This document shows, one piece after another, positions 1 through 64,000 of a DNA stretch of 64,000 nt. Numbering within the stretch: position 1 is the first letter of the stretch; each line of letters opens with the position of its first letter. The position numbers and the translations under genes are program-made. Source of the DNA: Candidatus Poriferihabitaceae bacterium (GTDB lineage: Bacteria > Pseudomonadota > Gammaproteobacteria > Arenicellales > Poriferihabitantaceae); NCBI GenBank assembly GCA_965206445.1, contig CBDBJR010000001.1:146135-210134 (forward strand). The letters are read 5' to 3'. Under the pieces are notes generated by a model. It was not told the origin of the DNA and searched no databases. It saw nothing but the letters and a program-made list of their open reading frames with translations.

Positions 1-1095
1 CAATATGCGGCTTGCCAATGCCGCGACGATGAATGGCGAATAAATGTTTTCTGGAAAACGAAGGCGCATCAAATACCCAGCATACGCATAATTTCCTGAT
101 TCCTCGTCAAAGTGAATTGTCGATCCAACTAGCGATCGACTGCCATTCGATCGAATCATTAACACGTCATGCTTCTTGAGTGAATACTGTTTCTTCTCAG
201 CTTTTGTGAGGTTCGTGTATTTCAAGTCCTCCGTGGACAATTTCCCGGTCGATACATTGGGAATTCGCAACACAGCAGTATTTTTTGACGAATCGTAAGA
301 GCATTTTTGAGCAGTTCCATATTGGAGAGAATGGAACAGACATCCCAATCGGCACCACTCCCAGCCCTTCGGAATCTCGAAGGGAATTTCTTCGGGGGTG
401 ATTTTGGGGAGGGATTTTTCTTTGCGGAGTTTCTTTTCGGCGATGAGGCGGGCTTTTTCGGCCTGGATGCGGTGGAGGAGCTGGCTGGCGGGTTCCACGT
501 CCGGGTGGGCGGCGCGCCAATCCTCCGTCAGCTTGCCCTGAATCGCCTCCTGCAGGATGGCTTGCTTGAGCTTGCTGAGGAGGGATTGCTGGTGGGTGAT
601 TTCGTGTTCAAGATTCGAGTGCTCCAAAGCACACGAATCCATGCGCTTGATGATTCGATCCTGCACATCCGGCTCAGGGATGGGTAGTTCAACCGCAAAT
701 AATGCTTCAGGCTGGATGCGTTTTGTGGCGGCACCGCGCGCAATTGAGACCAGAGATTTGTAGAAATCCCCCTGCTTTAGAAAATACTCCAGCCACTCGG
801 GGCTAAGGCCATCAGCCACATCAAAGGCAGGGAGATCAGAACTGCTTTCAAATCCATCCAATTCCTGCGGCACTACTCCAAATGCGCCTTTGTGAAGATT
901 TTGCTTTCCATAAATGAACTGCCCTGTTCTCCGCTTGAAATACCGCGTCGCACCCTCAGTTTCTGCAATCAATGGACGCTTTTCGATCCCCTCTGCGTTC
1001 AGCCGAACCCTGATGCGCCGTTCAGCGGAAGGGTCAGATGATTCGATTTTGCTCTCGTTGAGATAATCCCCAATGCGCTTTTGCGGCCAATTCAT
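1..1095 (-). CDS. hsdS: Type I restriction-modification specificity subunit HsdS (3' end runs off the left window edge)
   Basis: Absent from the ORF track because it has no stop in the window. I checked every minus-strand codon from 1095 to 1 and found no stop. The translation MNWPQKRIGDYLNESK... contains the HsdS central conserved region LLSKLKQAILQEAIQGKLTEDWR...LLHRIQAEKARLIAEKK...IPFEIPKGWEWCRLG. Its ATG (1093-1095) overlaps the hsdM stop as ATGA. Confidence 0.8.
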   Translation of the reverse strand, partial: MNWPQKRIGDYLNESKIESSDPSAERRIRVRLNAEGIEKRPLIAETEGATRYFKRRTGQFIYGKQNLHKGAFGVVPQELDGFESSSDLPAFDVADGLSPEWLEYFLKQGDFYKSLVSIARGAATKRIQPEALFAVELPIPEPDVQDRIIKRMDSCALEHSNLEHEITHQQSLLSKLKQAILQEAIQGKLTEDWRAAHPDVEPASQLLHRIQAEKARLIAEKKLRKEKSLPKITPEEIPFEIPKGWEWCRLGCLFHSLQYGTAQKCSYDSSKNTAVLRIPNVSTGKLSTEDLKYTNLTKAEKKQYSLKKHDVLMIRSNGSRSLVGSTIHFDEESGNYAYAGYLMRLRFPENIYSPFIVAALASRIL

Positions 1096-2525
1096 TTTAT
1101 AAGGGTCCGTAGAGTTTCCAAATGTTTGCGGGAACGATTAAAGCCTTGTTTGATCTGGTTCATGATTTCTGCGGCAGAGAGTTCCTGTGTATCCTCCTCC
1201 CGATGCGGATTCTTCACATCCAGATCAAACCCCTTCTTCAAATCCCCGACCTTCATCTTCCACGCAACTTCGCTTTCCTCGCGCTTGTTCCACCATTCGA
1301 TCATGGGCGCGAACTCGTCGAACCGGATGGCTTTGGTTTTGGAGTAGCTCTTCTGCCTCCCGGGCAGGCAGTGCTCGTAATACCAGATTTCTTTCGTCGG
1401 TGTGCCTTTATGGAAGAAGAGCAGGTTCGTGGAGACCGTGGCGGGAAAGAAGGTGGACTGCGGGAGGCGGACGATGGTGTGCAGGTTGCAGTCGGTGAGG
1501 AGTTTTTCACGGATGCGCTCCTTGTAGCCGTCGCCGGTGATGCAGCCGTCGGGCAGGACGATGGCGCAGCGGCCACCGGGCTTGAGCAGTTGGATCATGA
1601 GAATGATGAACAGGTCGGCAGATTCCCGGCAGCGGAAGGAGGCGGGGAAGTTGGTTTCGACGCCTTCGGCGATTCCTGCACCGAAGGGCGGATTGGCGAG
1701 GATGACTTCCACCTGTTGCCTGGGGCCGATGGAGTTGTATTCGGTCTTGAGACTGTCGAGGTAATGCCAGTCGGGCACGTCGAGGCCGTGGAGAATTAGA
1801 TTGGTGAGGCCGAGCACATAGGGGACAGGTTTGTACTCCCAGCCGTGAATCGAATTTTGGAGGATGGCCTCGTCGTCGAGGGTGTGGACTTCGTTATCAC
1901 GGATGTGGTCGATGGCGGCAGTGAGAAAGCCACCGGTTCCGGCGGCGGGGTCGAGCACCTTTTCTCCGAGCCTGGGCGCGGTCATCTGCGTCATGAGCCG
2001 GGTGATGGCGCGGGGCGTGTAGTATTCGCCCTTGTTCCCGGCGTCACGAAGTTCGATGAGGATCGATTCGTAAATCGTGCCGAAGATGTGGCGATCTTCC
2101 GAATTGTTGAAGTCGAAGCCGTTGAGTTGGTTGATGACTTTGCGCATCGCGAAGCCCGACTTCATGTAATTGTTCACTCCATCGAAAACTTCCCGAACGA
2201 TACCCGCGCGCTGCGGGGCTTTCAGAGCCTGTAGATTTGTGAGATGGATAAAGAGACCGTCGACAGGGTGGTTGATGAACAAAAGGAGTTCATCTCCGGT
2301 GATGCCCTCGGGGTCGGTTGCCCAGTTGCGCCACTGGAATTTCTCAGGGATGACGGAGGTATAGCCCTCGCGGATGAGTTCGAGTTCCTGGTCTTTCTCG
2401 TCGAGGATTTTCAGGAAGAGCATCCAGCCGAGTTGCTCAAGGCGCTGGGCGTCGCCGGAGATTCCGGGATCTTCGTCTCGCATGATGTTGCGGACATTTT
2501 TAACGATGGCAGAGATGTTGGGCAT
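1092..2525 (-). CDS. hsdM: Type I R-M N6-adenine DNA methyltransferase subunit HsdM
   Basis: 477 aa. SAM-binding motif VLDPAAGTGGFL and catalytic motif ILANPPFG. N-terminal HsdM-type region (RLEQLGWMLFLKILDEKD). Sits in operon order hsdR-hsdM-hsdS. Confidence 0.9.
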   Translation of the reverse strand: MPNISAIVKNVRNIMRDEDPGISGDAQRLEQLGWMLFLKILDEKDQELELIREGYTSVIPEKFQWRNWATDPEGITGDELLLFINHPVDGLFIHLTNLQALKAPQRAGIVREVFDGVNNYMKSGFAMRKVINQLNGFDFNNSEDRHIFGTIYESILIELRDAGNKGEYYTPRAITRLMTQMTAPRLGEKVLDPAAGTGGFLTAAIDHIRDNEVHTLDDEAILQNSIHGWEYKPVPYVLGLTNLILHGLDVPDWHYLDSLKTEYNSIGPRQQVEVILANPPFGAGIAEGVETNFPASFRCRESADLFIILMIQLLKPGGRCAIVLPDGCITGDGYKERIREKLLTDCNLHTIVRLPQSTFFPATVSTNLLFFHKGTPTKEIWYYEHCLPGRQKSYSKTKAIRFDEFAPMIEWWNKREESEVAWKMKVGDLKKGFDLDVKNPHREEDTQELSAAEIMNQIKQGFNRSRKHLETLRTLIK

Positions 2526-2537
2526 GGGATTCTAAGG

Positions 2538-4931
2538 TTAGGCGGCTTCGTAAAGGTGGGTGGTGAGTTCTTTGATGGCCTGGTCGTAGGCGGGTTTGCC
2601 GCCGAAGGCGCGGACGATCTCGGGCGCGGTACCGAGGCGTTTGATCGGGTCAAGGGTGATGATGGCGGGGTTTTCGAGGTCAAGCAGGCCGTCGTCGGCA
2701 TATTTTTCCAGCAGGCTATCGAGGACGGCGCGGGCGAGGTCGCCATACCGGGTGAAGTAGTTGCGCTTGCGCACGTTCTCGGCGCGCTCCCGGCGGGTCA
2801 GCGGTTTCTGCTCGAAGGCGACGTGGCAAATGAGATCAAAGGGATCGAAGTCGGAGCCGACTTCATCTTGCAGGGCGGCGAAGATGACGCCGCGGTTCTC
2901 CAATTCTTCGACGATGGCGCGCTTCTTTTCGGCGTCCCGCCATGAGGTGAGGAAAGAACCCAGCGAGGCGTAGCTCGTCCGGACGTTTTTGCGGGTGTAG
3001 TCGCGCAGGCTCTCGGTGATAATCCTGCCGTCACCGCCTATGTATTGGACGCGCTCCTTGATGATGGTTACCTCGACGCCGTTGACGATCACCTTGCGGC
3101 GTTTTGGCTTTTTGTCAGTGTCTTCGTCATCAATGGGGATGCCGAGGGTCTCCGGATCGGGAAATTCGATATAGTCGCCGGTGAGGTCGTCGATGACGGG
3201 GGTGTCATCGGTTTCCTCGTCGGTGTCGGAGAGATCGTCGTCCTTGCCGACTTCCTTCACGCGGACGGGATCGCCGTCGAAATCCTTGTCGGCGAAGAGT
3301 GCGGTGACATTTCGGAAATCCATGATGGTGAAGTAGTGCTTCCTGAAGTCTTCATTGATGCGGGTGCCGCGACCGATGATCTGCTTGAACTCGGTCATGG
3401 AGACGATGTTTGCGTCCAGAACAATGAGCTTGCAGGTCTGGGCGTCGACACCGGTGGTCATGAGCTTTGAAGTGGTGGCGATAACCGGGTAGATCTCGGA
3501 TGGGCTGATGAAGGCGTCGAGATGGCGTTTGCCTTCTTCGTTGTCTCCCGTAATCTGCATCACGTATTTGCTGTTTGCGGAGACAAGGTCGGCGTTGGCG
3601 TTGGCTAGTTCCTTGCGCATATCTTCGGCGTGTTCGATATCGACACAGAAGACGATGGTCTTGGAGAAGCGGCCGCTGCCCTTGAGGAACTCGGTGATCT
3701 TTTGCGCGACGCGCTGACGGCGTTCTTCGATAACGATGCGTCTGTCGAAATCGGTGCGGTTGTAGATGCGGTCTTCGACATCCTTGCCGTCCTTGTCCTT
3801 GAAGCCTTTCGGCGGGCGCCAGCCCTCAGGATCGATACCCAGAGTGACATTGAGGACCTCGTAGGGGGCGAGGAAGCCGTCGGCGATGCCCTGCTTGAGG
3901 GAATAGGTATAAAGCGGGTCGCCGAAATACTCGGAGCTGGAGACTTTTCTGGTTTCCTTGGGCGTGGCGGTAAGGCCGATGTGGGTGGCTCCGTTGAAGT
4001 ATTCGAGGATTTCGCGCCACTTGCTGTCTTCGCTGGCGCTGCCCCGATGGCACTCATCGACGATGACGAGATCGAAGAAGCTGGGGCTGAACTGCTTGTA
4101 GGCGTCGTTGTCGCTGTTATTGTTGCCGGAAAGGCCCTGGTAGAGCGCGAGGTAGATGTTGTAGGCGGTGTTGATCTGCCTGTGCTTGATGACGGTCATC
4201 GCGTCCTTGAAGTGGCGGAAGTCGCCCCGGACGGTCTGGTCTATGAGCACGGTGCGGTCGGCCAGAAACAGGATGCGCTTTTTCAGGCCACTCCGCCAAA
4301 GGCGGTAGATGATCTGAAAGGCGGCGTAGGTCTTGCCCGTGCCCGTCGCCATGACGAGGAGGTGGCGGTTGTGGCCTTCGTCTTTGGCGATGGTTTCGAC
4401 TGTACGGTTGATGGCGATCTGCTGGTAATAGCGGGGGGAGCGACCTGATCCGTCAATGAAGTATTCTTGAACCACCACCGGTTCGGCAGCGTCTGTGATG
4501 CCGTTGTGCGCCTTGTATTTTTCCCAGAGGGTTTCCGGGCTCGGAAAAGCGCCCAGGGCGAGCTCGGTTTCGATGGTGCCTGAAGTGATTGTGCGATCGT
4601 GAAAATGGAAGCCGTCGCCATTGCTGCTGAAGACAAACAGAATATCCAGCGTCCTGGCGTAGCCGAGTGCCTGCTGCATGCCGGCGCCAACTGTGTGATT
4701 GTTGTCTTTCGCCTCAACGACCGCGATAGGGATGTTGGGCTTATAGTAGAGAATGTAGTCGGCGCGCTTCTGCGCTCCGCGTGTGTGGAGTTTCTTTCGA
4801 ACGTAGATTCTGCCGTCAGTGAACCCAACTTCCTCGCGAATCTGGGTGTCTATATTCCATCCTGCCGCGACGATGTTGGGCGTGATGAACTTGGTGCAGA
4901 TGTCGCGTTCGCTGAGATCCTTTTTGTTCAT
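2538..4931 (-). CDS. hsdR: Type I restriction enzyme R subunit HsdR
   Basis: 797 aa. N-terminal PD-(D/E)xK-like ADYILYY...IAVVEAKD. SF2 motifs VMATGTGKT (I), VIVDECHRG (II) and GLTATP (III). Long C-terminal helical region typical of EcoEI-type R subunits. Confidence 0.9.
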   Translation of the reverse strand: MNKKDLSERDICTKFITPNIVAAGWNIDTQIREEVGFTDGRIYVRKKLHTRGAQKRADYILYYKPNIPIAVVEAKDNNHTVGAGMQQALGYARTLDILFVFSSNGDGFHFHDRTITSGTIETELALGAFPSPETLWEKYKAHNGITDAAEPVVVQEYFIDGSGRSPRYYQQIAINRTVETIAKDEGHNRHLLVMATGTGKTYAAFQIIYRLWRSGLKKRILFLADRTVLIDQTVRGDFRHFKDAMTVIKHRQINTAYNIYLALYQGLSGNNNSDNDAYKQFSPSFFDLVIVDECHRGSASEDSKWREILEYFNGATHIGLTATPKETRKVSSSEYFGDPLYTYSLKQGIADGFLAPYEVLNVTLGIDPEGWRPPKGFKDKDGKDVEDRIYNRTDFDRRIVIEERRQRVAQKITEFLKGSGRFSKTIVFCVDIEHAEDMRKELANANADLVSANSKYVMQITGDNEEGKRHLDAFISPSEIYPVIATTSKLMTTGVDAQTCKLIVLDANIVSMTEFKQIIGRGTRINEDFRKHYFTIMDFRNVTALFADKDFDGDPVRVKEVGKDDDLSDTDEETDDTPVIDDLTGDYIEFPDPETLGIPIDDEDTDKKPKRRKVIVNGVEVTIIKERVQYIGGDGRIITESLRDYTRKNVRTSYASLGSFLTSWRDAEKKRAIVEELENRGVIFAALQDEVGSDFDPFDLICHVAFEQKPLTRRERAENVRKRNYFTRYGDLARAVLDSLLEKYADDGLLDLENPAIITLDPIKRLGTAPEIVRAFGGKPAYDQAIKELTTHLYEAA

Positions 4932-5386
4932 GCGGCTGTCCTGAGAACCGGTTTGTCGTCTTCTTTCCAGTCGATGAGGGTGTCGGCGATGGAATACTTG
5001 TGCAGGCAGCTTTGTTCGTTCTCACAGCCAACGGTCTTGAAGCGGCCCTTGCCGTAGGCGGTCTTGTCCACCGGGGTGCTGGTGAAGCCGAGAAAGGTCA
5101 TATTCGGCAGACCGGCCATCAAGAAGTTGCCGAGGTTGCCGCCGGTGGTGCAGTAGGCTTCATCGATAAGGATATAGATGCTTGAACGTAAATTGAGATT
5201 CGCTGGCATGTCGCGGAACTTGTGGGTCATCGTCACGATGATGCCTTGGTAGTCATCTTTCAGTAGCTGGTTGATCCGGGTGATGCTGCTGGCGCAGAAC
5301 GAAGTGTTATGGAGAAATGATGCAGAATAAAATGGTACCAACCATAACTTATTCATTTTACATTCCTCTCCTTGTCTTTCGACCAC
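4928..5386 (-). pseudogene. Remnant of a second, different-family type I HsdR (internal fragment only)
   Basis: Keeps degenerate HsdR landmarks in the right order: GIIVTMTHKF (TIQKF-like), IYILIDEAY (DEAH degraded) and LPNMTFLGFTSTPV (GFTGTP degraded). Motif I and the whole C-terminal half are missing. Its stop overlaps the intact hsdR ATG as ATGA. Confidence 0.55.
4960..4991. repeat. Left copy of a 32-bp direct repeat (30/32 identical to 10143-10174)
   Basis: cttctttccagtcgatgagggtgtcggcgatg here versus cttccttccactcgatgagggtgtcggcgatg at 10143-10174. On the minus strand it encodes IADTLIDWKE versus IADTLIEWKE. The flanks show no similarity. Confidence 0.85.
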
Positions 5387-5530
5387 AATCGACTTGAAGT
5401 GTACTGAGTTTCATTGAGATCAGATTCGTTGTTTTCTTTGGATAGAGAATTCTGAAGCTGCCAAAGGACAGAGAAAACACCGTCCGAGAATAGGGTTGGT
5501 TTCATGGAGCGTGCTGACTGGGAGACTGAT

Positions 5531-5794
5531 TCACACGTAGACGCGAAGACATGAAGTCTTGAGGGTTGTTGACGATACGATTGTAGTCTTCCCTAAAGGT
5601 TGTGTCTCCGAAGCTGATGAGCCTGCCGACCCAGTTACTTGCGCCGTTTCGGCATCGACCTTCAGAGCGCTGACCACCTTCCTCCCGTCAACACCATCGA
5701 ATAGATGGCTATCATAAACAAGGAAACGAGGGGCGATCCCACGATTCGCACAAAGCCGCATGACTATCATGTCGAAGCCGGGTTCATCGTTCAT
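5531..5794 (-). other. Small ORF overlapping the helicase stop, apparently frameshifted (unknown function)
   Basis: ATG at 5792-5794 overlaps the helicase stop (ATGAACGATGA). It reads MNDEPGFDMIVMRLCANRGIAPRFLVYDSHLFDGVDGRKVVSALKVDAETA, then becomes low-complexity. A second frame continues plausibly (NWVGRLISFGDTTFREDYNRIVNNPQDF...). I recognise no family. Confidence 0.2.
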
Positions 5795-8700
5795 CGCCGG
5801 CGATGATCTTCCACACTTGTCTGTAGTCGCCTCCGGACAGCTGAGCATTTTCTGGGCGGGCGCGGTTCCAGGTCTCAATATCTGCGTCAGCAAGAAATTG
5901 GCGAGCCTTCTGGATTCCCGCTCCGCCTTCGCCTGCTGGTGCATTCTGCTGATAGTGCTTGCCCATGCGCTCTGCGATGGACCGCGGAACACCGTTCATG
6001 CGCATGAGCACACCTTCTTCAGTTTTTACCCCGTGATAGATCATCGCGGGCAGGAGATCGATCGACCGCTTCTGTTCAGGTGAGAGTGTCTCGAAATTAA
6101 TCCCAGACAATCGGCTCAGCGCCGAAAGACCCCATGTGCCGTTGTTGACGAGATTTCGGTAGATGGCGCGGCACGCCTTGGTGATTGCATTGGTGACATC
6201 TCCATTGGCCTGGAAATACGTGGTCGCAATTTCCTGAATACTCCTTCCCTCCACCCATGCTTTGGTGATCTGCGCAAGCCGGCGATTGTCAGTGCCAGGT
6301 GTCGTGAGCTCACCCAAATTACGTGCAAGCTGGGGGATGCGGAGCATGATCCCATAGAAATCGGCCATGCCATCGGTGTTGCCAAAAAGTCTCTCACCGG
6401 AAAAATCCTCCACCGTAACATCGCGTTCCAAGGACTGGAGGCCATGCAGGGCATTGCCGACACCCTCGAACGAGAAGCCCGTCATGTCCGCCATGGCCAC
6501 CCGACCGGGATTCTCCGAGATTTTCCGGGCGTACTGCTTGGTTGCTTCGAGCAGCTTTTGTGCGCGTGCACGACCAGCCGGATCTTCTTGCAGGACTCGG
6601 TAACCGTAAGTGTTGCGCAAAGACAGCTCCGCGCTTGATAGCACTTGCTCCAGATTGCCGATCTCATGGACCAGATGGTTCACGTAGCAGCGGAAATCCT
6701 CCCACTGCTCGTTTTGAATTACGGCTGCGAGTTCATCGGGAGATTCCGCGGCATCTAACTCGGCCACGACCGTAACCAAGCGAGAGACCAACTCGCCCGT
6801 GGCTTTTTTCACATATTCAACGATGTCGGCTGGACGGTTGGCTTCGGCGATGCCGACGACGCCCACGCTGTCTTGGTTCATCCGCCCGGCACGTCCTGCG
6901 AGGTTCCAGAACTCTCTCGGGTGCATCTCGACGTTGTATGGATACAGGTTGGTTGCCAAGAACACCGAGGACACCGGGAAGTTGATGCCCTGCGCAATCG
7001 TGGTCGTGGCGCATAACACGCGAAGGTCGCCCTCCTCCGCAAGCCACTCGACAAGCGTTCTCACCTCATCGGAAAGGGCTGCGTGATGTACCGCCACGCC
7101 GCGTGCAAGCATGCCGATCAATTCGAACTCGGGACTGATTTCGGACGCCAAAAACTTCTGCACAAGTTTAATCCGATAGGATGGCCCATCACTCTCAGGC
7201 AGCTTCTTCGCCGCTTCACGCGCCATCGACCACACCGCTGAGATTTTTCCCCCCACGGCGATACTCGTGCCGCGCGCCGAGAAAACGGTCGCCATTGCGG
7301 CTGCCTGGAGAGCGAATCCCTGCTGCTCTCCATTAGCCTTGATCAACTTGGATTTCGCCACATCGAGCGGCTTGACTCCGCCCACCGGATGCTGCCCCGC
7401 CAGATGGATTGTTCCCGGCGTGGTAACCAGCGTTTGATACCGCAGCTTCCATCCGGCTCTCTGGCTGGTATCGGCTTCGGCTCGGAACATTCCCACGATG
7501 CGTTCGTTGGGCTTCCAAACGCTGGTGCCGATACTGATCGAGCGGCCGCCCGTTGCGTCGTTGGCGAGCCATCGCGCCAGCGCATCCGCCCGCTCCACGA
7601 ATGGCATCAAGAGGAGGAAATTCGCTCGCGTGCTCTCCTGCTTGACGGTGGCCAGCAGCAGTTCGATGCGCATTCCACGCTGTTCGCTTTCCATATTGTG
7701 GGCCTCATCCAACACAAGTAATGCGAGCGGACGTGGCACCTTCTTGTTACGGATCACCAACTGGAGTTTCTCCGGTGTCGCCACCAACACATCAAAGCTG
7801 CGAGCGTCATCTTGCCTCGAGGCGGAGAGCATTTCATCTTCAATGGCGTCAATTTCCACCGCACCAGTCAGTTGCTCCACGCGGATGCCGACAGGAGTGA
7901 AATCCCGGCGCAGGCGTCGGGTGATCTGCGCGCTGAGGGCGCGGGTCGGTACCACATAGGCCACCCAGCCACCATCTTCGGCGAACTGGTTCAGCGCCTG
8001 CAGAATTCGGAACTGGGCCAGCAACGTCTTGCCGCCCGAGGTTGGCAGGTCGACAACCACAGCGGTCGCCGCCTGATCGAGCAGTCCCTGCTCCTGCAAT
8101 GCGGCTCGTTGCGGTGGGAGCAGCTCAAACATCGCCTGCTTCTTTGTTGTGGACCCAACGAAGCGTGTGACCCGTGAATTGATCCCGTGGGCGACCCACC
8201 AGAGGGAACCGGCGACCATCTGCCGGGAAGTGGCATGCAGCCAGCGCATGAGCACCTCGAGTTGGGCATCACCTCCGGCTGCGGCGGCATCCGTTGCCGC
8301 TTCGAAATGCTTGTCGAGCTGGGCATTGATGCCCCCTGGTTCGCCTTGAAGGACGTATTTGGCGAGTAGCTCGGTGGCCTTGGCCCAATTGTAGAAGGTG
8401 ATCAGCCGTAACGCCATTGCCCGGTCCTGCATGTTGGAACCGCTATCGAGCGATGTTTGCTCGAACTGCCGCTGGTCTTCACGCAATCCGGCTATCGTCT
8501 CATGAATACGGTCGAGGTCGTCCCAGCCTTTCTTTCGGAAGAGTCTCACCCAGCAATCGAACAAGCGATACAGCAGGCGATAATGCCAAGGTTGATCTGC
8601 CACAGAAGGTTCCGCGATGGATTCCGGGTTCTCCGTAAACCAACGCCGGATATCGGACCAGCGGTCACCGCAATACGCTAACCCCGCCAGATGAAGAACG

Positions 8701-9050
8701 TGAAAAATGCGCTCTTCGACTGGTTCAGGGACAGAAAACAGCCGGCGTAACTCAAACGTCCGCCAGGCGCCTGCGACGCACTGCTTGCGCAGGCCGTCCT
8801 CGGCAAGCGAAAGATTCAGGAAGGCAGGCAGACCTTCAATCGCGGCCATCTCGTAGGCGAGAGCGAGACGGCGGAGAAGATCCTGGTCGCTCGCCCGCTC
8901 TTCATAGGACAGGCGCATTTGCCCCCCAACCGCCTTCGCGACAAGGCGCGCATTGGCGACCTCGAGCCCGTGATCCCGTTCTTCGACACCGATGGCGAGC
9001 ACGGCCCAGTGGTCGTCCACGGAATCGATGGTTTTCTTGTTCAGACTCAT
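5784..9050 (-). CDS. Large SF2 (Ski2/Hel308-like DEAH) helicase, HamB-like candidate defence helicase
   Basis: Track ORF 5784..9182 trimmed to MSLNKKTIDS... because that ATG (9048-9050) overlaps the upstream gene's stop as ATGA. Motifs: DLPTSGGKT (I), LVLDEAHNM (II), GVAVHHAALS...VLCATTTIAQGINFP (V) and LAGRAGR (VI). About 350 aa of N-terminal helical region and about 330 aa of C-terminal region are unassigned. Confidence 0.8.
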   Translation of the reverse strand: MSLNKKTIDSVDDHWAVLAIGVEERDHGLEVANARLVAKAVGGQMRLSYEERASDQDLLRRLALAYEMAAIEGLPAFLNLSLAEDGLRKQCVAGAWRTFELRRLFSVPEPVEERIFHVLHLAGLAYCGDRWSDIRRWFTENPESIAEPSVADQPWHYRLLYRLFDCWVRLFRKKGWDDLDRIHETIAGLREDQRQFEQTSLDSGSNMQDRAMALRLITFYNWAKATELLAKYVLQGEPGGINAQLDKHFEAATDAAAAGGDAQLEVLMRWLHATSRQMVAGSLWWVAHGINSRVTRFVGSTTKKQAMFELLPPQRAALQEQGLLDQAATAVVVDLPTSGGKTLLAQFRILQALNQFAEDGGWVAYVVPTRALSAQITRRLRRDFTPVGIRVEQLTGAVEIDAIEDEMLSASRQDDARSFDVLVATPEKLQLVIRNKKVPRPLALLVLDEAHNMESEQRGMRIELLLATVKQESTRANFLLLMPFVERADALARWLANDATGGRSISIGTSVWKPNERIVGMFRAEADTSQRAGWKLRYQTLVTTPGTIHLAGQHPVGGVKPLDVAKSKLIKANGEQQGFALQAAAMATVFSARGTSIAVGGKISAVWSMAREAAKKLPESDGPSYRIKLVQKFLASEISPEFELIGMLARGVAVHHAALSDEVRTLVEWLAEEGDLRVLCATTTIAQGINFPVSSVFLATNLYPYNVEMHPREFWNLAGRAGRMNQDSVGVVGIAEANRPADIVEYVKKATGELVSRLVTVVAELDAAESPDELAAVIQNEQWEDFRCYVNHLVHEIGNLEQVLSSAELSLRNTYGYRVLQEDPAGRARAQKLLEATKQYARKISENPGRVAMADMTGFSFEGVGNALHGLQSLERDVTVEDFSGERLFGNTDGMADFYGIMLRIPQLARNLGELTTPGTDNRRLAQITKAWVEGRSIQEIATTYFQANGDVTNAITKACRAIYRNLVNNGTWGLSALSRLSGINFETLSPEQKRSIDLLPAMIYHGVKTEEGVLMRMNGVPRSIAERMGKHYQQNAPAGEGGAGIQKARQFLADADIETWNRARPENAQLSGGDYRQVWKIIAGDER

Positions 9051-9838
9051 CGGGTACCTCCTTGCCGACGGACGGCCACGACCTGAGTGCCCAATGTGGC
9101 GATACTGCCTTGCGGGAGATAAATGCCCAGCAGCTCGATCACGGTGGCGCCAGGACAGTTGCGCCCCAGAGCCGCTACGCACGCCTTGAGGTCGTTCTTA
9201 TGCGGGGCCACATCGCGAACCAGAAGACCGAAAATTCGCACTTCGCAGGGATCGCGAAGATACACGCCCGCAGCAGATTTGTAGCGTTTCAGCCAAGTGC
9301 TCTGCTCGGCGCGGTGACCAAGATACTTGATCAGATCATCCCGAATGATCTTGCGGTCCCGAAGATCTTCCAACTGTTGTTTGAGTCCGTGGCGGCCATA
9401 GACGACACTTGGAGGATAAGTTCTCTCCGTAGATGTCTTTACTTCGCCAAACGCGAAGCGCTCTATCTGACCGTCGCGCTGAAAGCCAACCAAGTCCGCG
9501 CCCGGAAGACTAGAACCGCGCTTGCGCTTATCCCGGCCATCGGGCCATGGGAAATGGCAGTCCTTGTTTTCCGTGAGGTAACACTCTGCCAACGCTTCGC
9601 CCACGCGCCAATCTTCCAGATCGCGCGCATTGTTCAGAAGCGCATCAAGATTCTCCTGCGCAAAATTGGTATCCGCCACACTGCCAAGGAGGTTGGCGAT
9701 CTCGTCATTGCCCGCATCGTCAAACACCACCGCAGAAACGGGCCCCGATAATGCTGCATCAAGGTCGTCCGCAGACACGCCCAAACCCGTACCCGTAACC
9801 GGGTGTGTTCCCATCGTGTAGTGTTCCGTGACGCGCAT
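9047..9838 (-). CDS. PD-(D/E)xK-type nuclease, HamA-like candidate (effector of the nuclease-helicase pair)
   Basis: 263 aa. Core ...SSLPGADLVGFQRDGQIERFAFGEVKTS... gives D115 / E132-x-K134 by my count. Translationally coupled to the downstream helicase. Confidence 0.6.
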   Translation of the reverse strand: MRVTEHYTMGTHPVTGTGLGVSADDLDAALSGPVSAVVFDDAGNDEIANLLGSVADTNFAQENLDALLNNARDLEDWRVGEALAECYLTENKDCHFPWPDGRDKRKRGSSLPGADLVGFQRDGQIERFAFGEVKTSTERTYPPSVVYGRHGLKQQLEDLRDRKIIRDDLIKYLGHRAEQSTWLKRYKSAAGVYLRDPCEVRIFGLLVRDVAPHKNDLKACVAALGRNCPGATVIELLGIYLPQGSIATLGTQVVAVRRQGGTR

Positions 9839-9843
9839 GGTTT

Positions 9844-10869
9844 CTACTTTCCAGAAATTAGTCTGGAATGCAATGCTCGGTATAATCTATTCCCTGATAA
9901 GCAATTACGCGGCGTCATACCTTGCCCTCCTGTTTTATGGCGGCAAGGAGTTCGGGGCTGTCGGCAGTGAGGCAGAGAAGGCAGTTGCAAATGGGGTCGC
10001 TGGGTACGTTGAGGGTGACATAAGAAATAGGCATTTGCGTGCGAAGTTTCGGCGTCACTGGTGTGGATGTGGCGGCTGGGGGAGATATTGTAGTCATTTT
10101 TCACAAGTTCGGCATGATCAACGATGCGACTGAGTTTTTCCGCTTCCTTCCACTCGATGAGGGTGTCGGCGATGCGCTGGATGCCTTCGTCCAGGATGAA
10201 GTTCATTGGGGTCGCCTTTTTCGAAGACCTGGCTGGCGTTAACGAGGAAGACCTTGCCCTGTCTGGTCTTGGCTTGATCTTGTTGAGGAAGAGAACGATG
10301 CCCGGAGCGGTGGTGCTGTAGAAGAGGTTTTCGGACAGGTAGAGGACGCTCTCGATAAAGTCGTGGTCAACGAACCACTGACGGACGGTTTTTTCCTTGT
10401 TGGTGCCGGCATTACCCGATCCGCAGGAGGCGGCACCGGTATCGAGAACGACGGCGGCGCGACCGGTGGCGTTGAAGCTGGCGTGCATGTGCTGGACCCA
10501 GCCCCAGTCGGCGGAGGATTTACCGGGGAAGCCGGCCCCGGCGGGGAAACGATCGAGTTCGTCGTTGTCGGCTTCGGTTTGGATAATCCGCAATTTCTCG
10601 CGCTCTTCGCCGTCGTCCTGGCACAGCCAGTCAGGATTCTTCGCAATCCATTCTTGCAAACCAAAACACTCGCGCGCGCCGATTTCCCTAGAGGTTGCGG
10701 GCGGCATTTTTGTCATTTCCTTGTCGTTTCGGTTGACAGCGTACAGTCCCATCGGTGTTTTCTCCTTGGTCGTACTCTCCGCACAGGCGGACATATTGGA
10801 AAGCAAACAGAATATCACGGTTGGTTTGCCCATCAAAGCGCGCGCCGAGATAACCCACCTCACAAACAA
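9844..10869 (-). pseudogene. Decayed type I HsdM remnant (C-terminal half only, frameshifted, fused to unrelated N-terminal sequence)
   Basis: Contains HsdM C-terminal-half sequence ADWGWVQHM...GRAAVVLDTGAAS...FIESVLYLSENLFYSTTAPGIVLFLNK and ...IADTLIEWKE...VKNDYNISPSRHI. The SAM-binding and NPPF/Y motifs are absent. Over about 10205-10275 the expected KTRQGKVFLVNASQVFEKGDP appears only in another frame, so there are at least two frameshifts. Confidence 0.6.
10143..10174. repeat. Right copy of the 32-bp direct repeat (see 4960-4991)
   Basis: 30/32 identity, same orientation. Lies inside the hsdM remnant. Confidence 0.85.
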
Positions 10870-10884
10870 CGCACTTGTTTACGC

Positions 10885-11340
10885 TTATTCTACCGCCTGA
10901 ATCAACGGCTCAACCACATCCCTGATATGCTGCGGCGCAGCGATGCTGGTGTGCGTTTTGGCGCGGGTGAATACGCAGACAAATTCGCCGGTAAAGCACC
11001 GGTTTGCATCCTGAAAACCGGTCACCCGGAAGCGGATGGAGCGGTTGCCGATGCGTAGCGGCTGTACCTCGCATTGCAGCAGGTGGCGCGGGGTGACCGG
11101 TGCGCGGAAGTCGATGCTCATGTGCACAAACGGGGTGCCGATGCCGGTGTCTAGTTCCATCTGGTACCAGCCGTGGCCGAGTTGCCGCTGCCACCAGTTG
11201 TCGATCGCGTCCAATGCAAACCAGGCTATGCGGCCGGTGAACGCAATCGCCGCCGGGTCGCAGTCGGCCCAGCCGACGCGGATGGTATGGATGAACGGCG
11301 ATGGCGCCGTGGCGGGCGCCGGCTCAGTAGGTCTCGACAT
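10885..11340 (-). CDS. Hotdog-fold acyl-CoA thioesterase (4HBT/YbgC-like)
   Basis: Trimmed to MSRPTEPAP... (ATG at 11340). FIHTIRVGWADCDPAAIAFTGRI... matches the 4-hydroxybenzoyl-CoA thioesterase-type fold. Last gene of the box operon. Confidence 0.6.
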   Translation of the reverse strand: MSRPTEPAPATAPSPFIHTIRVGWADCDPAAIAFTGRIAWFALDAIDNWWQRQLGHGWYQMELDTGIGTPFVHMSIDFRAPVTPRHLLQCEVQPLRIGNRSIRFRVTGFQDANRCFTGEFVCVFTRAKTHTSIAAPQHIRDVVEPLIQAVE

Positions 11341-12517
11341 GGTAGCGGCCGCTCTCGCGCATCTCGGTGCGCAGGGTTTGCCAGGCGATGCCGTGGGCGC
11401 CGGCAATCTCGTCAAACGCCGCTTCAACCCCGCTCTCCATGGCCTTCAGGCCGCAAATATAGATGTGGGTGCGCGTATCCTGCAGCAGTGCGGCCACCGT
11501 GTCGCGCGCCTGGCGCAGGCCGTCCTGGACATGGTTTTTGCGCTCGCCGGGCACCCGGCTGAACGAGAAATGTTTGCTCAGGATGCGGTCGGGGATTTTT
11601 TCAAGCGGCCCGAAGTAGGGCAGCCCATCCGGTGTGCGGGCGCCAAAGAACAGCGTCATCGTCTGCGTCAGGTCGGGGTGGGTGCGCCGCCGGCGCATCG
11701 TGAAGCCGCGAAACGGCGCCGCGCCGGTGCCGGTGCATATCATCAGCAGTCGCGCCTGCGGGTCGTCCGGCAGCAGGAAGGTGGAACCAAACGGCCCGAC
11801 CAGTTTTACCGCCGCGCCGGGTTGCAAATCGCAGAGGTGGTTGGAGCACACGCCCTGCCGTTCGCGTTTGACGGTCAGCGAGATGTTGTTGTGGTTGGGG
11901 CGTTCGCCGTCACGCGGACTGGAAACCGAATACAGCCGCGGGGTGTGCGGCCTGCCGTGTGCATCGCTGCCCGGTGCAATGATGCCGACGCTTTGGCCTT
12001 CTAAAATCGGCAGCGGGGTGTTGCCCAGGTCGAGAATAATATGCCGCACGTCGAACTCCTGATGCGCCGGCGTCAGGCTGTAATTGCCCTGCACGATCGC
12101 GGCGGCCGGTTTGCCGGGGTGGTACAGGTTGACGCTGGATTTGGAGGCCGATAGCGGCGCCTTTTGTTTGCCGCCGGCGCCCTGGTGCGCTTCGGCCAAT
12201 AGTGCGGCGACGCTGTCGTCAAGCGCTTCGATGCTGGTGTTGACGTCGGCCGCACCGGCGAGCGCTTCCTGCGCCGGCAGCTCCAGCCAGCCAAACTGCT
12301 GTTCCAGCGTATAGGCCTCGCGCACCACCCGCCATTCGTCAATCGAGCCGGTGGGGCAGGGGCTGATGCAGGCCATGCAGAAATTGCATTTGTCGGCATC
12401 GACGACGACATTGTCGTCGTTGTGGCTGATCGCCTGAATCGGGCAGGTCGCCTCGCAGGTATAACAGCGGATGCAGATCTCCGGGTCGATCAGGTGTTGC
12501 TTGATGGGCTTGGGCAT
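11324..12517 (-). CDS. boxA: Benzoyl-CoA 2,3-epoxidase reductase component BoxA
   Basis: Two ferredoxin 4Fe-4S motifs (CIRCYTCEATCP, CNFCMACISPCP) are followed by an FNR-like domain (RLYSVSS, ICTGTGAAPFRGF). Adjacent to boxB/boxC. Confidence 0.8.
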   Translation of the reverse strand: MPKPIKQHLIDPEICIRCYTCEATCPIQAISHNDDNVVVDADKCNFCMACISPCPTGSIDEWRVVREAYTLEQQFGWLELPAQEALAGAADVNTSIEALDDSVAALLAEAHQGAGGKQKAPLSASKSSVNLYHPGKPAAAIVQGNYSLTPAHQEFDVRHIILDLGNTPLPILEGQSVGIIAPGSDAHGRPHTPRLYSVSSPRDGERPNHNNISLTVKRERQGVCSNHLCDLQPGAAVKLVGPFGSTFLLPDDPQARLLMICTGTGAAPFRGFTMRRRRTHPDLTQTMTLFFGARTPDGLPYFGPLEKIPDRILSKHFSFSRVPGERKNHVQDGLRQARDTVAALLQDTRTHIYICGLKAMESGVEAAFDEIAGAHGIAWQTLRTEMRESGRYHVETY

Positions 12518-12535
12518 CGCTTCTGCGGCGGCGCC

Positions 12536-13978
12536 TCAGCCCAGCCGTACGTACTCGAAATCACCGGGCTTGTTGTCAACCCCGACTTTCGGCGGCGCAA
12601 TCCAGCCGGCATATTTTCCGGGCTGCAACACCGGCTGCATCAGGGATTGGATGAAGTCGCCGTCCGCCGACGTCGGCAGCCAATCGCCCCGGTGCGCCGC
12701 CCACGTCTCGGCGGCCATTACCGTGCCCGCCGGGTCGATCGACACCGCGGCAAATTCGCCAATCTGCCGGTGAAAGCCTTCGTGCGGCAGCTTTAGCGCA
12801 AACGCGATGCCGTGCTTGTGGATGGTTTTATTCCAGCGCCCGATGCCGCCCGACGCATCGCGGATGTAGTCATCCCGCAAGCGCATGTTGATGGCCGACA
12901 GCGCCGGCACGTCGACCGACTGAATCGCCCCGTCGATCAGCCGACGGATCGGATAGGTGTCATTTCTGAGCTGATGATCGTCGTCGATCCGCAGCTCGGC
13001 GTAGCGCCCCTTGATGCCGGCGTTAAAGGCATTGGCCGCATTGGTCGAGACTTCCTGACCAAACAGGTCGAGCGAGAGCGAATAGTGCAGGTTGAGTTTT
13101 TTCTGCATGGTCGGCAAATCGATCACCCCCAGCGCGCGCACCCGATCGCGGTCAAACGGGTCGTCGATGCCGGCCCGGTTCATCGCCTCGACGGTGCGCT
13201 GAATGATGCGGCCAACGCCGGACTCGCCGACAAACATGTGATGCGCCTCTTCGGTCAGCATGAACCGGCAGGTGCGCGACAGCGGGTCAAAACCGGATTG
13301 CGCCAGGCTCTCCAGCTGCATTTTGCCGTCGCGGTCGGTGAAGTAGGTGAACATAAAAAACGACAGCCAGTCGGGGGTTTGCTGGTTGAACGCGCCCAGC
13401 ATACGCGGCGCCTCGGAAGAGCCGGAGGTGCGGCGCAGCAGCTCGGCCGCTTCTTCACGGCCATCGACGCCAAAGTATTTTTGCAGCAGGTAGACCATCG
13501 CCCACAGGTGGCGGCCCTCTTCGACGTTGACCTGAAACAGGCTGCGCATGTCGTACAGCGACGGCGCGGTCTTGCCGAGGAAGCGCTGCTGCTCGACCGA
13601 CGCCGGTTCGGTGTCGCCTTGAATCACAATCAGGCGGCGCAGCATGGCGCGATATTCGCCCGGCACCTGCTGCCAGACCGGCTCGCCGAGATGTTGGCCG
13701 CAGGGGATGGTCCGGCCCTCGACCTGCGGCGCCAGCAAAATACCCCAGCGATAGTCCGGCATCTTCACATAACCGAATTTTGCCCAGCCTTTCGGGTCAA
13801 CACTGACCGCCGTGCGCAAATAGACCGGGCTGTCGTGAAAGCCGTCCGGGCCTTTATCGCGCCACCACTCGAGGTAGCCGGGATGCCATTTTTTCAGCGC
13901 CTTGAGCACGCGCTGATCATCGGCCAGGCCGACGTTGTTGGGGATTTGCTCGTCGTAGCTAACGTTGATGCTGTCCAT
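12536..13978 (-). CDS. boxB: Benzoyl-CoA 2,3-epoxidase oxygenase component BoxB
   Basis: 480 aa, with diiron-type carboxylate/His motifs (e.g. LTEEAHHMFVGE). Conserved position between boxA and boxC. Confidence 0.75.
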   Translation of the reverse strand: MDSINVSYDEQIPNNVGLADDQRVLKALKKWHPGYLEWWRDKGPDGFHDSPVYLRTAVSVDPKGWAKFGYVKMPDYRWGILLAPQVEGRTIPCGQHLGEPVWQQVPGEYRAMLRRLIVIQGDTEPASVEQQRFLGKTAPSLYDMRSLFQVNVEEGRHLWAMVYLLQKYFGVDGREEAAELLRRTSGSSEAPRMLGAFNQQTPDWLSFFMFTYFTDRDGKMQLESLAQSGFDPLSRTCRFMLTEEAHHMFVGESGVGRIIQRTVEAMNRAGIDDPFDRDRVRALGVIDLPTMQKKLNLHYSLSLDLFGQEVSTNAANAFNAGIKGRYAELRIDDDHQLRNDTYPIRRLIDGAIQSVDVPALSAINMRLRDDYIRDASGGIGRWNKTIHKHGIAFALKLPHEGFHRQIGEFAAVSIDPAGTVMAAETWAAHRGDWLPTSADGDFIQSLMQPVLQPGKYAGWIAPPKVGVDNKPGDFEYVRLG

Positions 13979-14007
13979 ACGGGATTGCTCCGGTCAAGGT
14001 GTTCCGG

Positions 14008-15693
14008 TCACACGCGCCGGCGGTCATATGCAGCGCGCAGACCGCTGCCATAGCGCTGCAACGCGCCGTCCTTGCCGGCGGCGTTGGGGCGCTGAAAAAT
14101 CCAGTTCTGCCAGGCGGTCAGGCGGCCAAAGATGCGGGTTTCCATGGTTTCGGGGCCGGCAAAGCGCAGGTTGGCCTCCATCCCGGTGAGTGCATCGGGC
14201 GAAAAGTTGACGCGCGCTTCGAGAAACAGGCGGATTTCATCCTGCCAGTCGATATCGTCATAGGCATAGGTCACCAGGCCCAGCTCCATCGCCGCATCCG
14301 CCGGCAAGGCGTCGCCCGGTCTGGCCGCGAGGCGCTCGACCAGCCCGGGGTCGGCCAGAAACCGGGTTTGCAGCCGGGTCAGGTCATTCGACATGGGCAG
14401 CGCGCCAAAGTTGGCCGCGGTCAGCGTGATGGCCGCCGCCGGGCGGCTGTCCTGTTCAAACTCGCCGGCCATCATGCAGCTGCGGTCGACCGCAAACAGC
14501 AGCTCGGCCAGCAGGCCGACAAAACACGACCCGTGCTCGACCAGCGCCACCAGCGAGCGCGACGTCAGGTCGAGCCGTTTGAGCACGCGCTTCCAATACA
14601 AAATCACCTCGTGTGCCAGCCAGTGATCGGCGCCCTCGAACAATTGCCGCTCATGCGCCGCCAACAGTGCCGGGTCGCCGCTGGTGGTGAAAATCAGCGT
14701 GCCGATTTCGGTTTCATTCAACCGCAGATGCAAAATGGCGTCATCCAGCTCGCGTGCCAGGCGCAGCAGATACGCCTGATCGCCCCGGCGGTGAAACGCC
14801 TGCATCGACGTCGGCGCGGCTTCGTCCGGGCCGAACAGCGTGACGGTCGCGATGCGCCGGGCCCGGTCCGGCGTGATCTTTACCCGCGAATAGGCAACCG
14901 CGCCGTCATCGTCGAAGCGGCGCTCCAGCGGCGTCAGCCGAATTCCCGCCGCATCACTTGCCCCGTCACTCGCCGCGTCACTCGCCCCACTGCGGCGCTG
15001 CGAGCGCGCGCACACCGCCTCTACCTGCGCCGCCACCGCCGCGTCGAACTGCGAATTCGGCACCACCGCATCAACCAGCCGCCAGGCCTGCGCGCGCGCG
15101 CCCTTGACCCCTTCTTCGGTCGAGCAAAACACATCCGCCAGATCCCGGCGCACCTTGCGCTTGTCGGTCAGCCGCGTCAGCCCGCCGGTGCCGGGCAGCA
15201 CCGCCAGCAGCGGCACTTCCGGCAGCGCGACACTCGACGCCGCATCGTCGGCCAGAATAATGTAATCGCAGGCCAGCGCCAGCTCATAGCCGCCGCCGGC
15301 GCACGCGCCTTTGATCGCACAGATATAGGTTTGCCCGGACTCCCGGCCCGCGGCCTCGAACGTATTGCGGGTTTCGTTGGTGAATTTGCAGAAGTTGACC
15401 TTGTGCGCCGGCTCGGCGGCGGCCAGCATGCGGATATTCGCGCCCGCACAAAACACCCCCGGCTTGCCGGAAAGCAGCACCACCGCGCCGATTTCGGGGT
15501 GCTCGAAGCGCATGCGCTGAACAATATCGGCCAGCTCGATATCGACCCCGAGGTCGTAGGAGTTCAGCTTCAGTTGATAGCCCTCGAACAGCCCGCCGTG
15601 CTCGTCCACGTCCATATACAGGCAGGCCGCCGGCGCGGCGTACTCCACCCGCCAGTGGCGGTATCGACCCGGGTCGGTCTGGAAATCAATCAT
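14008..15693 (-). CDS. boxC: 2,3-epoxybenzoyl-CoA dihydrolase BoxC
   Basis: Trimmed to MIDFQTDPGRYRHW... (ATG at 15693). Large crotonase-fold protein (VFCAGANIRML, GACAGGGYELALACDY). Box-cluster context. Confidence 0.75.
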   Translation of the reverse strand: MIDFQTDPGRYRHWRVEYAAPAACLYMDVDEHGGLFEGYQLKLNSYDLGVDIELADIVQRMRFEHPEIGAVVLLSGKPGVFCAGANIRMLAAAEPAHKVNFCKFTNETRNTFEAAGRESGQTYICAIKGACAGGGYELALACDYIILADDAASSVALPEVPLLAVLPGTGGLTRLTDKRKVRRDLADVFCSTEEGVKGARAQAWRLVDAVVPNSQFDAAVAAQVEAVCARSQRRSGASDAASDGASDAAGIRLTPLERRFDDDGAVAYSRVKITPDRARRIATVTLFGPDEAAPTSMQAFHRRGDQAYLLRLARELDDAILHLRLNETEIGTLIFTTSGDPALLAAHERQLFEGADHWLAHEVILYWKRVLKRLDLTSRSLVALVEHGSCFVGLLAELLFAVDRSCMMAGEFEQDSRPAAAITLTAANFGALPMSNDLTRLQTRFLADPGLVERLAARPGDALPADAAMELGLVTYAYDDIDWQDEIRLFLEARVNFSPDALTGMEANLRFAGPETMETRIFGRLTAWQNWIFQRPNAAGKDGALQRYGSGLRAAYDRRRV

Positions 15694-16294
15694 CGTCTGT
15701 ACTCGCTGTTTTCCGGTCGCGCTGTTCGGGTTGCACATCCGCCGCCGACGGCATCGGGATGCGGCCAGCCGGCGCGGCACATCCGGATTTTTCGCCATCG
15801 GCGCGCTTTTCCGGCGCCGTTTGGCCGACCGGCTGAAAGTGGAATTCGACCGCGGCATGATGGTGTATACACGCCGCCGCGGCCTGCGCCTGCCGCACTG
15901 CATCCGCGACCTGTAGCGCCATGACCGTCTCGCCGCCGGCCGCGTGCAGATGACGCCGGGCCATATCGAGCAGTCTCAGCGCCGCCGCGGGCCGGCCCAT
16001 GTGCACTTTGAGCGCGGCATTGGCCAGCTGAATCATACCCTGAACCAGCGCCCGCTCACGGGAATTTAACCGCGCCCGCAGCCAGACCGGTTCCAGCACC
16101 TCATGCGCCTCCCAGTAATAGCCGGCATTGATCAGGTCGATGCCGTACAGCCAGGCCCGGTTTGTCCGCGCCGTTGCCGATGTGGTCACCGGCGGGGTGT
16201 GGCGTACCACCTGCGCGAATGTGCCCGCCGCCGGGCGCGCGCTTTGCCCCGGCACATAGCGGCCCGGCGGCAGCGCAAACGCACTCATCGTCAT
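15686..16294 (-). CDS. DUF309-domain protein
   Basis: Trimmed to MTMSAFALPPG.... Carries the signature NAGYYWEAHEVLEPVW. Confidence 0.55.
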   Translation of the reverse strand: MTMSAFALPPGRYVPGQSARPAAGTFAQVVRHTPPVTTSATARTNRAWLYGIDLINAGYYWEAHEVLEPVWLRARLNSRERALVQGMIQLANAALKVHMGRPAAALRLLDMARRHLHAAGGETVMALQVADAVRQAQAAAACIHHHAAVEFHFQPVGQTAPEKRADGEKSGCAAPAGRIPMPSAADVQPEQRDRKTASTDDD

Positions 16295-16304
16295 GGTCGG
16301 CCCC

Positions 16305-17135
16305 TCACGCAACCGCGGCCACCGCCGGTTTTTCGGCCACCCGGCGGCGCACAAAGGCCGCCACCGTCGCCAGCGTGGGCTGCGGGCAATCGAGATGCGG
16401 TGCATGCCGGCAATCGTCCAGAATCAACGTCTCCAACGGCGACGACAGCCGCTGTCGCAGCGTCTCGAGCTGCGCCAGGGTGCCGTATTGATCCTCCCGC
16501 CCCTGTATCGCCAGCACCGGCAGCCGCACACCGTCAATCGCCGCACGGACGTCCCAGTGCTTGAAATCCGCGTGCAGCCACGCCTCGTTCCAGCCCCAGA
16601 ACGCATTGTCCGGGTCGCGGTGATATTTTTTCAGCCGGGCGCGCAAATCCCCCGCGGTGTATTGCCGCCGGGCCTCGGCAATCGCCGCCAGACCGCCGGC
16701 CTCGGCAAAAAAATGTGGCGCCATCAACACCAGCCCGCAGAGGCGCGCATCGGTGTGGCGGCCGGCATAAATCGCCGCCACCGTCGCACCGTCGCTATGC
16801 CCCAGCAAAATACCGGTGCGCAGGCCGACCGCGTCCAGCACGTCGGGCAGCGCGTGCATCGCCTCGGCGGTCAGGTAATCGGTCGGGCGCGGCAAATCAG
16901 CCGGCTCGGAATCGCCATAGCCGGCGCGCGAATACGCAAACACACCGCAGCCGGTCGCCGCCGCCAGCTGCGGCGGAAAATCGCGCCAGAGGGCAACGCA
17001 GCCCAGCCCCTCATGCAGCAATACGATGGTCGGTGCGGCCGCCGGCGCCGGGCCGAAACACGCGCCCTGCAATTTTTTATGGTTGGCCGTGAGTGTAACC
17101 GCGGCGCCGTCAGCCCACCTGAACGCCGCGCTCAT
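16305..17135 (-). CDS. Alpha/beta-fold hydrolase
   Basis: VLLHEGLG oxyanion region and GHSDGA nucleophile elbow. 276 aa. Confidence 0.7.
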   Translation of the reverse strand: MSAAFRWADGAAVTLTANHKKLQGACFGPAPAAAPTIVLLHEGLGCVALWRDFPPQLAAATGCGVFAYSRAGYGDSEPADLPRPTDYLTAEAMHALPDVLDAVGLRTGILLGHSDGATVAAIYAGRHTDARLCGLVLMAPHFFAEAGGLAAIAEARRQYTAGDLRARLKKYHRDPDNAFWGWNEAWLHADFKHWDVRAAIDGVRLPVLAIQGREDQYGTLAQLETLRQRLSSPLETLILDDCRHAPHLDCPQPTLATVAAFVRRRVAEKPAVAAVA

Positions 17136-18682
17136 CCGGCGGCCCGTAACTTAAACCGCTGAATTTTCCCGGTCGCCGTTTTCGGCAATTGATCGACAAA
17201 CTCAATCCAGCGCGGGTATTTCCACTTGCCGATTTTCTCTTTCACATGGCTTTTTAAGTCCTGCTCAAGCTGCGGCGTGGGCGCGGCATTTTTCAATACC
17301 ACGAATGCTTTGGGTTTGTTGAGCCCGTCTGCATCGCCCGCCGCCACCACCGCGGCCTCCAGGACCGCGGCATGCGACACCAGCGCCTGCTCCACCTCGA
17401 ACGGCGCCACCCAGATGCCGCTGACCTTGAACAGATCATCCGCGCGGCCGCAGTAGACCAGCCGACCGTCCGCGCGCCGCCGGTATTTGTCGCCGGTGCG
17501 CGTCCACTCGCCCGCAAACGTCGCGCGGCTTTTCTCCCGCTGATTCCAATAGCCGTCGGCGGCGGAGTGCCCTTTTACCAGCAGCTCGCCGAGTTGGTCG
17601 GCGGCCACCTCGGCGCCGTGCTCGTCAACCAGCCGCAAATCATAGCCGGCCACCGCGCGGCCCGAGCTGCCGTACTCGACACTGTCGGCGGTGTTGGTCA
17701 GAAAGATGTGCAGCAATTCGGTCGAGCCGACGCCGTCGAGGATATCGACCCCGACCCGCGCCTTCCAGTTTTTGCCGATCTCCTCCGGCAGCGCTTCGCC
17801 GGCGGAAATGCAGCGTCGCAGGTAGGCATACGACGTATCGGCGCGCGCATCCAGGGCCGACAGCAGCGCGGCATACAGCGTCGGGACGCCGTAAAACACG
17901 CCGGGGCGAAAGCGATCGAGCACGGCAAATACGTTGTCGGGGGTCGGCCGCCCGGACAGCAGCACGGTGGTCGCCCCGACCGCCATCGGAAACGTCATCG
18001 CATTGCCAAGCCCGTAGGCAAAAAACAATTTGGCGGCGGAAAAAACCACCTCATCGGGCTGAATTTTCAGCACTGTGGCCGCATACGTGTCGGCGGTCGC
18101 GCGCAGGCTGCCGTGCACGTGGCGCACCCCTTTGGGCGCGCCGGTGGAGCCCGATGAGTACAGCCAGAACGCGCACTCATCGGCGCTGACCGACACCGGC
18201 GGGCGGCTTTCCGACTGTGCCAGCTCGGCGGCCAGCGCATGGCAGCCCGCCGGCGCCGTGGCCGCGCCGACGACAAAAACGGCGCGCAGGTGCGGCGCGT
18301 TGTCCAATAGCGGCTGCACCACCGGCAGCAGCGCGGCAGACACGCACAGCGCCGCCGCCCGGCTGTCGTGCAAAATCGCGCGATAGGTTTCGGCCGCCAG
18401 CAGGGTGTTCAACGCGACCGGCACGACGCCGGCCTTCAGGCTGCCCCAGAACACCACCGGAAACTCGAGCTGATCGAGCAGCAGCATCGCCACCCGCTCT
18501 TCCCGCCGGATGCCATGCCGCTGATACAGCGCCGCCATGCGCCCGGTCTGCTCGGCCAGTTCGGCATAGGTGATCTGCCGGGCGGCATCGTCGGCTTCGA
18601 TAAAAGCGGCTTTGCCGCCGCCCGCTCCGGCGGCCGGACGGTCGACAAAATACAGTGCGGCGTTTTGGTTTTTTTCGGTCAT
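17132..18682 (-). CDS. bclA: Benzoate-CoA ligase (AMP-forming acyl-CoA ligase)
   Basis: AMP-binding motifs WLYSSGSTGAPKGV, GEWTRTGDKY and PKTATGKIQRFKLR. First gene of the box operon, so benzoate specificity is inferred from context. Confidence 0.75.
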   Translation of the reverse strand: MTEKNQNAALYFVDRPAAGAGGGKAAFIEADDAARQITYAELAEQTGRMAALYQRHGIRREERVAMLLLDQLEFPVVFWGSLKAGVVPVALNTLLAAETYRAILHDSRAAALCVSAALLPVVQPLLDNAPHLRAVFVVGAATAPAGCHALAAELAQSESRPPVSVSADECAFWLYSSGSTGAPKGVRHVHGSLRATADTYAATVLKIQPDEVVFSAAKLFFAYGLGNAMTFPMAVGATTVLLSGRPTPDNVFAVLDRFRPGVFYGVPTLYAALLSALDARADTSYAYLRRCISAGEALPEEIGKNWKARVGVDILDGVGSTELLHIFLTNTADSVEYGSSGRAVAGYDLRLVDEHGAEVAADQLGELLVKGHSAADGYWNQREKSRATFAGEWTRTGDKYRRRADGRLVYCGRADDLFKVSGIWVAPFEVEQALVSHAAVLEAAVVAAGDADGLNKPKAFVVLKNAAPTPQLEQDLKSHVKEKIGKWKYPRWIEFVDQLPKTATGKIQRFKLRAAG

Positions 18683-18765
18683 GCTGTCCTCAACGCGGCA
18701 TTATACGGTATGATATTTCGCTTTGATTCGCGGGCGGTGTATCGTCCGCTCTGCTGCACGGCAAT

Positions 18766-18849
18766 ACGCTTGCAGGACGCTTGCAGGCAAACTGGCGGGC
18801 GGTCGGCAACGGCGGTTGAAATTATGCCATAGTATGCATACGCGCTGCA
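18766..18849. promoter_or_regulatory. Divergent promoter region with TGCA-containing repeats (possible BoxR/BzdR-type operator)
   Basis: Tandem 11-bp acgcttgcagg x2 (18766-18787) and TGCATACGCGCTGCA (18835-18849). Lies between bclA and the ABC importer. Confidence 0.3.
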
Positions 18850-18907
18850 CTCGAACGCCACACACATCTCGCCCTGCGGGGCCAACTATCGAACCGGAGA
18901 AAACAAA

Positions 18908-20065
18908 TTGATGAACAATTTCAAATCATACATGCTGGGTATCGGCTTGTCGGTGCTGCTGGCAGCGCCCGGCATGGCGGCGACCAAAGTCGGGCTGCTG
19001 CTGCCCAAATCCGGCGTCTTTGCCGCGCTCGGCAACGAGATCGACGACGGCTTTGTCATGGCGATAGAAGAATCCGGCCGGGCGGCGGACATCTCGATTG
19101 CGCGCGAGGATACCGAGGTGAAACCCGCCGTCGGGGTGGCCAAAATACGCAAATTGGTATTGCAGGATGAGGTGGACGTCGTCGTCGGGCTGGTGTCATC
19201 CGGCGTGCTGGCCGCGGTGCGCGATTTCGTCGATACCCAAGGGGTGCCGCTGATTGTCGCCAACGCCGGCAATGATCATGCCACCGGCAAAGATTGCAGC
19301 AAATACATTACCCGGGTTTCATTTTCCAACGCGCAGGTCAACCGGCCGCTGGGGCCGTGGATGTACGAGCACGGCATCCGCAAGGTCTATACCCTGGCCG
19401 CCGACTATGCCGCGGGGCATCAGATGGTCGATGCTTTCACCGCGTCGTTTACGCAGGCCGGCGGTGAGATGGTCGGCTCCGAGTTCACCCCGTTTCGCAA
19501 AACCAAGGATTTCGGGCCGTATCTGGCCGTGGCCAAAGCGGCCAACCCGGATGCCATATTTGTGTTCTACGCCGGCGGCGAAGCGATCGCCTTTGTCAAG
19601 CAGTATGATTCGTTTGGCTTGAAGCAGCAGGTGCCGCTGTTCGGCTCCGGCTTCCTGACCTCACCGCTGTACGTGGCGGCCCAGGGCCCGGCGGCCGTAG
19701 GGGTGGTCACGGCGCTGCATTATGTGCCGACGCTGGATACGCCGGAGAACAGGCGTTTTGTCGCCGCCTTTTACGCCCGGTACGAGCGCACGCCGTCGGA
19801 GTTTGCCGTGCAGGGGTATGATGCCGGCCGGGTTCTGATGGCCGCGTTAGACACCGGCGCCGAGGGCCGGGAGGCGATCGCAGCGGCGGTGCCCAGCGTC
19901 AAATACGTCGGCCCGCGCGGCCCGCTGCAAATCGATCCGGCGACGCACAATATCGTACAAAATATCTATTTTTACGTGACCGTCATGGAGGCGGGCGGCC
20001 TGACCCAAAAACTGCTCGGTCAGGTTGACGCCGTGCAGGACCGCGTCAACGGCTGCGTCAAGTAA
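18908..20065 (+). CDS. ABC transporter periplasmic substrate-binding protein (Leu/Ile/Val-binding-protein family)
   Basis: Signal peptide MMNNFKSYMLGIGLSVLLAAPGMAA. Type I periplasmic binding-protein fold. Followed by Liv-type permeases and ATPases. Confidence 0.75.
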   Translation: MMNNFKSYMLGIGLSVLLAAPGMAATKVGLLLPKSGVFAALGNEIDDGFVMAIEESGRAADISIAREDTEVKPAVGVAKIRKLVLQDEVDVVVGLVSSGVLAAVRDFVDTQGVPLIVANAGNDHATGKDCSKYITRVSFSNAQVNRPLGPWMYEHGIRKVYTLAADYAAGHQMVDAFTASFTQAGGEMVGSEFTPFRKTKDFGPYLAVAKAANPDAIFVFYAGGEAIAFVKQYDSFGLKQQVPLFGSGFLTSPLYVAAQGPAAVGVVTALHYVPTLDTPENRRFVAAFYARYERTPSEFAVQGYDAGRVLMAALDTGAEGREAIAAAVPSVKYVGPRGPLQIDPATHNIVQNIYFYVTVMEAGGLTQKLLGQVDAVQDRVNGCVK

Positions 20066-20133
20066 CGCCGGCCCCCGCCGGCCGCTCGAGCGGCATCATC
20101 GGGCGGCGACGGGGTTGGGTTCGGGCGCTGAAC

Positions 20134-21003
20134 ATGCCTGCTGATGCAGAGTTCTGGATCGTTCAGTTTTTGAACGGCCTCCAGTTTTCGATGCTGCTGT
20201 TCCTGCTGTCGGTCGGCCTCACCGTGATCTTCGGGCTGCTGCATTTCATCAATCTGGCGCATGGCTCGCTGTACGCGCTCGGCGCCTTTATCGGCGTCAG
20301 CGTCGCCCCCCGGTTCGGCTATTGGAGCGCGCTGGTGGTTGCGCCGGTGGTCGTGATGGGCGTGGGCACGGCGCTCTATCTCGGCCTGATTCGGCATATG
20401 CGGCATTCCGGGCCGATGGCGCAGGTGCTGGTGTCGTTTGGCCTGATCTTTGTGCTGCTGGATATTTTTCGTCTGACCTGGGGCGATATCCCGACCGGGC
20501 TGGAGCCGCCCGCTATCCTGTCCGGCCCGGCGGTGTTTTTCGGCATCCACTATCCCGCCTATCGGCTGTTTATCATTCTGCTCGGGCTGTGCGTGATCGG
20601 GATTTTGAGCCTGGTTTTGTCGCGCACCCCGGTCGGTATCGTGATGCGCGCCAGTGTCGAAAACGATGCCATGGCGGCCTGCCTTGGGATCAACGTTGAG
20701 CGGCTGTTCTTCAGTGTGTTTTGCGTCGGCTGTGCGCTGGCCGGGCTGGCCGGCGTGGTGGCCGCCCCGGTGTTGGCGGTCAGCCCCGGCATGGGCGCCG
20801 ACATTTTGATCCCGGCGCTGATTGTCGTTGTGGTCGGCGGGCTGGGCAGCCTGAACGGCGCCATTGCCGGCTCGCTGATTGTCGGTTTTACCGAAACCTT
20901 CGGCAGCATTCTGGCGCCGCAACTGGCGTCGGTGCTGATCTACCTGATGCTGGCGGGGATCTTGATTTTCAGGCCCTCGGGGCTGTTTGCGGTGCGCCGA
21001 TAA
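20134..21003 (+). CDS. Branched-chain-type ABC transporter permease (LivH-like)
   Basis: 289 aa, polytopic hydrophobic. Operon context. Confidence 0.75.
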   Translation: MPADAEFWIVQFLNGLQFSMLLFLLSVGLTVIFGLLHFINLAHGSLYALGAFIGVSVAPRFGYWSALVVAPVVVMGVGTALYLGLIRHMRHSGPMAQVLVSFGLIFVLLDIFRLTWGDIPTGLEPPAILSGPAVFFGIHYPAYRLFIILLGLCVIGILSLVLSRTPVGIVMRASVENDAMAACLGINVERLFFSVFCVGCALAGLAGVVAAPVLAVSPGMGADILIPALIVVVVGGLGSLNGAIAGSLIVGFTETFGSILAPQLASVLIYLMLAGILIFRPSGLFAVRR

Positions 21004-21007
21004 GGTC

Positions 21008-21979
21008 GTGTTTTCGCACTCGCCCGGTTCCCTGCTGCTCGGCCTGGCACTGGTGCTGGGCCTGGCCGCTTACGCGGCTTTCGGCGGGTATTTTGCGCGC
21101 GAAATTGTCATCGAGATCGCGATTCTGATTATTCTGGCCATCAGCCTCGATTTTGTCGCCGGATATGGCGGCATGGTGTCCCTGTGCCATGGCGCGATTT
21201 ACGGTCTCGGCGCCTATCTCTATGCGGCGGCAACGGTGCTGTTCGCGCTGCCGCCCCTCGCCGCTACCGGCCTGGCGATGGTCGGCTGCGCCGCGTTCGG
21301 CCTGGCCGTCGGCGCGGTCACGGCCCGCACTACCGGCATCTTTTTCATTATGGCGACGCTGGCCTTCGGGCAAATGCTGTATGCGCTGGTGTTCGAATCG
21401 AGCTATCTCGGCGGCGACGACGGCATGCCGGGGGTAAAGCGGCTGGATTTTTCCCCGCTCGGCATCGACCTGAACGACTCCTTGATGTTTGCCGGCCTGT
21501 GCCTGGTCGGGGCAGTGGTCAGCTACGCGCTCATCGCGACGGTTCTGCGGGCCGCGTTTGGCCGCGCGCTATGCGGCATCCACTCGAATGAAGATCGGAT
21601 GCGGTCGCTGGGCGCAAGCACATGGAAATACAAAGCCGTCGCGTTTGCTGTTTCCGCGACGGTGGCCGGGTTTGCCGGTACGCTGGCGGCGCAGCACACG
21701 CTGTTCGTCTCGCCCGAGTTGTTGGTCTGGACCGTCTCCGGCGAAGCGCTGGTGGTGGTCATTCTGGGCGGCATTGGCACCCTCATTGGGCCGGCCATCG
21801 GGGCGATATTTCTGGTGCTGCTGAAACACGGGATCGGCAGCTACACCGATCACTGGCACGGGTTTATCGGCCTGATTCTGATCTTCACCGTGATGGCCGG
21901 CGGGCGCGGCATCTGGGGGCAGCTGCAGCGGCTGTCGAGCCGGCGCAACCCGGCGCAGTCGAGACATGCTGGAGATTAA
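21008..21979 (+). CDS. Branched-chain-type ABC transporter permease (LivM-like)
   Basis: The track ORF starts at TTG 20987. I prefer the in-frame GTG at 21008, which follows an aagg Shine-Dalgarno-like site. Polytopic membrane protein. Confidence 0.7.
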   Translation: MFSHSPGSLLLGLALVLGLAAYAAFGGYFAREIVIEIAILIILAISLDFVAGYGGMVSLCHGAIYGLGAYLYAAATVLFALPPLAATGLAMVGCAAFGLAVGAVTARTTGIFFIMATLAFGQMLYALVFESSYLGGDDGMPGVKRLDFSPLGIDLNDSLMFAGLCLVGAVVSYALIATVLRAAFGRALCGIHSNEDRMRSLGASTWKYKAVAFAVSATVAGFAGTLAAQHTLFVSPELLVWTVSGEALVVVILGGIGTLIGPAIGAIFLVLLKHGIGSYTDHWHGFIGLILIFTVMAGGRGIWGQLQRLSSRRNPAQSRHAGD

Positions 21980-22704
21980 CAACCTGCACAAGTCGTTCGG
22001 CGGGCTGCGCGTCGCCAAGGGCATCGACTTGCGGCTGCAACGCGGCGAGCGGCGCGTTATCCTCGGCCCCAACGGGGCCGGCAAAACCACGCTGTTCAAT
22101 CTGATTACCGGCGCCTTGAAACCGACCTGCGGTGCGATTTTTCTCGACGGCAGCGACATCTCGGGCCTGTCGATCGAGCGGCGGGTGCGCCGCGGGCTGA
22201 GCCGGAGCTATCAAAAAAACAACCTGTTCGACCAGCTGACGGTACGCGAAAATCTGTCGCTGGCGGTTGCCGGCGCCACCCATCGCGCGTGGTCGCTGTA
22301 CCGTGATACGCATCAGAGCGCCGACCTGATCGAGTTTGTGCAGCACATTGCCGCGCAGGTCGGGCTGCTGGAGATACTGGACCTGGCGGTCAATCAGGCC
22401 GACTATGGCAGCCGCCGACAGTTGGAGGTGGGGCTGGCGCTGGCTACCCGGCCCAAGGTGCTGCTGATGGATGAGCCCACTTCCGGCATCGGCCCCGACC
22501 GGATCCGCGCATTTCATGCGCTGCTGCAATCGTTTTCGCGCGACCTGACGATGCTGATCATCGAGCACGATATGGACCTGGCGTTTGACATTGCCGACCG
22601 CATCAGCGTGCTGAACTATGGCGCCGTCGTCTTCGAGGGCACGCCGGCGCAAACACAGGCCAGCAGCCTGGTGCAGGAGATTTATCTGGGCGCGTGGGAC
22701 GGCG

Positions 22705-22718
<14 letters not shown>
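21966..22718 (+). CDS. ABC transporter ATP-binding protein (LivG-like)
   Basis: Walker [10 protein letters not shown] and Walker B VLLMDEPTSG. Confidence 0.8.
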
Positions 22719-23406
<688 letters not shown>

Positions 23407-23657
23407 TGCGTGGGAAGGTTGTGCGCTCGCCTTGTCGCCCGATGGAGAAAAAACGACGGGTGCATTAACATGGCGAGCACGACTTGAGACAGTCGCCGCC
23501 ATCGGGATATGATTCGCTGTCCGTTTTGACCTGCTTTAATCCGTTGGAATCGATGGATATAGATGCCGGCTTACAACGGCAGCGAGCGGTTAGAAACCAA
23601 CACCGTGCAGACCCTCAAGACCTGCGCCCGGAAAGAACGGGATTGTGTTTAGAGAGG

Positions 23658-25391
23658 ATGATGATGTCTACAAAAAAGCGACCGGCGGGGTTTAAGAAGA
23701 TTTATCTGGAACCGGACAATCAACTGTTCTCGGAGGTGATGTCAAACGGCAAGAAGTACATCATTCCCCGGTTCCAGCGAGATTATTTCTGGGAGTTCGG
23801 CCATTGGGAAGAGTTATGGCAGGATATTGAAGAGATGCGCGAAAGCAGAACCCAGCACTTTATGGGGTATCTGGTTTTTCAAACCGGAGACGGCAAGACT
23901 TTTCAGATTATTGACGGACAACAGCGTCTGACCACGCTCTCTATTATTGTACTGGCGGCACTCGGCAAGCTTAAAAAATTGATTGGTGAAGGCGTTGAGC
24001 CAAAAGAAAATGCGGCACGCATAGAAATATACCAGAATACCTACGTGGGCATTTCCGACCCGGTTACGTTGACTACCGAACCAAAACTGATTCTCAATCG
24101 ACATAACAATAGCCACTTTCGCGCCATAACCAATCAATTCGAAATAACGGCTCAACGCAATATAGTGCTGACAAACCGGAAGATTAATCAGGCCTTCCGA
24201 TTTTTTAAGGATAAATTTCTGCATTGTGCATCCGGTGAAGCAGTGGCGAAAATCCTTGCCGATATTGCCGATGGTTTGCTTTTTACCACGATTACCGTTC
24301 AGGATGACTTGAATGCCTATACCGTCTTTGAGACGCTCAATGCGCGAGGATTGCATTTGTCCACCCCCGATTTATTGAAGAATTATTTGCTCTCCACTAT
24401 GGCGAGTGAAAAGAACTATTCAGAACAACATTTTCGTTATTTTGAAGAACAATGGGGGTATATTTTAGATCAACTGGGGGAAACTGAATTCACCGGTTTT
24501 TTACGCAGCTATCGCGGCATACATAACAAACTGGTAAATAAGAGAGACTTGTTTCACGCCTTAAAACAGGATGTAAAATCGCCGACAGATGTGCTGTTTT
24601 ATTTGGAAGATTTGAAGAAATATGCGCCCGTATATGCGGCTCTACAAAACCCCCATGATAACTTCTGGAATGAAAATGACGGTCTATATAGCGGTGCGCG
24701 CACACATCTGGAAATTCTAAAATTATTTAATATCAAGACGCCTCTTAGTCTTTTGATGGCCGGGTTTTCGGAATTACCCGATAAAGACTTTATAAGCCTC
24801 TTAAAGCATGTTGTTGCTGTCACGATTCGTTACAACATTATTTGTGGCAAGCCGCCCCCGGATCAGGAGCGCATCTACAATCAGATGGCAAATACATTGG
24901 CGAACAATGCAGGTACACCTTTGCCTCATTTAATCGGCATGCTCAAGCCGGTCTACCCGGATGATGCAGAATTCCTGACCGCTTTTTCGTCAAAGTCCAT
25001 GCCGAGCCGGCAATCCAGCAAGAAAATTGTCTTCTTGCTGAGAAAAATAGAACAGCAGATAAGCAGTGAAGAACCGCCCCTTACATTGACCCTGGAACAT
25101 GTTTTGCCGTTTTCTCCGGATGATGCCTGGCAGGATTACTTTGGTAGAAGTACGTACGAAGATGCAATAGGCAGGCTGGGCAATATGGCTTTACTTCCTG
25201 CCAGACAGAACAAGGGGCAAGAGCGTTTTGCGGAAAAGCGCGCGGTTTTGCGGGGAAGCACGTATGCAATTAACCGGCATATTGCTGAATATCCCGAATG
25301 GAATATGGATAACCTGCAAGACCATCAAAAATGGCTTGCAAAAAAAGCCAAGACTATATGGAGGATATCTCAGTTAGAGAAAAGCGGATGA
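23658..25391 (+). CDS. GmrSD-like DUF262/DUF1524 nuclease (type IV restriction-like)
   Basis: Trimmed to MMMSTKK (ATG at 23658, preceded by agagagg). DUF262 motifs IIPRFQRDYFW and IIDGQQRLTTL. C-terminal His-Me/DUF1524-type LEHVLPFSP...GRLGNMALLPARQNKGQERF. The gene is visibly AT-rich. Confidence 0.8.
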   Translation: MMMSTKKRPAGFKKIYLEPDNQLFSEVMSNGKKYIIPRFQRDYFWEFGHWEELWQDIEEMRESRTQHFMGYLVFQTGDGKTFQIIDGQQRLTTLSIIVLAALGKLKKLIGEGVEPKENAARIEIYQNTYVGISDPVTLTTEPKLILNRHNNSHFRAITNQFEITAQRNIVLTNRKINQAFRFFKDKFLHCASGEAVAKILADIADGLLFTTITVQDDLNAYTVFETLNARGLHLSTPDLLKNYLLSTMASEKNYSEQHFRYFEEQWGYILDQLGETEFTGFLRSYRGIHNKLVNKRDLFHALKQDVKSPTDVLFYLEDLKKYAPVYAALQNPHDNFWNENDGLYSGARTHLEILKLFNIKTPLSLLMAGFSELPDKDFISLLKHVVAVTIRYNIICGKPPPDQERIYNQMANTLANNAGTPLPHLIGMLKPVYPDDAEFLTAFSSKSMPSRQSSKKIVFLLRKIEQQISSEEPPLTLTLEHVLPFSPDDAWQDYFGRSTYEDAIGRLGNMALLPARQNKGQERFAEKRAVLRGSTYAINRHIAEYPEWNMDNLQDHQKWLAKKAKTIWRISQLEKSG

Positions 25392-25594
25392 TTATTTTAA
25401 GAGGGTAGATTTTTTCATCCGGCCCGATCATATCAGCGATACGGAAAAGATTAGAAGTGACTGGATTGCCATCGGCAATGATATGCGTAAAGCGATGGGG
25501 CGAATGGATGACGAAATCAAAAAAACCAAATAGTGGGAACGCATTGCGCGCATGCTTGATATTAATGTTTATTTGAAAAAAACGAGATCGTAGA

Positions 25595-26254
25595 GTGGAT
25601 TTTTCACCCATTATCAATCAGCTGGCTGGTGTTCTTTGGTATTTACTACCAATCGGGATTGTTATCGTTATTTTCAAAACCTCTTGGTTCAAAGGGGTAA
25701 TGGGCGAGTTTGTCGTCAATTTGACTGCAAAGATGCTGCTTGATAAAAACAAATACCACCTGATAAAGAATGTAACGCTGCCAACAGAAGATGGAAGTAC
25801 TCAAATTGATCATATTATTGTTTCAATTTACGGAATCTTTGTAGTCGAAACAAAAAATATGAAGGGCTGGATATTTGGCGGCCCAAGGCAGCGAATATGG
25901 ACACAAAAAATTTACAAGCATTCAAGTAAATTTCAAAACCCGCTGCATCAGAACTATAAACACGTAAAAACGCTGGAGGCATTATTAGGGTTAAATGAAC
26001 AACAAATATATTCTGTAGTTGTTTTTGTTGGCGGTAGCACGTTCAAAACAAAAATGCCTGAAAATGTAACGTATGGCGGAGGCTTTATCCGGTTTATCAA
26101 GTCAAAAAAACAGCAGATTTTCTCTGCGCCTGAAGTGGTGAAAATTACCGAAAGAATTGAGCGTGGCAGGTTTGCACCATCTTTCAAAACAAATCGTGAA
26201 CATGTGCGGCATGTTAGAAATATTGGCAGCAAATCGAGCGACACCAGGACCTGA
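25595..26254 (+). CDS. NERD-domain protein with N-terminal transmembrane helix
   Basis: TM segment LAGVLWYLLPIGIVIVIF. NERD core GSTQIDHIIVSIYGIFVVETKNMKGWIFG...RIWTQK. AT-rich. Confidence 0.7.
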   Translation: MDFSPIINQLAGVLWYLLPIGIVIVIFKTSWFKGVMGEFVVNLTAKMLLDKNKYHLIKNVTLPTEDGSTQIDHIIVSIYGIFVVETKNMKGWIFGGPRQRIWTQKIYKHSSKFQNPLHQNYKHVKTLEALLGLNEQQIYSVVVFVGGSTFKTKMPENVTYGGGFIRFIKSKKQQIFSAPEVVKITERIERGRFAPSFKTNREHVRHVRNIGSKSSDTRT

Positions 26255-26445
26255 TGTTCATGGCAAGAACAACAAGAAACACTAAGCTCGCCTACTCTCG
26301 GCGCCCCTTCTCATATTCTACGCAGCCCATCCATCTATGCTCGGCCTGAAATAGCAACTGAATGGGCTGGCCATCTCGGATCGGTAGCCGCACATAGTCG
26401 GTTTCGACACGGCAAGTTAACCGGATTGCCGGCAATTAAAATCTC

Positions 26446-26471
26446 TTATTCCAGCGCCTTATTCCAGCGCC
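26446..26471. repeat. 13-bp tandem duplication spanning the gshB stop codon
   Basis: ttattccagcgcc occurs twice back to back (26446-26458 and 26459-26471). The second copy encodes the gshB C-terminus ...ALE*. Confidence 0.9.
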
Positions 26472-27376
26472 GCGATAATCCGATGGTGAAAGTCGGTTTG
26501 TTCAAACCGGCTCAATTCCTGCAACCCGGTGGGGCTGGTCACGTTTACTTCAATCAGCCGGTCGCCGATGATGTCGATGCCGGCCAGAAAGATGCCCTGC
26601 TCGATTAGTCGCGGTTTCAGTTCGGCGCATATTTCCAGGTCGCACTGATTGAGTTCGGTCGGATGCGCGGTGGCGCCCAGGTCGAGGTTGTTCAGCTCGC
26701 TCTGGTCGCCATGCAGGCGCAATATGCCGCCGAGCACATCGCCGTTCAACAGCAGTACGCGCTTATCGCCTTGCGCTGCCGTCGGTAAATATGCCTGCAC
26801 GATTACCTGGTGCGATTGATCGCGGGTCGCCTGACGCAGCACGTCGTCGGCATCATCCGCACGGTAAAACACAATTCCCTTGCCGCCAAAACCGTCTATC
26901 GGCTTGATCACGACCCGTTCGTGTTGCCGGCTGAAATGTTTGATGGTGTCGATTCGGCAGGTCACACAGGTGGCCGGTGTCAAGTGCGGGAATTTTAACG
27001 CCGCCAGTTTCTCGTTCCAGTTGCGAATGCCGGCCGGGCGGTTCAACACCCGGGTGCTCTCGGGCAGGTAGTCCAGCAGCAGTGTGGTGTAGAAATACCG
27101 CCGGTCGAGCGGCGGGTCGGTTCGCACCCAGACCGCGTCCATATCGTCCAGCGGCAGCGTGGCCCGCTGCGGCTGATCGAAAGGGCGGTCGGTGTCGTCA
27201 TTTACCCGCACCCAGGTTACCTCAGCCCACAGGCGATCCTGCTGCAACCACAGGGCCGATTGCTCGAGGTGGCAGACTCGATGCCCGCGCTGCACGCAGG
27301 CCAGCATCAAAAAGTAGGTCGTGTCTTTCCACGCCTTGATGCCGGTCGGCGAGTCCATGATAAAGGCATGCTGCAT
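26459..27376 (-). CDS. gshB: Glutathione synthetase
   Basis: 305 aa. N-terminal MQHAFIMDSP...KDTTYFLMLACVQRGH aligns with the GshB N-domain. ATP-grasp C-terminal part with IEVNVTSPTGLQE. Confidence 0.85.
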   Translation of the reverse strand: MQHAFIMDSPTGIKAWKDTTYFLMLACVQRGHRVCHLEQSALWLQQDRLWAEVTWVRVNDDTDRPFDQPQRATLPLDDMDAVWVRTDPPLDRRYFYTTLLLDYLPESTRVLNRPAGIRNWNEKLAALKFPHLTPATCVTCRIDTIKHFSRQHERVVIKPIDGFGGKGIVFYRADDADDVLRQATRDQSHQVIVQAYLPTAAQGDKRVLLLNGDVLGGILRLHGDQSELNNLDLGATAHPTELNQCDLEICAELKPRLIEQGIFLAGIDIIGDRLIEVNVTSPTGLQELSRFEQTDFHHRIIAALE

Positions 27377-27422
27377 AGCCGGTGCGCGCGATTGTGGTCA
27401 GCGGGCGGGTCGGCGGCGGGCG

Positions 27423-29348
27423 CTACGGTTGTGCATAGCCCAGCGTCTGCAATGCTTTGGCGATGTTGTGCAAAATCTCCGGGTCGTCGACGGTGGCCGG
27501 CATTTCCCACGCCTGTCCGTCGGCAATTTTTTTCATCGTGCCGCGCAGAATTTTGCCTGAACGGGTTTTCGGCAGGTGATCGATCACCACTGCCAGCTTA
27601 AACGCCGCCACCGGGCCGATTCTCTCTCTGACCAACTGAATGCACTCGTCGACAATGGCCTGATGCGGCCGCTCAACCCCCGCGTTGAGCACCAGACAGC
27701 CGAGCGGCAATTCGCCCTTCAGCGGGTCGTGCACCCCCATGACCGCGCACTCGGCCACCTCCGGGTGCGACGCCAGCACCTCTTCGACCGCGCCGGTCGA
27801 CAGCCGGTGGCCGGCGACGTTGATGACGTCGTCGGTTCTCGACATGATGAATACATAGCCGTCTTCGTCGATGTAGCCGGCGTCCCCGCTTTCGTAAAAC
27901 CCGGGGAAGTTTTTCAGATAGGCGTCAAAATGGCGCTGCCGGGCATTCCACAGCGACAAAAAAGTGCCCGGCGGCAGCGGCAGTTTCGCCACCAGCGCGC
28001 CGATGTCGCCGGGTTTAACCTGATTGCCCTGTTGATCCAGCGCCTGCAATTGCCACCCCGGGGCCGACCGGGACGACGAGCCCTGCTTGATCGGCAGCGG
28101 CTCGATGCCGATACAGTTGGCGCAGATCGCCCAGCCGGTCTCGGTCTGCCACCAGTGGTCGATCACCTGTACGCCGAGTTTTTCCTGCGCCCAGTTCAGC
28201 GTATCCGGGTCGGTTCGCTCGCCCGCCAGAAACAGGGTTTGCAGACAGCCGAGGTCATATTTTTTCAACTCGCCGGCGGTCGGGTCTTCCCGCCGGATTG
28301 CGCGCAGCGCGGTCGGGGCGGTGAACAGCACCTTGACGTTGTGCTCACTGATCACGCGCCAGAATACCCCCGGATCCGGCGTGCCGACCGGTTTGCCCTC
28401 AAACAGCACCGTGGTATTGGCGTTGAACAGCGGCGCGTAGACGATATAGGAATGCCCCACCACCCAGCCAATGTCGGAGGCCGACCAGTACACATCCCCC
28501 GGTTCGACGTTGTAGACGTGTTTCATCGTCCACTTCAGCGCCACAATCGTGCCGCCGGTGTCGTGGACGACGCCTTTGGGCTGGCCGGTGGTGCCCGAGG
28601 TGTACAGGATATACAACGGATCGACCGCGGCGACGGCAACACAGTCGGCGTCCTGCGCCTGCGCCAGCGCCGTGTCCAGGTCGAGATCGCGCCCGGCTAT
28701 CAGCTCGGCGGTGGCCTGCGGGCGCTGCATAATCAAACAGTGCGCCGGCTGGTGCGTGGCCAGCTCGAGCGCGCGGTCCAGCAGCGGTTTGTACGCCACC
28801 ACGCGCCCCGGTTCCAGCCCGCAGGAGGCCGATACCACCAGTTTCGGCTGGCAGTCATCGATCCGCACCGCCAGCTCATTCGCGGCAAAGCCGCCAAAAA
28901 CCACCGAATGGACGGCCCCGATGCGCGCGCACGCCAGCATCGCCATCACCGCCTCGGGCACCATCGGCATGTAGATAATGACCCGGTCGCCGTACTCCAC
29001 GCCCTGCGCCCGCATTGCTCCGGCAAAGCGGGCCACCCGCGCCTGTAGTTCGCGGTAGGTGATGCTTTGCCGGGTGGCGGTAATCGCGCTGTCGTGTATC
29101 AGGGCCGCCTGTTCACCGCGCCCCTGCTGCACGTGCAGATCGACCGCGTTGTAGCAGGCATTGGTGGTCGCCCCGGGAAACCAGCGGTAAAACGGTTTGT
29201 CGCTGTCATCCAACACCCGATCCCACTTTTTGTACCAGTGCACGGCCTGCGCCACTTCGGCCCAGAATGCCTCGGGGTGTTGTATGCTGCGCCGGTAAAT
29301 TTCGTCAAAATCGGCGTGCGGGCTGGGGGTGATATTTGTCATGGTCAC
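27423..29348 (-). CDS. Acyl-CoA synthetase of the acetate/propionate-CoA ligase family (PrpE-like)
   Basis: 641 aa. YTSGTTGQPKGV, YESGDAGYIDEDGY and LPKTRSGKILR. The N-terminal region is typical of the ACS/PrpE family. Confidence 0.75.
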   Translation of the reverse strand: MTMTNITPSPHADFDEIYRRSIQHPEAFWAEVAQAVHWYKKWDRVLDDSDKPFYRWFPGATTNACYNAVDLHVQQGRGEQAALIHDSAITATRQSITYRELQARVARFAGAMRAQGVEYGDRVIIYMPMVPEAVMAMLACARIGAVHSVVFGGFAANELAVRIDDCQPKLVVSASCGLEPGRVVAYKPLLDRALELATHQPAHCLIMQRPQATAELIAGRDLDLDTALAQAQDADCVAVAAVDPLYILYTSGTTGQPKGVVHDTGGTIVALKWTMKHVYNVEPGDVYWSASDIGWVVGHSYIVYAPLFNANTTVLFEGKPVGTPDPGVFWRVISEHNVKVLFTAPTALRAIRREDPTAGELKKYDLGCLQTLFLAGERTDPDTLNWAQEKLGVQVIDHWWQTETGWAICANCIGIEPLPIKQGSSSRSAPGWQLQALDQQGNQVKPGDIGALVAKLPLPPGTFLSLWNARQRHFDAYLKNFPGFYESGDAGYIDEDGYVFIMSRTDDVINVAGHRLSTGAVEEVLASHPEVAECAVMGVHDPLKGELPLGCLVLNAGVERPHQAIVDECIQLVRERIGPVAAFKLAVVIDHLPKTRSGKILRGTMKKIADGQAWEMPATVDDPEILHNIAKALQTLGYAQP

Positions 29349-29653
29349 TCTGAATTAGGTTCTATTTTCTGTTCACCGGCCGCATACGGCTGATGCGATA
29401 CAATCCGCCTTGATGGTACACCAACCGCGAGGGGGGCGTAACCTGTACGCCCGCGGGGCACCCGCAAAAAAGGAGAGGGCCATTCCTGTCCGCTGTTAAA
29501 ACGGGGGACCGGAATGTCCCCCCGTTGGTGTATCTTTTCGCCGCCGGTTCGGGTATCGTTGCGTCTGCCGTGCACCTGTCGGGCGATTCGATTGGCTTGC
29601 GCCGATCCCTGCCGCCGGGGCGTTCCGATTATACTTCAACCCGCCTGATTCTC

Positions 29654-30430
29654 ATGCCTTATCACCATCTCCTGATTGAAACCCACGACCGAGTCGGGCT
29701 GATTCGGCTCAACCGGCCGCAGGCGCTGAATGCGCTGTGCAGTGAACTGATGATCGAATTGAGCCGGGCGCTGGTCGCCTTTGAGGCCGACGATCAGATT
29801 GGCGCGATCATCATCACCGGGGATGAAAAGGCGTTTGCCGCCGGCGCCGATATTGCCGAGATGAAAGACAAGTCCTACATGGATGTGTATAAGCAGGACT
29901 TCATCACCGACAACTGGGAGCAGGTCAAGCGCTGCCGAAAACCGGTGATTGCCGCGGTCAGCGGCTATGCGCTGGGCGGCGGTTGCGAGCTCGCGATGAT
30001 GTGTGATTTTATCGTGGCCGCCGAATCGGCGCAGTTCGGTCAGCCGGAAATCAAACTCGGCATCATTCCGGGCGCCGGCGGCACGCAGCGATTGACCCGC
30101 CTGGTGGGCAAATCCAAGGCCATGGATTTATGCCTGACCGGGCGCATGATGGACGCCGAAGAGGCGGAGCGCTGCGGCCTGGTCGCCCGCATTGTGCCCA
30201 CCCCGGACCTGCTGGCGGAAGCCCTGAAAATCGCCCATACCGTTGCCGAAAAATCCCTGCCGGCGTTGCTGGCCTGCAAGGAATCGGTTAACCGCGCCTA
30301 TGAAACCGGCCTGGCGGACGGGCTGCTGTTTGAGCGGCGGCAGTTTCATGCCTTGTTTGCGGTGCAGGATCAAAAAGAAGGCATGGCGGCATTTATCGAA
30401 AAGCGCAAACCGAATTGGCAGCACCGCTAA
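29654..30430 (+). CDS. Enoyl-CoA hydratase (crotonase family)
   Basis: Trimmed to [28 protein letters not shown]. Active-site region [19 protein letters not shown]. Confidence 0.85.
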
Positions 30431-30514
30431 CGCGGCGCCCGGCTACTCGATGCGCATGCCCGCGCCCGGCTTTACCCGCGCCCGCCGACTCGAACCCGAT
30501 ACGGCGCAGCTACC

Positions 30515-31735
30515 ATGAGACCGATTAACCTGCCGACCAACTGGCGCACCCCGCTGCTGGTGATTATCGCCGGCTGTTTGATTTCGGTTGTCGGCTTCGG
30601 TATCCGCTCCGCTCTGGGCCTGTTTCTCGAGCCGATGACCGTCGCCAGAGACTGGTCGCGCGAGACGTTTGGCCTGGCGATGGCGCTGCAGAATCTCTTT
30701 TGGGGCCTCGCGCTGCCGTTTGCCGGATTCATCACCGACAAGGCCGGCCCGGTCAAAGTGATTATTTTCGGCGCCGTGCTCTATTGCCTGGGGCTTGCCG
30801 GAATGGGCGCCGCAGAATCGCCGACGATGCTGTATCTCACCGGCGGCGTGCTGGCCGGCACCGGGATCGGGTTTTCCGCCTTTACGCTGGCGCTGGCCAC
30901 GATGGTGCGCGTCGTTGGCGCCAACAAGCGCTCGCTGGTGCTGGGCCTGGGGACGGCCGCCGGGTCGCTCGGCCAGGTGATCTTTTCCCCGATCAACCAG
31001 GGGCTGATTGCCGCCTATGGCTGGCATATCACGCTGATGTTGATGGCGGCGACGACATTGGTGATGATTCCGCTGGCGCTGGCACTGCCCGGTGAACCCG
31101 GTGCGACCTCTGATCTCGGACAGCAGCAGTCGATCAAGCAGGTATTGGCCGAGGCGGCGACGCAGCGCGGCTATGTTCTGCTCACCATCGGTTTCTTTGT
31201 CTGCGGTTTTCATGTGGCGTTTATCACCGTCCATTTTCCCGCCTACGTACAGGATCTTGGCCTCGACCCGGCGATCGGGGCCTACTCCCTTGCGCTGATT
31301 GGGTTGATGAATATTGCCGGCTCGTTTATGTCCGGCGTGGCGGGACAGCATTGGAGCAAAAAATACTCGCTCAGTTTTATTTACACCGCCCGCGCCGTTG
31401 CCATTGCCGCGTTGTTGATCCTGCCCAAGACGCCGCTGGTGATTTATTTATTTGCCGGCACGATGGGGATTCTCTGGCTGTCCACGGTGCCGTTGACGAC
31501 CGGCATCGTGGCGCAGATTTTCGGCGTTCAGCATATGGCAACGCTGTTTGGCATCGTGTTTCTCAGCCACCAGCTCGGCAGCTTTACCGGCGTCTGGCTG
31601 GGCGGTCGTCTGTTCGATCAAACCGGCTCTTATGATGCCATGTGGTGGGCCGGCATTGTCACCGGGGTGCTGGCGGCGATGATCCATCTGCCGATTGATG
31701 AGCGGCCATTGCCCAGATTGGCAACCGCAGGATGA
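30515..31735 (+). CDS. MFS transporter
   Basis: 406 aa with about 12 hydrophobic segments in the two-halves MFS layout. Confidence 0.7.
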   Translation: MRPINLPTNWRTPLLVIIAGCLISVVGFGIRSALGLFLEPMTVARDWSRETFGLAMALQNLFWGLALPFAGFITDKAGPVKVIIFGAVLYCLGLAGMGAAESPTMLYLTGGVLAGTGIGFSAFTLALATMVRVVGANKRSLVLGLGTAAGSLGQVIFSPINQGLIAAYGWHITLMLMAATTLVMIPLALALPGEPGATSDLGQQQSIKQVLAEAATQRGYVLLTIGFFVCGFHVAFITVHFPAYVQDLGLDPAIGAYSLALIGLMNIAGSFMSGVAGQHWSKKYSLSFIYTARAVAIAALLILPKTPLVIYLFAGTMGILWLSTVPLTTGIVAQIFGVQHMATLFGIVFLSHQLGSFTGVWLGGRLFDQTGSYDAMWWAGIVTGVLAAMIHLPIDERPLPRLATAG

Positions 31736-31774
31736 GGCCGGGCGGCCTCCGTTTGGCCGCCGAGGTGCCGCGGA

Positions 31775-34027
31775 TCAGGCCGCGGTAATCTCCAGTGTCA
31801 ATCCGTCGCCGTCGCACTTGACGGTCACCTGCCCGCCTTTGGTCAGCCGGCCAAACAGCAGCTCTTCCGCCAACGGTTTTTTGATGTGATCCTGTATCAC
31901 CCGCGCCATCGGCCGGGCGCCCATGGCGCGATCATAGCCCTTGTCCGCCAGCCACTGCATTGCCGCATCGGCGACCTCAAGCGACACCTGCTTTTCCGTC
32001 AACTGATGCTCCAATTGCAGTATAAACTTGCGCACAACATGCAGGATCGTGTCCGGGTTCAAGCTGTTGAAACCAATAATGCCATCCAGACGATTACGAA
32101 ACTCGGGGCTGAAGGCTTTCTTAATCACCCCCATATCGTCCTGTTGATTGTCCTGCTCGACAAAGCCAATCGACGGTCGGGCCGCCGCCTCGGCGCCCGC
32201 ATTGGTCGTCATAATCAGGATCACATTGCGAAAATCCGATTTTCGACCGTTGCTATCGGTCAAACTGCCGTAATCCATCACTTGCAGCAGGACATTGAAC
32301 ACATCCGGGTGGGCCTTTTCAATTTCATCGAACAACAGTACCGCATACGGCTGTTTGTGCACCGCATCGGTCAACAGCCCGCCCTGATCGAAGCCGACAT
32401 AGCCGGGCGGGGCGCCGATCAGGCGTGAAACGGTATGGCGCTCCATATATTCGGACATATCGAAGCGGATAAATTCGATGCCGAGCGTGTAGGCCAACTG
32501 CCGGGTGATCTCGGTTTTGCCCACGCCGGTGGGGCCGGAAAACAAAAACGACGCAATCGGTTTATCGCTATTGCCCAGCCCGGAGCGCGCCATTTTGATC
32601 GCGCCGGCCAGCCGGCCAATCGCATCGTCCTGACCGAAAACCACCATCTTCAAATCGCGCTCAAGGTTTTTCAGCGACTTTAAATCGGACGCCGACACAT
32701 GCTTCGGCGGAATTCGCGCCATATCGGCGACCATGCTCTCGATTTCTTTGACCCCGATGGTTTTTTTCTGCTTGTCCGGGGCGGCCAGCCGGGTTTTTGC
32801 GCCCGCTTCATCGATAACGTCAATCGCCGTATCGGGCAGTTGCCGTTCAGATAAATATCGGGCCGACAGCTCCACTGCGCAGCGCAACGCGGGCCGCGTG
32901 TATTTGACCTCGTGATAGGCCTCGAATCGGGATTTCAGCCCCTGCAGAATTTCCACCGCCTCTTTGATGCTCGGCTGCGAAATATCGATTTTCTGGAAGC
33001 GTCGGGAAAGCGCGCGGTCTTTTTCGAAAATGCCGCGGTACTCCTGATAGGTGGTCGAGCCGATGCATTTAAGCGCGCCCGACGCCAGCATGGGTTTGAG
33101 CAGATTGGAGGCATCCAGCGAACCGCCGGACACCGCGCCGGCGCCGATAATAACGTGGATTTCATCGATAAACAAAATCGCGCCGGGCTGATCGTGCAGT
33201 GCCTTTAACACCATCTTCAGCCGTTGTTCAAAGTCACCCCGGTACTTTGCGCCCGCCAGCAGTGCGCCCATATCGAGCGAGTAAATTACACTTTCGGCGA
33301 GCACTTCCGGCACCTCCCGGCCGACAATTTTGTTTGCCAGGCCCTCTGCCAGGGCGGTTTTGCCGACCCCCGACTCGCCGACAAACAACGGATTGTTTTT
33401 ACGCCGCCGGCAAAGGATTTGCACGGTCCGTTCCAATTCCTTGTGCCGGCCGACCAGCGGATCGATCTTGCCCTCTTCGGCCAGCTGATTGAGGTTAATG
33501 GTGTAGCTCTCCAGCGGCCCGGAACCGTCCGCCGCACTGTCATCCTGTTCAGACTGCTGCTCCTGACCGGGCGACGGTAAACGGCCATTGCCCGCCACCT
33601 TGGCGATCCCGTGGGAAATATAATTCACGATATCCAGTCGGCTGATGTCCTGCTGACTGAGAAAATAGACCGCGTGAGATTCTTTTTCCCCAAACACCGA
33701 GACCAAAACATTGGTGCCCTCAACCTGCTTCTTGCCGGAGCTTTGTACATGCACAACAGCGCGCTGCAGCACCCGATGAAACCCCGTGCCGGGCTGCGGG
33801 TCAGCCGTACTGTCCTGATCCAGCAGCGGCATTTCCTTGCTTAAATACTCGGCCAGATCGCTTTTCAGTTTTGCAATGTCGCCGCCGCACGCCAGAATCA
33901 CGCTGCACGTTTTGGCGTCATCCAGCAGCGCATACAGCAAATGCTCCACGGTAATAAATTGATGGTGCTCTTCGCGTGCCAGCGTAACCGCGGCACCCAA
34001 TGCGATTTCAAGCTCTTCCGATAACAT
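31775..34027 (-). CDS. clpA: ATP-dependent Clp protease ATP-binding subunit ClpA
   Basis: Trimmed to [11 protein letters not shown].... Two AAA+ modules ([18 protein letters not shown]). Lies downstream of clpS. Confidence 0.9.
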
Positions 34028-34147
34028 CAATCTGTACCATTGAAAATTGTGACCCTGTGCGTCATTTCGGTGCCGGCCCGGCCTGCCTGTGCCCCGCCGA
34101 CAGAAAAAACCCGTACCGCAAGGCGGCGCCCGGCCCAAACGACGCGG

Positions 34148-34471
34148 CTACGCCGGCTCCAGCGTACACTGTAAAGGATGCTGCTCCTGTTTGGCGCAAT
34201 CCAGCACCAGACAGACCTTGGTTTCTGCAATTTCTCTGGCGTACACCCCGCAGACCCCCACCCCTTTGGTATGCACCTGGAGCATCACCTGCTCTGCTTT
34301 ACTCTGGTCCATATTGAAAAGCGTCACCAGCAAATAGACCACAAACTCCATCGGGGTGTAATCATCATTCAGCAGCAAAACTTTGTAAAGGGGTGGCTTT
34401 TTGGCCTTGGGCCGGGTGGTTTCCACAACCAGACCCAGTTCCACATCCGAGTCCTGCCGATTGTCTGACAT
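34148..34471 (-). CDS. clpS: ClpS adaptor protein
   Basis: 107 aa. [20 protein letters not shown]...[12 protein letters not shown]. Confidence 0.9.
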
Positions 34472-34536
34472 CGCCGTATCGCCACTGGTAAATTAAAACC
34501 AATGCGCGCTCGAACCCAACCCGCGCCCGCGCACAA

Positions 34537-34923
34537 TCAAACCGAGCCGCTACCGCAGCCGCCGCATGTGCCGCTGCCGCCAACCGCCTGAAATACGTTG
34601 TTGAACACAAACGAGGCATTCAGGCCGTCGTCCACATAATCGACTTCCGCGCCGCCAAGAAAACCGAGTGCAATCGGGTCGATCACCAGCTTAAAGCCGC
34701 TGTCGTCCGCCATCACGCTATCGATCCGCTCTTCGTGCTCGGCAAAGGTCATGCCATAGTTCATGCCGGAGCAGCCGCTGCCGGTCACATAGATGCGCAC
34801 CGCGCCGGCTTCGCCATTGGTATCGCCTATCAGGCTGGTTATCTTGCCGCGCGCGCTGGGCGTGATGGCAAGGTCTGCTGCAGAGAGTATCTGGTTGTAT
34901 TCAGGCATGGTAGAATCCGGCAT
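34537..34923 (-). CDS. HesB/IscA-family Fe-S cluster carrier-like protein
   Basis: VTGSGCSGMNYGMTF and C-terminal GTCGGCGSGSV (Cys triad, with C-G-G-C spacing instead of the usual C-G-C). Confidence 0.6.
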   Translation of the reverse strand: MPDSTMPEYNQILSAADLAITPSARGKITSLIGDTNGEAGAVRIYVTGSGCSGMNYGMTFAEHEERIDSVMADDSGFKLVIDPIALGFLGGAEVDYVDDGLNASFVFNNVFQAVGGSGTCGGCGSGSV

Positions 34924-35101
34924 GAGTGAGTAAATTTGAGCTTATCTCAACGCTGCAATGGAGAATTCAGACCCGGCGTGCTGGTACGCAACGCCCGCCT
35001 CGATTGCTATCGTCAAGAAACGGTGTTGATACTATTGATATAGCCCTATTTGTGATCAATTTCAAGTCCCATTAAATTAAAAAAAATGTAACGGCTTCAA
35101 A

Positions 35102-35377
35102 ATGACCCGAACCGTAAACTGCGTGCTGCTTGGCACCCCGGCCGAAGGGCTGGAAAAACCGCCTTACCCCGGAGAATTGGGACAGCGGATTTATGACAAT
35201 GTTTCGGCCGAGGCGTGGCGGCAATGGCTGGAGCGGCTGGTCCTGATCGTGAATGAGTGTCAGTTGAATTCGGCCGACCCGGCAAATCAGGAGCTGGTGG
35301 AAAAACATCTGGTCGGTTTTCTGTTCAAGGAAGGCGACTACGGCGATTTGCCGGCCGGCTTTAACCCGCGCACGTAA
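35102..35377 (+). CDS. yggX: Fe(2+)-trafficking / oxidative-damage protection protein YggX
   Basis: 91 aa. MTRTVNCVLLG...LEKPPYPGELGQRIYDNVS.EAW.QWL. Confidence 0.85.
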   Translation: MTRTVNCVLLGTPAEGLEKPPYPGELGQRIYDNVSAEAWRQWLERLVLIVNECQLNSADPANQELVEKHLVGFLFKEGDYGDLPAGFNPRT

Positions 35378-35384
35378 ATCCATC

Positions 35385-35410
35385 AGCGTTGGCCGCCAGC
35401 GTTGGCCGCC
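35385..35410. repeat. 13-bp tandem duplication in the yggX/tatD convergent intergenic region
   Basis: agcgttggccgcc occurs twice back to back (35385-35397 and 35398-35410). Confidence 0.9.
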
Positions 35411-35420
35411 ATCCGCGCGG

Positions 35421-36194
35421 TCAGCGGACGGCCCGGCGGAACAGGGAAAAGAAATTCTCGGTCGTGGTGTGCGCCAGCTGTTCTACCGTTATCTGTCGCA
35501 GCTCGGCAAGAAATTCGACCGTATGGCGGACGAAGCCCGGTTCATTGGTTTTACCGCGATGCGGAACCGGCGCAAGGTATGGGCAATCGGTTTCAACCAG
35601 CATCCGATCGAGCGGCACTTGGCGCGCCACCTGGCGCAGGTCTTCGGCATTTTTGAAGGTCACAATGCCGGAGAACGAAATATAAAATCCGAGATCCAGT
35701 GCGCGGCGGGCAGTCTGCCAGTCTTCAGAAAAACAATGCATCACCCCACCCGCCTGATCGGCGTGTTGGGATTGCAGCATGCGCATGGTATCGTCGGCGG
35801 CCGCGCGGGTATGAATAATCAGCGGCTTATCGGCTATTTTGGCCGCCTCGATGTGCCGGCTGAAACGCGCCAACTGCCAGTCCGGGGCATCTCCGCTGCG
35901 AAAATAATCGAGCCCGGTTTCGCCGATGGCAACCACTTTCGGGTTGTGCGCGGCGGCAACCAGCTCGTCGACTTCCGGTTCATGGACGCCGGTATAGGTC
36001 GGATGAACGCCGACAGAAGAAAAAATATTGGCATGCCGGTCGGCAAGCTGTTCTATCTGCGGGTAGTCTTCCATATTGACGGCAACGCACAGCATATACG
36101 CCACCTGATTGTCCGCCGCCCGCCCAAGCACGGCCGGCAAGTCGGCGCTCAGCGCGTCAAAATTAATATGGCAATGGGAATCGACTATCTGCAT
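35421..36194 (-). CDS. tatD: TatD-family metal-dependent hydrolase/DNase (YcfH-like)
   Basis: MQIVDSHCHINF, internal metal-ligand His/Glu/Asp pattern, 257 aa. Downstream of pilZ, as in many gammaproteobacteria. Confidence 0.85.
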   Translation of the reverse strand: MQIVDSHCHINFDALSADLPAVLGRAADNQVAYMLCVAVNMEDYPQIEQLADRHANIFSSVGVHPTYTGVHEPEVDELVAAAHNPKVVAIGETGLDYFRSGDAPDWQLARFSRHIEAAKIADKPLIIHTRAAADDTMRMLQSQHADQAGGVMHCFSEDWQTARRALDLGFYISFSGIVTFKNAEDLRQVARQVPLDRMLVETDCPYLAPVPHRGKTNEPGFVRHTVEFLAELRQITVEQLAHTTTENFFSLFRRAVR

Positions 36195-36368
36195 ATCGCT
36201 GACCCGGAATCCGCCTGTCGGGCTTGTGTGCCGAATGACAAAGCGGGCTCAGGCCCTGTTTCTATTGGTCTTTTCGGTGGGTGATTGACGGTTAATTGAC
36301 GCTTGATCGAATCGAATACGGGGCGACGGCTGATTGCTGTACCGGCGCGGTGGGCGCAGCAGACTACG

Positions 36369-36785
36369 TTACATGGTATACGTTGCCCCGCTGTCCTGCA
36401 CCTCGTCCAGCAAATTTTCGATACGCACGCGCAGCGCGTTGCCTTCCCGCCCCCGGAACTCGATCCCGACCCCTTGCCCGCGCCGGCCCATGACGTCGCG
36501 CGGCGTTTGCCACACCACGACGCCGGGCACCGAAACGGGGGCGCTCTCCTCGGGCAGTACGACCAGCAAAAAAACCTCGTCGCCGATCCGGTATGACTGC
36601 GGGGTGGGGAAAAACAAACCGCCGCTTTTTAGAAACGGCATATACGCCTTTTTCAGGATTTTCCGGCTGGTATAGTGCAGCGACACCACCGCCGGTCGCG
36701 CGGCGGCGCTGTCCTCCATCAACCCGGCGCCGGCTTGCACGTTACCGGACACCGGCGACAGGTTCGGCCTTTTCTGCTCTGACAT
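36369..36785 (-). CDS. pilZ: PilZ-domain protein (type IV pilus assembly PilZ-like)
   Basis: Trimmed to MSEQKRPN.... YMPFLKSGGLFFPT...GDEVFLLVVLP...GVGIEF. Confidence 0.7.
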   Translation of the reverse strand: MSEQKRPNLSPVSGNVQAGAGLMEDSAAARPAVVSLHYTSRKILKKAYMPFLKSGGLFFPTPQSYRIGDEVFLLVVLPEESAPVSVPGVVVWQTPRDVMGRRGQGVGIEFRGREGNALRVRIENLLDEVQDSGATYTM

Positions 36786-36831
36786 GGGGGCATTATACGC
36801 CGGCATTGCGCCCGGAAACAAATCCGGTTTT

Positions 36832-37662
36832 TTAGTCGTTTTCTTGTTCCGCCTCTATCCGCTCGCCGAGCACGTGGCCGAAATTCAGGCTGTGATACGC
36901 AAAACCACATTCGATTGTCGGTTTGATCACCCGAAAATAGGGCGACAGATCGAAATCTCTGGGGGTAAACAAGCTATGGTGGCGGATGTGAAAAATTTTC
37001 TGCTCCCGATAACGGTAGGGGGAAACCACGGTTTTACGCTCCACGCGCGGCAAAATGGGGTAGGGGATTGACTGAAAACTTTCCGCAATCAGGGTGGAGC
37101 AAATTGCCTGCGACGGATCGCCGCTGCCAAACGTCAGCAGGCGCCGCCGAAACCGCGTGGGCACCGGCGGTGTCGGAAACAAATACCGCGCCAGGTCAAA
37201 AATGTGTTTTAAGTCATACTGCTTGCCCAGACTGCCGACCATCAACTCGACCACCTTGTCCTGATCCTGCCGGCGCAGCCCCACCGGTCGGCAAATCCGG
37301 GTATTGTGCTTGCGGTATTTAGACAGCGGTGAGGCAATCACGCCTTCGGTCAGTTCGGCCTCGACCAGCGGACAGGGTTCGCTATTGGCGGTAAATTTCC
37401 CGGTCTTATCGCCCGCATAAAACGCCGCGTGCGACCAGGTGGATTGGGTCAGATACTTGATCGCGGTACTGATGCGCGAATTGCCCTCCACCAGCAAGAC
37501 ATCGCCCGGCTCGAGCCACTGCTCCAAAACCGCGACATCATTGGTGGAAAATATTTCATAGTGTCCCCGCGGCTGACTCACATAGCGGGCTATCCGATGT
37601 CCCAGCTTGAACCTGCAGCGGGCTATCCAATGTCCCAACTTGAGCCTGGCGGAAGTTAACAT
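36832..37662 (-). CDS. YiiX/YaeF-like permuted papain-fold (NlpC/P60 superfamily) hydrolase
   Basis: PGDVLLVEGNSRISTAIKYLTQSTWSHAAFY...LVEAELTEGV...AICSTLIAESF. The start is uncertain, and the N-terminus contains a 33-bp duplication. Confidence 0.5.
   Translation of the reverse strand: MLTSARLKLGHWIARCRFKLGHRIARYVSQPRGHYEIFSTNDVAVLEQWLEPGDVLLVEGNSRISTAIKYLTQSTWSHAAFYAGDKTGKFTANSEPCPLVEAELTEGVIASPLSKYRKHNTRICRPVGLRRQDQDKVVELMVGSLGKQYDLKHIFDLARYLFPTPPVPTRFRRRLLTFGSGDPSQAICSTLIAESFQSIPYPILPRVERKTVVSPYRYREQKIFHIRHHSLFTPRDFDLSPYFRVIKPTIECGFAYHSLNFGHVLGERIEAEQEND
37584..37649. repeat. 33-bp in-frame tandem duplication (4 mismatches) at the 5' end of the YiiX-like ORF
   Basis: agcgggctatccgatgtcccagcttgaacctgc / agcgggctatccaatgtcccaacttgagcctgg. 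Encodes KLGHWIARCRF / KLGHRIARYVS. Confidence 0.85.
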
Positions 37663-37752
37663 AGGTGTTCACCGTTATTCGCTGCAAACCGGTTCATCGC
37701 GGACGCCAATCACCCTAAGCGCACGGCATCCGGCGCGCGCCGCCGCCCGGAC

Positions 37753-37863
37753 TCAACGCCGCCGCAGCCACTCCCTGAATCCGCGCAGCAGCCAGCCCAG
37801 AGAAAATGCCAGCACCGCGACCAGCACCAGCGTCCCGAGTATTTCCAAAAACAGGTATCCCAT
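37753..37863 (-). CDS. 36-aa single-TM small protein (hypothetical)
   Basis: Below the ORF-track size cut-off. My translation is MGYLFLEILGTLVLVAVLAFSLGWLLRGFREWLRRR*. Its ATG is the last in a chain of TAATG overlaps downstream of the BON gene. Confidence 0.35.
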   Translation of the reverse strand: MGYLFLEILGTLVLVAVLAFSLGWLLRGFREWLRRR

Positions 37864-37916
37864 TAGTTCCGGGCCATTAGTTCCGGGCCATTAGTTCCGA
37901 GCCATTAGTTCTGCGC
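37861..37916. repeat. 14-bp tandem repeat x4 (cattagttccgggc and variants)
   Basis: Units at 37861-74, 37875-88, 37889-902 and 37903-916. On the minus strand each unit carries a TAATG stop/start overlap. Confidence 0.9.
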
Positions 37917-39401
37917 CGGCGTTAGCGCGCTGATTTGCGTCCAGTTTACCAATCGACGCTGCGGAAACAGCGCCAGCAAACGCTGTTCCAGCTGTTCAAA
38001 TGCAGCCTGGTCGCGCACCAGGCCGCTCACCAGCACTGCGTTCGCATCGATGCTCAGGCCGACCGCCGTCGTCGGCAGCACACTCAGCAGATACGGCCAA
38101 TCTTGAATCCAGTGCTCGAAGGCGATGTTCGGCTGCACGCTGACAAATTCATCGATGTGCTCGAGATGATACTGTTTTCGCATTGCCTGAATCAGATTCC
38201 GCCGGCTGTACTGATTGGGCAACACACCGGTAATCGTCGCCCTCTTGTGGCTTGCAAACAGAGAAATGACGGGCGCAAACTGCCCCGGGGCGACCACCAC
38301 TTGATTGCGCACCTGCTGTTCCAGGCCCAGGCGCGCTATTGTATCGATCAGACGTCCCAGTTGATGCGGATTATCCGCGCGCCCCCAGAGCTGTATTTTA
38401 GTGCCGCCGGTTTGCAAGTGCAAATCCCGCAGCGGCGCCAGCGCGGGCAACAGCGCCAGCAGTTTTTCAATCGGCACGCCGCTTTTCAACCCGCTGTCGG
38501 GGTCAACGCGTATCTGTATTTCCTGTTCCAACCCATCGGCGCCAAAGACCTGTTCGATACCCGCCTCCAGCGCCCCGGCCAGCGCCTGCCCGGCAACCGT
38601 GGTCGCAATACGCACCCCCGACCAATCGACCGTCAGCGTCAAATCCGCAACCCCGGGCGGCGTTTTGCTGCGCAATCGATTTTCCACCTTGACCTGCTCA
38701 ATCAGCGAAACCGGGAAGCCATAGCCAATCCGTCGGGCCTGCTCGAAATCGTCCACCGTGCCGCTCAACACCATTTGGTCACGCCAGCCGATCAAGCTGA
38801 AATATTCCAGCCCGGCGAGATGGCGCAACCCTTGCTGCAGCCCGTCCATCCATAACGGACGCCCGAGGCGATCGTCGATTTTCACCCGATCGGTTACCCG
38901 GCTATCCGGGAAAGCCTGCCGGAACTGGGCCACTACGTGCTCCAGGTGGTCACCGTTCAACTGTCCTTCCAGGGTAAGCCGGGCATCCCTGTGCCGGGCG
39001 TGCAACTGCGGCGCCGGGCGCGGCACTTCTTCCAGGTGGTTAACCACGCCGGTTACCCCCGGGGTAGCCAGAATCAGATCGATCTCGCGCTGAACCCCCG
39101 ATTGCGGCTCGATGCGGCCAATCAGATGCACCTCACGGCCATCCAGAGCCACGTATTGTTTGAACCATGGCCGCTTGCCCAGCTGCGACAACACGGCCTG
39201 CTCCAACCGTTCGGAAACCGCGTTTGCATGACATAAGCTCAACAGCAGCACCGCGCTGCCCAACAGCAAGACGGCATAAAACCAACTGCGCAGATACTGC
39301 TGCCGGGGCGGCCGTGCCTGCAACCACTGTTGCAGCCACTGTTGCAGCGCAGGTCGCAGCCACTGTTGCAGCCTGCTCCGTTGTGCCGCCAGGTCAATCA
39401 T
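37905..39401 (-). CDS. Membrane-anchored BON-domain-like protein (hypothetical)
   Basis: 498 aa. N-terminal QQWL repeats, then a TM segment (WFYAVLLLGSAVLLLSL), then a BON-like segment VALDGREVHLIGRIE...ATPGVTGVVNHLE. ATGA overlap with the upstream DUF482 gene. Confidence 0.45.
   Translation of the reverse strand: MIDLAAQRSRLQQWLRPALQQWLQQWLQARPPRQQYLRSWFYAVLLLGSAVLLLSLCHANAVSERLEQAVLSQLGKRPWFKQYVALDGREVHLIGRIEPQSGVQREIDLILATPGVTGVVNHLEEVPRPAPQLHARHRDARLTLEGQLNGDHLEHVVAQFRQAFPDSRVTDRVKIDDRLGRPLWMDGLQQGLRHLAGLEYFSLIGWRDQMVLSGTVDDFEQARRIGYGFPVSLIEQVKVENRLRSKTPPGVADLTLTVDWSGVRIATTVAGQALAGALEAGIEQVFGADGLEQEIQIRVDPDSGLKSGVPIEKLLALLPALAPLRDLHLQTGGTKIQLWGRADNPHQLGRLIDTIARLGLEQQVRNQVVVAPGQFAPVISLFASHKRATITGVLPNQYSRRNLIQAMRKQYHLEHIDEFVSVQPNIAFEHWIQDWPYLLSVLPTTAVGLSIDANAVLVSGLVRDQAAFEQLEQRLLALFPQRRLVNWTQISALTPAQN
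39324..39371. repeat. 12-bp tandem repeat (ccactgttgcag; 3 perfect and 1 degenerate copy)
   Basis: Encodes LQQWL repeats at the N-terminus of the BON-like protein. Confidence 0.85.
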
Positions 39402-40582
39402 ACCGTCTCCAGATAGGGCGAATGGTCTTTCACCGCCGCGATATACTGCATCACGCCGGCGCGCTCGCGTTCGACAAACTGCCTGATGGCCGCGGTGAAC
39501 GGGCTATCGGCCATCCAATGCACCGAGCGGGTTTCGACCGGCAGGAACCCCCGGGCCACTTTGTGCTCGCCCTGCGCCCCCGGGTCGAATCGCTGCAACC
39601 CGTTTTCAATGCAGTATTCGATGCCCTGATAATAGCAAAGCTCGAAATGCAGGCTGTCAAAATAATCATTGCAGCCCCAGTGGCGGCCATAGAGTGTCGT
39701 CTTGTCCCGGTACATCAGCGCACCGGCGGCACAGACGCCGTCCAATTTTGCCAGCACCAGCACCATTTGTTCGGGCTGTTTTGCCGCCATATCCTGAAAA
39801 AACGCCAGATTGAATGCCGGCGCGCCATATTTTCGGTCATATATCCGGTGATACAAGCGGGTGAAATCAAACCAGTCCCGCGCGCTGGCAGTGTGCCCGT
39901 CGAGGCGCTGAATGCGCAGTCTGGCCTGCGTCACTTTGCGCCGCTCCTGGCGGATATTTTTGCGCTTTTTTGCTTTCAGCGTGCGTAGAAAATCCTCAAA
40001 ATCGGCATAGTCCCGATTGTGCCAGTGAAACTGGCAGTCACTCCGGCTCAGCATGTCTGCGCCCTGCATGACGGCATAGTCGCCGACGTCCGGAAACAGG
40101 CAATGGAGGCCGCTGAATTTATCCTGCTGCAATAGCGCCCGAACCTGCTCAAGCAATGCGCCGACCACGTGCTCGCGCCGGCTATCCGCCGCCAGGATGC
40201 GCTGCCCGGTGGCCGGCGTAAACGGAACGGCATTGACCAGTTTGGGATAATACGCCAGGCCGACGCGCTCGAACGCGTGCGCCCAGGCATGGTCAAACAC
40301 GAACTCCCCCCAGGAATTGTATTTGGCATACATCGGCATCGCGCCCACCAGATGATCGCCGTCAAAGCAGCACAGGTGATGCGGAATCCAGCCGGTATGC
40401 TCGCCGACGCATTGATGCCGCTCCAGACCGGCAAGAAAGCCATGCTGCAAAAAGGGGTAGCCGTCCCGCACCATGCCGTCCCATTGATGGGGGTCAAGTG
40501 CGGTAATATCGGAGCACAGTCGCGTTTTCACAGAGCAGGGCGCGGGCAAATTCTCAATTATTATCTGTCGGCAAGTATCCAT
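39398..40582 (-). CDS. DUF482 / FemAB-like GNAT-fold protein
   Basis: 394 aa. YPFLQHGFLAGLE...GW.PHHL...MPMYAKYNSWGEFVFDHAW...YYPKL....PFTPATG is typical of the DUF482 family. Confidence 0.65.
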   Translation of the reverse strand: MDTCRQIIIENLPAPCSVKTRLCSDITALDPHQWDGMVRDGYPFLQHGFLAGLERHQCVGEHTGWIPHHLCCFDGDHLVGAMPMYAKYNSWGEFVFDHAWAHAFERVGLAYYPKLVNAVPFTPATGQRILAADSRREHVVGALLEQVRALLQQDKFSGLHCLFPDVGDYAVMQGADMLSRSDCQFHWHNRDYADFEDFLRTLKAKKRKNIRQERRKVTQARLRIQRLDGHTASARDWFDFTRLYHRIYDRKYGAPAFNLAFFQDMAAKQPEQMVLVLAKLDGVCAAGALMYRDKTTLYGRHWGCNDYFDSLHFELCYYQGIEYCIENGLQRFDPGAQGEHKVARGFLPVETRSVHWMADSPFTAAIRQFVERERAGVMQYIAAVKDHSPYLETV

Positions 40583-40660
40583 CGCCTTTCATACTAACAC
40601 CAGGTGCAAGGCGCCAAACAACCGATGGCGCAAATTGTGCCGGTCGGAAGTCCGGGAGTA

Positions 40661-41623
40661 TTATTTTGATCTGGATTCGAACTTTTTCTTTAGATCGTAT
40701 ATCTGCTCTTTTGTCAGAGCTATCCGGTTTTTATGAATTACAGCGTGACAATTTGGACATACGGGTAGTAAGTCGTTTTCCGGGTCAACCTGATATTGCT
40801 CTGTTACTTCGGAAAGAGGCGTAATATGATGAACATGAATAATTTTATCGTATTGACTTCCATACACTTTCCCAAAATCAAAGCTGCAAACAACGCATTT
40901 TGCTCCATGAAGATCTAAACAGAATTTTCTTGCTTTTGGATCTCTTTCGTAGCGATTGACTGTTATTTGCACCTTTGCTCCTTCATGACAAATTTTTTGA
41001 TCTATTGGCGGTATTTCTTCCGGGGTTTGCTGTTTGGGTATGTCAACCACTCCCCAAAGCAACCAATCAAGAACCCATAAATTTAAATCGCTTGAAATAT
41101 CTTTTGAAAATTCGTTCAAAAATTGATTTAAAGAATCATATTTTTCTCCGTCAGAAGAGCCACGGGGGAAATCGGGCCATACATTCAATTTTTTTAACGC
41201 TTGTTCCGAAGTACCATTCCAAACGGCATATTTCCCCTTAAAGGCAACCAGCAAAAAAGCCGTCGCGATTCCCTTTCCAAAATACTTTTTCTCAAAACTG
41301 TCGTCAATCCTTGTTCCTATTGGTTTTGTTTCATCAAGGCAAATTTTGAGCACTCTCTTCAAATCTGCCATATCTTCTGTAAGATGGTTCTTATGCCTTC
41401 CCAACCTTGTCCAATGTTTGTTTTTCTTAAACGACAAAAACCCTTGAAAATCTTCCTTTGAGAGTGTATCAATATTCTGAAAAATTCCCCCGTAGTAAGA
41501 AAAAACCTCGCGTCGTGCTTCTTCCTTCGCTTCAAGGTTTTCTTCATCTGCTTCCCGAAGCTCGTCCAATACATTCTCCAGTATTTTTACCGCATTCCAA
41601 TATCGTTCGTCTTTGTTCATCAT
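40661..41623 (-). CDS. HNH endonuclease with an unrecognised ~220-aa N-terminal domain (McrA-like, orphan)
   Basis: C-terminal YERDPKARKFCLDLHGAKCVVCSFDFGKVYG...IHVHHITPLSE...DPENDLLPVCPNCHAVIH. The gene is strongly AT-rich relative to both flanks. Confidence 0.8.
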   Translation of the reverse strand: MMNKDERYWNAVKILENVLDELREADEENLEAKEEARREVFSYYGGIFQNIDTLSKEDFQGFLSFKKNKHWTRLGRHKNHLTEDMADLKRVLKICLDETKPIGTRIDDSFEKKYFGKGIATAFLLVAFKGKYAVWNGTSEQALKKLNVWPDFPRGSSDGEKYDSLNQFLNEFSKDISSDLNLWVLDWLLWGVVDIPKQQTPEEIPPIDQKICHEGAKVQITVNRYERDPKARKFCLDLHGAKCVVCSFDFGKVYGSQYDKIIHVHHITPLSEVTEQYQVDPENDLLPVCPNCHAVIHKNRIALTKEQIYDLKKKFESRSK

Positions 41624-41691
41624 CCACCTGTTTATTCGCGATTACCGCCGCTATGATAATTGCCGCCTGATCGATCAGGATCCCGTCCGCA

Positions 41692-43134
41692 TCATTGAAT
41701 AGTTTTAATCAGCTGCCCCGCCTGCGGTTCACCGTTGGGGTACAACTCATTCAGCAGCCTCAACTGCTCTTTCGCATATTGGCCGACGCCCGTTTGGCCG
41801 GCCAGCGAGGCGATGCTGTCGCCGGGCTTCGCCCGCACGATCCGGAGGTTTTTCCCGGTTGCCAGTGCGCGCTCCTGACGGTTCAATTGTCGGATGCTGT
41901 TGACCGTGCTGTAAAACGCTCTGGTCGGCAGGTCGGCTCGGCCGAAGCCGGAAATAACCCATGCCCGGCCGCTGTGAAACACCGTCGCGACGGCAATCGG
42001 CCGCTCGCCATAGGCGGTGCGCCCGCGGATCAAGCCGGTGTAGCGCGTCGGGCTGAGTGCCCGACCCTGGAACAGGCCGCTGGCGCGGCGGCGCAGATAC
42101 TGCTCCGGGGTTTCCGGCCCGGTCGCCTCGCCCAGCTGCACCAATAGCGTCGCCTGATTGTCGGCTCGCACCGCAATCAACCGGCCGGGCTGATTTTCAA
42201 TCCGCCAGCCGGACGGAAATTGCAGCGCAAAATCCAGCCTTTTGTGGTAGAAGTGCGGGCCTTGTACGATGCCGCTATGCTCGCTGTGGCCGAAAGGCAT
42301 GCCGTCCAATAGCCGCAGAAAATTTTCCGGGTCGGTCTGCACCGGGTTCGGGTTGGCGAATTTTCTGGCCGCGCGAATCACCTCCTGCAGGCGTTGGTCG
42401 TTGCGCGGATGGGTGGCGTATACCCCATGGTACTTGCGCGCTTTGCGCCCTTCCCGGCGGGCGCGCTGCATATCGAAGGCTTCCTGATCTTTCAGCAGGC
42501 CGATGACATCGAGCATTTTTTCGGGGGCATATCCGACCCGCGCCAGATATTCCGCCCCCAGCCGATCCGCTTCCAGCTCGTGGCGGCGGCCGTAGCCGCT
42601 GGTCCAGGCGTGGGTGAACTGCCCGGCTGTCCGGGCGATGCTGCTGCTGCCGGTTAAAATCCCGATGCCGGTCTGCAGCAGCCCGGCTCCGGTCTGCGCG
42701 GTCTGTTGACGCACACTATGACGCGCGGTGACATGCCCGATTTCGTGCCCCAGCACGCCGGCCAATTCCGCTTCACTGTTCATATAGGCGATGATTCCGC
42801 GGGTGATGTAAACGTAGCCGCCCGGTAGCGCGAAGGCGTTCACTTCCGGTGAATCCAATACGGTAAACGTAAACCGCAAATGCTTTCGATGGCTGTTTTT
42901 CGCCAGTTTTTGGCCGAGACGATTGACATAGTTTTGTAGCTCGCGATCGGCATACACCGAGTACTGCTGCAACAGCAGCGCATGGTGTTTCCTGCCCAGC
43001 GCGATCTCCTGCTGCTCGCTGATTAACACCAGGTTCTGCTGACCGGTCACCGGGTTGGTGGCGCACCCGGCAACACTCAGCAGCAGGAGCGCCGCCAGGG
43101 ATTGAACCGCCAGTGGCAAAGCAAAATTTCTCAT
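41692..43134 (-). CDS. M48-family zinc metalloprotease lipoprotein with C-terminal LysM domain
   Basis: Lipobox LLSVAGC, HEIGHVTARH zinc motif, C-terminal LysM-like VRAKPGDSIASLAGQTGV...LLNEL. Confidence 0.75.
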   Translation of the reverse strand: MRNFALPLAVQSLAALLLLSVAGCATNPVTGQQNLVLISEQQEIALGRKHHALLLQQYSVYADRELQNYVNRLGQKLAKNSHRKHLRFTFTVLDSPEVNAFALPGGYVYITRGIIAYMNSEAELAGVLGHEIGHVTARHSVRQQTAQTGAGLLQTGIGILTGSSSIARTAGQFTHAWTSGYGRRHELEADRLGAEYLARVGYAPEKMLDVIGLLKDQEAFDMQRARREGRKARKYHGVYATHPRNDQRLQEVIRAARKFANPNPVQTDPENFLRLLDGMPFGHSEHSGIVQGPHFYHKRLDFALQFPSGWRIENQPGRLIAVRADNQATLLVQLGEATGPETPEQYLRRRASGLFQGRALSPTRYTGLIRGRTAYGERPIAVATVFHSGRAWVISGFGRADLPTRAFYSTVNSIRQLNRQERALATGKNLRIVRAKPGDSIASLAGQTGVGQYAKEQLRLLNELYPNGEPQAGQLIKTIQ

Positions 43135-43353
43135 GTTGACCTCGTTGGTTGCGTTTCGCGTGTCGCCGTGGGCGCCGCGCCCATTATAGCCGCAGTGACC
43201 GGCGCGCCGGTGCTGTCGGCCCTATGTGCTGCCGACGCTGCCGGCGCTGCGGGTGATGCCGGTATGACGGGCGCCGGATAATTTGCCGGCCGCCCCAGGC
43301 TGTGAGCGCGCGGCTGTCCGCCCGGACGCCGACCGGGTTCGGCGGTATTGGCA

Positions 43354-44880
43354 TTACTCCGGCGCGCTGTTGTCCGGCAAACCCGGTGTTTCCGCCGGCG
43401 ACGGCGCATCAACCGGCACCGCCGTTAGCTGCAACCGATCGGTCGAAAAATTCAGCGGCTCGGACGCCAGCGCCGGCATCGACTTGCTGATCTTGCTGGA
43501 CAGCTGGGTAAACCGCTCCACCTTGCCATGCAGGCCCTGCTGGCCGGTCAACGCGGTCACCGTATCGTTGTAGTGATTGCTGGCGGCCGTCAATGTTCGG
43601 CCCAGTTTTTGCAGCCGCTCGGCCACCGTGCAAACAGAATTATAGATCTCACCGGCGCGGTCGCTGATTTCTCGCGCTTCGGCATTGCTGCGCTCCATCA
43701 TCCAGAGATTGGCAATGGTTTTCAGGATCGGCACCAGCGTGGTATGCGACACCAGTACGATGCCTTTTTCATAGCCGTAGCCGAACAGCGATTCCCGGTG
43801 TTTAAGCGCATCGATATAGGCCGGCTCGATCGGAATAAACATCAAGACAAAGCTCGGGCTACGCATGCCGATAAGGCCGGTATAGTCTTTCGAGGCCAGG
43901 TCGTCAATCTGATTTTTTATGAATGCCGCGTGCTCATCCAGCGCCGCTTGTTGTTGTTCGACCGAGTCGGCGGCAACCGCACGCGCATACGCGGCCAACG
44001 ATACCTTGCTGTCGATAATGATATGCTTGTTATCCGGCAGCTTGATGATGTAATCGGTGTATTTGTCCCGGCCCTCGCGATCCTTGAAGCGGGTTTGCCG
44101 GGCATAATGCGCGTCTTCGATCAGCCCGCTGAGCTGGAGTGTCCGCTCCAGTTGGGCCTCGCCCCAGGCGCCTATTTTCTGGGTGTCGCCCTTCAGCGCC
44201 GAGGTCAGGTTTTGCGCCTCGTCGCTCATCTTCAGCCCGACCTCGAGGATTTTTTTAATTTCCCCCTCCATTTCGGTTTTGTTTTTAATCGACTCCGAGT
44301 GCAGCGTATCAATCCTGTTCCGAAAGCCGGTTATCTGCTCTCTAAACGGCTGTAACAGCTGATTGATTGCCTGCTGATTGGCGGACGAAAAACTTTTGCC
44401 TTTTTGTTCAAAAATTCGATTGGCCAGATTTTCAAACTCTTTCTCCAGCAGCTTCTTTTGCTCGTTAAACTGCGCCAGTTCGCGCGCATGGCTTTGATCG
44501 CGCTCTTGCTGCGCGGTTTTCAGTTCGGCATTGGTCCGGCTTAGCTGCATCAACTGCGCGCGCAGGGTGTCTGTCTGCTCGCTCTGGCGCTCCAGCTGCT
44601 GCTGGGTTTGCAGATTATTTTGCCGCAGATTGCTTTCCGCTTCATGCCAAACGGCGCGCGCCTTTTCCAGGTTATGGTTATCCTCATGCAGCGCCGTCCG
44701 GTTTTTTTCCAGCTCCGCTATCGTTTGATCCTGCGCGCTGACCTGCTGTTCCAGATGCCCGCACTGCCGCGTCTTTTCGGCGGCCTCTCCCGCCAGCCGG
44801 CCGATTTTTTTAACGGCGACAACTCCGATGACGGCGACGCCCAACAGCAAAACAAAGATGACAGCGATTTGAATATCCAT
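43354..44880 (-). CDS. rmuC: DNA recombination protein RmuC
   Basis: Trimmed to MDIQIAVIFVLLLG.... N-terminal TM and long coiled coil, then the RmuC nuclease-like C-terminal region (DYIIKLPDNKHIIIDSKVSL). Confidence 0.8.
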   Translation of the reverse strand: MDIQIAVIFVLLLGVAVIGVVAVKKIGRLAGEAAEKTRQCGHLEQQVSAQDQTIAELEKNRTALHEDNHNLEKARAVWHEAESNLRQNNLQTQQQLERQSEQTDTLRAQLMQLSRTNAELKTAQQERDQSHARELAQFNEQKKLLEKEFENLANRIFEQKGKSFSSANQQAINQLLQPFREQITGFRNRIDTLHSESIKNKTEMEGEIKKILEVGLKMSDEAQNLTSALKGDTQKIGAWGEAQLERTLQLSGLIEDAHYARQTRFKDREGRDKYTDYIIKLPDNKHIIIDSKVSLAAYARAVAADSVEQQQAALDEHAAFIKNQIDDLASKDYTGLIGMRSPSFVLMFIPIEPAYIDALKHRESLFGYGYEKGIVLVSHTTLVPILKTIANLWMMERSNAEAREISDRAGEIYNSVCTVAERLQKLGRTLTAASNHYNDTVTALTGQQGLHGKVERFTQLSSKISKSMPALASEPLNFSTDRLQLTAVPVDAPSPAETPGLPDNSAPE

Positions 44881-45006
44881 AACGGTTTCTCTTGATTGAC
44901 GCCACTGGCGGTTAAATCCAATCAACCCCATGCCGGCGATACGGCGCCGACCCGATTTTTTATTTTTTCCCCGCGTGCAACCGCATCGCCGGCGAAATGC
45001 AGTCGG

Positions 45007-46008
45007 CTATCGTTGTTCCCGCTCGGCGGAAAAATCCGGCACATATCTTGACAGCGACGCGGGTGCCATGCCGGCAAAAACACGGCGGCGCACCGCATAC
45101 CAGTAGGCGCCAAAAAAGACGATGAACAAGCCAAAAACGGCAAACACGATCAGCGTCGCATTCTCGATATTCAGCCGATTTTCCTTGACCAGTTGAAACG
45201 CGGCATACATCGCGTACGACAGACTCGAGACCAGCAGCGCCCGGCGATCGATGTACAGCGCGACCAGAAAAAACCCGATAAACAACAGCAAAATCAGCAC
45301 ATCCCGAAACGGCAGCGGGTCGGCCGATGCCAACAGGCCGATCATGACCCCGTGGACGATTAACGGCGCGGCCAGCAGATGCAGCCAGAACCCGGTATCA
45401 CTGGCCCGGGTTGTGCGCGCCGTATCGCGCGCATCGAACCGCATTGCGGCGACAAACACCCAGAGGCCGTAAAAACTCAGCACGTGCTGGTGTTCCAGAA
45501 TATAGTCAATATCCGATCCTATCGATAAATTGAAAATGCACAGTATGCCGAACGCTATCGGGACAACCGCAAACGGGATGCGGTAGCGCCAGTAAAACAC
45601 CCCCGCCACCGCGGTCAGCGCGGCCAGAATAGGTACATCATAGTCCAGCAGCGACGTGATCAGCAGGCTGGAAAAAAACAATATGACCAACAGCAGCGCA
45701 ATGCCCGAAAGCGCCAGCCGTTGAATCCGCGCCAGCCACTCGGTGATGGCGAAAAAGGTCACCACCGGAATGATATTGAGGTAGGGGTGCATCTCTATCT
45801 GTGCAATCGCAAACGCAATAAAAACGATGCCAAGGGTAATGTGGATATCGCCAAAGCTGCGTAGAAATCGCAGCGGCTCGCCGCTGTTTTGATCGTCCGG
45901 AGTGTGCGCTTCAGGCCCCAGGAAATCGAGCAGCGGTTCAACCTGATCGTCGCGGATGAGTCCCTGTTCCGCCGCGGCATGGAGTTTTTCACGATTCATG
46001 CTGTTCAC
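45007..46008 (-). CDS. Polytopic membrane protein (hypothetical)
   Basis: 333 aa with about 8-9 hydrophobic segments. I recognise no family motif. Confidence 0.5.
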   Translation of the reverse strand: MNSMNREKLHAAAEQGLIRDDQVEPLLDFLGPEAHTPDDQNSGEPLRFLRSFGDIHITLGIVFIAFAIAQIEMHPYLNIIPVVTFFAITEWLARIQRLALSGIALLLVILFFSSLLITSLLDYDVPILAALTAVAGVFYWRYRIPFAVVPIAFGILCIFNLSIGSDIDYILEHQHVLSFYGLWVFVAAMRFDARDTARTTRASDTGFWLHLLAAPLIVHGVMIGLLASADPLPFRDVLILLLFIGFFLVALYIDRRALLVSSLSYAMYAAFQLVKENRLNIENATLIVFAVFGLFIVFFGAYWYAVRRRVFAGMAPASLSRYVPDFSAEREQR

Positions 46009-46240
46009 CGCTGTTGTTCTCCGCTCGATAGCCTGCCGTTGATACGCCGCTGGGCGCGGCTTCGACCCTGCATCGCCCGGCGTGATCGTCTATACTATCG
46101 GTATACATCTTCGGTCGGCCGGATGTGCATGTATTGTCACCGGCCGCATTGAGCAAACCAATCCGACCCGCTGGCCGCTTGCGCCGCGCGGTACCGCAGA
46201 CAAAACGGCGGCGTGTCGGCTTCCAAATCAGCTTAGCATC

Positions 46241-47074
46241 ATGCCATCCAAAAAAATAGCCGCATCGATTGAAATTTCGCCGTCGCAAGCGGCCGACAGT
46301 CCACATTTGCCGGGGCTGTTCCCGCCGCAAACCCGCGTGTATATCACCGATGTCGGCACCGATAGCACGGCAACCATCGTTGCCGGCGCCAAACGGGTCG
46401 CCGAGCTCGGCTATCGCGCGGTACCGCATTTCGCCTCCCGACGCCTGTCCACCAAAGCCGCGCTGCGCAGCCGCGTGCAGTTGCTGGCCGAACAGGCGGG
46501 GGTGCGGGATATTCTGGTGATCGGCGGCGGCCGGGAAACCCCGGCGGGCGATTTTTCTTCGAGCATGGCAGTGCTGGAAACCGGCTTTTTCGATCACTAC
46601 GGCATAAAACACATCGCCGTAGCGGGGCACCCGGAAGGCTCGCCGGATTTTTCCGCCGCGCTCGCCCTGTCGGCGCTGAAATTGAAATGCGCGTTTGCAG
46701 AGCGCACCGATGCCGACCTGCGCATCGTGACGCAGTTTGGTTTCGACCTTGACGGCGCGCTCGAATGGAGCCGGCAGCTAACGGCCGAAGGCATCGAGCT
46801 GCCGGTTCATCTGGGCGTTGCCGGGCCGACCCGGCTGACCACGCTGATCAAATTTGCCGCATTGTGCGGCGTCGGCAATTCGATTCGCTTCCTGAAGCAG
46901 CGCGCCTCTACACTGACGACGCTGGCGACCGGGTTCGACCCGGAAACCCTGGTCGCACCGCTCGAACAGCGCCTGGCCGCGCAGCCGGATGCGACGATTC
47001 GGCAAATTCATGTCTTTCCGTTTGGCGGTTTGCAAAAATCCGCGGCCTGGCTGAAACAGCGCGGAAGCTGGTGA
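46241..47074 (+). CDS. Methylenetetrahydrofolate reductase-like protein
   Basis: Trimmed to MPSKKIAASIEISP.... TIM-barrel MTHFR-like pattern (...VTDV...VPHFASR...DILVIGG...GHPEG...). Confidence 0.55.
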   Translation: MPSKKIAASIEISPSQAADSPHLPGLFPPQTRVYITDVGTDSTATIVAGAKRVAELGYRAVPHFASRRLSTKAALRSRVQLLAEQAGVRDILVIGGGRETPAGDFSSSMAVLETGFFDHYGIKHIAVAGHPEGSPDFSAALALSALKLKCAFAERTDADLRIVTQFGFDLDGALEWSRQLTAEGIELPVHLGVAGPTRLTTLIKFAALCGVGNSIRFLKQRASTLTTLATGFDPETLVAPLEQRLAAQPDATIRQIHVFPFGGLQKSAAWLKQRGSW

Positions 47075-47260
47075 TAGCCGGGCCGGGACGGGATGATCGG
47101 GGCTGCATGAGCGGTTGCGTTTGGTGCATAATCATCGCGTTTCCTGTGTGCCCGCATACGCCCCAGGCCGCCACCGGTGCAACGCCACGGCACCGACCGA
47201 GTGCGGTGTTGAACCGGCCGTATGCCGGGCGGCAGATGGGGATGACAGCGACAACAATAC

Positions 47261-48010
47261 ATGCATATCCTGCTGAGCAATGATGACGGCTATGCCGCCG
47301 AGGGGCTGCGGGCGCTGGCCGCTGCGGTTTCCAGGGTCGCCGCGATTACCGTGGTGGCGCCCGAACAGAACTGCAGCGGCGCGAGCAATGCGTTGACACT
47401 GCGCAACTCGCTGCGGGTCAGAACCGCCGATAACGGCTTTCTCTATGTCGCCGGCACACCGGCGGATTGCGTTCACCTGGCGATTACCGGCATGCTCGAC
47501 ACGGTGCCGGACATGGTGATTTCCGGCATCAACGCCGGCGCGAATATGGGCGACGATGTGATGTATTCGGGCACCGTTGCGGCGGCTATCGAGGGCCGTT
47601 TCCTCGGCCTGCCGGCGGTCGCGATTTCACTGGCCGGCACGTCCCACTATACAACCGCGGCGCAAGTCATGCTCGAATTGCTGCAGCGCCTGCAGGGCGA
47701 CCCGCTGCCACCGGACACCATCTTGAATATCAACGTACCCGATTGCCCTTACCGGCAGCTGACCGGATGGGCGGCAACCCGAACCGGCGCGCGCCATCAA
47801 TCCCAACCGATCAGCTGCGAATCGCGTAGCGCACAAGGTACGCTCTATCGCATCGGCCCGGTGGGCGACGAGTCTGACGCCGGGCCGGGCACCGATTTTC
47901 ATGCGGTCGCGCAAAATCAGGTGTCGGTAACGCCGCTGCAAATCGATATGACGCGGCATAGCGCGCTGCCGGTGGTGCGGCAATGGCTGGCGGAAATATC
48001 GCCGGCCTGA
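47261..48010 (+). CDS. surE: 5'/3'-nucleotidase SurE
   Basis: MHILLSNDDGY...SGINAGANMGDDVMYSGTVAAA. Confidence 0.9.
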   Translation: MHILLSNDDGYAAEGLRALAAAVSRVAAITVVAPEQNCSGASNALTLRNSLRVRTADNGFLYVAGTPADCVHLAITGMLDTVPDMVISGINAGANMGDDVMYSGTVAAAIEGRFLGLPAVAISLAGTSHYTTAAQVMLELLQRLQGDPLPPDTILNINVPDCPYRQLTGWAATRTGARHQSQPISCESRSAQGTLYRIGPVGDESDAGPGTDFHAVAQNQVSVTPLQIDMTRHSALPVVRQWLAEISPA

Positions 48011-48072
48011 CGACGCCGGCGGTAGACATGATCATGCCGTCAAGCGCCTCCGCTGCACACCAGGGCATCGGC

Positions 48073-48711
48073 ATGACCTCGCTGCGCACGCGGCAGCGTT
48101 TGATTGCGCGCCTGCGCGACCGCGGGATCGAAAACGAAGCCGTATTGCAGGCGATCGAGCAGACCCCGCGGCATCTTTTCATCGACCCGGCGATCGCGCA
48201 CAAGGCCTATGAAGATACCGCGCTGCCCATCGGGCAGCAGCAGACAATCTCGCAGCCGTTCATGGTGGCGTGGATGACGCAATTGCTGTTGGCCGGCAAC
48301 AAGCCGATAAAAAAGGTGCTCGAAGTCGGCACCGGATGCGGCTATCAAACCGCCATTTTGTCCCGGCTGACTGCCTGGGTATTTACCGTTGAGCGCATCG
48401 GATCATTGCAGGAAAAGGCGAAAAACCGCCTGCTGTCGCTGGGCTGCCGGAACATCAGCTTTCTCAACGCCGACGGGTTTCTGGGCTGGGACAGCAATCA
48501 GCCGTTCGATGCGATCCTGGCGGCCGCCGCCCCGACCGCGGTTCCGCAGGCGCTGCTGGATCAACTGCGTATCGGCGGCCGATTGGTGATTCCGGTTGGC
48601 GACCACGAAAACCAGAATCTGTGCCTCATTTTGCGCACCAAAACCGGGTACGACCGGCGGCAGCTCGAAGCGGTGCGGTTCGTTCCCATGTTGAGCGGGA
48701 AAAAAACCTGA
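48073..48711 (+). CDS. pcm: Protein-L-isoaspartate O-methyltransferase
   Basis: Start placed at MTSLRTRQRLIARL..., the canonical Pcm N-terminus. TISQPFMVAWMT and SAM motif VLEVGTGCGYQTA. Confidence 0.85.
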   Translation: MTSLRTRQRLIARLRDRGIENEAVLQAIEQTPRHLFIDPAIAHKAYEDTALPIGQQQTISQPFMVAWMTQLLLAGNKPIKKVLEVGTGCGYQTAILSRLTAWVFTVERIGSLQEKAKNRLLSLGCRNISFLNADGFLGWDSNQPFDAILAAAAPTAVPQALLDQLRIGGRLVIPVGDHENQNLCLILRTKTGYDRRQLEAVRFVPMLSGKKT

Positions 48712-48755
48712 CCAGGCGCCTTATACTCCCACCGCATGCAACCGCATAAAACGAC

Positions 48756-49352
48756 ATGAAACTATTTGGCCCACTGTACCGCTGGGTGTTGACGCTGTCC
48801 CGGCACCGGCAGGCCGAACGCTATCTGGCCGGCATCAGCTTCTTCGAATCATCCGTTTTCCCGGTGCCCACGGCGTTGATGCTGGCCCCGATGGTGCTGG
48901 CGCAGCGCCACCGGGCCTGGCGGCTCGCGGTGGTGGCGACGCTGACGTCGGTATTGGGCGGCATGTTTGGTTATTTCCTCGGCTATGCGCTGTTTGAGCA
49001 GGTTGGCCGGGCCATATTGTCGTTTTATCAGGCCGACACCGCGTTTGCGCTGGTGCAGGCCCAATTCCTCAAATACGGCGTGTGGCTGGTGCTGCTGACC
49101 GGTCTGACGCCGATTCCCTATAAACTATGCACGATCGCATCCGGCGTCATCGGCCTGCCCATCATGCCGTTTGTGATTGGCTCGCTGCTGGGGCGGGCCT
49201 CGCAGTTTTTTCTGATTGCCGGCGTATTGCGGTGGGGCGGGCCTAAAATCGAACCGGTACTGGAAAAATGGATAGAATGGATTGGCTGGACGCTGCTTGT
49301 GAGCGCGGCGATGGCGTATTTTCTGCTGCGCCATGGCCCTTCGGCTGCTTGA
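48756..49352 (+). CDS. YqaA/DedA-related membrane protein
   Basis: 198 aa. FFESSVFPVPTALMLAPM and multiple TM segments. Confidence 0.6.
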   Translation: MKLFGPLYRWVLTLSRHRQAERYLAGISFFESSVFPVPTALMLAPMVLAQRHRAWRLAVVATLTSVLGGMFGYFLGYALFEQVGRAILSFYQADTAFALVQAQFLKYGVWLVLLTGLTPIPYKLCTIASGVIGLPIMPFVIGSLLGRASQFFLIAGVLRWGGPKIEPVLEKWIEWIGWTLLVSAAMAYFLLRHGPSAA

Positions 49353-49404
49353 GCATGCCCCCTTGAACATGACCCTGAAAACAATTTTGAACATGGCCCT
49401 GAAA

Positions 49405-50163
49405 ATGGCGACCCTGAAGCGAATGCAGCAGTGGATGCGTGTGCTGGCGTGCAGCAGTCTTTTGGCGGCCTGCGCCGTATCGAATCCGCCGGTAATCGAC
49501 AAATCCCCCGGCCGGCTGATACCGCCCGAATACATCGTCAAGCAGAATGACAGTTTATACAGTATTGCCTGGGCGTTTGGCGTCGATTTCCAGCAGCTTG
49601 CCCACTGGAACCGGATAGCCAAACCCTATGTGATTCGACCCGGCCAGCGACTGCGATTGCGCCCCGCGCCCGCGGTGCGAGCGGTTGCCACGCAACCGGG
49701 CCCGGCAACCGGGAATACCGCCGCTGCGACCGCAGCGCCGCCAAAAGCACAACCGAAAGGGCCGCCGGCGCCCGCAACCGGGGGCGATTCGGCCGCAATC
49801 AGCTGGATATGGCCGGCAGAGGGCAAACTGGTGGGCACCTATTCGGCCCCCAAAAACGTGCATGGCATTCAAATCGCCGGCCGCAGCGGCACGGCAATCA
49901 ATGCCACCGGTGCCGGCGAAGTGGTCTATGTTGGCGAGGCGCTGCTCGGCTACGGCAAGCTGATTATCGTTCGGCATAACCCGATTTTTCTCAGTGCGTA
50001 CGCGCACAATCAATCGATTCTGGTGGCTGAAGGCGAGCACGTCCGGGCCGGCCAGCAGATCGCCACGATGGGCAGCAGCGGCGCCAACCGAACGATGCTG
50101 CATTTCGAGATCCGCAAACATGGCAAGCCGGTTGACCCGCTTACCTATCTGGTGCGGCAGTGA
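49405..50163 (+). CDS. nlpD: LysM + M23 peptidase lipoprotein (NlpD-like)
   Basis: Lipobox SLLAAC, LysM YIVKQNDSLYSIAWAFGVDFQQLAHWN, Pro/Ala-rich linker, M23 domain ...MLHFEIRKHGKPVDP. The start among 49405/49423/49435 is uncertain. Confidence 0.75.
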   Translation: MATLKRMQQWMRVLACSSLLAACAVSNPPVIDKSPGRLIPPEYIVKQNDSLYSIAWAFGVDFQQLAHWNRIAKPYVIRPGQRLRLRPAPAVRAVATQPGPATGNTAAATAAPPKAQPKGPPAPATGGDSAAISWIWPAEGKLVGTYSAPKNVHGIQIAGRSGTAINATGAGEVVYVGEALLGYGKLIIVRHNPIFLSAYAHNQSILVAEGEHVRAGQQIATMGSSGANRTMLHFEIRKHGKPVDPLTYLVRQ

Positions 50164-50207
50164 GGGTATGCAGCGCGGCGCCGAAAACAACGATCGGGCG
50201 CGTTTGG

Positions 50208-50462
50208 CTAGGCTGACGGCTGTCGGCGGCGCCGGATATGTTCCAATACATCCAGCTTTTGTTCGCGGGTCATAATAATCCAGTTGCGAATCTCATCCGC
50301 ACTGCGATAGCAGCCGCGACAAAACGGGTCGCCGTTAAACGCACACACCGATACGCAGGGCGACGGCACCAGATAATCCACCGGCGCCTGCAGCCGCTGC
50401 CGGCGGCGTTGTCGCCGGGCCGAGACGCGACCGGGGTCGTCTGATTTACTGTGCACCGTCAT
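50208..50462 (-). CDS. DUF1289-family small Cys-rich protein
   Basis: SPCVSVCAFNGDPFCRGCYRSADEIRNW. Confidence 0.7.
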   Translation of the reverse strand: MTVHSKSDDPGRVSARRQRRRQRLQAPVDYLVPSPCVSVCAFNGDPFCRGCYRSADEIRNWIIMTREQKLDVLEHIRRRRQPSA

Positions 50463-50520
50463 GGATTACCGGAATGTTCAAACTGCAATTGATGCCGATA
50501 GCGGCGGATTCCACCGGGGA

Positions 50521-50958
50521 TTAAAAAACGACGATCAACAGCAACAATACGACCTGGGCCAAACTCAGCATCATGCTGTGTTTGCGCAGCTTGTTAAACG
50601 CAATTTTGTCATTCGACTGATCGCTGGCCAGCCATTTGTCCCGCGCCTGCGCCATCTGCCGAATCAAAAACTGCCGGCAATAAACAAAGCTGATCAGTAC
50701 CAGTGCCAGCAGCATAATATTTATCGGCGAGGTCCAGAAAGACAGCACCAGCGCGACCGTTGAAAACCCGATGCCCCAAAGGCAGTAGCGGGAAAACAAC
50801 TTGTGCAATGCCGCCCCGGCCGGCTCGAAATCCAGCAGTTGATCCAGAGTCGGCGACGCCAGGCAGGCAAAAAACAGTACCGAACCCAGCAGCAGCGTCA
50901 CCACCAGATCCAAAGTCATTGAGATTGACATCACGTTGCCCTCATGGTTACCGGTCAC
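50521..50958 (-). CDS. Small membrane protein (DUF4149-like, tentative)
   Basis: 145 aa with four hydrophobic segments. The family assignment comes from memory of the topology only. Confidence 0.35.
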   Translation of the reverse strand: MTGNHEGNVMSISMTLDLVVTLLLGSVLFFACLASPTLDQLLDFEPAGAALHKLFSRYCLWGIGFSTVALVLSFWTSPINIMLLALVLISFVYCRQFLIRQMAQARDKWLASDQSNDKIAFNKLRKHSMMLSLAQVVLLLLIVVF

Positions 50959-51089
50959 CGACTAACCGTATCGATCAGACTCGGCAAGTGCGCATACCGC
51001 CGCCGGCGTGCCGGTTTTATCCGTGACCGGCGCGTATAGCATAGATCGATTTTCATCGTGACGCGACCGGTAAATACGCCGGCTGCGGC

Positions 51090-51527
51090 TCAGTTGACCG
51101 GCGGCGCTGCCATCGCATCGGCGAATGCGCCGGTGTCGGCGTAGATTTCATATTGACAGATAGCACCATTGCGCAATGTGAAAATATTCACCATCCCGCC
51201 GGTTACCAGCTTGCCGGTCGCCCGCATCCGCCATACGCCGCTGCACTGTACCACCACTTTTGCGTGCGCGGCTATCGTATCCAGTTTTTTCACTTCGACA
51301 ATATCGACATGGGTTTTGATCCGCGTCAAAAATTTATCGAAGCCGTCCGCGCCGCTGTATTGACCGGCCCACGGCAGCCGTCCGCTCTGACCGTGATAAA
51401 TGATCTTTATATCGGCCGACAACAGGGCGCCCAGCCGCTCCCGGTCCCGCGCCGCCAGGGCCTGATAGAAGTGCTCGATAACGGCCTCGCTGCTGTCGCC
51501 CATGTGATCGCTCAGGTGATCGCACAT
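51090..51527 (-). CDS. NTF2/SnoaL-like fold protein
   Basis: VIEHFYQALAARDRERLGALLSADI...NIFTLRNGAICQYEIYADT. Confidence 0.55.
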   Translation of the reverse strand: MCDHLSDHMGDSSEAVIEHFYQALAARDRERLGALLSADIKIIYHGQSGRLPWAGQYSGADGFDKFLTRIKTHVDIVEVKKLDTIAAHAKVVVQCSGVWRMRATGKLVTGGMVNIFTLRNGAICQYEIYADTGAFADAMAAPPVN

Positions 51528-51608
51528 GTCCTCACCAAATATGTCGGCTCAACCGAAACACACGGCGCAAGCAAACGAGAAATAATCACACGCATTCAAA
51601 TGGCCCCC

Positions 51609-52169
51609 TCAAATAATTGGTCCGTCCTTTTCCCGCTTGAGAAAATCAACGGCATTACGCACCCCGATCAGATGCGGATTCACTTTCAGTGCGCGCTTAA
51701 AATACCGTAATGCCGAATCTCTGTCGTACTCCTGCAAATGAATCATGCCCTGACCGGAAAGCGCGCCAAAGTGCCTCGGCTCAAGCAGCAGCGTTTCGGC
51801 CACATCGGCAGTAGAAAGCGCATACTCGCCCATCATGTAATACACCGTGGCGCGTTTATTCCAGGCCTCGGCAAACGTCGGCGCCATGTTTATCGCCGCG
51901 GTAAATTTTTCCACCGCCGCCGGCAGGTCGGCCGCATTCATATCCCGTATGCCTTGCTGCATCAGCTGCTCGAGCACCGGATTATCCGTTTGCAGCCAGC
52001 GCCGCCAGATTTGGCGAGCAACCGCATCCGCCTCGTATTGCCCGATATCCTGCTGCAACTGCCCAAACAGTGCGTCCAGCTCGGGCGCGTTTTGATCGGC
52101 GTACGATTGCCCGTCGAACACCCCGGCCATAAACACCGCCGCAAACAGCGCAAAGATGGCATTTTTCAT
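51609..52169 (-). CDS. Secreted TPR-repeat protein
   Basis: Trimmed to MKNAIFALFAAVFMAGVFDGQSYA (signal peptide). TPR-like repeats (AEAWNKRATVYYMMGEY..., ...ALRYFKRALKVNP). Confidence 0.6.
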   Translation of the reverse strand: MKNAIFALFAAVFMAGVFDGQSYADQNAPELDALFGQLQQDIGQYEADAVARQIWRRWLQTDNPVLEQLMQQGIRDMNAADLPAAVEKFTAAINMAPTFAEAWNKRATVYYMMGEYALSTADVAETLLLEPRHFGALSGQGMIHLQEYDRDSALRYFKRALKVNPHLIGVRNAVDFLKREKDGPII

Positions 52170-52642
52170 ACTGTCTCCTCGATCGTGTTCATGCCGCACC
52201 CGGCAGATAAAAATACGCACCCCATTACGCCGTCTTTGAGCTCCGCTTGCAGATCAAAGATCGAGGCGGTTGTAAAGCGCGCATCCTGCTTGCTTACCGG
52301 GTGGGGAATCCGCGCATTGAATGCCTGCCAATCGTACTTATGGAATAACGGGAAGGCGTCTACCGCAAGATAGTCGATCAACGGGGCATACCGCATCGCG
52401 CGATCATAAACCGGGTTGGCCTCCTCAGGGTTGGTTATTCTGCGCAGCACCTGACGGCCGTTGTTGCCGATCACATCAAACAGCTCGCCGCGCTCGGCCC
52501 GGCGCGCATACGCTGCGGTCACTTGCTGTAATTCCCGTACCAGATCGCTCGGCAGAAATTCCGGCAACACCACGAAGCCGTCGCGGCGGTATTGCCGTTC
52601 CAGCTCGCTCAACCGACCATGCTTGCCGCTCTCGGTCATCAT
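52166..52642 (-). CDS. PhyH (phytanoyl-CoA dioxygenase)-like N-terminal-domain protein, possibly truncated
   Basis: Trimmed to MMTESGKHG.... YRRDGFVVLPEFLPSDLVRELQ resembles a PhyH N-terminus, but no HxD...H facial triad is visible and the product is only 158 aa. ATGA overlap with the TPR gene. Confidence 0.3.
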   Translation of the reverse strand: MMTESGKHGRLSELERQYRRDGFVVLPEFLPSDLVRELQQVTAAYARRAERGELFDVIGNNGRQVLRRITNPEEANPVYDRAMRYAPLIDYLAVDAFPLFHKYDWQAFNARIPHPVSKQDARFTTASIFDLQAELKDGVMGCVFLSAGCGMNTIEETV

Positions 52643-52751
52643 ACGCCCCTCCCGATTGATAACAACACGACAGTAACAGACTCCGGGGCATTCTAAAACA
52701 GGCCGGTCGGCACTGTAAACCGGTGCGCAACCGGCCGCGCCCGGCAGGCGC

Positions 52752-53513
52752 CTACTGCCGCAACTTATAGCCGGTTTTGAAAATCCACCCGACCAGGGCA
52801 ATGCAAATCAACAAAAAAGCCCCGACCATCGTCAGGCTGGTATACACACTGACATCCGCGATCTCATAAAAGCTCCAGCGAAAGCCGCTCACCAGATACA
52901 ACACCGGATTGAACAGCGTCACTGTTTGCCATGCCTCGGGCAGCATGTTGATCGAATAGAAGCTGCCGCCGAGAAACACCAGCGGCGTCACTATCAGCAG
53001 CGGGATGATTTGCAGCTTCTCGAAATTGTCGGCCCAGATGCCAATCAAAAAACCAAACAGGCTGAACGTGACCGCGGTCAAAAACAAAAACAGCAGCATC
53101 CACCAGAAATGCAGTATCTCGATCGGCACAAACAAGCCGGCGGTGGCCAGTATGATCAGACCCACGGCCAGCGATTTTGTCGTCGCCGCGCCGACATAAC
53201 CGACGACGATTTCCAGATACGAGATCGGCGCCGACAGGATCTCGTAAATCGTGCCGGTAAACCGGGGGAAAAAGATGCCGAACGACGCGTTGGATACGCT
53301 TTGCGTCATCAGCGCCAGCATAATCAACCCCGGCACGATGAAGGAGCCGTACGACACGCCCTCGACTTCGGTAATGCGCGAGCCTATCGCCGAACCGAAC
53401 ACGATGAAATACAGCGAGGTGGAAATAACCGGCGACACGATGCTCTGAAACAGCGTACGCTTGGCGCGAGACATCTCGAACAGATAGATCGACTTGACGC
53501 CGTACAGATTCAC
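52752..53513 (-). CDS. ABC-2-type transporter permease (YadH-like)
   Basis: 253 aa with six TM segments. Coupled (4-nt overlap) to the upstream ATPase. Confidence 0.75.
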
Positions 53514-54433
53514 CGTGCCGCCTCCACCAAATCAACAAAAATATCTTCCAGCGAGCTTTGCGTGGTATGCAGATCTTTGAATGTAATGCCGACCCGGTTA
53601 AGCGATTTCAGCAGCCTGGTAATACCGGTGCGCTGTTTTACCGTATCGTAGGTATACATCAACTGTGCGCCGTTATGCAAAATCTCGAGGTGGTATTCGG
53701 CCAGCTCTTGCGGCAGCACCGTAACCGGGCGGTGCAAATCCAGCACCAGCTGCTTGCGCCCCATCTTGCGCATCAAATCCGTCTTCTGCTCGACCAACAG
53801 CAACCTGCCGTCGCTGATTACCCCGACCCGATCCGCTATATTTTCCGCCTCTTCGATGTAATGGGTGGTCAGGATTATCGTCACACTGTTGTCCCTCAAG
53901 CGGCGAATAAGCTGCCACATCTCTTTGCGTAGCGAAACATCCACCCCGGCGGTCGGCTCATCCAGAAATAAAATTTCCGGCTCATGCGCCAATGCCTTGG
54001 CGATCATCACCCGGCGCTTCATGCCGCCGGACAGTGCCATGATGTGGCTGTGTCGCTTGTCCCACAGCGACAGGTCGTTGAGTACTTTTTCAATAAAGAC
54101 CGGATTCGGCGGCCGGGCAAACAGCCCGCGGCTGAACGACACGGTATTGAACACGGTCTCGAACGTGTCGGTCGTCAACTCCTGCGGCACCAGGCCAATC
54201 ATGGCCCGGGCGGCCCGATAATCGCGAATAATATCATGCCCGGCAACCGTGACACTGCCGGCACTCGGATTCACCAGACCGCAGATAATGCTGATCAGTG
54301 TGGTCTTGCCCGCGCCATTGGGGCCGAGCAGCGCAATGATCTCGCCGGCATGAATATCGATATCGATCGAGTCGAGCGCCTGCACGCCGTCCGCGTAGGT
54401 CTTGTTCAGGTTTTTTACTTCTATCAGTGGCAC
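53510..54433 (-). CDS. ABC transporter ATP-binding protein (YadG-like)
   Basis: [24 protein letters not shown] and [10 protein letters not shown]. Confidence 0.8.
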
Positions 54434-54518
54434 GATCGATTCGGGTTGTTTTATTGCGCTGTTGAATGGCCGTCGAGCCGCCGCTCGTCAGGCCGCCTGC
54501 AACGGCACGGCGACGGCC

Positions 54519-55544
54519 TCACTCGGGCGCGGCGACGCGGGCCAGCAACGCGGCAAACTGATCGAGAAATGCCGCACTCAGCTGTACCGTGATCGGCAGC
54601 ACCCAGACGTCTTCCGGGAGTGCCAGCGAGGTGCATTTGACCGCATCTTTTTCCGTCATAATAATCGTGCTGTCGGCATCTGCAAACGCGAAATCGGCAT
54701 CATCATAGCAGTGATGATCGGCAAATACATGTTTGACCAGGCGCAGTCCGGCCCGTTCGAGGCAATCAAAAAACCGCTTCGGGTTACCCAATCCGGCAAC
54801 CGCATGCACCCGCCGGCCGGCGAATTCGCCCAACTGCCGGTGCTGTCGGCGGTCCAGGCGATAGAGCGCGTCGGCGGTGATGGTATACCGATGGCACGGC
54901 CGCCCCGCCAGTGCCTGCCAGCCCGGCAGCGCCGTCGCCGGACCACCGTTGACCACCAGCAGGCTGGCGCGCTTCAACGCCGACCGCGGCTCACGCAGCG
55001 GCCCGGCCGGCAGGCACCAGCCGTTGCCCAGCCCGCGCTCACCGTCGATGACCACAATATCGAGGTCGCGGTGCAGCCGCAAATGCTGAAACCCGTCATC
55101 ACTGACGACCACATTGCAGCCGTGCTGTTGAATCAATCGGCGCGCGGCCGCCACCCGGTCGGCGCCGACCACCACCGGAATGCGGCAGCGGTGAAAAATC
55201 AACACCGGCTCATCGCCCACCGCGGCCGGCGCATCGTTGGCCGTCACCGACCGCGGCGGCACAATCGGCTGGCCGCCATAGCCCCTGGCAACGACACCGA
55301 CCGCATACCCCCGGCGCTGCAGCACCGCCACCAGCGCGATCAACAACGGCGTCTTGCCAGTGCCGCCGACACTCAGATTGCCGACCACGATAACCGGCAC
55401 CGGCAGCTTGCAGCGCGCGCGCACCCCGGCCCGATACCCCCAGGCCCGTAACTGCATCACCCCCGCATTCAGCAGCCCCACCGGATACAACAACCGATTC
55501 ATCCAGCCCGGCTTAGTCCAGCCTCGCTGGATCCGTTGCAGCAT
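54519..55544 (-). CDS. lpxK: Tetraacyldisaccharide 4'-kinase
   Basis: PVPVIVVGNLSVGGTGKTP. Lies immediately downstream of msbA. Confidence 0.85.
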   Translation of the reverse strand: MLQRIQRGWTKPGWMNRLLYPVGLLNAGVMQLRAWGYRAGVRARCKLPVPVIVVGNLSVGGTGKTPLLIALVAVLQRRGYAVGVVARGYGGQPIVPPRSVTANDAPAAVGDEPVLIFHRCRIPVVVGADRVAAARRLIQQHGCNVVVSDDGFQHLRLHRDLDIVVIDGERGLGNGWCLPAGPLREPRSALKRASLLVVNGGPATALPGWQALAGRPCHRYTITADALYRLDRRQHRQLGEFAGRRVHAVAGLGNPKRFFDCLERAGLRLVKHVFADHHCYDDADFAFADADSTIIMTEKDAVKCTSLALPEDVWVLPITVQLSAAFLDQFAALLARVAAPE

Positions 55545-55547
55545 GAT

Positions 55548-57308
55548 TTATCGCGGCAGCCGATCCGGTTCGCCCTGATCGGATTGGTGATACAGTCGGG
55601 AGTACGCGCCGCCCAGCCGCATCAGCTCGGGATGCGTTCCGCGCTCGACAATCCGCCCGGCGTCCAGCATCAGAATCAAGTCGGCGCGCTTAATCGTACT
55701 GAGACGATGCGCAATAATCAGGGTAGTGCGGTTGTCAATCAGCTTTTCGATAGCCTGCTGAATATGCCTCTCGGAATGAGAATCGAGCGAGGACGTGGCC
55801 TCGTCCAGTATCAGCAGCGGCGCATCTTTGTACAGCGCCCGCGCAATGGCAATGCGCTGCCGCTGCCCGCCGGATAACCGGATGCCCTGCTCGCCCACCA
55901 GCGTATCCAGCCCCTCCGGCAAGCGGTCGACAAACTCGCCGACATGCGCCGCCTCGACCGCCGCCAGCAGCTTGTGCTGATCGACCGGGGCCGGCGCGCC
56001 GTACGTGATATTGTTGCGAATCGACTGATCAAACAGCGTGATCTCCTGCGTCACCATGGCCATGTTCTGCCGCAACGACGACAGCTTGATGTCATTCAGC
56101 GGCTGGCCGTCAATTTCAATCACCCCCTGCGAGCACTCATAAAAGCGCAGCAGCAGCGACACCAGGGTGGACTTGCCGCTGCCGGAGACCCCGACCAGGG
56201 CCACGGTGGAACCGGCCGCGATATCGAAGCTGACGTGATCCAGCACCCGCTTGCCGTCCGCTTTATACTGAAAACAAATATCCTTGAACGACACGTTGCC
56301 GACGATATGCGGCAATATCCGGCTGCCCCGATCCGGTTCCGCCGGCAGATCGATGGTCCGAAAGATCGACTCGGCGCCGGCCATGCCGACCTGAATCGCC
56401 TGATTGACCCCGGACAGATTTTTAATCGGCCGCATCAGCATGCTCATTGACAGCAAATAGGACGAAAACACGCCCGGAGAAATCTCCTGATACAGCGCCA
56501 GCCAGACGACGCCGGCAATGCCGCCGCCGGAAACCAGCGCGATCAACGGCGCACTGATAGCCTGCACCGTGTTCAGCTTCATCAACTGCTGTCGATTGCG
56601 ATTGTTGGCGCGGTAGAACTCTTTTCCCTGATAGTCATGCGCGCCAAATATTTTCATCACGCGGTTGCCCTGAAAAGCCTCCCTGGCGACATGCGCAATC
56701 TCGCCGACACTGTCTTGTATACGCAAACTGATAGCGCGAAAACGCCTGCTCGACAGCTTAAAAATAAAGAACGCAAGCGGCAGAATCAGCATAAAAACCA
56801 GCGACAATTTCCAGCTCAGATAAAACATCCAGGTCAGCAGGAAAATGGTCTTGCAGACGTCGCGAAACAGCACGCGAAACACCGAACTGCTGGCCTGGGC
56901 AACCTGCTCGACATCATGGGTCAGCCGCGACACCATCCTGTTGGTGGAATGGCGGTCAAAATAGCTTACCGGGGCGTAGATCATCTGCTCAAACATGCGC
57001 TGGCGCAGATTCTGAATCACCCGCCGGGCCACCCAGATGGTGCAATAATTATCGCAAAACGTGCCCAGCGCGCGCATCAGCGCCAGCAAAAACAGCAACA
57101 GTGGCACCCACTGAATAAAATTCTGCTCCTGATCCACAAAGCCCCGGTCCATAATCGGTTTGAGCACCGCTGCAAAACCGGCGTCACTTGCCGCCACCAC
57201 CAGCATACCGAGCAGCGCGATAGCAAACATCGCCTTGTACGGCAGTACGTAGCCCAGTAATCGCCGGTATAACTGCAATCCGTTGGCAGGGTTTGAGGGG
57301 GTGGTCAC
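55548..57308 (-). CDS. msbA: Lipid A export ABC transporter MsbA
   Basis: 586 aa, six-TM domain plus NBD (GVSGSGKST, LSGGQRQRIAIARAL, LLILDEATS). msbA-lpxK synteny. Confidence 0.85.
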   Translation of the reverse strand: MTTPSNPANGLQLYRRLLGYVLPYKAMFAIALLGMLVVAASDAGFAAVLKPIMDRGFVDQEQNFIQWVPLLLFLLALMRALGTFCDNYCTIWVARRVIQNLRQRMFEQMIYAPVSYFDRHSTNRMVSRLTHDVEQVAQASSSVFRVLFRDVCKTIFLLTWMFYLSWKLSLVFMLILPLAFFIFKLSSRRFRAISLRIQDSVGEIAHVAREAFQGNRVMKIFGAHDYQGKEFYRANNRNRQQLMKLNTVQAISAPLIALVSGGGIAGVVWLALYQEISPGVFSSYLLSMSMLMRPIKNLSGVNQAIQVGMAGAESIFRTIDLPAEPDRGSRILPHIVGNVSFKDICFQYKADGKRVLDHVSFDIAAGSTVALVGVSGSGKSTLVSLLLRFYECSQGVIEIDGQPLNDIKLSSLRQNMAMVTQEITLFDQSIRNNITYGAPAPVDQHKLLAAVEAAHVGEFVDRLPEGLDTLVGEQGIRLSGGQRQRIAIARALYKDAPLLILDEATSSLDSHSERHIQQAIEKLIDNRTTLIIAHRLSTIKRADLILMLDAGRIVERGTHPELMRLGGAYSRLYHQSDQGEPDRLPR

Positions 57309-57556
57309 GCCGATAACAGGCCGATAAGGGATCGGGGCGGTTCTGCCGGGCGGCTATGCCGGCGCAACCGCGACGCCTGGCCGGTCACTGTCATGCAGCC
57401 GACAGCGCCCGTTTGACCGGCACTGCGCGCCCGCATTTCCACCGGTCGGACAACCGCCGGCAGCGGACAGATACGCAGACATGGCCTGATCTGGCGCCGC
57501 GCAGACGGTGTTATCCGGTTCAGCCGCCTGACGTGGATGCGGCGCATCGATAGCGG

Positions 57557-58498
57557 TCAGCCGGTTTTTTCCAGTTCAGCCTGCAGCGCCGGCACCGCGT
57601 TGAACAAATCTTCATCCCAGCCATAATCGGCCACCTGGAAAATCGGCGCCTCGGCATCGTTGTTGATCGCCACAATCACCTTGGAATCCTTCATCCCGGC
57701 CAGATGCTGAATCGCACCGGAGATGCCGACGGCGACATACAGATCGGGCGCAACCACCTTACCGGTTTGCCCGACCTGATAATCATTCGGCACAAATCCG
57801 GCATCGACCGCCGCCCGGGACGCGCCGACGGCGCCGTTCAGCCGCTCGGCCAGCTGGTCCAGCAGCGCAAAGTTATCGCCGTTTTGCATCCCGCGCCCGC
57901 CCGATATGACCACGCGCGCCGACGCCAGCTCCGGGCGCTCGCTGTGGCTCAGCATCTGCTCGACAAACTGCACCTGATCGGTGGCACCGGCCGCATCGAG
58001 CACTACGCTCCCGGCGTCGCCGCCGGTTTCGCTGGCCGGCTCAAACGCCGTCGTGCGCACGGTGATAAACTTGATGCGATCGGACGACTTCACCGTGGCC
58101 ATCGCATTGCCGGCATAAATCGGCCGCACAAACGTATCCGCGTCAATCACCGCACTGATATCCGAGATCGCCTGACAATCGCACAGCGCGGCGACGTAGG
58201 GAATCAGCGCCTTGCCAAACGTCGAGGCCGGCGCCAGCACGTGGCCATAGCCGTCGATATTCGCCTGCACCAGCCGCGCCATGTTTTCCGTAATCTGGTT
58301 GGCATAGCTATCCGCATCGGCCACCAGCACCCGGGCCACACCGGCAATGTTGCCGATGCGCTCGGCGATCCCGGCGACCTCTTTGCCGGCCAGCAACACC
58401 GCCACCTCGCCGCCGATCTGCCCGGCAGCGGTGACGCAATGTAGCGTGCCCGGCGAAAGCCGGGCGCCGTCGTGCTCCGCAATCACAAGAATGCTCAT
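57557..58498 (-). CDS. etfA: Electron transfer flavoprotein alpha subunit
   Basis: 313 aa. C-terminal FAD-binding region ...[28 protein letters not shown]. Confidence 0.9.
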
Positions 58499-59247
58499 TG
58501 AATTACCTTCGCTTCGTTTCTCAGTTTATCGACCAACTCCTGCGCATTGGCCACCATGACCCCGGCGGCCCGCTCGGGCGGCGCCACCACCTGCACCACC
58601 TCCAGCCGATTTTTGACCTCAACCCCAAGCTCGGCCGGGCTCACTACGTCGATCGGCTTTTTCTTCGCCTTCATAATATTCGGCAATGACGCATAGCGCG
58701 GCTCATTCAGGCGCAAGTCCACCGTCACCACCGCCGGCCCCGTCATCGTCAGCCGCTCGAGCCCGGAATCGATCTCCCGGATGATCGAGAACCCGTCATC
58801 AGTGCGTTCGATTTTGGAAATGTAGCTGCCCAGCGGGCGCCCCAATAGCGCCGCCAGCATCTGCCCGGTTTGATTGTTGTCATCATCGATCGACTGTTTG
58901 CCGAGAATCACCAACTCGGCGCCCTCCTTTTCGGTTACCGCCTTGAGCAGCTGTGCAACCAGCAGCGGCTCGAGCCGCGCGTCGGTGTCGACGTGTACCC
59001 CCCGGTCGGCGCCCATCGCCAGCCCGGTACGAATGGTTTCCTGCGCCTTGGCGGCGCCCACAGAAACCAGAATCACCTCTTCGGCGTGGCCGGCTTCTTT
59101 TAGCCGCAACGCCTCCTCGACCGCGATTTCACAAAACGGATTCATCGCCATCTTGACGTTCGTCAACTCAACCCCGGACTGATCCGCTTTGACCCGGACC
59201 CGAACATTGGCGTCAATTACCCGTTTTACTGGAACCAATATCTTCAT
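58495..59247 (-). CDS. etfB: Electron transfer flavoprotein beta subunit
   Basis: [17 protein letters not shown]. 250 aa. 4-nt overlap with etfA. Confidence 0.9.
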
Positions 59248-59473
59248 TGGCAGGCTGTCCTCTCAACACATGATTGCACTGTCTTCAACCGGCCGCAAAA
59301 CGCACTCGGCGGCCCCGTCCAAAACCTCGAAAGCGCATTCTACCTGAGTAACCGCCAAAGTAGAACGCATAAAACATCCCGATTTTGACCTGTCGGCGGC
59401 GACGGTGGGCGACCCACTGTGCCCGGGTTGCCGACGCCGACGCAGCGACTGAAACTACCCCGTGCGGGTGCGC

Positions 59474-61984
59474 CTACCCGGCCTGTACGCTGTTATCGGG
59501 GTCGTATGGCGACTCTTTTATCACCGTAGCCGGGTGGTGGCGACCGAGTATGTTGACCTCCAGGCGGGTGCCCACCGCGGCCAGGTCGGCCCGCACCAGG
59601 CCGAGCGCCAGGGATTTTTCGACCCGAAAACCGTAGCCGCCGGACGTGACCCGGCCAACCAGTGCATCGCCCTGGTAGATCGCCTCCGAACCGCGCGCAT
59701 CGGCATCGGTCACTGCATCAACTGCCAGCGTGACAAACGCATTGTTGAACCCGCGCGCGCGCCAATCGAGCAGCGCCTGCCGGCCGACGAAATCGACCTC
59801 CTTGTCCAGGCGCACAAAGCGGTCGAGGCCGGACTCCAGGGCGGCGTATTCGATCGACATCTCCCGCGGGATCAGCCGGTAGGATTTTTCCAGCCGCAGC
59901 GCATCCATTGCGCGGATGCCAAACGGCTTGAGGTCAAATTCGGCGCCCGCCGCCATCAACTGATCGAAGATATAATTCTGCATCTCGATCGGGTGGTGCA
60001 GCTCAAACCCCAGCTCGCCGACGAAATTGACGCGCAGGGCGAGCGCCTGCGCTGCGGACACGTTGATAAAGCGACCGGTCAGCCATTTGAAGCTGTCGCT
60101 GGACAAATCGGTATCGGTCAGTTTTTGCAACAGCCGCCGGGCGTCGGGGCCGGCGATAACCAGTACGCCGTATTGGCTGGTAATCTGCTGTAGTTCGACC
60201 CGGCTGTCGCGCGGTCGGTGTTTATGCAGATAATCCCAATCGTGGCGCTCCATCGACCCGGCAGACACCAGATAGTAATCGTCCGGCCCGCGTTTGAAGA
60301 CCGTGAATTCGGAGCGCACGCCGCCGGTGCGTGTCAATACATGGCACAGCTTCAGCCGCCCGGCGGTGCGTGGAATGCGATTGCATACCAGCGATTCGAG
60401 ATAGTCCGCCGCCCCGGCGCCGCGCACCGTGAATTTGGCGAACGCCGACATATCCAGGATACCCACCTTGCGCATCACATGCCGGCATTCATCGCCGACA
60501 AACGGGAAATAATTGGAGCGGTGAAAGGAATACCTTTCCACCACCCGGCCATCCTCCAGCGGCGGCGAGGTATTGGTGTTCAGCAGCACCGCGCTGTCGT
60601 TGATCGCCTCCTCCGGCAGTCGATACCCTTGCGGCGCAAACCAGTTCGCCCGCTCCCAGCCGTAAATCTGCCCGAAGACCGCGCCCAGCCGCTTCAATCG
60701 GTCGTGGCACGGCGAGGTCTTTAACGGCCGTCCCGCGGGGCGCTCTTCATCCGGGAAATGCACGGTAAACACATTGCGATAGGCCTCCTCATTTTTTTGC
60801 CGCAGATAGCCCCGGGTCGCATACGGGCCGAAGCGCCGCGGGTCTACCCCCATCATATCGACGGTGGGCTCGCCCTCAACGATCCACTCCGCCAACTGCC
60901 AGCCGGCGCCGCCGGCGGCGGTAATGCCGAAGCTGTGGCCCTCATTGAGCCAAAAATTCTCCAGCCCCCAGGCCGGCCCCACGATCGGGTTGCCGTCGGG
61001 GGTATACGGAATGGCGCCGTTGTACACCTTTTTCACCCCGACTTCACCAAACGCCGGCACCCGCTCGATGCAGGCCTCGATATGCGGTGTGAGGCGCTCG
61101 AGTTCCTCCTGGAATAACTCGTTTTCGCACGCTTCCCCCGGCCCGTCCAGATAACAGCACGGCGCCCCGCGTTCATAGATGCCCAGGATCATCCCGCCGG
61201 CCTCTTCACGCAGATAATACCCGGCATCGGAGTCACGCAGGACGCCCTGCTCCGGCAATCCCTGTCGCTGCCGCTCGAGAATCTCGGGGTGGGGCTCGGT
61301 GACGATAAACTGGTGCTGCACCGGAATGACCGGCAGATCCAGCCCGACCATGCGGCCGGTTTGGCGGGCGAAGCTGCCGCTGCAAGCAATCACATGTTCA
61401 CATTCGATAGCGCCTTTGTCGGTCTGCACGCGCCAGCCGTCGGGCTGTTTTTCCAGGCCGGTTACACCGGTTTGCCGGCGGATTTCGGCGCCGCCGGCAC
61501 GCGCCCCTTTGATCAGCGCAGCGGTCAGGTCGCTGGGTTGGATATAGCCGTCTTCGGGGTGCTGGATCGCCCCCACCAATCCGTGCGTTGCACACATCGG
61601 CCAGGCCTGCTTGACCTGCTGCGGGGTCAAAAATCGCACCTCAACCCCGACCGTACTGCCAATGCCGGCATAGTATTTGTACTCATCCATGCGCTCCTGC
61701 GTGCACGCCAGGCGGATATTGCTGACCTGTTTGAGGCCGACCGACAGGCCGGTTTCCCGCTCCAGCTGCCGGTACAGGTTGACCGAATACTGATGCAGTT
61801 TGCCGACTGAATAGCTCATATTGAACAGCGGCAGCAGCCCGGCCGCATGCCAGGTCGAACCGGAGGTCAATTCCTTGCGTTCGAGCAGGACGACATCGGT
61901 CCAGCCTTTTTTGGTCAGATGATACGCTGTACTGGCGCCGACGACGCCGCCGCCGATCACGGCCGCCTTGAATCGAGATTTCAC
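59474..61984 (-). CDS. FAD-dependent dimethylglycine/sarcosine dehydrogenase-like oxidoreductase with C-terminal GcvT (aminomethyltransferase) domain
   Basis: The track ORF has a long extension. I place the start at GTG 61984 (VKSRFKAAVIGGGVVGASTAYHL, the dinucleotide-binding motif). The C-terminal half has folate-binding GcvT-like sequence. Sits next to etfBA. Confidence 0.75.
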   Translation of the reverse strand: MKSRFKAAVIGGGVVGASTAYHLTKKGWTDVVLLERKELTSGSTWHAAGLLPLFNMSYSVGKLHQYSVNLYRQLERETGLSVGLKQVSNIRLACTQERMDEYKYYAGIGSTVGVEVRFLTPQQVKQAWPMCATHGLVGAIQHPEDGYIQPSDLTAALIKGARAGGAEIRRQTGVTGLEKQPDGWRVQTDKGAIECEHVIACSGSFARQTGRMVGLDLPVIPVQHQFIVTEPHPEILERQRQGLPEQGVLRDSDAGYYLREEAGGMILGIYERGAPCCYLDGPGEACENELFQEELERLTPHIEACIERVPAFGEVGVKKVYNGAIPYTPDGNPIVGPAWGLENFWLNEGHSFGITAAGGAGWQLAEWIVEGEPTVDMMGVDPRRFGPYATRGYLRQKNEEAYRNVFTVHFPDEERPAGRPLKTSPCHDRLKRLGAVFGQIYGWERANWFAPQGYRLPEEAINDSAVLLNTNTSPPLEDGRVVERYSFHRSNYFPFVGDECRHVMRKVGILDMSAFAKFTVRGAGAADYLESLVCNRIPRTAGRLKLCHVLTRTGGVRSEFTVFKRGPDDYYLVSAGSMERHDWDYLHKHRPRDSRVELQQITSQYGVLVIAGPDARRLLQKLTDTDLSSDSFKWLTGRFINVSAAQALALRVNFVGELGFELHHPIEMQNYIFDQLMAAGAEFDLKPFGIRAMDALRLEKSYRLIPREMSIEYAALESGLDRFVRLDKEVDFVGRQALLDWRARGFNNAFVTLAVDAVTDADARGSEAIYQGDALVGRVTSGGYGFRVEKSLALGLVRADLAAVGTRLEVNILGRHHPATVIKESPYDPDNSVQAG

Positions 61985-62259
61985 AATGAATAATACGTCA
62001 GAGAGGTTGTTGGCTGTAAGGTCGCCGTTATACACCCATAGCCGGGCGCCCGGCAAGTGCCGATCACGGCCCGGCATCGTCCCGCCGGCCGGCCAGGCGC
62101 CGGTTTGCCGTTGTCGGCATCGCCCGACCGCGATCTGGCCCGCGCACGCTGATGGAAAAATATTTTTCCCTTTTTCGCCGCCCCCGGTCGGCTGGCTAAC
62201 GGATATTTACTGTCTCGGCACGGTGCGGGGAAAAATAATTATCTAAACTTAATTCCGTG

Positions 62260-62268
62260 TATGGATAA
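62260..62268. promoter_or_regulatory. DnaA-box-like 9-mer upstream of dnaA (1 mismatch)
   Basis: tatggataa versus TGTGGATAA (reverse complement of TTATCCACA). Confidence 0.4.
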
Positions 62269-62408
62269 GCAACCGAATTGATTTTAGACTAGCACCCTCA
62301 AATACCTCCGACCAGGCCGTCGCCATTGACCGCAACCGACTGTATTATGCTGTGCATTGCCGCCCTGAATCACCATTTCTTGCTACTCCAACCAATCGAG
62401 AGAATACT

Positions 62409-63800
62409 TTGACACACCCGCAGATATGGCGCGATTGTCTGGATCAATTGCGCACCACAATCCCCGTCGAAGAGCTGACCAGCTGGCTGATGCCGCTGCA
62501 TTCGGTGCAAGTTGACCGGACGCTCAAGCTGCTGGCGCCCAACCGCTATGTGCTGGAGCATATCAAAAACAATCTACAGCCCGAGATCGAGCAGGCGGTG
62601 TTCGGCCTGGATGCCAATATAAACCAGGTGCTGTTTGAAGTTGGCAGTTATACCACTGGGGCCACTGGGGCCACTGGGGCCACTGGGGCCACCGGAGCCA
62701 ACGGGGCCAATGGAACCAACGGGGCGGCCGGCACGAATGGCGCCGCACCGACGCCGCGGGCCGCGAAATCACACTACCTCAACGGCAGCCTGAACCGGGA
62801 CTATACCTTTACCAATCATGTCAAGGGGGTGTCCAATCAGCTCGCGCGGGCGGCCGCTCAACAGGTCGGCAAGAATACCGGCAAATCCTATAACCCGTTG
62901 TTTATCTACGGCGGTGTCGGTCTGGGGAAAACCCATTTGATGCAGGCGGCCGGCAATACTGCGTTGCAGCAGAACCCCGGGGCAAAGGTCGCCTATGTGC
63001 GCTCCGAGCGCTTCGTTAACGACATGGTTGAGGCGCTGAAAAAAGGCCAGATGGATAAATTCAAACGCCATTATCGCTCGCTGGATATGCTGCTGATTGA
63101 CGATATCCAGTTTCTCGCGCGTAAAACCATGTCGCAGGAAGAGTTTTTCAATACTTTCAATGCGTTGCTCGAGGGGCAAAAGCAGATCGTGATCACCAGC
63201 GACCGCATGCCCAAAGCCATTGCCCACGTCGAAGAGCGCTTGACCTCGCGCTTTGGCAGCGGTCTGACGGTGACAGTCGAGCCGCCGGAACTGGAAACCC
63301 GGGTCGCCATCCTGGAGAAAAAAGCCCAGGATCAAGGCTTGGTATTGTCCCGCGAGGTGGCATTTTTTGTCGCCAATCTGATTTACTCCAATGTACGTGA
63401 GCTCGAAGGCGCGCTGTGCCGCATCGTCGCCAGCTCGCGTTTGACCGGCAGAGTGGTAGATGTCGATCTGGCGCGCGAGGAATTGCGCGATTTGCTGGCT
63501 TTTCAGGAGAAAAGAATCAGCATCGATAACATCCAGCAAACCATCGCCGGATACTATAAAATCCGCGTCTCGGACCTGCTTGCCAAGGATCGCTCGCGGC
63601 GGGTCGCCCGTCCCCGGCAACTGGCAATGTTTTTCGCCAAAGCGTACACTAATCTCAGTCTGCCGCAGATTGGCGACTATTTTGGTGGTAAAGATCACAC
63701 TACCGTGCTGCATGCCTGCAAAAAGATTACCGAGTTGCTGCAAAGCGACCCCAATATGAAAAAAGACCACGATAATTTACAGCATCTGTTGATGGGCTGA
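62409..63800 (+). CDS. dnaA: Chromosomal replication initiator DnaA
   Basis: Walker A GGVGLGKTHL, box VII/sensor regions, C-terminal DNA-binding GGKDHTTVLHACKKI. The track start is GTG 62352. I prefer in-frame TTG 62409 ((M)THPQIWRDCLDQL), which matches the usual DnaA N-terminus and follows gagag. Confidence 0.9.
   Translation: MTHPQIWRDCLDQLRTTIPVEELTSWLMPLHSVQVDRTLKLLAPNRYVLEHIKNNLQPEIEQAVFGLDANINQVLFEVGSYTTGATGATGATGATGANGANGTNGAAGTNGAAPTPRAAKSHYLNGSLNRDYTFTNHVKGVSNQLARAAAQQVGKNTGKSYNPLFIYGGVGLGKTHLMQAAGNTALQQNPGAKVAYVRSERFVNDMVEALKKGQMDKFKRHYRSLDMLLIDDIQFLARKTMSQEEFFNTFNALLEGQKQIVITSDRMPKAIAHVEERLTSRFGSGLTVTVEPPELETRVAILEKKAQDQGLVLSREVAFFVANLIYSNVRELEGALCRIVASSRLTGRVVDVDLAREELRDLLAFQEKRISIDNIQQTIAGYYKIRVSDLLAKDRSRRVARPRQLAMFFAKAYTNLSLPQIGDYFGGKDHTTVLHACKKITELLQSDPNMKKDHDNLQHLLMG
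62655..62744. repeat. 9-bp tandem repeat in the DnaA domain II linker (4 perfect actggggcc copies and about 6 degenerate)
   Basis: Encodes TGATGATGATGATGANGANGTNGAAGTNGA. Confidence 0.9.
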
Positions 63801-63824
63801 TTGAGGTTTGAAAGCAGCGGCACC

Positions 63825-63833
63825 TGTGGATAA
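63825..63833. promoter_or_regulatory. Perfect DnaA box
   Basis: tgtggataa is the reverse complement of TTATCCACA. It lies 25 bp after the dnaA stop. Confidence 0.6.
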
Positions 63834-63937
63834 AACGGTACACAAGTATGGGAAAAGCGGGGCTTATCTGTGGGTACCACGGTGGATGATTTTTGACCAC
63901 AATACATACGCTCGGTGTACCGCGTTTTTGCACCGGA

Positions 63938-63946
63938 TTATCCACC
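63938..63946. promoter_or_regulatory. DnaA box (1 mismatch)
   Basis: ttatccacc versus TTATCCACA. Confidence 0.45.
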
Positions 63947-63991
63947 GGTAAAATCAACCTAACTAGTTGAAAAAAAAGGGTTTTATGATAC

Positions 63992-64000
63992 TTTTCCACA
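63992..64000. promoter_or_regulatory. DnaA box (1 mismatch) at the window edge
   Basis: ttttccaca versus TTATCCACA. Confidence 0.4.

What the first reader, a model, noticed from the sequence alone, without database searches (positions are those of the whole stretch)
4960..10174. 32-bp direct repeat (30/32) brackets the 5.2-kb segment carrying the nuclease-helicase module
cttctttccagtcgatgagggtgtcggcgatg (4960-4991) and cttccttccactcgatgagggtgtcggcgatg (10143-10174) lie in the same orientation. Both are in-frame coding sequence on the minus strand (IADTLIDWKE versus IADTLIEWKE). Sequence on either side of each copy is unrelated at both nucleotide and protein level.

The right copy is native HsdM C-terminal sequence. 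The left copy forms the last 20 codons of the remnant ORF that is ATGA-coupled to the intact hsdR.

A short identical core flanking a cassette is what Campbell-type or short-homology insertion leaves behind. It also provides a substrate for precise excision or deletion of the helicase module.
Basis: seen in the sequence. Interest (0 to 1): 0.6.

Follow-up and report, generated by a model that had tools for sequence, protein, structure and literature searches.

The report
Recombination scar beside swapped defence genes
The repeat is real, but it is two leftover pieces of one very common restriction-system methylase gene: the left piece is an old recombination scar in front of a working restriction gene, and the helicase defence module between the copies arrived and is exchanged independently of them, an ordinary pattern in bacterial defence islands.

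Summary
The two copies match at 30/32 bases, and the match extends to 36/41 (4951-4991 vs 10134-10174), with none expected by chance.

Both copies come from one widespread, highly conserved Type I methyltransferase family, here called hsdM'. The right copy is native sequence inside a truncated, twice-frameshifted hsdM' pseudogene. The left copy is a 41-nt hsdM' relic at the 3' end of a leader ORF whose stop overlaps (ATGA) the start of an intact EcoEI-type hsdR.

This relic precedes hsdR in eight loci of the hsdR clade, counting the window. In the window, L202 and L001 its 5' end is joined to a fragment of hsdR', the partner restriction gene. The join lies at an 11-nt microhomology (CATCGCCGACA; Ile-Ala-Asp in both proteins).

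The best explanation is one-ended homologous plus microhomology-mediated insertion of a piece of a native hsdM'-cargo-hsdR' operon into an hsdM' stub.

The PDC-M23 nuclease-helicase unit (5653-9954) has boundaries well inside the repeats and occurs elsewhere without them. Cargo at this slot differs between alleles:
- PDC-M23 in the window.
- A 1532-aa STAND-like gene in L202.
- An LmuB-like four-gene set in L001.
- Nothing in L037.

This is a scar of short-homology insertion, not an att core of the helicase cassette.

The parts
10134..10174 (-). It is native coding sequence of the hsdM' pseudogene (..GIQR-IADTLIEWKEAEK-LSRIV..).
   Evidence: It is native on both sides when aligned with 55-57 native hsdM' genes.
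4951..4991 (-). Left copy: a 41-nt relic of hsdM' (IADTLIDWKEDDK) inside the leader ORF of the intact hsdR.
   Evidence: The same relic lies upstream of hsdR in L202, L001, L037, L203 and L206/L207.
4981..4991 (-). Junction J1: the 11-nt microhomology CATCGCCGACA, shared by native hsdR' (..AAGTATTCCATCGCCGACAGCATCGAG..) and native hsdM' (..CAGCGCATCGCCGACACCCTCATCGG..).
   Evidence: 5 of 7 native hsdR' genes carry the exact 11-mer.
4992..5294 (-). hsdR' pseudogene fragment covering helicase motifs II-III, decayed to DEAY and FTSTP. At protein level it is traceable to about 5390.
   Evidence: Pfam SWI2_SNF2 profile 78-182, E=1.4e-15. 81-89% nt identity to native hsdR' genes. 23 derived substitutions shared with L001, and a synonymous:nonsynonymous ratio of about 1:1.
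4928..5386 (-). Chimeric leader ORF of 152 codons: hsdR' fragment, then hsdM' relic, then a 7-codon tail. Its stop overlaps the hsdR start (ATGA).
4928..4950 (-). Tail of the leader (PVLRTAA*) containing the AGGA ribosome-binding site of hsdR. Junction J2 (end of hsdM' homology) lies at about 4950/4951.
   Evidence: The tail is conserved in L202, L001 and L203/L206/L207 and diverged in L037.
2538..4931 (-). Intact EcoEI-type hsdR (797 aa).
   Evidence: Pfam HSDR_N, ResIII, EcoEI_R_C. PADLOC REase_I, 1112 bits.
1092..2525 (-). Intact hsdM (477 aa) of the same active system.
1..1095 (-). hsdS of the active system. The frame is open from 1095 to the window edge, so the gene runs off the left end.
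   Evidence: The central conserved region is 94-97% identical to L001 and L202 hsdS.
5653..9954 (-). PDC-M23 transferable unit, as delimited by homology to other loci.
   Evidence: 94.8% over 4302 nt to L204; 85% over 9973-6122 to L205.
9047..9838 (-). PDC-M23A (263 aa; putative nuclease partner; no Pfam family).
   Evidence: PADLOC PDC-M23A, E=3.5e-99. No Pfam hit.
5784..9050 (-). PDC-M23B, a HamB-like DEAD/DEAH helicase. The likely start is the ATG at 9050, which overlaps the stop of A as ATGA, giving 1088 aa.
   Evidence: PADLOC PDC-M23B, 1411 bits; HamB, E=3e-55. Pfam DEAD and Helicase_C. Start deduced; the L204 homologue is 1087 aa.
10044..10570 (-). hsdM' pseudogene fragment: 5'-truncated, with two frameshifts, and 3'-truncated after ..HTSDAET.
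10571..10752 (-). N-terminal fragment of a PDC-S11-like gene, fused to the hsdM' fragment. The junction is shared with L202.
   Evidence: PADLOC PDC-S11 profile 1-53 of 375; L202.
5295..5652 (.). Unassigned spacer between the PDC-M23 unit and the hsdR' fragment.
   Evidence: No nucleotide match in any fetched locus.
9955..10043 (.). Unassigned spacer between the hsdM' fragment and the PDC-M23 unit.
10885..11427 (-). Thioesterase gene: the first chromosomal gene beyond the island. GC rises from about 55% to about 65% here.
   Evidence: The same flank is 97.5% identical in L202.

Best explanation
The two copies are fragments of the same gene family, not the ends of a mobile cassette.

A widespread Type I operon, hsdM'-hsdS'-(variable cargo)-hsdR', is the source of both. 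In an ancestor, a short hsdM' stub of about 30 codons (..EKGDPKNFIPDEGIQRIADTLIGWKEEEK) became fused about 20 nt upstream of an unrelated, active EcoEI-type hsdR-hsdM-hsdS system. It survives there as the 3' end of a leader ORF whose stop overlaps the hsdR start.

Later, a piece of a native hsdM'...hsdR' operon was integrated at this stub. One end recombined by homology within hsdM'. The other end joined illegitimately at an 11-nt microhomology (CATCGCCGACA) that happens to encode Ile-Ala-Asp in both HsdR' and HsdM'.

That event duplicated the part of the stub between the microhomology and the stub's 3' end, which is exactly the 41-nt repeat. It left hsdM' and hsdR' stubs flanking a cargo slot. 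Cargo in that slot has since been replaced at least twice, at breakpoints unrelated to the repeat. PDC-M23 is the current occupant in this genome.

Shown: the anatomy, both junctions, the native parents, the allele series and the independence of the PDC-M23 unit.

Inferred: the order of events and the one-ended homologous (HFIR-type) mechanism.
For: 1. Parents of the junction. Relatives of the remnant read HKYSIAD|SIEDGTTL, while the remnant reads HKYSIAD|TLIDWKE... Native nucleotide sequences share CATCGCCGACA.
2. hsdM' and hsdR' are partners in one operon. In 10 native metagenome loci they lie 2.3-7.2 kb apart, which indicates a variable cargo slot.
3. The relic and tail precede hsdR in the window, L202, L001, L037 and L203 and in L206/L207. 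In L037, L203 and L206/L207 the flank upstream of the relic is of hsdM' type (QR/HR-I/V-AD). Since L203 and L206/L207 are the outgroups, the stub state is ancestral and the hsdR' junction is derived.
4. The L001 right-copy flank matches the L037 stub at 60/64 bases. Homology begins at the same base (AAAGGCGACCCC) although the chromosomal contexts differ. Both share a CAC codon seen in 0 of 57 native genes.
5. The window and L001 hsdR' fragments share 23 derived substitutions, which points to one origin for the chimera. Flank divergence of 85% is close to the neutral level seen at hsdR 4-fold sites, about 90% identity.
6. The cargo is independent of the repeat. The unit 5653-9954 is 94.8% identical to L204, which has no core copy. 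L202, at the same chromosomal site, carries a different gene between breakpoints 10532 and 5215 and has only the left copy. L001 has both copies and a third kind of cargo.
7. Microhomology of 3-10 bp at the illegitimate end, and insertion coupled with deletion, are the described hallmarks of homology-facilitated illegitimate recombination (PMC3240628).
Against: - The window's own hsdM' fragment (10044-10570) is about 400 nt longer at its 5' end than the L037 and L001 stubs. At least one further replacement on the right side must therefore be assumed for this genome.
- The hsdR gene body groups L037 with the window rather than placing it outside the junction-bearing alleles. Informative sites split 26:12:11 with L203 as outgroup. 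This fits L037 being a secondary deletion product, or recombination within hsdR.
- The mechanism (transformation or HFIR versus a circularised fragment versus replication template switching) cannot be told apart from the product alone.
- Only eight loci of this hsdR clade were available, counting the window.
Confidence: 0.7

Rival explanations
1. The 32-mer is the attachment core of a Campbell-type or site-specific integrative cassette that carries the nuclease-helicase module. The module entered hsdM by recombination at this core and can excise precisely.
For: Direct repeats in the same orientation flank the module. L037 has the hybrid-flank single copy expected of an empty site.
Against: - The PDC-M23 unit, defined by homology (5653-9954), ends 190 and 660 nt inside the repeats. 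It occurs in L204 and L205 with no copy of the core.
- The right copy is native hsdM' on both sides.
- L202 and L001 carry different cargo, with breakpoints that are not at the repeats.
- No recombinase is present. The only unassigned DNA is 358 nt plus 89 nt.
- There is no tRNA gene in 1-20000.
Confidence: 0.04
2. The left copy was copied from the resident right copy within one ancestral locus. This could have happened by a microhomology-primed tandem duplication followed by a deletion, or by a replication template switch that placed 41 nt of templated filler between hsdR' and the hsdR leader. Single-copy alleles such as L037 then arose by recombination between the two copies.
For: The same 11-nt microhomology would prime such a switch. 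The hsdR body places L037 with the window (26:12:11 informative sites), as expected if L037 lost the insert secondarily. The L037 structure equals the product of right-by-left recombination.
Against: - Stub-type leaders occur in the outgroup alleles L203 and L206/L207, so the stub predates the hsdR' junction.
- Position 38 of the 41-mer is C in the left copies of the window, L202 and L001. It is A in L037, L203 and the family consensus. This is the wrong way round for a product carrying the right copy's 5' part and the left copy's 3' part.
- The left copy is no closer to its own right copy (36/41) than to unrelated family members (34-37/41).
Confidence: 0.2
3. The similarity is coincidental or convergent. 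Two unrelated proteins happen to encode IADTLI(D/E)WKE with the same GC-biased codons.
For: The 20-nt core also occurs in 61 unrelated genes that encode IADTLI in metagenomes. Ile-Ala-Asp is native to HsdR'.
Against: - Native HsdR' continues SIEDGTTL, not TLIDWKE.
- The match runs for 41 nt at 36/41, with no match in 100 shuffles.
- Stub-type alleles show continuous hsdM' sequence upstream of the relic.
Confidence: 0.01

Closest known systems
Defence genes embedded in Type I restriction-modification operons. Examples are PrrC (from my own knowledge), TgvAB in Vibrio cholerae VPI-2 (PMC11411939) and the 'guilt-by-embedding' PDC candidates of Payne et al. (bioRxiv 10.1101/2024.01.29.577857).
   Same: A two-gene defence candidate, PDC-M23, sits between the hsdM and hsdR genes of one Type I system. 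PDC-M23 is also found inside or next to other Type I loci. Native hsdM'-hsdR' operons hold 0-5 kb of variable cargo.
   Different: Here the embedding operon is a fossil: both hsdM' and hsdR' are fragments and hsdS' is gone. The fossil lies directly in front of a second, intact Type I system of another family.
Homology-facilitated illegitimate recombination (de Vries and Wackernagel 2002; Prudhomme et al. 2002; summarised in PMC3240628).
   Same: One junction lies in homologous sequence. The other lies at a short microhomology between unrelated genes: 11 nt here, against 3-10 bp typically. Alleles differ by insertion coupled with deletion (window vs L202: 5.3 kb vs 4.65 kb).
   Different: The process is inferred from the product only. 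Neither competence of the host nor RecA dependence is known. The inserted DNA is several kb, more than the roughly 1 kb typical of laboratory events.
Sequential displacement of Type VI secretion effector-immunity modules in Vibrio cholerae, which leaves orphan remnants (PMC5361080; known to me from title and abstract only, so a lead rather than a test).
   Same: Incoming modules replace resident ones using conserved neighbouring genes as homology. Truncated remnants of earlier occupants are left behind.
   Different: It is a different system (Type VI secretion, not restriction or defence). I did not read the paper's junction analysis.
Hachiman (HamA-HamB).
   Same: PDC-M23B matches HamB helicase profiles (E=3e-55). 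A small upstream partner gene is translationally coupled to it.
   Different: The best hits by far are the PDC-M23 profiles. PDC-M23A has no Pfam family at E<=0.01, including DUF1837, which by my own recollection is the HamA domain.

Membership tests
Site-specific (Campbell-type) integrative cassette | Identical core at both ends of the mobile unit. | tested here: not met
   The unit defined by 94.8% identity to L204 is 5653-9954. The repeats lie at 4951-4991 and 10134-10174, and L204 and L205 have no core copy.
Site-specific (Campbell-type) integrative cassette | Each repeat copy has one target flank and one element flank. | tested here: not met
   The right copy is native hsdM' on both sides. 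Only the left copy sits between foreign flanks.
Site-specific (Campbell-type) integrative cassette | Integrase or recombinase encoded in or next to the element. | tested here: not met
   All ORFs in 4928-10869 are assigned: hsdR' fragment, PDC-M23A/B, hsdM' fragment and PDC-S11 fragment. The unassigned DNA is only 358 + 89 nt.
Site-specific (Campbell-type) integrative cassette | An empty site with a single core in relatives. | tested here: inconclusive
   L037, and the more diverged L203 and L206/L207, carry a single copy with an hsdM'-type upstream flank and a leader-type downstream flank. This fits an empty site for the ancestral insertion, but not for the PDC-M23 unit.
Homology-facilitated illegitimate recombination product | Short microhomology at the junction of two unrelated sequences. 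| tested here: met
   The 11-nt CATCGCCGACA is present in native hsdR' and native hsdM'.
Homology-facilitated illegitimate recombination product | A homologous anchor on the other side of the insert. | tested here: inconclusive
   The L001 right-copy flank matches the L037 stub at 60/64 bases, with the same 5' boundary. This is consistent with an anchor in the stub, but the crossover cannot be located.
Homology-facilitated illegitimate recombination product | Uptake of linear foreign DNA and RecA dependence. | not testable with these tools
   This needs genetics in the host.
Type I R-M operon with embedded defence cargo | The flanking hsdM and hsdR belong to one system. | tested here: met
   The hsdM' and hsdR' families co-occur in the same orientation, 2.3-7.2 kb apart, in 10 native loci.
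Type I R-M operon with embedded defence cargo | The embedding system is intact. | tested here: not met
   hsdM' is truncated and frameshifted, hsdR' is a fragment of about 100-130 codons, and hsdS' is absent.
PDC-M23 (PADLOC phage-defence candidate) | Both genes A and B present, adjacent, and matching the family profiles over their full length. | tested here: met
   A: E=3.5e-99, profile positions 6-260 of 265. B: 1411 bits, positions 4-1059 of 1060. ATGA overlap between them.
PDC-M23 (PADLOC phage-defence candidate) | Anti-phage activity. | not testable with these tools
   PDC systems are predictions by embedding. No paper in the library mentions PDC-M23.
Hachiman | A HamA (DUF1837) partner. 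| tested here: not met
   No Pfam family for the 263-aa protein at E<=0.01. The only PADLOC hits are PDC-M23A. That DUF1837 defines HamA is from my own knowledge.

The most novel reading that the evidence does not exclude
The hsdM' stub may not be mere debris. It could be an exapted element that does two jobs.

First, as the 3' end of a leader ORF whose stop overlaps the hsdR start, it could provide translational coupling for the restriction subunit. The ORF is open in all eight loci, at 39-152 codons, whatever gene fragment supplies its 5' part.

Second, because it is homologous to a very widespread Type I operon, it could act as a docking handle. Defence cargo embedded in that operon would then be captured in front of the active system by one-ended homologous recombination. 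That would make the fossil stubs a cargo-capture site for defence islands.
Probability: 0.2. Interest if true: 0.55.

Novelty: new member of a known kind. Interest (0 to 1): 0.3.

Why it matters
The result shows, base by base, how one defence-island slot was built and is being turned over. An old gene stub was fixed in front of an active restriction gene. One insertion at an 11-nt microhomology followed. Three different defence cargoes and one cargo-free allele are now seen at the same slot.

Three of the related loci (L001, L202, L204) come from a single metagenome sample, so exchange within one community is plausible.

The result is useful as a worked example that short direct repeats around defence genes need not be att sites. 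It does not reveal a new kind of system.

Tried and rejected
- Exact-protein look-ups of the window's own hsdR, its remnant ORF (P0001) and its PDC-M23A (P0197) found no record, so the source contig could not be fetched. P0078, probably the L037 type, also had no record.
- I first thought the left copy might be native to the HsdR' family, because the Pfam SWI2_SNF2 match runs through ..IADTLID. I rejected this because native HsdR' continues SIEDGTTL.
- I considered that positions 22 and 38 of the 41-mer distinguish 'left-type' from 'right-type' copies. Position 22 turned out to be polymorphic (C/G) in native genes, so only position 38 is used.
- I considered that the tail ..KPVLRTAA* derives from a native gene upstream of hsdR, because L002 ends ..ENNPRIAA*. 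No ORF of 80 codons or more ends there in L002, and the resemblance is too short to decide.
- The attempt to polarise L037 (ancestral versus deletion product) with an hsdR tree gave a near-trichotomy, and the body and leader characters conflict. The bootstrap values printed looked mis-assigned and are not used.
- The test for selection keeping the leader ORF open was inconclusive. Substitutions alone leave it open with probability 0.24-0.49 per lineage.
- The hsdM' fragment has no DNA match in the plasmid collection.
- No sample locus holding native hsdM' carried PDC-M23 or the L001 cargo.
- The promoter and terminator scan of 4800-5900 gave only weak consensus matches.
Full report
**1.

Without gaps the similarity extends to 41 nt at 36/41 (4951-4991 vs 10134-10174). 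No other match with up to 3 mismatches exists in the window, nor with up to 6. No match at up to 3 mismatches appeared in 100 dinucleotide-preserving shuffles. Immediately outside the 41 nt the flanks are unrelated, at 4-5 identical bases of 20. The repeat is therefore real and not due to chance.

**2. Anatomy of the region**

All genes lie on the minus strand. They are listed here from high to low coordinates.

- GC content falls from about 65% to about 55% near 10,900-11,000. Beyond that point lie a thioesterase gene and two ORFs that I read as boxA and boxB from their sequences (own knowledge; Pfam families for the L202 homologues are). These form the chromosomal flank.
- The ORF 9844-10869 is a mosaic. 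It starts with a PDC-S11-like N-terminal fragment. This is fused at 10570 to an hsdM fragment covering N6_Mtase profile positions 144-309.
- This hsdM fragment, here called hsdM', has a 1-nt deletion and a 1-nt insertion relative to 55 native relatives. It loses homology after ..HTSDAET at 10044. The right repeat copy is ordinary internal coding sequence of this pseudogene.
- Next come PDC-M23A (9047-9838) and PDC-M23B (5784-9050). Their stop and start overlap as ATGA. B is a HamB-like DEAD/DEAH helicase.
- The 152-codon ORF 4928-5386 matches the SWI2_SNF2 ATPase domain of Type I restriction subunits, helicase motifs II-III, which have decayed to DEAY and FTSTP. It ends with the left repeat copy, seven more codons, and a TGA that overlaps the ATG of hsdR.
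- An intact EcoEI-type hsdR (2538-4931) follows, then hsdM (1092-2525) and hsdS, which runs off the left edge of the window.

**3. What the left copy is**

Database relatives of the remnant ORF read ...FGCEDDQGYLHKYSIAD-SIEDGTTLPLYY... The remnant reads ...CLHKYSIAD-TLIDWKEDDKPVLRTAA*. The Ile-Ala-Asp codons are therefore native to the restriction-subunit family, here called hsdR'. Everything after them is hsdM' sequence.

At nucleotide level:
- Native hsdR' reads AAGTATTCCATCGCCGACAGCATCGAG.
- Native hsdM' reads CAGCGCATCGCCGACACCCTCATCGG.
- The two share an 11-nt microhomology, CATCGCCGACA (window 4981-4991).

The left copy is thus a junction (J1) of illegitimate recombination between an hsdR' gene and an hsdM' gene. 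A second junction (J2) lies 41 nt further on, where hsdM' homology ends about 20 nt before the hsdR start.

**4. The two parent genes belong together**

- 58 are native hsdM' genes, with a strikingly conserved protein and DNA sequence (...SQVFEKGDPKNFIPDEGIQRIADTLIGWKEEEKLSRIVDHAELKKNDYNISPSRYIHTSDAETYRP).
- 61 are unrelated genes that happen to encode IADTLI.
- None is chimeric.

In ten of the longer native loci an hsdR' gene lies downstream of hsdM' in the same orientation, at distances of 2.3 to 7.2 kb. This is a Type I operon with a variable cargo slot.

The left copy is no more similar to its own right copy (36/41) than to 32 other family variants (34-37/41). The repeat therefore reflects shared family membership rather than a recent local duplication.

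**5. Alleles of the locus**

| Locus | hsdR identity to the window | Chromosomal context | Upstream of hsdR |
|---|---|---|---|
| L202 | 98% aa | Same site; flanks 97.5% identical | Window 10531-5216 is replaced by 4.65 kb carrying a 1532-aa STAND/HEAT-like gene. Keeps the PDC-S11\|hsdM' junction with about 11 hsdM' codons, a shorter hsdR' fragment, J1 and the left copy. No right copy. |
| L001 | 89.7% aa | Next to dapF | Both copies and the same chimera. Cargo is an LmuB-like AAA_23 ATPase, two unknown genes and a Type II-like methyltransferase. |
| L037 | about 91% aa | Next to a dprA-like gene | One copy only, with about 45 nt of hsdM' sequence upstream of it and the leader tail downstream. 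No hsdR' fragment and no cargo. |
| L203, L206/L207 | 87-88% aa | Other contexts | A short leader (..SSIDNK(Q/H)(L/R)VADI(Q/L)P(S/N)W..EEKPVLRTAE*). This is a diverged copy of the same relic, with an hsdM'-type upstream flank. |

More distant hsdR loci lack the relic.

**6. Order of events**

Evidence that the stub came first and J1 is derived:
- The relic and tail are shared by all eight loci of the clade, so the hsdM' stub in front of hsdR is the oldest feature.
- Stub-type leaders occur in the outgroup alleles L203 and L206/L207 and in L037. J1 occurs only in the window, L202 and L001.
- The left copies of those three share a derived C at position 38 of the 41-mer. L037, L203 and the family consensus have A there.
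- The hsdR' fragments of the window and L001 share 23 derived substitutions.
- The L001 right-copy flank matches the L037 stub at 60/64 bases. The match starts at the same base in two different chromosomal contexts, and both carry a CAC codon absent from 57 native genes.

Together these indicate that a piece of a native hsdM'...hsdR' operon was inserted into the stub. One end was homologous (within hsdM'). The other was joined at the 11-nt microhomology. The stretch of stub between the microhomology and the stub's 3' end was thereby duplicated, and that stretch is the 41-nt repeat. This matches the described features of homology-facilitated illegitimate recombination (PMC3240628). A circularised fragment integrating by a single crossover would give the same product.

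The conflicting signal is in the hsdR gene body. With L203 as outgroup, informative sites split 26:12:11 in favour of window+L037. L037 could therefore be a secondary loss by recombination between the two copies, or hsdR could be a recombinant mosaic. Position 38 argues against secondary loss. I put retention at about 65% and secondary loss at about 35%.

**7. The helicase module is not what the repeat delimits**

- Window 9954-5653 is 94.8% identical to L204. There PDC-M23 lies beside a different Type I system, and no copy of the core is present. An 85% match to L205 has nearly the same upstream end.
- Another homologue sits between the hsdR and hsdS of an EcoR124-type system.
- PDC systems were defined by being embedded in BREX, DISARM and Type I systems (bioRxiv 10.1101/2024.01.29.577857). 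Embedded defence genes in Type I operons are documented experimentally, for example TgvAB (PMC11411939).
- The unit's ends lie about 190 nt and 660 nt inside the repeats.
- The window-L202 and window-L001 cargo differences have breakpoints at 10532/5215 and at about 10044/5294.
- No recombinase gene fits in the remaining unassigned DNA, and no tRNA gene lies within 1-20000.

**8. Verdict**

It is wrong about what was inserted and about the repeat being the cassette's boundary.

The other criterion, no variation in the intervening content, is not met.

The phenomenon combines three things that are already known: fossil gene stubs, microhomology junctions, and defence cargo embedded in Type I loci. 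It is a new example rather than a new kind of system.

One possibility remains open and would be modestly interesting. The stub may be retained because it supplies a coupled leader ORF for hsdR and a homology handle for capturing cargo. The open-frame evidence for this is weak.

Noticed in passing
window 10571-10869; L202 4722-5162: An N-terminal fragment of a PDC-S11-like defence candidate (profile positions 1-62 of 375) is fused to the 5'-truncated hsdM' fragment. The junction is shared by the window and L202, so it predates their cargo difference.
   Followed up: partly
window 10201-10211 and 10265-10276: The hsdM' pseudogene carries a 1-nt insertion and a 1-nt deletion about 60 nt apart, which restore the frame. 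As a result a 341-codon ORF stays open across three unrelated pieces.
   Followed up: partly
L001, L202, L204 (all ENA sample ERZ25069326): Three alleles come from a single metagenome sample. One is a close relative of the window's genome that lacks PDC-M23 (L202). One is a PDC-M23 unit 94.8% identical to the window's (L204). One is a third-cargo allele (L001). Donor-like and recipient-like forms therefore co-occur in one community.
   Followed up: no
L202 15461-19514 (beyond the left edge of the window): In the closest relative the island continues past hsdS with a 76-aa ORF, an FRG-domain gene, an hsdS fragment, a Shedu-type (SduA_C) gene and a DUF3644 gene. The window probably cuts the island.
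   Followed up: no
window 2538-4931 vs L001 and L037: The intact hsdR evolves with little constraint. Amino-acid identity (89.7%) is no higher than identity at 4-fold degenerate sites (89.9%). Eight of the twelve sites that group the window with L001 cluster at alignment positions 1779-1844, which suggests a recombination patch or a variable linker.
   Followed up: partly
window 6438-6467 and 10159-10188: A 30-nt inverted repeat (83% complementary) pairs part of the right copy with a site inside PDC-M23B. It is probably a chance match.
   Followed up: no
window 3848-3888; L202 11044: The intact hsdR carries ATCGCCGAC (..GIADGF..) at the position that, by my reading of the aligned protein sequences, corresponds to the HsdR' ..SIADSIEDG.. 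motif. The Ile-Ala-Asp microhomology thus appears to recur across Type I restriction subunits.
   Followed up: no
L087-L201 (native hsdM' loci): The hsdM'/hsdR' family is about 90% identical in DNA across metagenomes from many environments. This suggests recent wide horizontal spread. No match was found in the plasmid collection.
   Followed up: partly
L205 9797-9882: Immediately upstream of PDC-M23A in L205 lies an 86-nt piece, 77% identical to the 5' part of the window's hsdM' fragment (10543-10458). This hints that the linkage of hsdM' and PDC-M23 is older than this locus.
   Followed up: no

Follow-up and report, generated by a model that had tools for sequence, protein, structure and literature searches.

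The locus described here is a divergent variant of Hachiman, a kind of system already known. It consists of two intact minus-strand genes in the 64,000-nt stretch of DNA that was analysed (the window), gene A for a HamA-like nuclease and gene B for a HamB-like helicase. With a probability of roughly 0.7, the pair is a Hachiman-type anti-phage module of the lineage catalogued as PDC-M23, with a presumed defence role and mechanism. A sequence-only reading had offered two possibilities, that of a divergent Hachiman and that of a nuclease-helicase system not yet described; the HamA fold of A and the HamB architecture of B decide for the first. The coordinates of all features are given in Table 1.

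Both open reading frames are intact and share the 4-nt ATGA overlap that had been read from the letters, an arrangement also found in the annotated gene calls of related metagenome loci (L008-L016). The open reading frame of gene B (5784-9182, minus strand) was trimmed to the ATG at 9050 (MSLNKK), which gives 1088 aa, and a GGAGG Shine-Dalgarno sequence lies 7-8 nt before this start (~9057-9061), within the 3' end of A. The chosen starts are supported by the presence of the exact full proteins in a public protein collection (A = P0001, 263 aa; B = P0361, 1088 aa). The two genes are translationally coupled and move as one cassette through defence and mobile-element settings: the A-B pairing is constant in about 12 independent loci, and the A/B identities co-vary across loci, from 89/94 down to 47/55 %.

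Table 1. Features of the nuclease-helicase pair and its surroundings (positions in the window)
Feature	Position	Strand	Remarks
Gene A	9047-9838	-	263 aa, ATG start; HamA-like PD-(D/E)xK nuclease; PADLOC PDC-M23A
Gene B	5784-9050	-	1088 aa; HamB-like Ski2/Hel308-type SF2 helicase; PADLOC PDC-M23B
Stop of A/start of B overlap	9047-9050	-	ATGA; couples A to B (sequence reading)
A, predicted catalytic residues	D115 = 9494-9496, E132 = 9443-9445, K134 = 9437-9439	-	motif and family conservation
B, N-terminal helical domain	8151-9050	-	aa 1-300, approximate
B, RecA1	7521-8150	-	aa 301-510, approximate
B, beta-rich insertion	7371-7508	-	aa 515-560, approximate
B, RecA2	6831-7328	-	aa 575-740, approximate
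B, all-helical C-terminal region	5787-6830	-	aa 741-1088, approximate
B, Walker-A K341	8028-8030	-	
B, DEAH 448-451	7698-7709	-	
B, motif VI R720/R723	6882-6893	-	
Conserved cassette leader	9839-9954	-	homology to L001 (94.8 % nt) starts here; last ~13 codons of lost upstream ORF and ~75 bp intergenic
Conserved cassette tail	5653-5783	-	homology to L001 ends here; contains DUF2326-like gene remnant
DUF2326-like gene remnant	about 5639-5776		Pfam DUF2326 1.8e-9, residues 73-118 of spurious ORF 5531-5992
hsdM remnant	about 10048-10566	-	upstream of pair; frameshifted C-terminal part of N6_Mtase domain; context, outside system
hsdR fragment	4928-5386	-	downstream of pair; 152 aa, partial SWI2_SNF2 ATPase; context only
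Intact type I R-M, further left	hsdR 2538-4931, hsdM 1092-2525		hsdS open to window edge

The predicted structure of A shows a HamA-fold PD-(D/E)xK protein with a conserved predicted D115/E132-x-K134 site. The nuclease motifs noticed earlier are in place (LPGADLVGF at residue 111, RFAFGEVKTS at 127). Membership of DUF1837/HamA, which the sequence-only reading had left for checking, is not apparent from sequence: A matches no Pfam or NCBIfam model, including Pfam DUF1837/HamA and the NCBIfam HamA models, gives E = 0.02 with the PADLOC HamA1 profile, and has no PDB relative detectable by sequence. The fold of A is nonetheless that of HamA, and its D-E-x-K residues align. The AlphaFold (AF2) model of A (pLDDT 85) has significant Foldseek matches in the PDB only to HamA (8vxy_A, E 1.2e-6; 8vx9_A, E 4.6e-6; TM 0.53-0.57), with the first unrelated match at E > 0.09, and its sole match in the BFVD viral library is a HamA-domain protein (5.2e-5). 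Profile comparison is consistent with this: a diverse A-family profile aligns to canonical HamA (hhalign, 88 %, E 3.2e-6) with the motifs GEAxAE/GDLGEIYATE, PGADLVGF/RGDDVIGM and FGEVKTS/KTEAKSR in register, and canonical HamA matches the PDC-M23A profile in the reverse search (0.0056). Among 56 diverse A-family representatives, 11 match HamA1 PDLC00159 (best 2.5e-6) and seven match Pfam PF08878 (best 2.4e-5). K134 and E81, which with E85 makes up the acidic residues of helix 1, are invariant in these representatives, and D115 and E132 are kept in at least 90 %. The loop W98-D115, also invariant and disordered in the monomer, corresponds in the alignment to loop 102-117 of HamA, which contacts HamB.

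Gene B encodes a Ski2/Hel308-like helicase of predicted HamB architecture in which all ATPase and helicase motifs are intact. The motifs proposed for it are all found (DLPTSGGKT at residue 334, LVLDEAHNM at 445, VAVHHAALS at 652, CATTTIAQGINFP at 680 and AGRAGR at 718), and the helicase motifs do not vary among 38 homologs. The Pfam matches are DEAD, ResIII and Helicase_C, and matches to the HamB1 and HamB2 profiles fall at 1e-55 to 1e-44, one of them spanning residues 227-1022. The AF2 model, moderate in quality (pLDDT 72.8), has parts of RecA1 at low confidence. Its best three Foldseek matches in the PDB are HamB chains (8vxa_A, E 9e-22; TM 0.63/0.60; 1200-1245 aligned columns). Since the model matches HamB over its full length and Hel308 in the core alone (E 4e-14), the flanks of B appear to be of HamB type. 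The statement that the N- and C-terminal flanks match no motif thus holds for Pfam, but structural similarity to HamB accounts for both. Compared singly with the solved HamAB structures, the models of both proteins bear out the Hachiman reading.

With regard to novelty, strong full-length matches to HamA/HamB profiles are absent, whereas full-length matches to PADLOC PDC-M23A (3.5e-99) and PDC-M23B (E = 0, 1411 bits, residues 13-1085) are strong. Together with the listing of PDC-M23, this means that the family is already catalogued.

Homology to E. coli HamAB (Tuck et al. 2024, PMC12278908) suggests a mechanism. The two proteins would form a 1:1 complex in which the nuclease is held by the ~300-aa N-terminal helical domain of B, probably via loop W98-D115, and which would survey DNA. 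B might load on damaged or free-ended DNA arising during infection; as it then moves 3'-5' along the DNA, driven by ATP, A would be released or activated. The nuclease could then degrade DNA indiscriminately, aborting the infection.

The predicted defence context is borne out by the related loci: R-M or other defence genes lie within a few genes of the pair in eight of the ~12 independent loci. Four loci (L005, L006, L015 and L016) have no defence genes nearby, a point against an anti-phage role. Type I R-M surrounds the pair in L008 (between hsdS and hsdR) and L003 (between an ABC-ATPase gene and hsdR); in L001 the pair abuts type I hsdM, and in L004 it is embedded in type III R-M (between mod/Mrr and res). 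It lies between HNH/McrA-like genes in L012 and, within the integrase island of L013, between PLD-SNF2 with an Eco57I-type methylase on one side and a pair of ABC-ATPase and Schlafen-like genes on the other. In the window, the pair does sit between type I R-M genes, as had been claimed, but the adjoining genes are remnants and the intact R-M system lies further left. The hsdM remnant covers positions 144-309 of 311 of the Pfam N6_Mtase profile (TIGR00497, 52 bits vs a cutoff of 243), and the hsdR fragment covers positions 78-182 of 221 of SWI2_SNF2 (TIGR00348, 54 bits vs a cutoff of 285). The block is also compositionally foreign, as noted before, with a GC content of 0.54-0.60 over 1-11000 vs 0.62-0.67 over 11000-23000.

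This embedding, by which PDC-M23 was itself discovered (in R-M, BREX or DISARM systems), could mean that the pair is an accessory of type I/III R-M and not autonomous, for example a back-up when restriction is inhibited or a processor of restriction-generated ends. On this view the window would hold a pair left stranded by the decay of its host R-M. Such a role is unlikely. In L005, L006, L015 and L016 the same pair, intact and highly conserved, is found by itself, surrounded by housekeeping or conjugation genes. The 4.3-kb cassette is 94.8 % identical in nucleotide sequence to L001, in a Thermodesulfobacteriota MAG, with unrelated flanks, and the unit exchanged is the A-B pair without R-M genes. 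Purifying selection on the pair (dN/dS 0.06-0.32) persists here beside degraded R-M genes, and canonical Hachiman is autonomous (PMC12278908). The cassette leader presumably holds the promoter; a consensus promoter scan of the leader found nothing convincing.

A mobile-element function, such as maintaining an island or ICE, keeping out competing plasmids or elements, or replicating or processing the element's own DNA, is less probable still. It would fit the integrases or conjugation genes within 10 kb of the pair in L002, L012, L013 and L015 and the very recent horizontal transfer of the cassette. However, among 72,556 plasmids and 50,697 phage genomes there is no family member (A has no match, and the best match of B is 29 % identical), the cassette has no terminal repeats and no recombinase of its own, its neighbours are mostly defence genes and not replication or transfer genes, and homology points to a proven defence complex. 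Finally, it is very improbable that the pair is a housekeeping Hel308-like repair helicase with a partner nuclease (replication-fork or double-strand-break processing): although the core of B scores about equally by sequence for Hel308, Brr2, Slh1 and HamB, and in some databases homologs carry the name 'Hel308' or 'replicative superfamily II helicase', B stays far under the cutoff of every NCBIfam Hel308 model (138 bits vs 887-1216), the full-length fold is that of HamB, the distribution is patchy (63-94 % identity across unrelated phyla and archaea), and the neighbourhoods vary, being here a low-GC island next to decayed R-M genes.

Among known systems, archaeal Hel308/Hjm shares with B the Ski2-like core and motifs, but lacks the N-terminal helical domain and a partner nuclease, and its TMq with the B model is 0.37-0.39 vs 0.63 for HamB. 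Hachiman of E. coli ECOR31 (PDB 8vx9, 8vxa, 8vxy; Tuck et al., Cell 2024, PMC12278908) has the same layout, a small nuclease gene upstream of a large helicase gene. A shares the fold of HamA with the D...E-x-K site aligned (E132/K134 correspond to E138/K140), and B shares with HamB a ~300-aa N-terminal helical domain, the domains RecA1 and RecA2, the first of which begins near residue 300 in each protein, and a C-terminal region that is helical. In contrast, A and B are only 15-16 % identical to the solved proteins, HamB is longer (1174 vs 1088 aa), and the B model has a beta-rich insertion and an all-helical C-terminus without a beta-barrel where E. coli HamB carries an OB-like fold. For this reason, sensing may in part work differently than in E. 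coli HamB.

AbpAB (E. coli K-12 YfjL/YfjK), which is considered a variant of Hachiman and is activated by DNA damage, likewise joins a Ski2-like helicase to a HamA-domain protein (PMC12278908, PMC11914072, PMC10732053). In AbpA, a Cap4 nuclease at the N-terminus is fused to a DUF1837 domain that is catalytically dead, whereas A consists of one domain, whose predicted triad is intact and conserved. In type II Hachiman (HamA2, HamB2, and HamC with DUF3223), the HamB2 profiles match B (1e-43), but the pair has no DUF3223 gene in the window or in the related loci examined. M23B-like helicases also occur beside HamC/DUF3223: the closest plasmid-borne helicase, on Ensifer pT173a, resembles PDC-M23B (7e-179), and the next gene is a HamC2/DUF3223 gene; the protein upstream of the helicase is not M23A, nor can it be recognised as a HamA.

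PDC-M23 is the family of this locus: the gene order agrees, embedding in R-M is likewise frequent, and nothing sets the locus apart from the family. PDC-M23 is one of 145 'guilt-by-embedding' candidates, with a count of 161 in supplement file 8 (Payne et al. 2024, bioRxiv 10.1101/2024.01.29.577857). PADLOC catalogues it separately from Hachiman, and the catalogue entry (10.1101/2024.01.29.577857), that of a candidate, gives no function, fold or Hachiman link. The contribution of the present analysis is to link PDC-M23 to HamA/HamB.

The two minus-strand genes of the pair, A (the HamA-like nuclease) and B (the HamB-like helicase), are translationally coupled: at 9047-9050 an ATGA overlaps the stop codon of A with the start codon of B by 4 nt, and a GGAGG lies 7-8 nt upstream. 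This arrangement, first noticed in a sequence-only reading, is borne out by the ORF list and the translations. The motifs and residue numbers quoted there also hold, both in A (LPGADLVGF with D115, RFAFGEVKTS with E132 and K134) and in B (DLPTSGGKT, LVLDEAHNM, VAVHHAALS, CATTTIAQGINFP and AGRAGR). The 1132-aa product of a longer GTG-started ORF was ruled out as the true gene B, since homologues measure 1080-1096 aa, a Shine-Dalgarno sequence precedes the ATG at 9050, and the database entry is the 1088-aa product. The exact A and B proteins are both present in a public protein collection, where they come from a single 636-kb contig. Two co-oriented adjacent genes, a small HamA-type gene and then a large SF2 helicase gene, form the layout of Hachiman. 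The same layout is found in the related loci examined, and the 4-nt overlap recurs in annotated gene calls of related metagenome loci.

Features of the window and gene order around the A-B pair at related loci (R-M, restriction-modification)
Feature or locus	Position	Strand	Details
Type I R-M genes, apparently intact	1-4931	-	hsdR 2538-4931 (EcoEI-type C-terminus), hsdM 1092-2525, HsdS-like frame
Gene B	5784-9050	-	1088 aa from ATG at 9050 (MSLNKK…), within longer GTG-started ORF 5784-9182
Gene A	9047-9838	-	263 aa, ATG start (ORF list and translation)
GmrSD-type (DUF262/DUF1524) type IV restriction endonuclease gene	23484-25391	+	
NERD nuclease-domain gene	25595-26254	+	follows the GmrSD-type gene
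L001			hsdS, AAA_13, hsdM, RhuM′, A, B, housekeeping genes
L002			integrase, A, B, HSDR_N protein
L003			ABC-ATPase, A, B, two ORFs, hsdR
L004			Mod methylase, Mrr, A, B, Res (type III R-M)
L005, L006, L016			pair alone among housekeeping or RHS genes
L008-L011			hsdM, DUF1016, hsdS, A, B, small ORF, AbiEi, hsdR
L012			two HNH/ScoMcrA-like genes and integrases around the pair
L013/L014			integrase, PLD-SNF2, Eco57I-type methylase, A, B, SMC-like ATPase, Schlafen/AlbA_2, integrase
L015			pair adjoins relaxase and T4CP genes

In the PADLOC collection, A matches the profile of PDC-M23A (PDLC04529; E = 3.5e-99, residues 3-256 on profile positions 6-260 of 265), and the adjacent B matches that of PDC-M23B (PDLC04531; E = 0, 1411.6 bits, residues 13-1085 on positions 4-1059 of 1060). 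PDC-M23 belongs to a set of 145 "phage defence candidates" that were obtained through "guilt-by-embedding" in systems of the BREX, DISARM and type I R-M kinds and are explicitly described as untested (Payne et al. 2024, bioRxiv 10.1101/2024.01.29.577857). Supplementary file 8 of that study lists it as cassette CAS_00096, with two families, a count of 161 and the remark "Assign as candidate PDC-M23"; Hachiman is not mentioned in the paper. No mention of PDC-M23 by name was found in the literature searched. A 2026 BREX paper that names Ski2-like helicases and Hachiman was set aside, as its subject is BrxHI and it has no bearing on the pair. The sequence-only reading had offered either a divergent Hachiman or an undescribed system; the second is not supported, the pair being already catalogued as PDC-M23 in PADLOC; the first is sustained by structure and a profile link.

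This link escapes the general annotation models. Pfam gave no match to A of the window even at E <= 10, so that by sequence it does not fall within PF08878 (DUF1837/HamA); NCBIfam and PDB sequence searches with A alone gave no match, and no HamA profile of PADLOC matched it below E = 0.01. For B, Pfam recognises the generic helicase core alone (DEAD 329-472, ResIII, Helicase_C 651-725), and NCBIfam returned Hel308-type matches only, far below threshold, with no HamB match. The HamB1 and HamB2 profiles of PADLOC do match B (1e-55 to 1e-44), mainly over the core and with 185 bits versus 1411 for PDC-M23B.

The AlphaFold2 model of A (47 homologues) is confident, with pLDDT 85 and pTM 0.84. When the model was compared with the whole PDB by Foldseek, the sole significant matches were HamA chains of the Escherichia coli HamAB complex, 8vxy_A (E 1.2e-6) and 8vx9_A (E 4.6e-6), with probability 1.00, TM 0.53-0.57 and a full-length alignment at 15-16 % identity. 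A third Hachiman entry followed at 5e-3, and generic restriction nucleases (MspJI, FokI, Mus81) appeared only at E > 0.09. In the independent BFVD viral library one match was significant (5.2e-5), to a protein named "Anti-bacteriophage protein A/HamA C-terminal domain".

The HamA signal of A in sequence comparisons is weak but coherent. The HamA1 profile PDLC00159 reaches A of the window at E = 0.021 across the catalytic core, and reciprocally a canonical 259-aa HamA matches the PDC-M23A profile at 0.0056 and at colinear positions. In hhalign, a shallow profile of 47 close homologues gave a weak 24 % against 18 canonical HamAs; the probability against canonical HamA rose to 88 % (E 3.2e-6) only once 56 diverse representatives at 50 % identity had been used to build the profile anew. 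The register pairs GEAxAE with GDLGEIYATE, PGADLVGF with RGDDVIGM (D) and FGEVKTS with KTEAKSR (E, K), and so places FGEVKTS of A on E138/K140 of HamA, the site mutated in 8vxy. PDLC00159 is matched by 11 of the 56 representatives (best 2.5e-6), PDLC00161 by 9, and Pfam PF08878 "HamA" by 7 divergent ones (best 2.4e-5). Given the structure matches and this coherent profile signal, the A family branches off at the margin of the HamA/DUF1837 superfamily, with its own more divergent members as a bridge to canonical HamA.

The model of A thus combines a predicted HamA-type fold with a conserved D-E-x-K site. Because K134 and E81 are invariant among the 56 representatives and D115 and E132 are kept in at least 90 % of them, A is predicted to be of the catalytically competent type. 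The stretch FPWPDGRDxRKxxSSLPGAD (A 96-115) is invariant, yet has the lowest confidence in the monomer model. It aligns in hhalign with HamA loop 102-117, which touches HamB (PMC12278908), and is therefore a putative partner interface. The A family comprises 2,239 matches in a 90 %-clustered collection, or 572 clusters at 50 % identity (E <= 1e-3); members with a source name are all called "hypothetical protein", and Pfam domains are lacking throughout. Some members are longer and carry the nuclease domain at their C-terminus: P0381 (684 aa, domain at 426-679) and P0510 (452 aa, domain at 203-442). Their N-terminal fusions recall the Cap4-HamA fusion of AbpA.

From its motifs, B is predicted to be an SF2 helicase of the Ski2-like group whose ATPase and helicase motifs are intact: GGKT of Walker A, DEAH, and AGRAGR of motif VI do not vary among its homologues. 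These are 63-94 % identical over their full length and come from many bacterial phyla as well as from archaea (Thermoplasmata, Methanogaster); the only names they bear are "DEAD/DEAH box helicase" and "Hel308". A PDB sequence search classes the core as Ski2-like, with Slh1, ASCC3, Brr2, HamB and Hel308 at similar scores. The AlphaFold2 model of B is moderate (pLDDT 72.8, with low values for parts of RecA1), and its top three Foldseek matches in the PDB are HamB chains (E 9e-22 to 1e-19, TM 0.63/0.60, 1200-1245 columns). Hel308, Hjm, Pol-theta helicase and Brr2 match it with E of at least 4e-14, over the core only and at TMq 0.3-0.4 (0.37-0.39 for Hel308).

Residues 1-300 of B are modelled as all-helical with high confidence. 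HamB has a unique N-terminal alpha-helical bundle, NAH, which holds HamA (Tuck et al., PMC12278908). Since the HamB alignment is full-length while Hel308, which has no NAH, covers the core only, the N-terminal ~300 aa of B probably correspond to this domain. The flanks of the helicase, initially described as matching no motif, are indeed blank in Pfam, which sees the core only; by structure both ends are HamB-like, and the HamB1 profile PDLC00194 spans residues 227-1022, including the C-terminal region to ~1020. Beyond residue 735 the moderate-quality model is free of beta-strands; E. coli HamB carries an OB-like barrel in this region, and the model suggests that B lacks it. The same model has a beta-rich insertion at residues 515-560.

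The A-B pair stays the same at some 12 independent loci, among neighbours that vary (see table); a contig search with a single sequence, instead of an alignment, gave 7 loci. R-M, other defence or mobile-element genes are found at many of the loci, in line with the antiphage role proposed from the sequence, and at three the pair stands alone. A and B co-vary in their identity to the window proteins (89/94 to 47/55 %), and with dN/dS of 0.06-0.32 the pair is under purifying selection. In L013, an integrase-bounded island (2828-17423) is dense in defence genes of multiple systems, the pair lying between a module of a PLD-SNF2 helicase and a 1291-aa Eco57I-type methylase and another of an SMC/AAA_15 ATPase and a Schlafen/AlbA_2-HATPase protein.

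The closest relative, L001, a Thermodesulfobacteriota MAG, shares 94.8 % nucleotide identity with the window over 4,302 bp (5653-9954), with unrelated flanks. The shared block consists of A and B with 116 bp upstream and 131 bp downstream; its start falls in the final ~13 codons of an upstream ORF now lost, its end in a DUF2326-like remnant. Its GC content is ~58 %, versus backgrounds of 64 % in the window and 50 % in L001. Terminal repeats were sought at the cassette ends and none were found, and a transposon-like unit was rejected on that ground. Because the near-identical block has unrelated flanks, no terminal repeats and its own GC content in both hosts, the cassette is a bare unit that was exchanged recently. 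A scan for sigma-70 promoters and terminators gave counts near the shuffled expectation, with none in the leader.

The foreign composition of the region is confirmed, at 54-60 % GC for 1-11000 versus 62-67 % in the neighbouring 11-23 kb, which codes for benzoyl-CoA-type catabolic genes. The pair does lie between type I R-M genes, as first described, but its nearest neighbours are decayed, a frameshifted hsdM C-terminal remnant and an hsdR fragment, and the intact R-M genes are further left; A and B themselves are full-length and intact. Among the intact genes, the HsdS-like frame is open from ~1095 to the left edge of the window, and the start of hsdR overlaps the stop of the upstream hsdR fragment in an ATGA at 4928-4931. 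A simple L008-type arrangement was rejected for the decayed operon, because its hsdM, hsdR and DUF2326 remnants are not closely related to the host R-M genes of L001, L003, L008 and L013. The ORF on the hsdM remnant (9844-10869, -) begins with ~100 residues unrelated to HsdM, of which 42-101 weakly match PDC-S11 (7.5e-7). The hsdR fragment (4928-5386, -) ends ...IADTLIDWKEDDKP, similar to ...IADTLIEWKEAEKL in the hsdM remnant. Both features have the look of scars left by recombination between R-M genes.

Elsewhere in the window, the GmrSD-type and NERD genes form a second small defence islet (23484-26254) in a patch of 42-49 % GC, with an ABC-transporter ATPase gene on one side and glutathione synthetase on the other. 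Another low-GC patch (~49 %), between FemAB-like and M48 peptidase genes, contains a gene at 40661-41623 (-) for a protein of 320 aa whose C-terminal domain is an HNH endonuclease.

The pair is best explained as a Hachiman-type anti-phage module, to which we give a probability of about 0.72. It combines a HamA fold and conserved catalytic triad, HamB architecture and intact motor motifs, translational coupling, co-variation, purifying selection, and defence or mobile-element contexts. Homology to HamAB is very highly probable. By analogy, an anti-phage function is probable, and the same trigger logic as in E. coli HamAB has slightly better than even odds. If the pair works like that complex (PMC12278908), A and B would associate 1:1, and B would restrain A while scanning intact DNA. 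Upon infection, B would load on damaged or free-ended DNA, its ATP-driven translocation would activate A, and active A would degrade cellular and phage DNA, resulting in abortive infection. For such a complex, its helicase-gated DNase activity and protection against phage, the co-variation and translational coupling of A and B give indirect support.

It is tempting to speculate that PDC-M23 is instead a separate Hachiman lineage functionally coupled to R-M, a second-line restriction amplifier, although we consider this unlikely. The helicase would then load on ends or nicks cut by type I or type III restriction in unmodified phage DNA and unleash the nuclease, amplifying restriction. Such coupling, if true, would explain the frequent insertion between methylase or specificity genes and the restriction gene, and a C-terminal (DNA-end-sensing) region unlike that of E. 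coli HamB. The embedding of the pair in R-M operons also suggests an accessory dependent on R-M, an explanation weakened by the stand-alone loci and by a transfer unit free of R-M genes. A maintenance function for mobile elements is weakened by the lack of mobility machinery of its own and by the absence of PDC-M23 members from the 72,556 plasmids and 50,697 phage genomes searched (near-identity DNA search, tblastn), so that a plasmid or phage origin is not supported. A housekeeping Hel308-like repair helicase with its nuclease is contradicted by fold, distribution and genomic contexts.

The pair is thus a deep-branching Hachiman variant missed by Pfam and NCBI models, and not a new kind of system. 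PDC-M23 was already catalogued in PADLOC as a candidate, without the Hachiman link; what is added here is the structure and profile link to HamA and HamB, the catalytic and interface predictions, and the picture of cassette transfer. An orphan catalogue entry, whose nuclease forms ~570 clusters at 50 % identity across bacterial phyla into archaea, is tied to the mechanistically understood Hachiman, and the link yields testable predictions on catalytic residues, the likely interface loop and activation by DNA damage, which triggers Hachiman. The HamA/DUF1837 superfamily reaches past the detection of Pfam and NCBI annotation models, and the prevalence of Hachiman is therefore likely underestimated. 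The locus is also a clean case of a bare 4.3-kb defence cassette that moved between widely differing genomes and remained intact as the R-M genes around it decayed.

Among known systems, AbpAB has an N-terminal Cap4 nuclease fused to an inactive DUF1837 domain, the latter being catalytically dead in AbpA (PMC11914072). In contrast, the 263 aa of A make up one domain, its D/E/K site is conserved, and no Cap4 domain was detected in it. Hachiman type II (HamABC) has HamC (DUF3223), whereas B is followed by the DUF2326-like remnant and the hsdR fragment. No DUF3223 gene was found in the related loci examined, the only one being in a distant relative on the Ensifer canadensis plasmid pT173a (L017, 3881-8640). 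There, a 286-aa hypothetical protein, the nearest plasmid helicase (29 % identity to B, PDC-M23B profile 7e-179) and HamC2/DUF3223 (7e-85) form a three-gene operon that adjoins VapBC and an integrase. The 286-aa protein has no PADLOC match and no detectable similarity to the A family or HamA, and may be another unrecognised HamA-like protein or a replacement effector. The HamC/DUF3223 neighbour in Ensifer is a further tie of PDC-M23 to the Hachiman radiation.
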